The notes: generated from the letters alone by a model not told the origin. Positions 1 through 30,673 are shown, counted from the first letter of the stretch. The stretch is DNA of 30,673 bases from Myxococcota bacterium (GCA_028278265.1 JANQET010000278.1:1-30673), one strand, 5' to 3'. Made by a program: numbers and translations.

Positions 1-1830
1 CAGCCCGGGGACTGGACCGTGATCCTCACCGTGCGTCCACTGCAAGACCGCCATATTTCGTTTCACTCGGCCAAGAGTGCCACCCTGCTCGAGGCGGCCA
101 AGAAGTGCGGTGACAAAGCCCGACGATACTTCCTGCGGCGGGGTTTCGAGCGCAAGTTCGGACCGTTGGCCACGGCGCTGGCCAACCGATTGGTGATCGA
201 GCTGGAGGTGATTCACGACAAGGGACTGTTCGTCGGTCCGCGGGACAACACCTTTATCTGGCGCATTATCGAACCGGGCATCAACGGCATCCTGATGACC
301 ATCGACGGCCGCAACCACTACATGCCCCCCTGGTATTCCGTGGCGAGCAACTATCGATTGGTCGGGGACCTGTTCAAGCGGGTCGTCCGCACTTGGGGGA
401 AAAAGGACGAGGATTACTGGAAAGGGGCCCATGTCCCGTTCTACCGATTTCGCACCGTACACTGGCGGGAGACCAAGCCCGGAGGCCCGATCAAGGATCT
501 CTACCGTTTTTCCCAACGGGTACCGACAATGAAGGAGGTGACCCGTGAAAACATGGTCAAATCACTGAAGGGCCTGGGTGACTGGGTCGCCGACAACCAG
601 ACCAATCCCACTGGGCGATATGTTTATCGCTACTTTCCCACCAAAGACGAAGAAAACGATGAATACAATTTCGTCCGCCACGCCCTGGGCCCGTTCTCCC
701 TGGCCCTGGTGCACGAGTACGCGCCCAACCTCACCTATTGGGAAAAGGCCCAAATGGGGATGAAGTACTTCGAGGAGCACATTCGCTGGGGCGGTCCACC
801 GCGCAAGGGGGATGGCACGATCGACGAGAGCTTGACCAGCTGGATGGGCAAACCCCTTCCCGGCAAGGACGTTGCGATCGCCGACCACCGGGATCTGGAC
901 TACGGCGGCGGCAAAACACTCAAGGGGCACTGGACGGCCAAGATGGGCGCTGTGGCCGTGGCCATTTTGGGCTACACCCAATGCAAGCGGGTCGGTTGGA
1001 CCCTCGGCCCCGAGCGTGAAAAAGTCCTCAAAGGATTGGCCAACTTCCTGCTCTATATGCAAAACGAAGAAGATGGCTCGTTCCACCACTACTACGCCGC
1101 TCCGGAAAACAACTACTACCGCTCCCGCAACTCGATCTATCCCGGAGAGATCCTCTACGCGGTGGCCCGACTATACGGGGAAACGAAAGACGAACGCTTC
1201 CGCACCGCTTTCCGCCAGTCCCATGAGGCCAACCTGAAATGGTTCAAAGATCAGATGGCCCAACGGCTGCCCGACGGCACCTACGAAGAGGAGCACCGCA
1301 AGAACTTGGTGCAGTTTCAACCCTGGATGGCGATGGCGATGGACGAAATGTATCGCTACGATCCGGATCCGGCCTACGTCGAAACGTCGAACCTGGTCTC
1401 CCTGTGGATTCTGGACACCTACCAGTTCGACGAAACCCGCGCTTTCTATCCGGACTACCTGGGCGGCTACATGAAGGTGCTCGACGAGCTGCCGGCGATG
1501 CACACTTTCGTTTATACCGAGGGAACGGCGGCGTCCTATGATTTGGCGCGTCGGGCCGGCGCCGACCCGGAGGTGATCGAAAAACTGCGCCGGGGCGCCA
1601 TGCTCAGCGCGCGGTTCATCATTCAGCAGCAGGCACGACCCGGGGACAATGATTTCTACTATCCCAACCCGCGAAAAGCCAAGGGTGGCGTGCGGTATTG
1701 CATGAACCACAACAAGCAGCGCATCGACTACACCTACCACGCCCTCAGCTCGGTCTATCGCATCATTCGCGCAGCCACCCCGGAGGACTATCTCGCCGTT
1801 CAGTCGATCCCCCTGCCCAACGCCTGGTAG
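1..1830 (+). CDS. Hypothetical protein, 5' end probably outside the window. A prenyltransferase/terpene-cyclase-like (alpha/alpha)6 toroid repeat motif is suspected.
   Basis: ORF 19..1830 begins at a GTG but the frame is open back to nt 1 with no stop. Motif 'LLYMQNEEDGSFHHYY' resembles the QxxDGxF prenyltransferase/squalene-cyclase repeat. No signal peptide is seen in the visible part. The function call is weak. Confidence 0.75.
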   Translation, partial: QPGDWTVILTVRPLQDRHISFHSAKSATLLEAAKKCGDKARRYFLRRGFERKFGPLATALANRLVIELEVIHDKGLFVGPRDNTFIWRIIEPGINGILMTIDGRNHYMPPWYSVASNYRLVGDLFKRVVRTWGKKDEDYWKGAHVPFYRFRTVHWRETKPGGPIKDLYRFSQRVPTMKEVTRENMVKSLKGLGDWVADNQTNPTGRYVYRYFPTKDEENDEYNFVRHALGPFSLALVHEYAPNLTYWEKAQMGMKYFEEHIRWGGPPRKGDGTIDESLTSWMGKPLPGKDVAIADHRDLDYGGGKTLKGHWTAKMGAVAVAILGYTQCKRVGWTLGPEREKVLKGLANFLLYMQNEEDGSFHHYYAAPENNYYRSRNSIYPGEILYAVARLYGETKDERFRTAFRQSHEANLKWFKDQMAQRLPDGTYEEEHRKNLVQFQPWMAMAMDEMYRYDPDPAYVETSNLVSLWILDTYQFDETRAFYPDYLGGYMKVLDELPAMHTFVYTEGTAASYDLARRAGADPEVIEKLRRGAMLSARFIIQQQARPGDNDFYYPNPRKAKGGVRYCMNHNKQRIDYTYHALSSVYRIIRAATPEDYLAVQSIPLPNAW

Positions 1831-1880
1831 CACCCTATCTTTATATTTGTATTCCTTTAAAAAGCGACAAAGATAGACGC

Positions 1881-1920
1881 TTGACTTGTCACAGGTAGGT
1901 TTTTGTAGTAGTATATACTA
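1881..1920 (+). promoter_or_regulatory. Putative sigma70-type promoter (TTGACT -35 plus an AT-rich TATA-like -10 region) upstream of the SGNH hydrolase gene
   Basis: TTGACT at 1881-1886 is followed by 'tgtagtagtatatactacattatac', an AT-rich island in a GC-rich genome about 30-70 nt upstream of ATG 1952. Confidence 0.35.
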
Positions 1921-1951
1921 CATTATACGACCTCTCGTACATAAGGTGTTA

Positions 1952-3373
1952 ATGGCACGTGTACTAAAAAGAGAAATTATTTCAGCGCCTTTACTCCTCT
2001 TATGGACGAGTTTGCTCGTTTCCTGCCCCATGAGTCAAACCAGGGTGTCACAACCCACGGCAGAGGACATAACCGAAGAATTTGAGACCGCCGAGCAGAT
2101 GGCGGATGCGGAGCAGGAGAGCGCCGAAGATCAAACCGTCGACGGCATGCACGACGACGGGGGGTCGGATGTCGGCCAAACCGCTTTGTGGGAAGAAATC
2201 GAGCGGGGGCGAGCCGTCGCTTTTGACGATGGTCCATTGGCCCCTTTCTTCGTGGCGCTCCGCGCGCTGGAGGATCACGGAGACGGCCTGGTGCGTGTGT
2301 TGCACTATGGCGATTCCCATACCGCAGCCGATTTTCTCACGTCTGAAATTCGCCACATCCTTCAACAGCGCTTCGGCAATGGGGGTCGGGGCTTCGTAAT
2401 CCTGGGGCGACCATGGCGCTCGTACAATCCCCTGGACGTGGTGATCCGCTCTCGGGGACGGTGGCGACCCACCCGCTTTCGCATCGGGGGGGATCCGGCG
2501 GAGTTGGACGGCCGCTGGGGTCTCGCCGGGGTGGCGATGGAGGGACAACTGCGGGGTGCGGCAGCTGCAGTGAGCAGTCAGCTCGAATCCCCATTTGCCC
2601 GACCCATCGATGTGTTCGACCTGTTTTTCTTGCGGCAACCCGGAGGCGGCGCGTTCTCGATCCACGTCGACGGAAAACAGCGCAGGGTGGTGCAGACCGG
2701 GTCATCGCACATTCAATCCGGGTTTTCCCTCGTCAAATTGAACAAAGGGGCGCGCGAAATCGAGGTGCGCTTGCGGGGAAACGGCTCGGTCCGTCTGTTT
2801 GGCATCGCACTCGAGACCGAGGGACCGGGAGTCGTTTACGATACGCTGGGGATCAACGGGGCCTTCTTCACCACCCCCCACCGTTGGGACGCCCAGCTCC
2901 TGGCAGCACAGATCGCGCGCCGGACACCCGATCTGATCGTCACCATGTACGGCACCAACGACACCCTCAGCCGTATCTTGACGCCCAGAAAATACAGCCA
3001 GGATATCAAACAGACGATTCGGCGACTGCGCGCCGGAGCACCCGGTGCCGCCTGCCTGATGATCGGACCGGTCGACTGTACCTGCGAGCCACCCAAGGAG
3101 GGGTCACCGTCCCAATTGGACTGGGTCATCGAGGTCCAGCAACGCACCGCAGAAGAGATCGGCTGTGCCTTTCTCGACACCCGGGAAATCATGGGAGGGC
3201 CGGGATCCCGCCGACTATGGGAGTTTCGCGAGCTGGCCCATCCGGACGGCATCCACCTGACCAAGCGCGGATATCAACTTCTCGGACGCCTGCTGGCCGA
3301 CCGCATTTTGACCGCCTATACCCACTACCTGGAGGAGATCTCGGATCCACCGACCATAGAAGAGGAGGAATAG
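1952..3373 (+). CDS. Secreted SGNH/GDSL-family hydrolase lipoprotein (lipase/esterase/acylhydrolase-like)
   Basis: The true start is ATG 1952 (MARVLKREIISAPLLLLWTSLLVSC) with a signal peptide, lipobox and AAGGTG RBS; the tool start at 1886 is a TTG. An acidic linker (EEFETAEQMADAEQESAED) follows. Catalytic blocks are present: 'LHYGDSHT' (GDS-H block I with Ser), 'MYGTNDT' (block III GxND) and 'HPDGIHLT' (block V DxxH). Confidence 0.85.
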   Translation: MARVLKREIISAPLLLLWTSLLVSCPMSQTRVSQPTAEDITEEFETAEQMADAEQESAEDQTVDGMHDDGGSDVGQTALWEEIERGRAVAFDDGPLAPFFVALRALEDHGDGLVRVLHYGDSHTAADFLTSEIRHILQQRFGNGGRGFVILGRPWRSYNPLDVVIRSRGRWRPTRFRIGGDPAELDGRWGLAGVAMEGQLRGAAAAVSSQLESPFARPIDVFDLFFLRQPGGGAFSIHVDGKQRRVVQTGSSHIQSGFSLVKLNKGAREIEVRLRGNGSVRLFGIALETEGPGVVYDTLGINGAFFTTPHRWDAQLLAAQIARRTPDLIVTMYGTNDTLSRILTPRKYSQDIKQTIRRLRAGAPGAACLMIGPVDCTCEPPKEGSPSQLDWVIEVQQRTAEEIGCAFLDTREIMGGPGSRRLWEFRELAHPDGIHLTKRGYQLLGRLLADRILTAYTHYLEEISDPPTIEEEE

Positions 3374-3709
3374 ATGAACCTGCCCGATTATCTCTCACTC
3401 GGCTACATCAATACAATGGCACGAGAACACCTGCCCGAGCTGGTCATGGTCTTGACTGCGGCGGTGGTCACCCTGCTCGATCGCTATGTGCGCAAACACT
3501 TGCAAAAACTGACCTCGTCGCGGGGTGTGGTCGTTCGTTTCTTGATCTTCCTCGCGGTCTGCTCTGCCGGATACGCCCTGCTCGCCCTGGGCACGGCCTG
3601 GGTGGTGCGCAAGGGCCTGCTGGTCCAAGGTGGGGCGTACATGGCGCCGATCGCCTTCGGCGTACTGGTCGTGGTGGCTGTCGAAGCGCTGCGCCAACGC
3701 CAGATCTGA
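3374..3709 (+). CDS. Small integral membrane protein (two hydrophobic helices), translationally coupled to the SGNH hydrolase
   Basis: The ATG is immediately after the upstream TAG (TAGATG). Two long hydrophobic stretches are present (VMVLTAAVVTLL; FLIFLAVCSAGYALLALGTAWVV ... IAFGVLVVVAV). Nothing was recognised that indicates a known family. Confidence 0.5.
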   Translation: MNLPDYLSLGYINTMAREHLPELVMVLTAAVVTLLDRYVRKHLQKLTSSRGVVVRFLIFLAVCSAGYALLALGTAWVVRKGLLVQGGAYMAPIAFGVLVVVAVEALRQRQI

Positions 3710-3858
3710 GTGGATATCCTGCGCGCACGTACCGGCCCCTCGGGCCAATTCCCACTTATTTTGTCCAGAGGGTCGTTTTTTTAGCAACACTCAGGGCAAA
3801 ACGACCGATAGGGGTGATGAACGGTTGAAACGAAACCACCGACACAAGGAGTTCAGTG

Positions 3859-4197
3859 ATGATCATAAATCAAGCCGCGATGATGAACTACCAGGAGATC
3901 GAACCACCCACCGAACCGGTCGAAACCGACGAGGCATCCGAAGATGCCGAGCCCGATGAGGTGCTCTGGATCGCCCTGAATCTGCTCGAACAGAACCGGC
4001 CGCGTCAAGCCGACGAGCTGCTTACCGCCGCGTTGCTCCGGTTCGCCGGTGACGAGAGGCTCTGGTTGGCCGCCGGCATTTCCCGCATGCGTCGTGGGTC
4101 CCGCCAATCGGCCGAAGCGGCGTTCGAGATGAGCGCCTGGTTGTCCGATGATGCTGACGCTCAGGAGCTCTACCGACTGAATCGCCACGCCCGCTGA
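3859..4197 (+). CDS. Hypothetical acidic helical protein
   Basis: An AAGGAG RBS at 3846-3851 precedes GTG 3856 and ATG 3859. The N-terminus is acidic (EPPTEPVETDEASEDAEPDE) and the remainder looks helical. No family was recognised. Confidence 0.5.
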   Translation: MIINQAAMMNYQEIEPPTEPVETDEASEDAEPDEVLWIALNLLEQNRPRQADELLTAALLRFAGDERLWLAAGISRMRRGSRQSAEAAFEMSAWLSDDADAQELYRLNRHAR

Positions 4198-4256
4198 CCC
4201 CAATAATTCGTTTCCATCGACGATTTTGTATTCCCGATAAGGGGTCGTATTTGTTA

Positions 4257-4284
4257 TTGACATGGCGGCCGAAAGCCGTAAACT
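4257..4284 (+). promoter_or_regulatory. Putative sigma70 promoter for rplC-rlmE (TTGACA-16-TAAACT)
   Basis: TTGACA at 4257-4262, a 16-nt spacer and TAAACT at 4279-4284, about 60 nt upstream of the L3 start. Confidence 0.35.
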
Positions 4285-4343
4285 GCTCGCCCTGACTATC
4301 AATCAGTCCATAAGAACCCGGACTGATGCGGCGGAGGCAGATG

Positions 4344-4997
4344 ATGACTGCGGATTTTGGACTTTTGGGTAAAAAAATAGGCATGACACAGGTGTTCAAC
4401 CCTGACGGCGCTCTGGTTGGGGTGACCGCAGTTGAGGTCGGCCCGTGCGTGGTAGTACAAAAAAAGACTGAAGAAACCGATGGTTACACAGCTGTACAGC
4501 TGGGCTTTGACGACAAGCCGGAGCGAAAGACCAACCACCCGATGGCCGGCAAGTTCAAGAAGGTGGATATTGCACCTAAACGACACTTGCAGGAGTTTCG
4601 CATCTCCAGCGAAGTGGCCGGCAAGCTCGAGGTGGGTCAGGTACTGAATGCCGACGTGTTTTCGGTCGGTGACAAGATCGATGTTTCCGGGCTGAGCAAG
4701 GGCAAGGGCTTTACCGGCGTGATGAAGCGCTACGGTTACCACGGGGCCAAGGCCACCCACGGTGTTCACGAGTGCTTTCGACACGGGGGATCCCTGGGCC
4801 AGAACATGACCCCCGGCCGGGTGATGAAGGGCAAAAAAATGGCCGGTCATCACGGCAATAAGCGCATCACCATTCAAAACCTCGAAGTGATGCGCGTCTT
4901 TACTGAAGACAACATCATATTCATTAGAGGTCCGATTCCCGGCGGCCACAAAACGCTGCTCACGATCCGCCCGGCCGTCAAAAAAACCGCCAAATAA
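4344..4997 (+). CDS. rplC: 50S ribosomal protein L3
   Basis: 'FGLLGKKIGMTQVF', 'SKGKGFTGVMKRY' and 'GQNMTPGRVMKGKKMAGHHG' are hallmark L3 blocks. A GGAGG RBS lies 6 nt before ATG 4344; the ORF-tool start at 4326 sits inside the RBS. Confidence 0.9.
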   Translation: MTADFGLLGKKIGMTQVFNPDGALVGVTAVEVGPCVVVQKKTEETDGYTAVQLGFDDKPERKTNHPMAGKFKKVDIAPKRHLQEFRISSEVAGKLEVGQVLNADVFSVGDKIDVSGLSKGKGFTGVMKRYGYHGAKATHGVHECFRHGGSLGQNMTPGRVMKGKKMAGHHGNKRITIQNLEVMRVFTEDNIIFIRGPIPGGHKTLLTIRPAVKKTAK

Positions 4998-5609
4998 GTG
5001 GCCCGGCGTCGCCGCACCAACGACCACTACGCTCGTCGCGCCAAAAAAGAGCACTACCCGGCGCGCTCCATTTACAAACTCGAGGAGATTGATCGGCGGG
5101 TCCGCCTGATTAAAAAGGGGGACAAAGTCGTCGATCTCGGCGCAGCACCGGGATCCTGGACCACCTACCTGGCCACCAAGGTCGGACCTCGCGGGGTGGT
5201 GGCAGCGATCGATCTCCAGCCGTTGACGATCGACGAGCAACCCAACGTGATCCAGCTGACCGCAGATGTGCTGACCCTCACCTCGGCCGAGCTGCACGCG
5301 GCAACCGGTCGGGAGATCTTCGATGTGGTGGTCTCGGACATGGCACCGCACACCTCGGGCCATCGATTTGTCGACCAGTCCCGGTCGTTTGACCTGTTCA
5401 TGCGGGCGGTGGCTCTGGCCGGTGAGCTCTGCCGCCCCGGTGGCCATTTCGTAGGCAAAATCTTCCAGGGTGAGGACTTCGAGCTCGCTCGACAAGGGGT
5501 ACGGGAGCTGTTCGACAAGGTCCGCGTGATCCGGCCGGCCAGCGTGCGGCAGGAGAGCTACGAGATCTACCTGGTGGGCCTGGGGAAAAAAGCGGGGCGT
5601 ACAGTCTAA
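4998..5609 (+). CDS. rlmE: 23S rRNA (uridine2552-2'-O)-methyltransferase RlmE/FtsJ
   Basis: 'RSIYKLEEIDRR', the SAM motif 'VVDLGAAPGSWT', 'VVSDMAPHTSG' and 'GGHFVGKIFQGE' are typical FtsJ/RrmJ. A GTG start immediately follows the L3 stop codon. Confidence 0.9.
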   Translation: MARRRRTNDHYARRAKKEHYPARSIYKLEEIDRRVRLIKKGDKVVDLGAAPGSWTTYLATKVGPRGVVAAIDLQPLTIDEQPNVIQLTADVLTLTSAELHAATGREIFDVVVSDMAPHTSGHRFVDQSRSFDLFMRAVALAGELCRPGGHFVGKIFQGEDFELARQGVRELFDKVRVIRPASVRQESYEIYLVGLGKKAGRTV

Positions 5610-5710
5610 ACGGATTTGAGGCTTTTCCCGGAGACACAAGCGGGATATAGTACGGTCTGGAGCCAGAGCGTAACGATGACCGGAACTCATCGCGTAACAA
5701 AGGGAAAACC

Positions 5711-6421
5711 ATGAATGCAAGACTACTTTTTGCAGTAATGACGGTAGGTTGGCTGATTGCCGGTTGCGGCCAGGACATCAAGATTGTCGAGGTCAAGCCG
5801 ATGAACATCAGCTTCACCAAAACCACCCAGGCCGAGAAGATCAAAGCCAAAGCCACCGAGGTGCATGGCGGAGAGATTCCGGGGGTCACCTTCACCTACC
5901 GCTCAGAAAACTCGGGCGTGGCAACGGTTGACTCGTCGGGAACGGTCAAGCCGGCGGGCAACGGCAGCACCGCGATCATCGCTCGGGCGCCCAACGGGGT
6001 GGAGGGGGAGTCGTTCGTCAAGGTCTGTTTGCCCAAGGAGCTCATCTGCCACCCCGCAGACAAACTGGAGCTCAAAGTGGGCACGGCCGCACCGATCAAG
6101 TGCCACGTGACCAACTGTCGTGATGAGAAAATCCAGACCCAAATCGAGATGACCCCGACGGACACCACAATGGTGCTCAAGGAAGGGGACAACGTGTTTA
6201 TCGGGTTGAAGGTCGGGGACACCCAGATCGGGGTCAAAGTGCTCGATATGACGGCCACCGTCGCGGTGCACGTGGACGAGCAGGAGTTCCTGCCAGGAAT
6301 GGGTCCCGGATCGATGAGCGCGCGGAAACGGGGTGGTGGCAAAGCCGGCAAAGACGACAAGGATCCATACGGCACGGGTGGTCGGTTCGACCACATCATC
6401 AAGGGAATGTCGGGCAACTAG
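5711..6421 (+). CDS. Lipoprotein with a bacterial Ig-like (Big_2) domain and a Gly/Lys-rich C-terminal tail
   Basis: Signal peptide plus lipobox (LIAGCG). 'SGVATVDSSGTVKPAGNGSTAIIARAPNG' is Big_2-like. The C-terminus 'RKRGGGKAGKDDKD' is a basic, glycine-rich tail. Confidence 0.75.
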   Translation: MNARLLFAVMTVGWLIAGCGQDIKIVEVKPMNISFTKTTQAEKIKAKATEVHGGEIPGVTFTYRSENSGVATVDSSGTVKPAGNGSTAIIARAPNGVEGESFVKVCLPKELICHPADKLELKVGTAAPIKCHVTNCRDEKIQTQIEMTPTDTTMVLKEGDNVFIGLKVGDTQIGVKVLDMTATVAVHVDEQEFLPGMGPGSMSARKRGGGKAGKDDKDPYGTGGRFDHIIKGMSGN

Positions 6422-6541
6422 GTCGAGGAGGAAATCACCTCCGACGCTCGGTGAATGAAACTCATATCGACTTCTTGACTTGCTGTAAATGAGCTTGGTA
6501 GGTTGTAACTGTACCGTTTGAAATGGAAGAAGGGAGATCGA

Positions 6542-7456
6542 ATGCGTGGTTTGGCGGTTAGATTTGTCTGCGGTTTAATTGCCCTACTGGCGATTCTCGG
6601 GCTCAGCTCCGGCGCCATGGCCAACAAGCTGGACCTCGCCCTGTCCAGATTTGTGACCGGCTGCCAGGCCGGCGACCCCACTGCCTGCGTCGCTCACCGG
6701 GCAGATTACGAAAAATTTATGGCCCAGTATACGTTCGGCCTCTCCCCCAAGGTGATGGCCCCGGCCGAGACCTTGGGCTACTCCGGATTCTACATGGGAC
6801 TGGAGGGCACCCTGACCCCAGTTCCCGATGCCGACAAACAGGATTTGTGGGCCAAGGGGACGATTCCGGCAAACGCCTATCCGGACGTGATGTTCATGCC
6901 CGCGGTGCACATTCGCAAGGGCTTGCCCTGGTCGTTCGAGGTGGGTTCCACCATCAACTACCTGGCCCAGTCCGAGCTGGTCGGTCTGGGCGGGGAGATC
7001 AAGTGGTCCCTCTTTGAGGGATATCAACACGGGTTTCGCGGGGTGTTGCCGGATATCGCGGCCCGCGGCTCGGTGATGCGGGTGCTCGGTGAATCGGACG
7101 TGGACCTGACCATCATCGGTGTGGACGGTTCGATCTCCTATCCCTTCGGCATCGGCGGCATGGTGTCGTTCACCCCCTACGGCGGGTTCCAGTACATCTG
7201 GTCGATCATTCGCATCGAACCCCTCGTCACCCAAATCGGCGACGAGTATGTTTCTGCTACCGGGCTCTCGAGCCCCGACCTCACCCGCAGCCGGATCTTC
7301 GGCGGATTTCGCTTCAACTACGAGATGCTCTCCATCACCTTTGAGATGGCCTGGGGACTCAAAGCCAACTGGGATACCCGGGAACAGGGGCGAAACGTGG
7401 ATGTCAGCGTGGGCCACCAGCTACAATTTTCCGGCGGCGCGGGGATCGACTTCTAG
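6542..7456 (+). CDS. Probable outer-membrane beta-barrel protein (secreted, C-terminal Phe)
   Basis: A GGGAG RBS precedes ATG 6542 (MRGLAVRFVCGLIALLAILGLSSGAMA signal peptide). Amphipathic, aromatic-rich beta-strand pattern. The terminal '...GGAGIDF' is a C-terminal Phe OMP signature. Confidence 0.7.
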   Translation: MRGLAVRFVCGLIALLAILGLSSGAMANKLDLALSRFVTGCQAGDPTACVAHRADYEKFMAQYTFGLSPKVMAPAETLGYSGFYMGLEGTLTPVPDADKQDLWAKGTIPANAYPDVMFMPAVHIRKGLPWSFEVGSTINYLAQSELVGLGGEIKWSLFEGYQHGFRGVLPDIAARGSVMRVLGESDVDLTIIGVDGSISYPFGIGGMVSFTPYGGFQYIWSIIRIEPLVTQIGDEYVSATGLSSPDLTRSRIFGGFRFNYEMLSITFEMAWGLKANWDTREQGRNVDVSVGHQLQFSGGAGIDF

Positions 7457-8643
7457 CGCGCGAACTTTTCAATCAAATCCATCGCTTTTTCGAGGATCGG
7501 CTCCGGCGGGAGCAGGACGATGCGCAGGTGTTTGGTGCCTTCCCGCTGACCGAATCCGGTGCCCGGTACGGTAACCACGCCGTGCTCCCGCAGCAAGCCG
7601 AGTCCAAAATCCCAGTCTGATGCGTTGGCGGCAATGGTGGGAAACACGTAGAATGCGCCGGTGGGTTTGACACAGGAAAACCCGGGCATGGCGTTTAACC
7701 GATCGACCACCAGATCCCGCCGGACGGTGAGCCGATTGATCATGTCCTCGAGGTGGGATTGATCCCCCTCGAGCGCCGGCTTGATCGCCCACTGGGTGGG
7801 GGAGTTGGAGCAGAGGCGGGCCCGGGCCATCTTCATGAAGGCGTCGGTAAAATCGGCGCAGTGCTCTTTATCTCCGGTGAGAATAGACCAGCCGCAGCGC
7901 AGTCCAGGGCCGAGATAGGATTTGGAGAGACCGTTGAAGGTGATGCAAGGATGGTCTTGGGCCAGGGTGGCCAACGGCACATGGGTCGCCCCGTCGAACA
8001 GGATCTTGTCATAAATCTCATCGGCAAAGATCACCAGATTGTGCTGCCGGGCCAGCTCGACGATTTGTTGCAGGGTCTCCCGACTGGAGAGGGAGCCGGT
8101 GGGATTGTTGGGATTGATCACCACCAACGCCCGGGTCTTGTCGTTGATCTTCGCTTCGATGTCGGCCACGTCGGGCTGCCACCCGTTGGCCTCGTCGAGA
8201 TAGTAGGGGTTGGCCTCGGCCTGCAGCTTGCTCAGCACCGCCGAGTAGAGGGGATACCCCGGGGTGGGCAGCAGCACGTTCTCGCCGGGATTGACCAGCG
8301 CGGTGAGGGCCAGTTCGATCCCCTCGCTGGCTCCGGTGGTCACGCACACCTGATTGATCTGCTCGAATCCCTTGCGCTTCGCTTCAGCTGTAATCGCTGC
8401 CACTGCTTCAGCGCGACCATGGGAGGGGCCATATCCGGTATCCCCTTCGAGCATGCCCTGGTGAATCGCCTCGATGAGGTGATCGGGTGTGGCAAAATCG
8501 AATTTGATCGGATCGCCGATATTGAGGTGCAACACCTCACGACCCTGCTGTTTGATCTCATCGGCCAGGACGACGATGTCCCTGATGGCGTATTTGACAT
8601 TGCGCGTTCGCTGCGCCGCGACGATTGGGCGATTGGTTGTCAT
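7453..8643 (-). CDS. Class I/II PLP-dependent aminotransferase (alanine/aspartate aminotransferase, AlaA-like)
   Basis: The PLP-lysine motif 'FNGLSKSYLGPGLRCGW', 'VINPNNPTG' and 'GFGQREGTKHLRI' are typical of this family. A GGAGGA RBS precedes ATG 8643. Confidence 0.9.
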   Translation of the reverse strand: MTTNRPIVAAQRTRNVKYAIRDIVVLADEIKQQGREVLHLNIGDPIKFDFATPDHLIEAIHQGMLEGDTGYGPSHGRAEAVAAITAEAKRKGFEQINQVCVTTGASEGIELALTALVNPGENVLLPTPGYPLYSAVLSKLQAEANPYYLDEANGWQPDVADIEAKINDKTRALVVINPNNPTGSLSSRETLQQIVELARQHNLVIFADEIYDKILFDGATHVPLATLAQDHPCITFNGLSKSYLGPGLRCGWSILTGDKEHCADFTDAFMKMARARLCSNSPTQWAIKPALEGDQSHLEDMINRLTVRRDLVVDRLNAMPGFSCVKPTGAFYVFPTIAANASDWDFGLGLLREHGVVTVPGTGFGQREGTKHLRIVLLPPEPILEKAMDLIEKFAR

Positions 8644-8813
8644 CTCAGTTTTCCTCCAACGGATTCCTTAGCATCTCACCACTGGCCGACCCGTCTACCT
8701 TCGGCCTCTTGTCCGTGGGTTTTAGCGACTAAACAGAGCCCTGGCAAGTGGGAGTGCATTTTGCAAAAAAAGAATTGATTTACTCTATTTCCGATCATTA
8801 AATACACGAGCCT

Positions 8814-10166
8814 ATGACGCAACAACTCTCCATTGACCGCCGCGGCGGTCCTCGCAAAAAAAACCCGCCGGACAACGGAACCGGTGGCAAGACACCCATG
8901 GACGTGACGATAGCCCCGACGGTGATCCATCGTCCAATCGCTTCCCACCGCCTCGACAACGATGCGGTGAAAGTGGTGCAACGCCTGACCCGTCACGGAT
9001 TCGAAGCCTACTTTGTCGGAGGCTGCATTCGCGATCTGCTGATGGACCGGCAGCCCAAGGATTTCGATGTGGCCACTTCGGCGCGTCCGTCACAGATCAA
9101 GCGTCTATTTCGCAACTGCCGATTGATCGGTCGCCGATTTCGCCTGGCCCATATTCTCTTTCGCAACGACAAAGTGATCGAAGTGGCCACTTTTCGCCGC
9201 ACAGCGACCGACGGCGACGACGTCTCCAAACGCCACGCAGCGGAGAACCTCTTCGGCGACCCAGCCGATGATGCGGTACGCCGCGATTTTACGATCAATG
9301 CCCTCTTCTACGACCTCAATCGCCAGGAGGTACACGACTATGTGGGGGGGCTGCGGGATATCGAACAGTACAATCTGCGGACGATCGGCGATCCCCATCG
9401 TCGGCTGCCCGAAGACCCGGTGCGCATTATCCGCGCGGTGAAGTTTTCGAGCCTGCTCGACCTGACCATCGACCCGTTGCTGGCCGAGACAATGCGGCAA
9501 TATGCTCCGCTGATCACCTCTTGCGCGCCGGCGCGCCTCGTCGAGGAGCTGCTCAAGTTGCTCCGCTCCGGGGCCGCCACCGAATGTTTGGAGCAACTCT
9601 TCGAAGTAAATGTGCTCGTCGAATTGATGCCCAATATCGTCAAGCAAATCAACCGCACCGGTGGCCCGGCCAAGGACTGGCCGGTGCTCAGGCGATCGGA
9701 CAGTGCGATCCAGCAGGGTCAGGGGTTCTCTGATGCCGTGCTCGTCGCGGCGATGCTCTACCCGTTTTGCCGATCAGTGCTCGAGGGACCGGGGGACGTG
9801 AGCAGCAAGCTCGAGGAGACCCTCGTTCCCCTGGTCGAACCCCTGCGCTTTACCAAACGTCTGTTGGCGCGGGTTCGACAGGTGTTCATGGCCCAGCGCC
9901 GCCTCGCCGGCGGCAAGGAAACCGCTCGCATCCGGCGTATTCTCAAGCGGGACTACGCCGCCGACGCCATCGATCTGATGGAGCTCGCTGCGACCAACAA
10001 AGAACTGGCCGAACGCGCGGCCAACTGGCGCACCGCTTATTTGCGGGTGGCGGTTGAAAAAAAATCCCATCCCCTTAAAAGGAAGACCAAAAAGCGAACC
10101 GCATCGAGGCAACAACCGGATCGAGACAAGCCGCGGCGGAAGAGAAAAAGGAGCTCAGCACAATGA
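8814..10166 (+). CDS. pcnB: Poly(A) polymerase I / tRNA nucleotidyltransferase family protein (PcnB-like) with a Lys/Arg-rich C-terminal tail
   Basis: 'YFVGGCIRDLLMDRQPKDFDVAT' is the PolA head-domain GG..RD..DxD motif, and 'RDFTINALFYD' is also present. The C-terminal tail is basic (KRKTKKRTASRQQPDRDKPRRKRKR). Confidence 0.85.
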   Translation: MTQQLSIDRRGGPRKKNPPDNGTGGKTPMDVTIAPTVIHRPIASHRLDNDAVKVVQRLTRHGFEAYFVGGCIRDLLMDRQPKDFDVATSARPSQIKRLFRNCRLIGRRFRLAHILFRNDKVIEVATFRRTATDGDDVSKRHAAENLFGDPADDAVRRDFTINALFYDLNRQEVHDYVGGLRDIEQYNLRTIGDPHRRLPEDPVRIIRAVKFSSLLDLTIDPLLAETMRQYAPLITSCAPARLVEELLKLLRSGAATECLEQLFEVNVLVELMPNIVKQINRTGGPAKDWPVLRRSDSAIQQGQGFSDAVLVAAMLYPFCRSVLEGPGDVSSKLEETLVPLVEPLRFTKRLLARVRQVFMAQRRLAGGKETARIRRILKRDYAADAIDLMELAATNKELAERAANWRTAYLRVAVEKKSHPLKRKTKKRTASRQQPDRDKPRRKRKRSSAQ

Positions 10167-10903
10167 AACGACTCGAAGGCAAGACCGCCATCATCACCGG
10201 CGCCGGCGCCGGGATCGGCGAGGCCACGGCGAAATTGTTCGCCGCTCAGGGAGCCAAACTCAGTCTGTGTGATGTAGCTGAAGAGCAACTGGGCAAGGTC
10301 GTGTCGGACATTAAAGCAGAAGGCGCAGAGGTGGTTCCGGTGCGCTGCAATGTGGCCGATGAAGGCGATGTTAAAAACATGATTTCGACCACTCTAGAGG
10401 CTTTCGGCAAAATCGACATTCTGATCAACAACGCCGGAATCACGCGGGACACCCTGACGCCTCGAATGAAAGAAGAGGATTGGAACCTGGTGATCGACGT
10501 CAACTTGAAAGGGAGCTTTCTCTGCGCCAAGTACGCGCTGGCAAAGATGGAACGCGGCGGAAAAGTGGTCAATACTGCATCAATTGCCGTGTTGGGCAAC
10601 AAGGGTCAGGTCAACTACTCCGCTTCCAAAATGGGCGTGATCGGAATGACCCGCACGCTGGCACTGGAGTACGCGCGAAAGAAAATCTGCGTCAACTGCA
10701 TCGCGCCGGGGGCCATCGATACGCCGATGTTGCAGAGCGTTCCCGAGAAAATGCGCGAGGCGATGATCGGCAAAATTCCGCTCGGCCAGGCTATCGCACC
10801 GGTAGAAATCGCACGGGCCCATCTCTTCCTCAGTTCGGACGAAGCAAACTTCATTACCGGTCAGACCCTGTTTGTAGATGGGGGGATGAGCATTGGGATC
10901 TAA
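10163..10903 (+). CDS. Short-chain dehydrogenase/reductase, 3-oxoacyl-ACP reductase FabG-like
   Basis: TGAGAGIG Rossmann motif, 'NNAGITRD', catalytic 'YSASKMGVIGMTRTLALEY' and 'PGAIDTPM'. The ATGA overlaps the pcnB stop. Confidence 0.9.
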   Translation: MKRLEGKTAIITGAGAGIGEATAKLFAAQGAKLSLCDVAEEQLGKVVSDIKAEGAEVVPVRCNVADEGDVKNMISTTLEAFGKIDILINNAGITRDTLTPRMKEEDWNLVIDVNLKGSFLCAKYALAKMERGGKVVNTASIAVLGNKGQVNYSASKMGVIGMTRTLALEYARKKICVNCIAPGAIDTPMLQSVPEKMREAMIGKIPLGQAIAPVEIARAHLFLSSDEANFITGQTLFVDGGMSIGI

Positions 10904-11134
10904 GGAGTTAGTACGCGGGCTCCCCTGTTACCCAAAAAAACCGGCAAATTCTTTTTGATTGTTTCAATTGCGATTTTTTGAATTGTGTGAATTGTTTTTT
11001 TATCTTTGTTTATTCACGGTTAAAGGACTATACTTTTAGTAAGACATTGTTATTATTAAATATTAAAGCTTAATCACTGTCGTTGGGCTTGAAAGGTAAA
11101 AAGTGCGCACTCAGGTAGGAGGTTAACGGCGAAT
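10904..11134. promoter_or_regulatory. Strongly AT-rich 230-bp leader upstream of rpoN with CAATTG/GAATTG repeats; presumed promoter/regulatory region
   Basis: 'ttgattgtttcaattgcgattttttgaattgtgtgaattgttttttt...attattaaatattaaagcttaatc' is far below the local GC content. A GGAGG RBS precedes ATG 11135. Confidence 0.4.
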
Positions 11135-12568
11135 ATGGCCGGGATGGAACTCAGGCAGCAGTTGAAACTCACTCAGCAGCTGGTGATGACGCCGCAGCTG
11201 CAGCAAGCGATCAAACTGCTCCAGTTGTCCCGGGTCGAATTGGTAGACGTTCTTCGTCAGGAGCTCGAGGAGAATCCCATCCTCGAAGAGACCCAAGAAC
11301 GGCAAGCTGCCGAGGCCCCAAAGGAGCCCGAAGTCACAGAACCGACCGTTGAGATAACCTCGAAACCAACTGAAAATGAAGCGGTTTCCGGTGTTGCCGA
11401 GGTGGACTGGGAAAAGTACCTGGAAAACTATGCCAACCAAGCGCCTGCGCCGGCGTTCCGTCCGGGATCGGATGATTTGCCGTCGATCGAGGCGACATTG
11501 GGCAGCAAGACCACCCTCTCCGATCACCTGCGCTGGCAACTCAAAATGACCATCGTCGCCGACGATGAGGAGCGATTCATCGATTTGGTGATCGGCAATC
11601 TCGACGCGGACGGGTATCTCAAGGAGCCCCCCATTGAGGAGCTCGCGGCCGAAGCCGGACTCGATATCGAGGATGCCGAAGAAGTGCTCAAAATGGTTCA
11701 GCTGTTCGATCCCATCGGTGTGGCGTCGCGGGATCTGCGGGAGTGTCTCCTGGCCCAGGTCGAAGCCCTCGAGCTGGACATTGATGTGCACAACATCATT
11801 GATCGCCATCTTCACAATCTGGAAAAACGGAACTACCAAGCAATCGCTCGAGATTTGGGATTGGAGCTGGAGGATGTCTACGAGGCGGTGAAAATTGTCG
11901 CCGGTCTCGAGCCGCGTCCGGCGCGCAACTTCATCGTGGAGGAGCCGCGCTACATCACTCCCGATGTGTACATTCACAAGGTCGGGGATCGGTATTTCGT
12001 CGTGGCCAATGACGATGGGATGCCGCGGTTGAAAATCTCAAACTTCTTCCGCAACGCAATGGACGCCAACCCCGAAGCCCGCGAGTACGTGCAGAACAAG
12101 CTCCGCTCGGCCCAGTGGCTGATTCGCTCGATCGACCAACGGCGCCGAACGATCGTCAAAGTCACCGAATGTCTGGTGGAGAAGCAACGGGACTTCTTCG
12201 AAAAAGGTGTCAACCACTTAAAACCAATGATTCTGCGGGATGTGGCCGAGGCGGTCAGCATGCACGAGTCGACGATTAGTCGCGTGACGACCAACAAATA
12301 CGTGCACACACCCCAAGGAATCTTTGAGCTGAAATACTTTTTCAATTCTTCCATTCGCCGCACCAGCGAAGATGACATCGCGTCAGAAAGTGTCAAAAAC
12401 CAAATTCGAGCCATCATCAATGCCGAAGATCGGCGGCATCCCCTCAGCGATCAGAAAATTGTTGAGACGCTCCGGCAAAAAGGCATTGTAATTGCCAGAA
12501 GGACAGTGGCGAAATATCGAGAAATGCTCGGTATTTTATCTTCGTCAAAACGCAAGAAGTACTTTTGA
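11135..12568 (+). CDS. rpoN: RNA polymerase sigma-54 factor
   Basis: The Gln/Leu-rich region I (LKLTQQLVMTPQLQQAIKLLQLS), an acidic linker, an HTH and the RpoN box 'ARRTVAKYRE' near the C-terminus. Confidence 0.95.
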   Translation: MAGMELRQQLKLTQQLVMTPQLQQAIKLLQLSRVELVDVLRQELEENPILEETQERQAAEAPKEPEVTEPTVEITSKPTENEAVSGVAEVDWEKYLENYANQAPAPAFRPGSDDLPSIEATLGSKTTLSDHLRWQLKMTIVADDEERFIDLVIGNLDADGYLKEPPIEELAAEAGLDIEDAEEVLKMVQLFDPIGVASRDLRECLLAQVEALELDIDVHNIIDRHLHNLEKRNYQAIARDLGLELEDVYEAVKIVAGLEPRPARNFIVEEPRYITPDVYIHKVGDRYFVVANDDGMPRLKISNFFRNAMDANPEAREYVQNKLRSAQWLIRSIDQRRRTIVKVTECLVEKQRDFFEKGVNHLKPMILRDVAEAVSMHESTISRVTTNKYVHTPQGIFELKYFFNSSIRRTSEDDIASESVKNQIRAIINAEDRRHPLSDQKIVETLRQKGIVIARRTVAKYREMLGILSSSKRKKYF

Positions 12569-12697
12569 GGAGAACACAGGTTGCCAGTCAAAACCGTGTT
12601 GTTGAACCTTAATTCTTATTCAGATCGAGTTGGAAGGCCTATTAAGGCGGTGGGTCGGTAGGCCCCAAAAGGTGGTTATCACCAGGGAGGTAAATCC

Positions 12698-13000
12698 ATG
12701 CAAATTTCATTGACGTTCCGCCACATGGAACCCACAGAAGCAATGAAAGAGCTGGTCCGGGAAAAAGTGTCCAAGGTGAAAAAATTTATCCAAGGACCTG
12801 TGGAAGCCAATGTTGTTCTCTCTGTCGAACGATATATTCACGCTTGCGACATCACGATCATTTCGAACGGAAACACCTACAAAGGTCATGATGAAACCGA
12901 CGACATGTATACGTCTATAGATAACGTCATTGGCAAAATCGAAAGACAAATCGACAAGACCAAGGGGAGGGCTCGCGCCAGCCGGACGACGATTTCTTAA
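12698..13000 (+). CDS. hpf: Ribosome hibernation promoting factor / sigma-54 modulation protein (short HPF/YfiA type)
   Basis: 100 aa; 'MQISLTFRHMEPTEAMKELVREKVSKVKKF' is the classic HPF N-terminus. Its position directly after rpoN is canonical. Confidence 0.9.
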   Translation: MQISLTFRHMEPTEAMKELVREKVSKVKKFIQGPVEANVVLSVERYIHACDITIISNGNTYKGHDETDDMYTSIDNVIGKIERQIDKTKGRARASRTTIS

Positions 13001-13102
13001 ATACACTCGATTCGGATCGGTCGCTCCCGTGCGGACGCGGCCGATAGAACGTGAGTATCTTTACCCGCAGCTGGCGAGCTGCATCGAGGACTATACCTAA
13101 TC

Positions 13103-13564
13103 ATGAAATTAGTGGATATCTTACCTCTAGAATCGATCCGCATCGATCTTAAATCGACCGGCAAATCGGCAGTTCTCACTGAACTGAGCCAAATGCTCGC
13201 CAATGGTCATCAGGAACTGAATGTCGATACCGTGAGCAAAATTCTCGCTGATCGCGAACAGTTGGCCACCACCGGCATTGGTGATGGGGTCGCCATACCC
13301 CACGGCAAGCAGGACGGGTTGGGGGCCATCTGTGTCGCCGTGGGCATCGCCAAAGCTGGCGTTCCCTTTGACGCCGTCGACGGACAACCCGTGTCGATCT
13401 TCATCGCTCTGCTCGCCCCGTTGAGCGCGAGCGGAGATCACCTGCGCGCCCTGGCCAGAATCTCCCGCTTGCTTAAAGACACAGTGGTGCGGGGTCGGCT
13501 ACTGGAAGCCCGAACCGAGAAAGACGTCTACGACATCATTTGCGAGGAAGACGGAAAGTACTAA
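13103..13564 (+). CDS. ptsN: PTS IIA-Ntr (fructose-type EIIA, PtsN)
   Basis: 'TGIGDGVAIPHGK' carries the active-site His of fructose/Ntr-type EIIA. The rpoN-hpf-ptsN order is conserved. Confidence 0.85.
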   Translation: MKLVDILPLESIRIDLKSTGKSAVLTELSQMLANGHQELNVDTVSKILADREQLATTGIGDGVAIPHGKQDGLGAICVAVGIAKAGVPFDAVDGQPVSIFIALLAPLSASGDHLRALARISRLLKDTVVRGRLLEARTEKDVYDIICEEDGKY

Positions 13565-13567
13565 CCA

Positions 13568-14560
<993 letters not shown>

Positions 14561-14640
14561 CGCTCGCCTCGTCAACCAGCAGTGAGCTTGCGAAAAGCGG
14601 TCGCGATATCAACGGTTAAAACTGACAAAGAGGGGCGCAG

Positions 14641-15057
14641 ATGATCGGTATAGTGATGTGCTGTCACGGCAACATGGGCGAGGGGATGAAACACGCGGCG
14701 GAGATGATCGTTCCGATTGGCGAACAATTGGCGGTCGTCAGCGTTCAACCGGGCGACAGTGGAGAACGGATCCTGGCCGCCTTGAAAAAAGCGATCGCCG
14801 CCACAGATACCGGGGACGGCAGCCTCATTCTCACCGATATGTTCGGAGGAACACCCACCAACATCAGCTGTGCCCTATTGAAAAACGCCAATGTGGAGAT
14901 CGTGACCGGGTTCAGCCTTCCTGTGCTGATCAAAGCGCTGGAGCTGCGCGCCGAGACGACAGATCTCAGTTCGATGGCCAAGACGGCAAGCGAGTACGGC
15001 AAGCGCTACATTCTCATCGCCGGTGAGTTGCTTAAAAAGGGAGAGAGTGGAAAATAG
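14641..15057 (+). CDS. PTS mannose/fructose/sorbose-family EIIA component
   Basis: N-terminal 'MIGIVMCCHGNMGEG' has the conserved His about position 9-10 of EIIA-Man; about 138 aa. Confidence 0.8.
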   Translation: MIGIVMCCHGNMGEGMKHAAEMIVPIGEQLAVVSVQPGDSGERILAALKKAIAATDTGDGSLILTDMFGGTPTNISCALLKNANVEIVTGFSLPVLIKALELRAETTDLSSMAKTASEYGKRYILIAGELLKKGESGK

Positions 15058-15110
15058 CACCCATGGTATCGACAGGAATTAAAATACTCCGCGCGCACAA
15101 GGGAACGAGA

Positions 15111-15605
15111 ATGGATGAGCAGTTACATGTTCGGATTGACAACCGATTGCTGCACGGGCAGGTGGTTCAATTCTGGATTCCCCATCTGGAGATAACGCGA
15201 CTGGTGGTGGCCGACGATCATGTGGCGACCAACGAAGCGTTGTTGGCCATCTACAGCATGGCCGTCCCCCGAGGCGTTCAGTTGGAAGTGGTTCCGGTCA
15301 ACCGCCTGGCCGCTGCAGTGGCACAACAAGATGTGATGACCACGATGATCCTCTTGTGCAACATCGAGGATGCGGTACGAGCGACCTCTCACGGAATGCG
15401 TTTCGAACGACTGACCCTGGGCAACGTCCACGCGGCGAGCAATCGCACCCGCATCACCGATTCGGTGTACCTGTCCGATCAGGAAATGAAGACGTTGGCC
15501 GAGTTCAATCGAAACGGTATTCGCGTAGAGATTCAGACGTTTCCCAATGAGGTGTTATCACTCAAGGCTGATCCGCGAGGAGAGCTTCAGTGGTCGAGAC
15601 CGTAA
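15111..15605 (+). CDS. PTS mannose-family EIIB component (an alternative upstream start at 15063 is possible)
   Basis: 'RIDNRLLHGQVV' is the EIIB-Man phospho-His motif (RIDxRLIHGQV). Family proteins start a few residues before this motif, which favours ATG 15111 over 15063. Confidence 0.75.
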   Translation: MDEQLHVRIDNRLLHGQVVQFWIPHLEITRLVVADDHVATNEALLAIYSMAVPRGVQLEVVPVNRLAAAVAQQDVMTTMILLCNIEDAVRATSHGMRFERLTLGNVHAASNRTRITDSVYLSDQEMKTLAEFNRNGIRVEIQTFPNEVLSLKADPRGELQWSRP

Positions 15606-16270
15606 TCTGGATTGCCATCGTCGTCCTCACCGGCAGTGTTCTCGTGCTCGAACGCCATTGCCTGGGCCAGATGGCGATTGTCCAACCCCTGACCACATGC
15701 TTGGTCGCGGGATTGGTGGCGGACAATGTGGAGACCGGCTGTTGGATCGGTATTTCGCTACAGCTCTTTGCAACCCTCTCCGGCCAGCGGGCGGATTGGG
15801 CAATCGCCGGCGTCATCGCGGCCGCTTCACTGGTCATCGCTCCCAAGATCGGCTTGCCACCACTGCCCGTCGGCGGCGTGAGTTGTCTGGTGATCGCCTT
15901 GGCCATCGGTACCGGCATCGGCGCCCGGTTCATCGAGCGACGGTTTGCCAAGTCCGATGGAGAGCGGCTACGCCGGGCCTCTCCGTGGACACAGGATAAC
16001 CCGGCCACCGAGCTGGCCGCACTGGTCCATCGGTCCATCATTCGTTGGCTGGCCATGGGGGTGGTGGAGGTCACGGTTGGCGTGGGTGTAGCCATGGTCG
16101 TCCTGTTCGGTGTGGAGCGTCTGTTCGGCGTGCCGGCTTCACGGGGAACGGTGGGCGCGATTGTCGTGCCGGCGGTGGGGGTGGCGGTGATGATCACCTC
16201 ATTGGCCCGTTACCGGTATATCGCCTGGGCAGGGCTGACGATGGTGTTGACCTGGATTGTGTTTCTATGA
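15590..16270 (+). CDS. PTS mannose-family EIIC permease component
   Basis: Polytopic membrane protein. The N-terminus aligns by eye with ManY (ITTLQIVLVFIV...GLVLGDMKTGIIIG versus VIWIAIVVLTG...GLVADNVETGCWIG). GTG 15590 has a GAGGAG RBS 7 nt upstream and overlaps the EIIB end. Confidence 0.8.
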   Translation: MVETVIWIAIVVLTGSVLVLERHCLGQMAIVQPLTTCLVAGLVADNVETGCWIGISLQLFATLSGQRADWAIAGVIAAASLVIAPKIGLPPLPVGGVSCLVIALAIGTGIGARFIERRFAKSDGERLRRASPWTQDNPATELAALVHRSIIRWLAMGVVEVTVGVGVAMVVLFGVERLFGVPASRGTVGAIVVPAVGVAVMITSLARYRYIAWAGLTMVLTWIVFL

Positions 16271-17004
16271 GCGATGTTCGCAAAAGGGAGCTGTTACAAG
16301 TCAGCCTGCGGCTGGGATTGCTGCAGAGCACCTGGTGTGACGGTGTGATGCAATCGGTGGGGCTGGCCCATTGCATGGTCCCGGCGCTCAAGCGACTCTA
16401 TCCCACAGACAGTGAATTCAAACTTGCGGTACAACGCTACAAGGAACCGTTCAATACCCATCCCTTTGTGGCCAGTATCGTCGCCGGGGCGGCGATTCGC
16501 CTCGAAGCGGAACGACACCCAGAGGCGGTGATCGGAACATTCATTCGCAGCACGATGGGCCCGCTGGCCGCTCTCGGCGATCCCTTCTTTCGCGGTGCGT
16601 TGGTACCGCTGACCGCGGTTGTCGCCTCGTTTGCCGCGATTGTCGGTGGACCAATCGCGGGAATTTTGACATTATTGCTGGTGTTCAACACAGTGCATTT
16701 TGCCGTGCGGTTCGGCGGCGTTCTGATCGGATTTCACGAAGGAACCGAAGTGCTGTCCCGCGCTGCACGTTGGCTCAGCCCGACCCGTACGTCGGTGCTC
16801 AAAAAGCTCGCCGCCGCCGGTGCAGGAGTGATTCTGACCTGGGAGGTGGCGACCTTTGGCGACGTCAGCCATTTGTGGACAATCGTCGCCGTTGGGCTGT
16901 CTGGATTGCTGGCCGCGATCTTTTTGCGGTTCTGGCAATCATCGTGGGCTTTCATTGTACTCGTGTTGTTGGTAGCAGGATTGGCATTAGAGGTACTTTT
17001 ATGA
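16267..17004 (+). CDS. PTS mannose-family EIID permease component
   Basis: ATG 16267 overlaps the EIIC stop (ATGA). 'LLQSTWCDGVMQSVGLAHCMVPALKRLYPTDSEFKLAVQRYKEPFNTHPF' matches the EIID N-terminal signature (wNyErmQ...P.L..ly..d.e...al.rH.eFFNThP). The six-frame track's 16045 start belongs to an out-of-context extension. Confidence 0.8.
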   Translation: MSDVRKRELLQVSLRLGLLQSTWCDGVMQSVGLAHCMVPALKRLYPTDSEFKLAVQRYKEPFNTHPFVASIVAGAAIRLEAERHPEAVIGTFIRSTMGPLAALGDPFFRGALVPLTAVVASFAAIVGGPIAGILTLLLVFNTVHFAVRFGGVLIGFHEGTEVLSRAARWLSPTRTSVLKKLAAAGAGVILTWEVATFGDVSHLWTIVAVGLSGLLAAIFLRFWQSSWAFIVLVLLVAGLALEVLL

Positions 17005-17279
17005 CCCAAATGAGTGAAGTGACGCTCACGATCGTCAACGAGTTGGGCCTACATGCGCGGGCGGCAACCCTGTTCGTGCAGACCGCTTCCCAGTACGAGG
17101 CGGATGTGTTCGTGTCAAAAGATGGCCAGGAGGTCAACGGTAAGAGCATCTTGGGCATCCTGACCTTGATCGCGATCAAGGATTCCCAGATTGCCATTCG
17201 AGCCGAGGGACCAGGGGCTGAGCAGGCGATTGAAGCGCTGGAACAGCTGGTCGCCCAGCGGTTTGGTGAGGAGCGTTAA
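17001..17279 (+). CDS. ptsH: Phosphocarrier protein HPr
   Basis: 92 aa. 'NELGLHARAA' is the His15 site. 'GKSILGILTL' may be the HprK-target Ser region. It starts at an ATGA overlapping the EIID stop. Confidence 0.9.
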   Translation: MTQMSEVTLTIVNELGLHARAATLFVQTASQYEADVFVSKDGQEVNGKSILGILTLIAIKDSQIAIRAEGPGAEQAIEALEQLVAQRFGEER

Positions 17280-19027
17280 TGAGAACAGTTCGCAGACGGG
17301 GTATTGCCGCCTCTCCGGGCATCGCCATCGGCACCGCCCGGGTGGTCGATCGGCAGAAGATCAAGATACCCAAGATGCGCCTGTCCGCTGAGGACATCGA
17401 GCCCGAAGTCAACCGCTTGATGACCGCCATCGACGAGTCCCGCCGCCAACTCGAGTCGGCTAAGACGGCGATCTTCAACACCAGAGAACCCCACCGGGAC
17501 CATTCGCTGATCCTCGAGGCCCACCTGTTGATGCTCGAAGACGAATTGCTCGTCAAGGGGACCGTATCGCTGATCGGTGACGAGTTGATCAATGCCGAGT
17601 GGGCACTGGTACAAAAAATTGACGAGATCAAACAGATTCTGGCCGATCTGGGAGACGACTATTTCAAGGAACGCGCTCAGGACGTGGATTTCGTGGGCAA
17701 CCGGGTATTGCGCAACCTGCTCGGTCATGTCACCGAAATCATCGATGCCCAGGGGGAACCCTGCATCATCATCGCCGAAAACCTCTCCCCGGTAGAGACC
17801 ACCCAGCTGATTGAGACGCCGGTGCTCGGCTTTGCCACTGAGGTAGGGACGCGCACGAGCCACACAGCGATTATGGCACAAGCACTGGGTATCCCAGCTG
17901 TAGTGGGAGTAGAGCGCCTGGCCGAACGGATCAAGGCCGGCGATACCGTGATTGTCGACGGCAGTCACGGTGAGGTGATTATCCGCCCCGATGACGAGAC
18001 GATCGACGACTACAGCTCCCAAGCGACCGCCTACGAGGAGCTCGAGAAACGGTTGTACGCCTCCCGCGAGGAACCGGCCGTCACCACCGACGGCGTGGAG
18101 CTGAGCCTGCTGGCCAATATCGAGTTTCCCGGTGAGGCGGTGATGGCGATCGACTATGGCGCCGAAGGCATTGGCCTGTATCGAACCGAGTTTCTCTACC
18201 TGGATCGGCGGGAACTGCCCACCGAGGAAGAACAGTGCCGCATTTACAATACGGTGATTAAAACCCTCGCCCCGCGGACCGTGGTCTTTCGCACCTTCGA
18301 TCTCGGCGCGGACAAGCTGCCCACCCAAGCGGGCGGCAGAAACGCGGAGTCCGCCCTGGGGCTGCGGGCGATTCGCTTCGGCTTGAAGAACCGCACCATC
18401 TTCAAAACCCAGCTCAAGGCCCTGCTAAGAGGGGCCCGAGACGCCACATTGCACATCATGTTTCCGATGATCAGCGGCGTCGGCGAGTTGCGTCAGGTCA
18501 AAAGCCTGCTCAACCAAGCTGCCCAGGAGCTCGGTGACGAAGTGCCGAGCGAGGTCCGCGTCGGCTGTATGATCGAGCTTCCCTCGGCGATCTTCGTCGC
18601 CGATATGTTGGCCAAGGAGGTGGACTTCTTCTCCATCGGCACCAACGATTTGATTCAGTATTCCCTGGCCATCGATCGGGGCAACGACTCGGTGGCCTAT
18701 CTCTATACACCGTTTCACCCGTCTGTGCTGCGGGCGATCGACACGACGATCAAGGCGGCCAACCACGCCAACATTCCGGTGAGCATGTGCGGTGGAATGG
18801 CCTCGGAGCCGCTGCTGGTTCCGTTGCTGGTCGGGCTGGGGCTGCGCACCTTGTCGATGGCCCCCGGCTCGATCCCCATGGTGCGATCGATTATTCGCCA
18901 CATCAGCAGCGAGGAGGCGGAGGCGCTGACCCGGCAATCCCTGGAGATGGCCACTGCAACTGAAATCGAGCGGTTGATCTCCGACTACATGGATCAGAAG
19001 GTCGGGCTGGATTTTCAGTTGCTCTAA
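17279..19027 (+). CDS. ptsI: Phosphoenolpyruvate-protein phosphotransferase (PTS Enzyme I)
   Basis: 'GTRTSHTAIMAQALGIPAVVG' is the phospho-His domain, 'IGTNDLIQYSLAIDR' belongs to the PEP-utilising TIM barrel, and 'PVSMCGGMASEP' carries the Cys. The ATG overlaps the ptsH stop (TAATGA). Confidence 0.95.
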   Translation: MRTVRRRGIAASPGIAIGTARVVDRQKIKIPKMRLSAEDIEPEVNRLMTAIDESRRQLESAKTAIFNTREPHRDHSLILEAHLLMLEDELLVKGTVSLIGDELINAEWALVQKIDEIKQILADLGDDYFKERAQDVDFVGNRVLRNLLGHVTEIIDAQGEPCIIIAENLSPVETTQLIETPVLGFATEVGTRTSHTAIMAQALGIPAVVGVERLAERIKAGDTVIVDGSHGEVIIRPDDETIDDYSSQATAYEELEKRLYASREEPAVTTDGVELSLLANIEFPGEAVMAIDYGAEGIGLYRTEFLYLDRRELPTEEEQCRIYNTVIKTLAPRTVVFRTFDLGADKLPTQAGGRNAESALGLRAIRFGLKNRTIFKTQLKALLRGARDATLHIMFPMISGVGELRQVKSLLNQAAQELGDEVPSEVRVGCMIELPSAIFVADMLAKEVDFFSIGTNDLIQYSLAIDRGNDSVAYLYTPFHPSVLRAIDTTIKAANHANIPVSMCGGMASEPLLVPLLVGLGLRTLSMAPGSIPMVRSIIRHISSEEAEALTRQSLEMATATEIERLISDYMDQKVGLDFQLL

Positions 19028-19282
19028 TCCGATCACCTGTTCGTTCGAAGGACAACCCAGGGGATCATCCGTATCGGTGTCCCCATCCGCATCACTATCC
19101 CCATCGCTATCGCTATCACTATCCCCGTCTGAATCGGCGTCGCCGTCCCCATCACCGTCCGCGTCCGCGTCGGTGCTCCCATCGGAATCCGAGTCGTCCA
19201 ATGCCACGATGCTACAGGCCGACAGCCCCAACCCGAATCCCACTCCGATAATCACTGCAAATGAAATCAATGTCTTTTCCAT
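18425..19282 (-). CDS. Small acidic-repeat lipoprotein. The start is well supported; the 3' end is undefined because the frame stays open antisense into ptsI until 18425.
   Basis: ATG at 19282 with a GGGGAGGAG RBS 5 nt upstream. 'MEKTLISFAVIIGVGFGLGLSAC' is a signal peptide plus lipobox, followed by a (D-S/A/G/T)n tract 'DDSDSDGSTDADADGDGDGDADSDGDSDSDSDGDSDADGDTDTDD'. After 'PLGCPSNEQ' the translation is antisense ptsI and looks like shadow sequence. Confidence 0.4.
   Translation of the reverse strand: MEKTLISFAVIIGVGFGLGLSACSIVALDDSDSDGSTDADADGDGDGDADSDGDSDSDSDGDSDADGDTDTDDPLGCPSNEQVIGLEQLKIQPDLLIHVVGDQPLDFSCSGHLQGLPGQRLRLLAADVANNRSHHGDRAGGHRQGAQPQPDQQRNQQRLRGHSTAHAHRNVGVVGRLDRRVDRPQHRRVKRCIEIGHRVVAPIDGQGILNQIVGADGEEVHLLGQHIGDEDRRGKLDHTADADLARHFVTELLGSLVEQAFDLTQLADAADHRKHDVQCGVSGPS
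19075..19210. repeat. Imperfect hexanucleotide (GAY-NNN) simple-sequence repeat encoding the Asp-rich tract of the small lipoprotein
   Basis: 'ccatcgctatcgctatcactatccccgtctgaatcggcgtcgccgtccccatcaccgtccgcgtccgcgtcgg' has 6-nt periodicity. Confidence 0.5.
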
Positions 19283-19396
19283 CGACTCCTCCCCTACTCG
19301 ATCGTCCAACCCCGCGTTGAACACCTCGCGTTCACAAATGGGTTGTGCACCGCATTTTCTGTCGCAAAAATTCTGTCTAAGGGGTGCGAGGGGCGC

Positions 19397-19951
19397 TCAG
19401 GGCTGCGGTAACTCTTTTTGCCACATCACATCGCCGGTCCCCTCGACGATGTTGGCATAGCGGGCGCCGGCGAACAGCAGATCCGAGGCGCGATTGACGA
19501 ATTTGACCACCATTGAATCGACAGGGGAGGTCTCGGCCAGGGTCCATATTCGCCGTTCGGCGCGGCGGCACACCGTCCGAGCGATGTGCAGCATTCCCGC
19601 CGCGCGACCGCCGCCGGGTAAAATAAACCCTTCAATCTTACCGCTCTTGTGCGTCAGCTGATCGATCGCGCGCTCGAGAAAATCAATATCCCGCTGATCG
19701 ACACCGACCGGGGCCGGATCCTCGGTCGTCGACGAGGCCAAGTTTGACGAACAGTTGTAGAACCGATGTTGAACGAACGCCAACATTCCGTCGAGCAACC
19801 CGTCGTCGACAAATGATCGCGCCGCGCCGATCCACGAGTTGGCCTCGTCCACCGTGCCGTACGCCTCGATTCGCGCTGATCCCTTGGGCAGCCGGGTACC
19901 GTCCGCCAGGGAGGTCGTTCCCTGATCACCGGTTCGGGTGTATATTTTCAT
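19397..19951 (-). CDS. PduO-type ATP:cob(I)alamin adenosyltransferase (MMAB-like)
   Basis: 'MKIYTRTGDQGTTSL' is the canonical PduO-ATR N-terminus. The true start is ATG 19951 with a GGAGAGGG RBS; the tool's longer 20041 start is upstream read-through. About 184 aa. Confidence 0.85.
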   Translation of the reverse strand: MKIYTRTGDQGTTSLADGTRLPKGSARIEAYGTVDEANSWIGAARSFVDDGLLDGMLAFVQHRFYNCSSNLASSTTEDPAPVGVDQRDIDFLERAIDQLTHKSGKIEGFILPGGGRAAGMLHIARTVCRRAERRIWTLAETSPVDSMVVKFVNRASDLLFAGARYANIVEGTGDVMWQKELPQP

Positions 19952-20019
19952 GGCGTGGCCCTCTCCTTCGACCGGAGACGGTAGCAAAACCGCGGCACCA
20001 AGACAATCCGGTTGACCGC

Positions 20020-22434
20020 TCAGTTGGTGGTGAACTCCCAATCCACGGACATGGCGTAAAACCCATCGCCGTCAAGCGCGGGGATCACGCAGTCGGTGAA
20101 ATCGTCGACGTTGTTGCCGTCATCGTCGACATTGTTGACAAAATCGTCGAAGTCACATTCGAACACGGCGACACCCCACTTCCACCTCGACGAGGCGATG
20201 AGATTCACCGGATTGGACACCGGGGAGCCCCCCTGACATGCTCCGTTCTCGTACGTGCCGCCGGTTTCCAAACAGGTGGCCAAGTAGATCACATCGTAGC
20301 GATCGTTGGGCTGTGGCGCAGCGGCCATGTCGAATTGGGTCACGTCATCGGGCAGGGCCCAGAGAATCTCGGGGAAGTCGTCCTGGCGGGGTTGGGGATC
20401 CTCGTTAAATAGAAACACGACGTAGGACCAGGGAACATCAGGTGCATCGTCGGTATAGTCCTCCCACACCAGCGTGGGTTGATTGCCCACACCGGTCGCC
20501 CCGTCTTCCGGAGAAACCAGCACGATCGGCGGAACAAAAACGAGATCCTGTGAAATATCGGTCGTGCCGTTCAATTTATCGGCACTCTGTCGGTACATCT
20601 CGTTGGTGGGGGAATCCTCCCCCGAGCCGTCCACATCGATAAACCCGAGAACATAGACCGAATCATCGCTGGTCTTGCGCAGCATTTTCAGTGAGTAGGT
20701 AGTAGCGGTGGCGGGAAGAATGACACTCGATTCCGTACTCCACTGCTCCAGATCGCCGGCCCGAATGTGATATGGCCCGCTGGCCCCCGAATTGTTGATC
20801 AGGTCGCCGCTGACCGTGATGGAGCTCGACCCGTCGTTGTCGGTGATGAAGTAGCTGCGCGTTCCATCGGCCACCGCATCGTACTCCCAGTCCAACGCCG
20901 ACAATTGATCGTACACCTGAACCGTGACGCTGATCGCTTGATCATCGGGCAGGGGATCGCTGGGCTGGTAGAGGGTCTCCGTGAGAGGCCCGCTCTGATT
21001 CCAGTACCCATCGTCGCCGTTGATGTAGACCTGGTAGGTCCCGGCATTGTCCACCCCGTCCCAATCCAGAATGGCGGTGGTCTGAGCGGCCACGGCGCCG
21101 GTCGGTGAGACCAGGGGCACATTGCGGGAGAGCTTGATGATCTCGTCCACCCCATCGGTTTCGATGTGGATCAGGTTCATCGAAATCTCCCGGTAGTAAA
21201 ACACGTACTCCCCGGCGTCGAGGGCGGTCGGATCGGGCCAGCCCAAGCTAAACCGGCCGTCGTACGGCTCTTCGTCGTAACTCATCGAGGTGTTGTCGGC
21301 CACCTGCCCGCATCCCCCGTCATCGAGTAGTACGGCTACCTCACCGTTGGGCAGCAGGACCCGCGGCGGCGTGGTGTTGGCGTCCGACGGCCCTTCGGTC
21401 TCCAACCGCAGGTAGTACCCTTCACAGAGTCCCAGACCGTCCACCCAGTTATCCGATCCGGGCGGATCCTCGTACTCCGGTGGGCGGGGAAAGGCGGACT
21501 CGTGGCTGGTGAAGACGTTGAACGACGAAAAATGATCCGTCTCCCACTGATCCATCAGCTCGAGGTTGACCTCGGTCGCGTCGTTTTGATCGATCACTAT
21601 GGCCGAGCTCGCCGGCGCCTGGGGATCAAAGGGCAGGGTCGGCCGCTGGTCCGGGTTCAACCCGTGGGGACCGTGGGCATCCCGGAAGGCCCGCACGTAG
21701 TACGTTCCGTCCCCGACTCTGAAATTGTAGCTGGTTGGGGGAAACTGTTCGTTTTCCACGGCGACCAATGTCAGCTCTTGATGGTGATCGAGGATCGCTG
21801 CCGGGCTGGTGTAGAGCCGCACGTAGACCGCGGTGCCCGAAGTCGACCCACCATGCTGAGAGATCGTCCCCGAGATCGTTCGAGGATTGTGAACCACCGG
21901 CACCTCAGCGGGCGCGGAGAGGCCGGCCGTATTCTTCAGGAATACCTGAACCGTGAGCGCAGTCCCGTCCGCCGGCTCGGTGTAGGCAGCGGAGACGACG
22001 AATTGTCCCTGTTCGTTCACTTGGCCTACCTGACCGCCGATCTCGGTGGTGCCGTTCAATACGGCGACGATAACGGTGGTGCCAATCTCGCCGCGACCCT
22101 CCACTCGGAGCGGGCTGGCCACATTTGTACCCTGCTGGGGAAGCAACACAATCGGGGCGTCGGGCACTCCTTCGTCATCAGTATCGGTGTCCGAATCGGT
22201 ATCGGTATCGGTATCGGCATCCGCGTCGGTGTCTGTATCGGTGTCTGAATCCGCATCGGTATCGGCGTCCGTGTCAGCATCCGTGTCCGTGTCGGTATCC
22301 GTGTCCGTATCCCCGCTCCCACTGGCGTCGGTTCCCCCATCGGATTCCTCATCATCATCGCCGCAGGCCGCACTGAAACACGCAAAACCAAAGACCAGGA
22401 CGAGCCCACTGGACCAACTCAATAGACGATTCAC
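20020..22434 (-). CDS. Large (804 aa) secreted lipoprotein with an N-terminal (Asp-Thr/Ala/Ser)n acidic repeat and multiple probable Ig/FN3-like beta domains; function unknown
   Basis: GTG start 22434 with a GGGAGG RBS. 'MNRLLSWSSGLVLVFGFACFSAAC' is a signal peptide plus lipobox. It is followed by 'SGSGDTDTDTDTDTDADTDADTDADSDTDTDTDADADTDTDTDSDTDTDDEG'. The C-terminal segment is Asp-rich, 'CDFDDFVNNVDDDGNNVDDFTDC'. The 3' end overlaps the PduO gene start region by 22 nt. Confidence 0.8.
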   Translation of the reverse strand: MNRLLSWSSGLVLVFGFACFSAACGDDDEESDGGTDASGSGDTDTDTDTDTDADTDADTDADSDTDTDTDADADTDTDTDSDTDTDDEGVPDAPIVLLPQQGTNVASPLRVEGRGEIGTTVIVAVLNGTTEIGGQVGQVNEQGQFVVSAAYTEPADGTALTVQVFLKNTAGLSAPAEVPVVHNPRTISGTISQHGGSTSGTAVYVRLYTSPAAILDHHQELTLVAVENEQFPPTSYNFRVGDGTYYVRAFRDAHGPHGLNPDQRPTLPFDPQAPASSAIVIDQNDATEVNLELMDQWETDHFSSFNVFTSHESAFPRPPEYEDPPGSDNWVDGLGLCEGYYLRLETEGPSDANTTPPRVLLPNGEVAVLLDDGGCGQVADNTSMSYDEEPYDGRFSLGWPDPTALDAGEYVFYYREISMNLIHIETDGVDEIIKLSRNVPLVSPTGAVAAQTTAILDWDGVDNAGTYQVYINGDDGYWNQSGPLTETLYQPSDPLPDDQAISVTVQVYDQLSALDWEYDAVADGTRSYFITDNDGSSSITVSGDLINNSGASGPYHIRAGDLEQWSTESSVILPATATTYSLKMLRKTSDDSVYVLGFIDVDGSGEDSPTNEMYRQSADKLNGTTDISQDLVFVPPIVLVSPEDGATGVGNQPTLVWEDYTDDAPDVPWSYVVFLFNEDPQPRQDDFPEILWALPDDVTQFDMAAAPQPNDRYDVIYLATCLETGGTYENGACQGGSPVSNPVNLIASSRWKWGVAVFECDFDDFVNNVDDDGNNVDDFTDCVIPALDGDGFYAMSVDWEFTTN
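22170..22330. repeat. Imperfect hexanucleotide repeat (GTATCG/GTGTCC-like units) encoding the (D-T/A/S)n tract of the large lipoprotein
   Basis: 'gtatcggtgtccgaatcggtatcggtatcggtatcggcatccgcgtcggtgtctgtatcggtgtctgaatccgcatcggtatcggcgtccgtgtc...' has 6-nt periodicity. Confidence 0.6.
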
Positions 22435-22649
22435 GGTGACCTCCCAATTGCCAATTTAGGGTTGTAGAAATAGTCTAGTGCGAACCCACCGAAACCGCAA
22501 ACTCCTACAGCGTTGTACATTTTATATCGGTAATCGATTTTTCAACCGTTAAGTCGACGCCGGGTCGACCGTTTTCGTAAATGAAGTGGTTTGTACACGA
22601 CATGGCTGCCGAGCGGGGCGGATGAACGGCAATGGTTCGAGCCGACTGA

Positions 22650-22820
22650 CCGGGGCGCTTTGATCCGAACAGCGACAGCTGTTTCAACTATGTGCGCGAG
22701 ATGCGCGGCGAGATGTGGGCCGAAAGCGATGGGCCGAACCGCGGCGCCCGCTTCGTGATCAGTCTGCCACTGCGGTTCGATCGACCGCTCACCCCGGAGC
22801 TGCCACTCGAGTTGAACTGA
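22650..22820 (+). pseudogene. Remnant of a sensor histidine kinase gene (only the last ~55 codons of the HATPase_c domain)
   Basis: The frame ending at TGA 22818-22820 translates to '...FNYVREMRGEMWAESDGPNRGARFVISLPLRFDRP', the conserved HK C-terminal G2-box/tail pattern (hGGxiwveSxxGxGxxFxxxLPl). A stop lies at 22647-22649 just upstream, and no intact upstream kinase domain is visible. Confidence 0.4.
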
Positions 22821-22858
22821 CCGGGCGGCAATCAACCAGAACCATCGACCGCTTTCAC

Positions 22859-25800
22859 CTACTTCTTCTTGGGAGCGGGATGGGGCGAGGCGATCGCTTT
22901 GGCAAACGGAGGTGAGCCCGACGGGGGTTGCGGCGGGGAAGAAGGTGACGGCGGCTTGCTCTCCATCGCCGATTGGGCGTTGGCCAGTAGGCGCGCCTGA
23001 TTGGCCAATAGCTCGATGACGTGATCCACGTCCTGACGGGTTTGATGATCCTTGGTGGAGAGCTGGGTCGCGCTCGAGGCGATCGTATCCTGGATCGACC
23101 GCAGCCCGTCACCGAAGGTGCTGAGCAGCGCGATCACCTGGCCCATTCGATCGTCCCCCGTCCCGGCGGTCAATTGATTGCGGTTGAATGTTTTTTTGAT
23201 CTCTGCCCAGCGCTCTGTCTCGGTTTCGGAGAGGGTGCCGGTCATCTCCTTGAATTTGAGCAGGTTGGCCTCGGCACCGGTGGTCAAGGTTTGCGCTTCG
23301 CGGGCATAGTGGTCCAGCACGAGCAGCTCCACCTCTTTGTCGTTCATAATCGGCAGCACCTTCTCGGCGATGCGGTTCATGTTGCGATAGGATCCCTGTA
23401 ACTTGAACGGGGGCTCGGTGCGGTAGGCATCGGCCTGAGCAGCGGAATAGATGTACGCCTGGTTGACCCGGAGGATCACGTCCCGCACCTGGAGCAGCTT
23501 ACCCATCACCGAGATGTAATCTGCGAGCTCAGCCCCGGCATAGTTGCCGGCAAAGTCGATCCCTTCGCGAGATCCCCTCTGGGCCGCCTCGATGATGCCA
23601 TACACATCTTTAAAATGTTTGGCCGCCAATTGGCCGAGAATCGGGCTGGAGGTGATTGAGTTCTCCAGGTAGCTCATTTCGAACACGGCCACATCATCGC
23701 CAATGATGTCCCCCAGATTGTAGGTGTCCGCTCGATTGGCCAGCATGTCGGGGATTTTGAAGGCCTCCCCGCTCTCCGAATAGGGGTTGCCAGCCATCAC
23801 CACGCACACTCGGCGTCCCCGCAGATCGTAGGTGCGCGTGCGACCCTGATACACCCCTTCGATCTTTCGTTGGGCGTCGCACAGGGAGATGAACTTCTGC
23901 AGGAACTCCGGGTTCAGGTGTTGGATGTCGTCGAGATAAATCATCACATTGTCGCTCATTTCGAACGACAGGCTGAGTTTCTTCATCTCCTCCCGGGCCG
24001 CCGCGTTGGGCGCCTCCTGGGGATCGAGGGAGGTGACCTGGTGCCCAATCGCCGGGCCGTTGATCTTCATGAAAATCAGCCCCAACCGGTTGGCGACATA
24101 CTCCATCAAGGTGGTCTTGCCGTACCCCGGCGGAGAGATGATCAGCAACAGGCCCATGCGGTCGGTGCGCGTGTTCTCGCCCACCACACCTATTTGCTTG
24201 GCCAGGTTGTCCCCGACCAATGGGAGGTAGACCTTGTCGATCAGGCGGTTGCGAACAAACGAGCTCAAGATGCGCGGCTTGAATTCGTCCAACCGCATCT
24301 CGGCGGTGGTTTCATCGATGATGCGGCTCTTCAACTCCCGGTGGGCGACAAACAGCGGCACCACCTCGGCCTCGAACCGCGCCAGGCGAATCATGAAATC
24401 GTTGTAGTCCAAGCGGTACCGGCCTTCGGTGATTTGCGGGTGATCACCGACCAGGCCTTTCAGCTCGGTCACCACCGTCGCATGGACCACCCGTTGGCGG
24501 TCGAAAATCCCCGAGAGCAGCAGCGCGGCGACCTCCTCGTGGTACTCCCGGAACGCTTCATCGTCGTTTTCGCGGGCAAACGCCCGGACCCAATCCTTGA
24601 CCAGCACATAGGCATCCGGTTGGGCATTCTTCAACGCCTCCATCGGTCGGAGCAGATCCTTTCCCACTCCCCGGCGATTGAGGTGCCCCTGAAATCGCTG
24701 AAAGAGACCCGCGGCATCCGGGCTGATCGCCCAGTGCTTCTCCTCGGTGAGCACGCAGAACAGATAGGCCGCCGCCTGGTCGGCCAGAAACGGCTCGAAC
24801 AGGCCATCATCTTCGATGAACTTATCGATCAGCGACCTGAGCTCGTCGACATAGTGCTGTTGTTCGGCGCTGCGCTGGAACAGGCGTTTAATCGCCCCCA
24901 CACCGGTGAGCTTCGATTCGATGCGGGCCTTGGCCGTCTGGTCGGCGAAGCAGTGCCAAAAGACCAACGCCAACGCCCGGGCCCGGGTGCTGTACCGCAG
25001 CAGTCCGATGGTCTGCTCCATTTTGCTCAGGGCGTCGGCGATCAGTGCCCCGTCGTGATCGTGAACCCCCTTGACATACCCTTCGGCATAGCGCGGCCCC
25101 ATGAACTGCTGAACCAGGGGCTGCCACCCCGCCGGATCGGCCGCTTGCAGCTCCGGGGTGCCGCCGGTCTGCTGCGACGCCAACAGCATGTACGCCAGAT
25201 ACTCACCCCGGTAGACGTGCTCATTCTCTGAAATCAACGGTTGATCCCATACCGGCTTGGTCTCATCGATGCGCGGATCGGTGATCTTTTCAAAAAAATC
25301 GGTACCGGTGAGATGGAGGTACTGACCGTCCGGACGGCCGACAATGGTCAGCCCCAGGGGTTGGGTGTTCACCGAAAACTTGTGGCGGCCGAACTGGAGC
25401 ACATTTTGTCCATCGACGAACAACTCTTGGCGATCGGTGAGCTGGCGCAGGGTGTCCTGTTGCAGGGTCTTGAGCCGGGTCTGCAGGTCATCGGCCTTGA
25501 TTGCGTCGTCCATCCCCCGCAGCTCAGTGATGATGTCCCGCACCTTCTCCACCATCAGGTCGGCGGCGAAGTAACCGTTGATTTCGTCCACCGACGCGAA
25601 GCGATCGAGCCGCGAGGTCATCCCGGAAAGGATGCGCTCGGCACTCTTGAGCAGGGCGTCGGAGCGTTTGTTCCGTTGCTCGACCAGCTTCAGTTTGCGG
25701 GACTCAAAGGCAGTGTAGATCTCATCGCGCTTCTCGGCCAGGGTGAGAATGAATTTATCGAACTGGGAGAACTTGCCCTCCAATTCGCTGAGCTGAATCG

Positions 25801-27976
25801 TCATCTTGGTCAAATAGGTGTCGCACTTCTCCGGTGTGTCACTGACCTCCAGGTAGTTGATCACCGCCTGATCGAGCAGCTTCATCTGGGAGACAAATTC
25901 CGCCGTGCCCTCGGCCTCGGCCAGCTGGGCGAACTTGGCCTTTGTTCGAGAGCGCACCTGGTTCAATGTGGCGTAAACGGTGGAGATGCGTTCGACAATG
26001 GCCGTGCGTTGGGTGGTGTCTTCAATCTTCAGGTTGCTCACCGTGTCGATCAGCAACTCCAGCTCGGCGCCGCAGCTCCCGATTGCCTCCTGGAGAGCGG
26101 TCGCTTCGGTGACCTTGCCCAAGGTGTCGACGTTTCGACCGAGAGCGTCCACCCTTTTTTCGTAGGGACTGAGCGCGGTGTCTTTCAACAGAAAGTCAAC
26201 CGAGCGGGCGGCGAGTCGACCGGTCTCCTCGGTGACCTGTTGTTCGAGATGATCGATTTCGTCGACATCTGCATAGCGCAAATCCTTCAACGAGATGATC
26301 GTCCCCCGCGCCCCCCGCAAGGCCGACAGTAGCTCGACGTAGTCATCGATGGTGTCATAGCGCCGGCTCTTGACGTCGGTGAGAATGGTGCGAACATCGG
26401 TGGCCACCTCATCGATGCGAGCGCGGGTGCTCCGCTTGAGCTCGGTGACCTTTTCGAACTCATCGATCGCAGCACCAGCCGCATCGACGATGCCGGTGAG
26501 CGGGAATTTCAGGTCGAACACCTCATCCCGATCGAGCCAAAAGTAGGCGTCCAGCACCTCGCTCGCCTCTTTGACGATGTCAACGTAGATGTTGGCGTAC
26601 CCCTCCTCTTTTTTGACCAGAGTCGACACATGACTGCAGGCGGCCATACAGTGCACAATATCCCGGTTGCCCAACTTGTAGAGGTAGCTCTCCCCCTGAG
26701 CGGGGATCTCGAAGTTCGCTCCGGTGTAAGGGGTTTGCCAAATCTGGATCGCGTGGTGTTTTTGCGGCTCGTCTTGGGATCGATTGAACAACAGCTCCCC
26801 GTTCTCGAAGATGGAAAACCCGTGGCAGATGATTGGGGGGGCCACCTGCTGCTCGATCATGTTGTAGGAGAGCAGCACGTACATCCCGCTTTTGCGATTG
26901 AAAAACACAAAGAGGGTGTCCTCCCCGTTGGGGGACTTGATCCGCCGTTGAAAGTGCATGTCCTCCAATCCCTGCTCGAACTGTTTGAGCTCACCGGTTT
27001 GGAGGTAGTAGCCGTTGGCAAAGATGATGCCGTGATCCTCGGGCAGGAGGATGCACGAATCCTCGATGGCGTCGATGCGTTGCGCCTGGCCGGTTTTTTC
27101 GTTGAACACAATATAGCGGTAGCGCCGCTCCTGATACGGTTTGATCATCAGCAGGATCAAATTGCCAACGACGGCGTAGCGAATCTCCGCGTCGTCGAGG
27201 GTCTGATCCGGGTCTTCCACCGGTTCGGCATAGATGCCGCCCCCGGTGTCGGTGTTGTCCTCCACTTTGATCGTCAAATCCCCACCGATGGTCTCGACGA
27301 AAATGCGCTCCTCGATGGAGATGTGGGGATGCTCGCCGGCCCGGTGGTCGTCCCGGGTGGCCCGGGTCCACTCGAATTCGTGCTGGGCGGGTTGTTTCAG
27401 ATCGTGGTCGCTGCGATTGTCCACATAGGTCAGGGTGCCGTCTTCTTCATACAGCCACTTGAACGATTTGGTGTCTGCCGTATCCCGACCGACAGCGAAG
27501 ACCATGAACAGGGCGGTGCCCACGGTGCTGAAGTGGGAGAACCGGGTGTCTTTGTAGTAGCGGTACAGATTTTTGAAATCCTCTTCGAACCGTTTGTCCC
27601 CAAGCAGGGTGAGCTCGATTTTGTGAAAGGACTGGTTGTCATAGGTGTAGGTGGCAAAAACGTCCGTCAGCTGGATCTCGGTGCGCAGGCCCAGGTGCAC
27701 GTTGTAGCTGAAGAGCAGCACATTGCCCACGCTGACCATGTCCTGGGAGATGCAGTTGTTGTCCGTGGTGACCCGTTCGGTCGTCAGCAGTTGGGTCTCG
27801 ATCGCGCCGAACACCTGCTTGCGGGCCTTGTTCAGTTGATCCAACCTATCCTGCAGCACTTTGGACTGGGCGGTCAGACGGCTGCGGATAATCTCGTAGG
27901 TTCCTCCGTCCAGCTGCGCCTCGTCGGTCGGCGGTGTCCCATCGGGTGGGGTATTGGGCTCGGTCTTTTCAGCCAT
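22859..27976 (-). CDS. Giant (1705 aa) cytoplasmic protein with a C-terminal-third MoxR/AAA_5-type AAA+ ATPase core, extensive coiled-coil middle region and a Pro-rich basic tail; function unknown; likely co-operonic with NfeD-flotillin
   Basis: ATG 27976 lies 41 nt downstream of the flotillin stop with a purine-rich RBS. Walker A is 'LLLIISPPGYGKTTLMEY', encoded about 24108-24155. Walker B is 'VMIYLDDIQHL'. The sensor/Arg region 'RVCVVMAGNPYSESGEAFKIPDMLANRADTYNL' is AAA_5/MoxR-like. No signal peptide or TM segment. The tail is '...SKPPSPSSPPQPPSGSPPFAKAIASPHPAPKKK'. Confidence 0.85.
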   Translation of the reverse strand: MAEKTEPNTPPDGTPPTDEAQLDGGTYEIIRSRLTAQSKVLQDRLDQLNKARKQVFGAIETQLLTTERVTTDNNCISQDMVSVGNVLLFSYNVHLGLRTEIQLTDVFATYTYDNQSFHKIELTLLGDKRFEEDFKNLYRYYKDTRFSHFSTVGTALFMVFAVGRDTADTKSFKWLYEEDGTLTYVDNRSDHDLKQPAQHEFEWTRATRDDHRAGEHPHISIEERIFVETIGGDLTIKVEDNTDTGGGIYAEPVEDPDQTLDDAEIRYAVVGNLILLMIKPYQERRYRYIVFNEKTGQAQRIDAIEDSCILLPEDHGIIFANGYYLQTGELKQFEQGLEDMHFQRRIKSPNGEDTLFVFFNRKSGMYVLLSYNMIEQQVAPPIICHGFSIFENGELLFNRSQDEPQKHHAIQIWQTPYTGANFEIPAQGESYLYKLGNRDIVHCMAACSHVSTLVKKEEGYANIYVDIVKEASEVLDAYFWLDRDEVFDLKFPLTGIVDAAGAAIDEFEKVTELKRSTRARIDEVATDVRTILTDVKSRRYDTIDDYVELLSALRGARGTIISLKDLRYADVDEIDHLEQQVTEETGRLAARSVDFLLKDTALSPYEKRVDALGRNVDTLGKVTEATALQEAIGSCGAELELLIDTVSNLKIEDTTQRTAIVERISTVYATLNQVRSRTKAKFAQLAEAEGTAEFVSQMKLLDQAVINYLEVSDTPEKCDTYLTKMTIQLSELEGKFSQFDKFILTLAEKRDEIYTAFESRKLKLVEQRNKRSDALLKSAERILSGMTSRLDRFASVDEINGYFAADLMVEKVRDIITELRGMDDAIKADDLQTRLKTLQQDTLRQLTDRQELFVDGQNVLQFGRHKFSVNTQPLGLTIVGRPDGQYLHLTGTDFFEKITDPRIDETKPVWDQPLISENEHVYRGEYLAYMLLASQQTGGTPELQAADPAGWQPLVQQFMGPRYAEGYVKGVHDHDGALIADALSKMEQTIGLLRYSTRARALALVFWHCFADQTAKARIESKLTGVGAIKRLFQRSAEQQHYVDELRSLIDKFIEDDGLFEPFLADQAAAYLFCVLTEEKHWAISPDAAGLFQRFQGHLNRRGVGKDLLRPMEALKNAQPDAYVLVKDWVRAFARENDDEAFREYHEEVAALLLSGIFDRQRVVHATVVTELKGLVGDHPQITEGRYRLDYNDFMIRLARFEAEVVPLFVAHRELKSRIIDETTAEMRLDEFKPRILSSFVRNRLIDKVYLPLVGDNLAKQIGVVGENTRTDRMGLLLIISPPGYGKTTLMEYVANRLGLIFMKINGPAIGHQVTSLDPQEAPNAAAREEMKKLSLSFEMSDNVMIYLDDIQHLNPEFLQKFISLCDAQRKIEGVYQGRTRTYDLRGRRVCVVMAGNPYSESGEAFKIPDMLANRADTYNLGDIIGDDVAVFEMSYLENSITSSPILGQLAAKHFKDVYGIIEAAQRGSREGIDFAGNYAGAELADYISVMGKLLQVRDVILRVNQAYIYSAAQADAYRTEPPFKLQGSYRNMNRIAEKVLPIMNDKEVELLVLDHYAREAQTLTTGAEANLLKFKEMTGTLSETETERWAEIKKTFNRNQLTAGTGDDRMGQVIALLSTFGDGLRSIQDTIASSATQLSTKDHQTRQDVDHVIELLANQARLLANAQSAMESKPPSPSSPPQPPSGSPPFAKAIASPHPAPKKK

Positions 27977-28017
27977 GGGTGGTCGCTCGTTCCTCTTCGG
28001 TTATCGCCAGTTTAACG

Positions 28018-30144
28018 CTAGGACCGGGTCACGCCGAGCAGGGCGGCGGCCTGCTGTCCGGTCACGCCGAGCTGCTTGGCCGTACCGGTCAGGCGGTCCA
28101 AGCTCTTCAACACAGCATCGTCATCCGTCATTGCCGTGACCTTGGTCAGCAACGCGGAGATGGTCAGGTTCTTCAGATCCCCGGCGGTCAAGCCGAATTG
28201 TCCCACCAGCTTGCGCAGCTCTGCAGCCAGATTTTCCTCCCCCGGTTTGAGCAGCGAGCTCTTGACATCCGACAGCACCTGGCTCGAACCCACGGTGCGA
28301 TCGACCGACTTGCCCACGGCCACGGAGTTGACGATTTTATCGAAGAACGATCCGTCGCCACCGACGATGTCGATGTTGGCCTGCTTGAGCGCTTCGCCCA
28401 CCAGGGAGGCCTGGGCCTTGGCCACTTCCTGGCGAATATTGATCTCGGCCAGGGCCACTTCCAGGTCTTTGTTGAGCCGAAGCTTGAACTCCTCGTGTTC
28501 CCGACCCACACCGTCGAACAGCTTCATCGCCTCGGCCTTTTCCTTGATCCCCTCCGCTTCGGAGTGGAATTTCTGCTGCATCACCTCGGCCTCGGCTTTG
28601 CCCTGTTTCTCCACCGCCAGGGCCTTGGCCTCCAGACCCCGGGCCTCGGCCACGGCTTTGCGCTCAATCACGGTCGCCTCAGCGGTGCCGAACTTCTCAG
28701 TGGACTCGGATTTGGCGTCCAGCGCACGGGCTTCCCCCATGCCCTTGATCGCCTCTTCCTGGGCGCTGGCGTCGGCCATGATTTTGCGCGCATCGGCCTC
28801 TTTCTCCGACGCGGCCCGCTGCCCTTCGGCCTTGATTACCACCTCCTTGGCTTCCAGCTCGGCGGATGCCTTGTTGGCCTCGGCGATTTTGATCAGCTTG
28901 ATCTTCTCCTCTTCGCCCTCTTTTTCGGCGAGGGTGACGGCGACCTGTTTGGCCCTGTCGGCGGTGGCGAATTCCCGCGCGTCCTTGATCTTCTCCTCTT
29001 GCTCCACCACCGAACGCTCGACCGCCACCCGCTCGCGAATCACCTCTTGAATGTTGCGTTTTTCAACTTCGATGGCCTTTTCCTTTTCGATCGCCGCCAG
29101 AGCGACCACTCGTTCTTTTTCGGTCGCTTCAATACCCCGCTCTTTTTCCAAGCGCTCGGTCTCCACCGCCTCGGTGCGCTGTTTGTTCTTTTGCGCCACG
29201 ATCACTTGGCGGAGCTTGTTCTCTTCGGCAATCGCCACCTCTTCGTCAGTGGCGATGCGGGAGCGCTCGGCCTTGAGCCGTTCCTCTTGCTGCACCTTGA
29301 ACGCTTCGGCCTCCTGGTGCGCGGTGATCTCCCGCACTTCTCGCTTTTGTTTCTGCTCGGCTTCGGCCTGCTGCTTCTCCAGGACCAGGATCGCCTCGCG
29401 GGTTTCCACGTCCTGTTTCTTGATCGTCTTTTCTTTTTCGCGGGCGATGGCGTTGGCCAGGATCGCCTGCTTGGCGGTCAGATCGGTGATCTTCTTGATC
29501 CCGTCCGAGTCGAGAATGTTGTTCTTGTCCAAATTCTCCAAGTTGGTTTGTTCCAGGTAGTCGATCGCCGCATCGTCGAGCAGGTAGCCGTTCAGATCGG
29601 TACCGATCACCTTGAGGATCTCCTCTTTGAACCGTTGCCGGTTGGTGTACAGCTCGACGAATTCGAACTGTTTGCCCACGGTTTTGAGCGCTTCGGAGAA
29701 CTTGGCGTCAAAAAACTCGACCAGCGCTTGGGGATCCGACGCCCGCGCACAGCCCAGGGACTGAGCCACTTTGAGCGTGTCGTGGGGTGTCTTGTTAACT
29801 TGAACGAAGAAGGCCACCTTGACATCGGCGCGCATGTTGTCGTTGCAGATCAATCCGTTCTTGCCCATTCGATCGATTTCCACCCGCTTGACCGAGATGT
29901 CCATCAGCTCCATGCGATGGATCACCGGCAGCACCAGCATGCCCGAGAAGCTCACTTTGGTTCCCCCCAGGCCGTTGCGGATCAACACCGTGCCCTGTTC
30001 GACTTTTTTGTAACACTTGATCAGCATCGAAAAGATGCCAAAGAGCACGATGGCGGCGACCACCGCCGCGGCGGCCAGGACCACGGTCGGATCCAGGTCA
30101 TCAAACGCGGCGAGAAACGGTGTCGAAAAAATGGTTGTCCACAT
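28018..30144 (-). CDS. Flotillin-family SPFH/band-7 protein (YqiK/FloT-like) with an N-terminal TM anchor and a long Glu/Ala/Lys-rich coiled coil
   Basis: N-terminal TM segment (VVLAAAAVVAAIVLFGIFSMLI), then 'LIRNGLGGTKVSFSG', 'RADVKVAFFVQVNK' and 'DRAKQVAVTLAEKEGE'. These match YqiK blocks recalled from memory (VRTGLGG, RVDVVVAFFVRV, DRAKQVAL). A GGAGGAG RBS lies inside the NfeD 3' end. Confidence 0.9.
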   Translation of the reverse strand: MWTTIFSTPFLAAFDDLDPTVVLAAAAVVAAIVLFGIFSMLIKCYKKVEQGTVLIRNGLGGTKVSFSGMLVLPVIHRMELMDISVKRVEIDRMGKNGLICNDNMRADVKVAFFVQVNKTPHDTLKVAQSLGCARASDPQALVEFFDAKFSEALKTVGKQFEFVELYTNRQRFKEEILKVIGTDLNGYLLDDAAIDYLEQTNLENLDKNNILDSDGIKKITDLTAKQAILANAIAREKEKTIKKQDVETREAILVLEKQQAEAEQKQKREVREITAHQEAEAFKVQQEERLKAERSRIATDEEVAIAEENKLRQVIVAQKNKQRTEAVETERLEKERGIEATEKERVVALAAIEKEKAIEVEKRNIQEVIRERVAVERSVVEQEEKIKDAREFATADRAKQVAVTLAEKEGEEEKIKLIKIAEANKASAELEAKEVVIKAEGQRAASEKEADARKIMADASAQEEAIKGMGEARALDAKSESTEKFGTAEATVIERKAVAEARGLEAKALAVEKQGKAEAEVMQQKFHSEAEGIKEKAEAMKLFDGVGREHEEFKLRLNKDLEVALAEINIRQEVAKAQASLVGEALKQANIDIVGGDGSFFDKIVNSVAVGKSVDRTVGSSQVLSDVKSSLLKPGEENLAAELRKLVGQFGLTAGDLKNLTISALLTKVTAMTDDDAVLKSLDRLTGTAKQLGVTGQQAAALLGVTRS

Positions 30145-30147
30145 GGC

Positions 30148-30673
30148 TTACTCCTCCGAATCCCAAAGGGTCTCTACGATATACACATTTTTATTCTTGA
30201 TGTAGTCGGTGACCACGACCTCCTGCCCCTGCTCGAAGCGCTGTCCCGGCCGGGTGATCACATTGAGCGTCAAGGGCGCGCCGTCGGTCTCGATCACCGC
30301 CTGCCCGAACGTCTCGTTGGCTTCACTGGTCTTGATCACGCAGGGGCGCCCGAGCACTTCATCATCCGGTTCTATGTCGGTTTGCTTGTCCAGTGCGCGA
30401 AACACTTTTTTTATCGGGGTGGTGAACAGCTTGGCCAAAAATGCGCTGACGATCACATTGGGAACCGCGATCACCGCGCCGATCAACAGCGATTCATTGT
30501 GCAGCATCACATTGGCCACCAGGGAGATGACCCACATGCTCAACCCGAAAAAGCTGACGAAGACCATGAGCGGAATCTCACCCACATTGAAGAACATCAA
30601 CAGAGTGTGGAAAAAGCCCCCGCCGTGTCCCCCCTCTGCATCCCCGTCAGCATCTGCATCTGCGTCCGCGTCC
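30148..30673 (-). CDS. NfeD-like (YqiJ-type) membrane protein partner of flotillin. The 5' end may lie beyond the window, since the frame is open to the edge.
   Basis: A hydrophobic N-terminal region is followed by a C-terminal OB-fold-like segment '...LTLNVITRPGQRFEQGQEVVVTDYIKNKNVYIVETL'. The TAA stop lies 3 nt before the flotillin ATG. An in-frame ATG is at 30595-30597 and the tool's TTG is at 30600. The same frame continues without a stop through 30601-30673 as '...DADADADADGDAEGGHGGGFFHTLL', so the gene may start outside the window. Confidence 0.75.
   Translation of the reverse strand, partial: DADADADADGDAEGGHGGGFFHTLLMFFNVGEIPLMVFVSFFGLSMWVISLVANVMLHNESLLIGAVIAVPNVIVSAFLAKLFTTPIKKVFRALDKQTDIEPDDEVLGRPCVIKTSEANETFGQAVIETDGAPLTLNVITRPGQRFEQGQEVVVTDYIKNKNVYIVETLWDSEE

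Follow-up and report, generated by a model that had tools for sequence, protein, structure and literature searches.

It is not settled how bacteria build, turn over and power their flotillin scaffolds and PspA/Vipp1 (ESCRT-III-like) polymers. The question is raised by a locus in a 30,673-nucleotide stretch of Myxococcota DNA (the window), in which ORF calling identifies a minus-strand run of three genes, coding for a YqiJ/NfeD2-like protein, a flotillin and a giant soluble protein with an AAA+ module, with spacings of only 3 nt and 41 nt. What might such an ATPase do beside a flotillin, and is its position there conserved? The genes and their junctions are as follows.

30148..>30673, minus strand: YqiJ/YuaF-type NfeD2-like membrane protein, C-terminal 174 codons; the N-terminus lies beyond the window end
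30145..30160, minus strand: NfeD-like/flotillin junction, with a GGAGGAG Shine-Dalgarno motif in the last codons of the upstream gene, TAA, 3 nt and ATG
28018..30144, minus strand: YqiK-type flotillin, 708 aa, from the ORF and the comparison of family profile A2 with YqiK
27977..28017, minus strand: flotillin-giant spacer, 41 nt, with GAGGA ~14 nt ahead of the giant's ATG and without a terminator
22859..27976, minus strand: giant soluble protein, 1705 aa, made up of a beta-propeller, a helical stalk, a helical domain and one AAA+ module

The GGAGGAG motif is positioned 5–6 nt ahead of the flotillin ATG, within the end of the NfeD-like gene. ORF coordinates and both Shine-Dalgarno-like motifs agree with the description in an earlier note on this DNA of three co-directional minus-strand genes with 3-nt and 41-nt gaps and ribosome-binding sites. 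That note had also named a terminator or independent promoter between the flotillin and giant genes as evidence against a common unit; both gaps were searched, and neither contains a terminator-like or promoter-like site. The trio is thus probably co-transcribed. Rfam and tRNA scans of the window are empty. Many homologues of the giant are 80–150 aa longer than the window protein, and for this reason the 424-nt stretch 3’ of the giant gene was searched for a detached C-terminal piece; all C-terminal matches fall inside the ORF, and this candidate was rejected.

The identity of the two smaller proteins emerges from family profiles. A direct search with the window flotillin finds no match in Pfam, NCBIfam or PDB sequences, nor does a profile of the SPFH part of the family match the PDB; divergence and a biased composition probably explain this. 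Only profile-profile comparison brings out the homology to YqiK: family profile A2 matches E. coli YqiK with an hhalign probability of 100% (E 5.5e-42, 30% identity over 397 columns). The match spans the transmembrane segment, the SPFH domain and part of the coiled coil, and stops at A2 column 429. A Pfam match is obtained for just 5 of the 29 family members; in the homologue L045, 54% identical to the window flotillin, residues 32–215 match Band_7 at 7e-14, above the cut-off. Flotillin homologues are labelled ‘flotillin family protein’ or ‘YqiK’ by NCBI and JGI. Four regions are distinguished in the window protein, most of which lies after its single N-terminal anchor.

30007..30102, minus strand: N-terminal membrane anchor, aa 15–46, 19-residue hydropathy maximum 2.78
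29455..30006, minus strand: SPFH/Band-7 domain, ~aa 47–230, aligned to the YqiK SPFH region and the Band_7 part of L045
28465..29454, minus strand: E/A/K-rich coiled-coil region, ~aa 231–560 (E 21%, A 17%, K 13%)
28021..28464, minus strand: conserved C-terminal region, aa 561–708, outside the top hhalign match to YqiK

The coiled-coil region has a profile match to the coiled coil of QmcA (E 2.5e-4) and is partly aligned to that of YqiK, and the motifs HEEFKL, IDIVGG and FFD are conserved in the C-terminal region of alignment A2. The predicted protein therefore combines the attributes of an SPFH2 flotillin: an SPFH domain, a single anchor with a coiled coil, and an NfeD2 gene directly upstream. 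For the product of that upstream gene, family profile A3 matches E. coli YqiJ (hhalign probability 96.7%, E 3.5e-10, 186 columns), and 8 of 26 family members match Pfam YqiJ_N, with a best E of 1.5e-5; the window fragment itself reaches E 0.0018, under the cut-off, and the profile match to YuaF (2k14) is weak (E 0.093). The fragment contains at least two hydrophobic helices followed by a soluble C-terminal domain, and these profile comparisons place it as an NfeD2 (YqiJ/YuaF) homologue.

The third gene codes for a protein without a transmembrane helix (maximum 19-residue Kyte-Doolittle mean 1.25), so that the composition proposed in the earlier note, a YqiJ/NfeD-like protein, a YqiK-type flotillin and a 1705-aa soluble protein, is borne out. 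Pfam matches of the giant are DUF3686 (5.6e-188), DUF7902 (5.2e-26) and AAA (2.8e-7), and its homologues form more than 5362 clusters. It is divided as follows.

26735..27793, minus strand: beta-propeller, aa 62–414, core of Pfam DUF3686, from the AlphaFold model; a helix, aa 24–56, lies ahead of it
25430..26686, minus strand: helical (coiled-coil-like) stalk, aa 431–849, including DUF7902, with helices of 20–58 residues in the model
24512..25402, minus strand: small beta unit, aa 859–897, and helical domain, aa 923–1155, from model secondary structure
23177..24193, minus strand: AAA+ module, ~aa 1262–1600, an alpha/beta core and helical lid
24110..24136, minus strand: Walker A SPPGYGKTT, aa 1281–1289, invariant in 20 sequences
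23918..23947, minus strand: Walker B VMIYLDDIQH, aa 1344–1353, with Asp-Asp instead of the usual Asp-Glu
23825..23866, minus strand: pre-sensor-1 beta-hairpin, aa 1371–1384, between helix alpha3 and the sensor-1 strand

The propeller region is all-beta in the AlphaFold model, with a pLDDT of about 85–90, and in Foldseek it aligns best, locally, with other beta-propellers, namely those of CyRPA, the KLHDC3 kelch domain, WD40, prolyl oligopeptidase and YncE. Among the matches listed for this domain (749 clusters at 50% identity), it is N-terminal in nearly all, and the longest, of about 1500–2040 aa, have the architecture of the giant. DUF7902 occupies aa 601–681. The region at aa 859–1155 is the least conserved folded part, with a mean identity of 0.44 to the window protein, and no family is recognised for the helical domain at aa 923–1155. 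The AAA+ core, in contrast, averages ~84% identity to the window protein across 19 homologues. GYGKT, the Walker B pair D1349 and D1350, sensor-1 N1397 and arginine finger R1415 are all invariant in 20 sequences, and the Walker B motif is also present in the consensus of 45-sequence alignments. An invariant Asp-Asp at this position could point to an ATPase that hydrolyses slowly, like a switch, instead of working as a processive motor.

To which AAA+ class the module belongs is indicated by its fold. In the AAA+ model, strands 181–186 and 189–194 are followed by a strand, 200–204, that carries AGN(1397)P; an invariant 18-residue loop between beta2 and alpha2, where a MoxR/AAA_5 helix-2 insert would be sought, is modelled without a hairpin. 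Foldseek ranks RuvB first, the remodelling chaperones NorQ, CbbQ, ClpB and midasin are nearest in the fold ranking, and the top structural neighbours (NorQ, CbbQ, RuvB, ClpB-D2, MCM, Lon and dynein) are all proteins that we take to belong to the hairpin-bearing AAA+ superclade. A classical-clade (Vps4/p97) assignment, suggested by phmmer P-loop matches, is contradicted by the pre-sensor-1 hairpin and by the fold ranking, in which Vps4 falls below MoxR and HCLR proteins; the N-terminus of the giant is a helix and beta-propeller, with no MIT domain. The earlier placement in the MoxR/AAA_5 class holds in part. The motifs (with an atypical Asp-Asp), the hairpin and the NorQ/CbbQ folds speak for it, whereas the Pfam AAA_5 score of 21.5 bits falls just under its cut-off of 22 (PF00004 scores 31.5 bits) and there is no VWA partner; the only VWA protein near the trio is found in one relative, about 7 kb away. 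The giant matches no well-characterised family of unrelated function.

Comparison of the 80 closest genome loci supports a conserved module whose arrangement is far beyond chance. By tblastn counts, 62 of the 65 loci in which 2.5 kb or more of upstream sequence is present have a same-strand flotillin homologue immediately ahead of the giant, across at least six phyla, and an NfeD-like gene is detectable upstream of the flotillin in 51 of the 61 loci with at least 4 kb. The gene-neighbourhood test proposed in the earlier note thus comes out in favour of the association. An antisense ORF of the E/A/K-rich flotillin gene, sometimes picked by a simple ORF caller, is an artefact. The NfeD-like and flotillin genes of related loci mostly overlap or are less than 50 nt apart. 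In three loci (L016, L026 and L041) the giant is solitary despite ample upstream DNA, and two short contigs (L005 and L017) have no flotillin within the ~1.4 kb upstream that is present. The trio is spread over at least seven lineages of bacteria (Planctomycetota, Bacteroidota, Verrucomicrobiota, Desulfobacterota, Clostridia, Kiritimatiellota and Omnitrophota), and cultured genera with the trio include Hymenobacter, Pontibacter, Leeuwenhoekiella, Aquimarina and Flavobacterium; the relatives belong to Planctomycetota and ‘Deltaproteobacteria’ MAGs. The distance matrices of the three proteins correlate (giant against flotillin, r 0.80, reached by none of 999 permutations), consistent with proteins that travel together, a correlation expected from shared descent alone. 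Besides flotillin, NfeD-like, PspA, CesT/Tir and HTH-S24 genes, no neighbour cluster recurs in more than six of the 80 loci.

The system itself is not new. Ravi et al. (mSystems 2024, PMC11237479; bioRxiv 2020) describe an operon of YqiJ/YuaF, Band-7/flotillin and a beta-propeller/coiled-coil/AAA+ ATPase, together with a CesT/Tir-PspA dyad, as well as a widespread ‘abbreviated’ form without PspA; they take the surroundings of Dokdonia donghaensis ANH61663.1 as type example, and the work is purely computational. The module can therefore no longer be called undescribed, as it was in the earlier note, and the window locus adds another case of a published operon rather than a new kind of system. 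No pspA, CesT/Tir gene or gene for a 577-aa AAA protein (see below) is present in the 30.6-kb window, which stops within the NfeD-like gene, and since PspA and CesT_Tir are missing, the locus corresponds to the published abbreviated form.

What the present comparison adds to Ravi et al. 2024 is the variety of pspA placements next to the trio: there are at least five, one of them in the closest relatives of the window. A PspA-profile match lies within 8 kb in 20 of the 80 loci. In 16 Bacteroidota loci CesT_Tir-PspA is upstream and co-directional, and in a seventeenth such locus (L015) pspA is downstream of the giant on the opposite strand. The closest relatives of the window, with giants 62% identical, have a divergent pspA operon upstream of the NfeD-like gene; two Deltaproteobacteria MAGs carry genes for PspA and a 577-aa AAA protein directly after the giant, two Phycisphaerae loci have a PspA-like gene right after it, and in one Verrucomicrobiota locus a PspA-like gene is convergent.

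Taken as a guide to function, this context makes an ATP-driven remodeller at flotillin/PspA assemblies under the membrane the best reading, and a somewhat probable one. An SPFH scaffold built from the YqiJ-like NfeD2 protein and the YqiK-like flotillin would be anchored at the inner membrane, facing the cytoplasm. The 1705-aa protein, cytosolic and presumably co-transcribed, would oligomerise via its single AAA+ module and dock on the scaffold, and on PspA where present, through its beta-propeller and long helical stalk. Under membrane stress or during repair it would spend ATP in assembling, remodelling or dismantling these sub-membrane polymers. In this it would be comparable to Vps4 on ESCRT-III or to FtsH in the HflK/C cage, with an architecture homologous to neither. 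What is observed directly is the order of the genes, the domain architecture, the conserved trio and the recurring pspA linkage; co-transcription, the protein contacts, the substrate and the direction of remodelling are what we infer. The earlier suggestion that the ATPase acts at flotillin assemblies is a reasonable one, strengthened by a pspA linkage that recurs in independent arrangements, and Ravi et al. 2024 (PMC11237479) draw the same conclusion from context. Also in its favour are the closeness of the AAA+ fold to remodelling chaperones, the lack of a transmembrane helix in the giant beside a flotillin with a single N-terminal anchor, and the B. subtilis SPFH protein YdjI (see below). 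Counting against the remodeller are the window itself, which has no pspA, the three solitary giants and the two short contigs without flotillin, E. coli yqiJK, which has no ATPase, the absence of a conserved VWA/MIDAS partner, and the Asp-Asp Walker B.

Other readings have to be weighed against it. The flotillin/NfeD scaffold may merely recruit the ATPase, with other membrane or sub-membrane complexes as its true substrates, in the way that MoxR ATPases mature enzyme complexes or HflK/C corrals FtsH onto membrane-protein clients. The nearest folds, NorQ and CbbQ, belong to maturation/activation chaperones and beta-propellers are generic protein-binding platforms; Ravi et al. (PMC11237479) propose chaperone-like assembly of membrane-linked complexes, and flotillin microdomains of S. 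aureus are reported to confine and stabilise unfolded proteins (PMC11222466). However, no conserved candidate client gene lies beside the trio, whose neighbours vary apart from pspA/CesT, a VWA adaptor is missing, and the recurrent pspA linkage indicates the polymers themselves as the target, making a client chaperone rather unlikely. Less likely still is an anti-phage or abortive-infection system, in which flotillin-scaffolded sensing of envelope damage would trigger the giant as effector or signal transducer. Defence systems often include large NTPases that carry propeller or repeat sensors, some loci have small nuclease-family ORFs (DUF559, PDDEXK_3) between flotillin and giant, and the Bacteroidota operon faces an HTH and S24-peptidase-like regulator. 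Yet the inserted ORFs are variable and missing from most loci, and the core has no nuclease, protease, pore or NADase effector. PADLOC-DB 2.0 gives only mad8 (E 0.0013), in the P-loop region of the giant, and nothing for the flotillin or NfeD-like protein. The window neighbours are housekeeping genes: rpoN, hprK, PTS genes, ptsI and genes for a polyA-polymerase/CCA-type nucleotidyltransferase and a cobalamin adenosyltransferase, and the very high cross-phylum conservation (~84% in the AAA+ core) and stable gene order differ from those of fast-evolving, patchy defence genes. The phage-defence alternative raised in the earlier note finds no support here.

A name attached to the giant, ‘ATPase involved in DNA repair’ or ‘DNA repair ATPase’ (the Pfam DUF3686 description and NCBI names), would imply that its adjacency to flotillin is functionally meaningless. 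Although there is weak P-loop-region similarity to RuvB, and YncE, one of the propeller matches, binds DNA, the former is common to all pre-sensor-1-hairpin AAA+ proteins, and searches for DNA-binding, nuclease and helicase domains in the giant detect none. Its invariant partners are membrane proteins. Literature searches on DUF3686, PF12458, ‘DNA repair ATPase’ with flotillin, and flotillin with MoxR return nothing relevant, and no experiment behind the name; the ATPase goes unmentioned in the 2009 SPFH survey (PMC2636767) and in a 2026 paper on Pseudomonas SPFH proteins. A DNA repair function is highly improbable, and nothing visible underpins the name that many of the >5,000 homologue clusters carry.

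The preferred reading, a remodeller of flotillin/PspA assemblies, bears directly on the opening question. Because the highly conserved trio ATPase is almost always beside flotillin and often beside pspA, it is a concrete candidate for the energy-consuming component of these structures. According to a 2025 review, a Vps4-like ATPase is apparently absent from bacteria and the role of PspA’s Band-7 partners is undetermined. That the giant is the missing ATP-driven remodeller, the counterpart of Vps4 on flotillin cages and PspA/ESCRT-III polymers in membrane repair, is a tentative possibility.

Comparison with known systems shows which parts of the locus have precedents. HflK/C-FtsH, an SPFH cage around a hexameric AAA+ enzyme at the inner membrane, provides one for pairing SPFH with AAA+ proteins. 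However, HflK/C is periplasm-facing while YqiK-type flotillins are cytoplasmic, and FtsH is an AAA protease of the classical clade, anchored in the membrane, whereas the giant combines a pre-sensor-1 hairpin with the lack of any transmembrane helix or protease domain. MoxR-type ATPases are normally paired with a VWA/MIDAS partner. Unlike the MoxR chaperones NorQ, CbbQ and RavA, the giant has an Asp-Asp Walker B and no conserved partner of this kind nearby, and its AAA+ module is fused to ~1250 N-terminal residues that MoxR proteins lack. The E. coli YqiJ-YqiK and B. subtilis YuaF(NfeD2)-FloT pairs, SPFH2/NfeD2 dyads of Hinderhofer et al. 2009 (PMC2636767), are homologous by profile comparison, with the NfeD gene directly upstream, and in their flotillins, too, a single N-terminal anchor is combined with an SPFH domain and a long coiled coil. 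E. coli YqiK is nevertheless shorter (553 aa versus 708 aa, with the last ~280 residues of the window protein outside the top profile match), and yqiJK is followed by sibD/ibsD instead of an ATPase.

The B. subtilis ydjFGHI operon likewise joins genes for PspA and an SPFH protein, YdjI, which is reported to be needed for membrane localisation of PspA (PMC8581546, PMC10936438); this operon has no ATPase, YdjI is of another SPFH subfamily, and YdjG and YdjH are absent here. The genetic linkage of an AAA+ ATPase to an ESCRT-III-superfamily polymer, here PspA, is shared with Vps4/ESCRT-III and CdvC/CdvB, a functional analogy with Vps4/ESCRT-III that Ravi et al. (PMC11237479) also propose. The window locus is, as noted above, a case of their operon. 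The window trio lacks its CesT/Tir and PspA, and is likened to it by order and architecture rather than through the Dokdonia sequences, but it has the same three core architectures in the same order, and the Flavobacteriia loci found with the window giant show the published order together with the divergent HTH and protease regulator.

Three minus-strand genes fill one end of the window, and the ORF table gives the same 3-nt and 41-nt gaps between them that were read in the earlier note:

30148 to beyond 30673, minus strand: NfeD-like ORF, 174 codons visible, continuing beyond the window end
28018–30144, minus strand: flotillin ORF, 708 aa, start ATG
22859–27976, minus strand: giant ORF, 1705 aa, start ATG

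GGAGGAG lies 5–6 nt 5′ of the flotillin ATG, within the 3′-terminal codons of the NfeD-like gene, and GAGGA lies ~14 nt 5′ of the ATG of the giant gene. A promoter and terminator scan returned no site in either gap, leaving the giant gene undivided from the flotillin gene, as their grouping into one module had supposed. The spacing of the trio is tight and compatible with a single transcript.

On its own, the 708-aa protein has no match in Pfam, NCBIfam or PDB sequences, and the flotillin label was therefore not a given; as judged from sequence comparison, the matter is settled by a homologue bearing Band_7, a profile match to YqiK and the names of its homologues. The window protein is 54% identical to a Leeuwenhoekiella homologue over residues 32–698, and residues 32–215 of that homologue match Pfam Band_7 above the gathering score (7e-14). 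A 29-member family profile aligns with Escherichia coli YqiK (hhalign probability 100%, E 5.5e-42, 30% identity, 397 columns) from the anchor through the SPFH domain and some way into the coiled coil, and homologues are named ‘flotillin family protein’ or ‘YqiK’ in the databases. Hydropathy places a single N-terminal hydrophobic anchor at aa 15–46, followed by an E/A/K-rich middle of 330 residues and a conserved C-terminal region of ~280 residues that falls outside the top YqiK match. Precomputed Pfam domains are absent from all 120 closest homologues (P0121–P0240), and Band_7 is matched individually by just 5 of the 29 family members; this large, clearly YqiK-like clade would largely escape domain-based SPFH surveys. 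The NfeD-like family matches E. coli YqiJ (hhalign 96.7%, E 3.5e-10) and, weakly, the YuaF structure, with Pfam YqiJ_N recognized in 8 of 26 members and NfeD in 2 of 26. Given the profile matches to YqiJ and YqiK, the dyad is a YqiJ/YqiK-type NfeD2–flotillin pair, in agreement with the identities first proposed for it.

Pfam assigns DUF3686 (‘ATPase involved in DNA repair’) to aa 41–479 of the giant protein (E 5.6e-188), DUF7902 to aa 601–681 and one AAA domain to aa 1277–1397. No hydrophobic helix was found in it, consistent with its earlier description as soluble. AlphaFold models built from 45-sequence alignments, separately for residues 1–1200 (mean pLDDT 81.9) and 1191–1705 (mean pLDDT 77.5), predict the following order:

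aa 24–56: helix
aa 62–414: all-beta domain
aa 431–849: very long helices, ~420 residues
aa 859–897: small beta unit
aa 923–1155: helical domain
after the helical domain: AAA+ module with helical lid
after the AAA+ module: disordered Pro/Ser-rich tail

In Foldseek, the N-terminal model finds its best local matches among beta-propellers (CyRPA, kelch, WD40, the prolyl-oligopeptidase propeller and YncE), and DUF3686 is therefore a predicted propeller. A full-library search with residues 1–500 yielded 749 clusters at 50% identity. The propeller is N-terminal in nearly all matches listed, the longest of which are ~1500–2040 aa; from this position and these lengths it looks essentially private to the giant-type architecture, and the shorter matches are presumably fragments. 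Among 19 homologues the propeller averages ~63% identity to the window protein, and conservation peaks in the AAA+ core, with ~84% mean identity.

Within the AAA+ module, a 20-sequence alignment shows no variation in the Walker A motif (SPPGYGKTT), at sensor 1 (N1397) or at the candidate arginine finger, R1415; Walker B lies as follows:

23918–23947, minus strand: Walker B, hhhhDD (IYLDDIQH), aa 1344–1353 of the giant protein

Its Asp-Asp, in place of Asp-Glu, is invariant in the 20 sequences and recurs as consensus in the 45-sequence alignments, and may make ATP hydrolysis slow, switch-like or regulated. The AlphaFold model places a pre-sensor-1 beta-hairpin at aa 1371–1384, between helix alpha3 and the sensor-1 strand, and Foldseek ranks RuvB, NorQ, ClpC1 and MCM at the top. 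Membership in the hairpin-bearing superclade is, at the level of the predicted structure, solid. The classical Vps4/p97 clade was also considered and is excluded by the hairpin and the fold ranking. The ‘MoxR/AAA_5-class’ label of the earlier note is reasonable but not uniquely established, with Pfam AAA_5 just under its cut-off on the giant protein and RuvB among the leading folds.

Homologues of the giant protein form more than 5362 clusters, many of them labelled ‘DNA repair ATPase’. Scanning one genome per species gave at least 568 loci, of which the best 80 were taken with 8-kb flanks and simple ORF calling; these are the closest relatives, and remoter family members may differ. They span Planctomycetota, Bacteroidota, Verrucomicrobiota, Desulfobacterota, Clostridia, Kiritimatiellota and Omnitrophota, including cultured Bacteroidota (Hymenobacter, Pontibacter, Aquimarina, Leeuwenhoekiella, Tenacibaculum and Flavobacterium). 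Of the 65 loci with 2.5 kb or more of DNA upstream of the giant gene, tblastn with the window proteins places a flotillin gene immediately upstream and co-directional in 62; the poorly conserved NfeD-like gene was found in 51 of the 61 loci with 4 kb or more. Three loci (L016, L026 and L041) have solitary giant genes despite ample upstream DNA, and no flotillin was found in the ~1.4 kb present upstream on two short contigs (L005 and L017). The same search found the 804-aa ORF and the cobalamin adenosyltransferase gene 3′ of the window giant conserved in no related locus. The neighbourhood check proposed earlier for the module has a positive outcome: a YqiK-type flotillin with its NfeD2 partner is, in genetic terms, a near-obligate companion of the propeller/stalk/AAA+ protein. 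The distance matrices calculated for flotillin, NfeD-like protein and giant are correlated (r 0.73–0.80; the giant–flotillin value was reached by 0 of 999 permutations), which shows, as far as sequence divergence can, that the genes are inherited together; the correlation is no proof of contact. Several Bacteroidota and Verrucomicrobiota loci carry a small variable ORF between flotillin and giant (L028:7524–7943, L030:7513–7929, L073:7580–7915), encoding a DUF559 protein (Vsr-like endonuclease fold), a PDDEXK_3 family nuclease or a biotin/lipoyl-like domain; such ORFs have the look of hitch-hiking insertions, not of system components.

Clustering of neighbours reveals a larger conserved block around the trio in Bacteroidota, in the order CesT_Tir_1 (Pfam, 1.6e-56), PspA_IM30 (2.2e-41), NfeD-like gene, flotillin, sometimes the small variable ORF, and giant. 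A divergently transcribed regulator with HTH and S24-peptidase-like regions faces this block. In locus L045 it occupies 2334–3086 (minus strand), with equivalents in 15 Bacteroidota loci, and combines an XRE-type HTH with a weak S24-peptidase (LexA-like) match, which suggests that a self-cleaving repressor controls the operon in those loci. In the two closest relatives (giant 62% identical), NfeD–flotillin–giant is flanked by a divergent pspA operon that includes thioredoxin and rhodanese genes. These operons (L081:820–2833 and L083:4121–6529) also encode two family-less small proteins of 139 and 145 aa, the former without a Pfam match and at the place of the CesT/Tir-like gene. Two ‘Deltaproteobacteria’ MAGs (57–59% identity) have, after the giant gene:

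L085, 15325–17789, strand of the giant gene: PspA (244 aa) and a 577-aa PF00004 AAA protein
L086, 15538–18005, strand of the giant gene: the same pair

The 577-aa protein may be the two-AAA-domain PspA partner of Ravi et al.; in that case two distinct ATPases would be encoded beside a single PspA at these loci. A PspA-like gene lies 3′ of giant in two Phycisphaerae loci, pspA is convergent in one Verrucomicrobiota locus, and in a Bacteroidota locus (L015) it is downstream of giant on the opposite strand, outside the upstream block. The PspA profile matches 20 of the 80 loci, plus the later close-relative loci L081, L083, L085 and L086. That the same families are joined in several gene orders points to a functional link more strongly than a single inherited order would, and the survey shows trio–PspA coupling to be facultative but recurrent. 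No pspA occurs in the window's 30.6 kb; the site used in the closest relatives, 5′ of the NfeD-like gene, falls beyond the window end.

On balance, we lean towards an ATP-driven giant protein that acts on flotillin and/or PspA polymers at a flotillin/NfeD scaffold. The pair would form this scaffold at the membrane's inner face, and the giant protein would oligomerize through its AAA+ ring, six copies exceeding 1 MDa and carrying six stalks and six propellers. Docked on the scaffold, possibly through the family-specific C-terminal region of the flotillin, it would spend ATP to build, remodel or dismantle the polymers under membrane stress. It is rather unlikely that the ATPase instead targets other membrane-protein clients, with flotillin merely a platform. 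Around the trio, the window contains the following:

22650–22820, plus strand: 56-codon open stretch, ending ...YVREMRGEMWAESDGPNRGARFVISLPLRFD...LELN*
20020–22434, minus strand: 804-aa ORF downstream of giant; N-terminus hydrophobic and signal-like, one acidic stretch rich in Ser and Asp
11135–19027, plus strand: housekeeping cluster of rpoN (sigma-54), HPr kinase, PTS mannose-family IID component and PTS enzyme I

A 424-nt gap separates the giant gene from the unrelated 804-aa ORF, which has no family match and solely weak matches to MSCRAMM SD-repeat regions. The open stretch within the gap resembles, by eye, the C terminus of an HATPase_c (histidine-kinase ATPase) domain; a stop codon lies ahead of it, and it is probably what remains of a gene that was convergent with giant. 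Upstream of the rpoN–PTS cluster are genes for a polyA-polymerase/CCA-type nucleotidyltransferase, a FabG-like SDR and an aminotransferase. The housekeeping neighbours place the flotillin module in the core chromosome rather than in an island. This context (rpoN, hprK, PTS genes and ptsI) makes a role of the trio in defence or abortive infection improbable, as do its very high conservation and the finding of neither PADLOC matches nor an effector domain. The annotated role of the giant protein in DNA repair, for which no basis was found, is scarcely credible.

Literature searches on DUF3686 and PF12458, and on flotillin combined with either ‘DNA repair ATPase’ or MoxR, found nothing relevant. 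A 2009 SPFH survey leaves the ATPase unmentioned, Popp et al. (2022) note PspA–Band7/FloT–NfeD links and not the ATPase, and a 2025 review gives the Band-7 partners of PspA ‘undetermined roles’ and states that a Vps4-like ATPase ‘appears absent in bacteria’. The PspA/CesT/Band-7 lead, in turn, reached Ravi et al. (mSystems 2024, PMC11237479; bioRxiv 2020), whose operon includes a 3TM YqiJ/YuaF protein. The same operon appears there, and the module, which the earlier note had put forward as a candidate undescribed one, has therefore already been described, if only computationally. Its interest is moderate and lies mainly in offering a clearly delimited object for experiments on what powers flotillin/ESCRT-III-like membrane scaffolds in bacteria. 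The gene order that the supplementary table of Ravi et al. lists for Dokdonia donghaensis is identical to that of the Flavobacteriia loci analyzed here, and the window locus is a further member of this published, experimentally untouched operon family.
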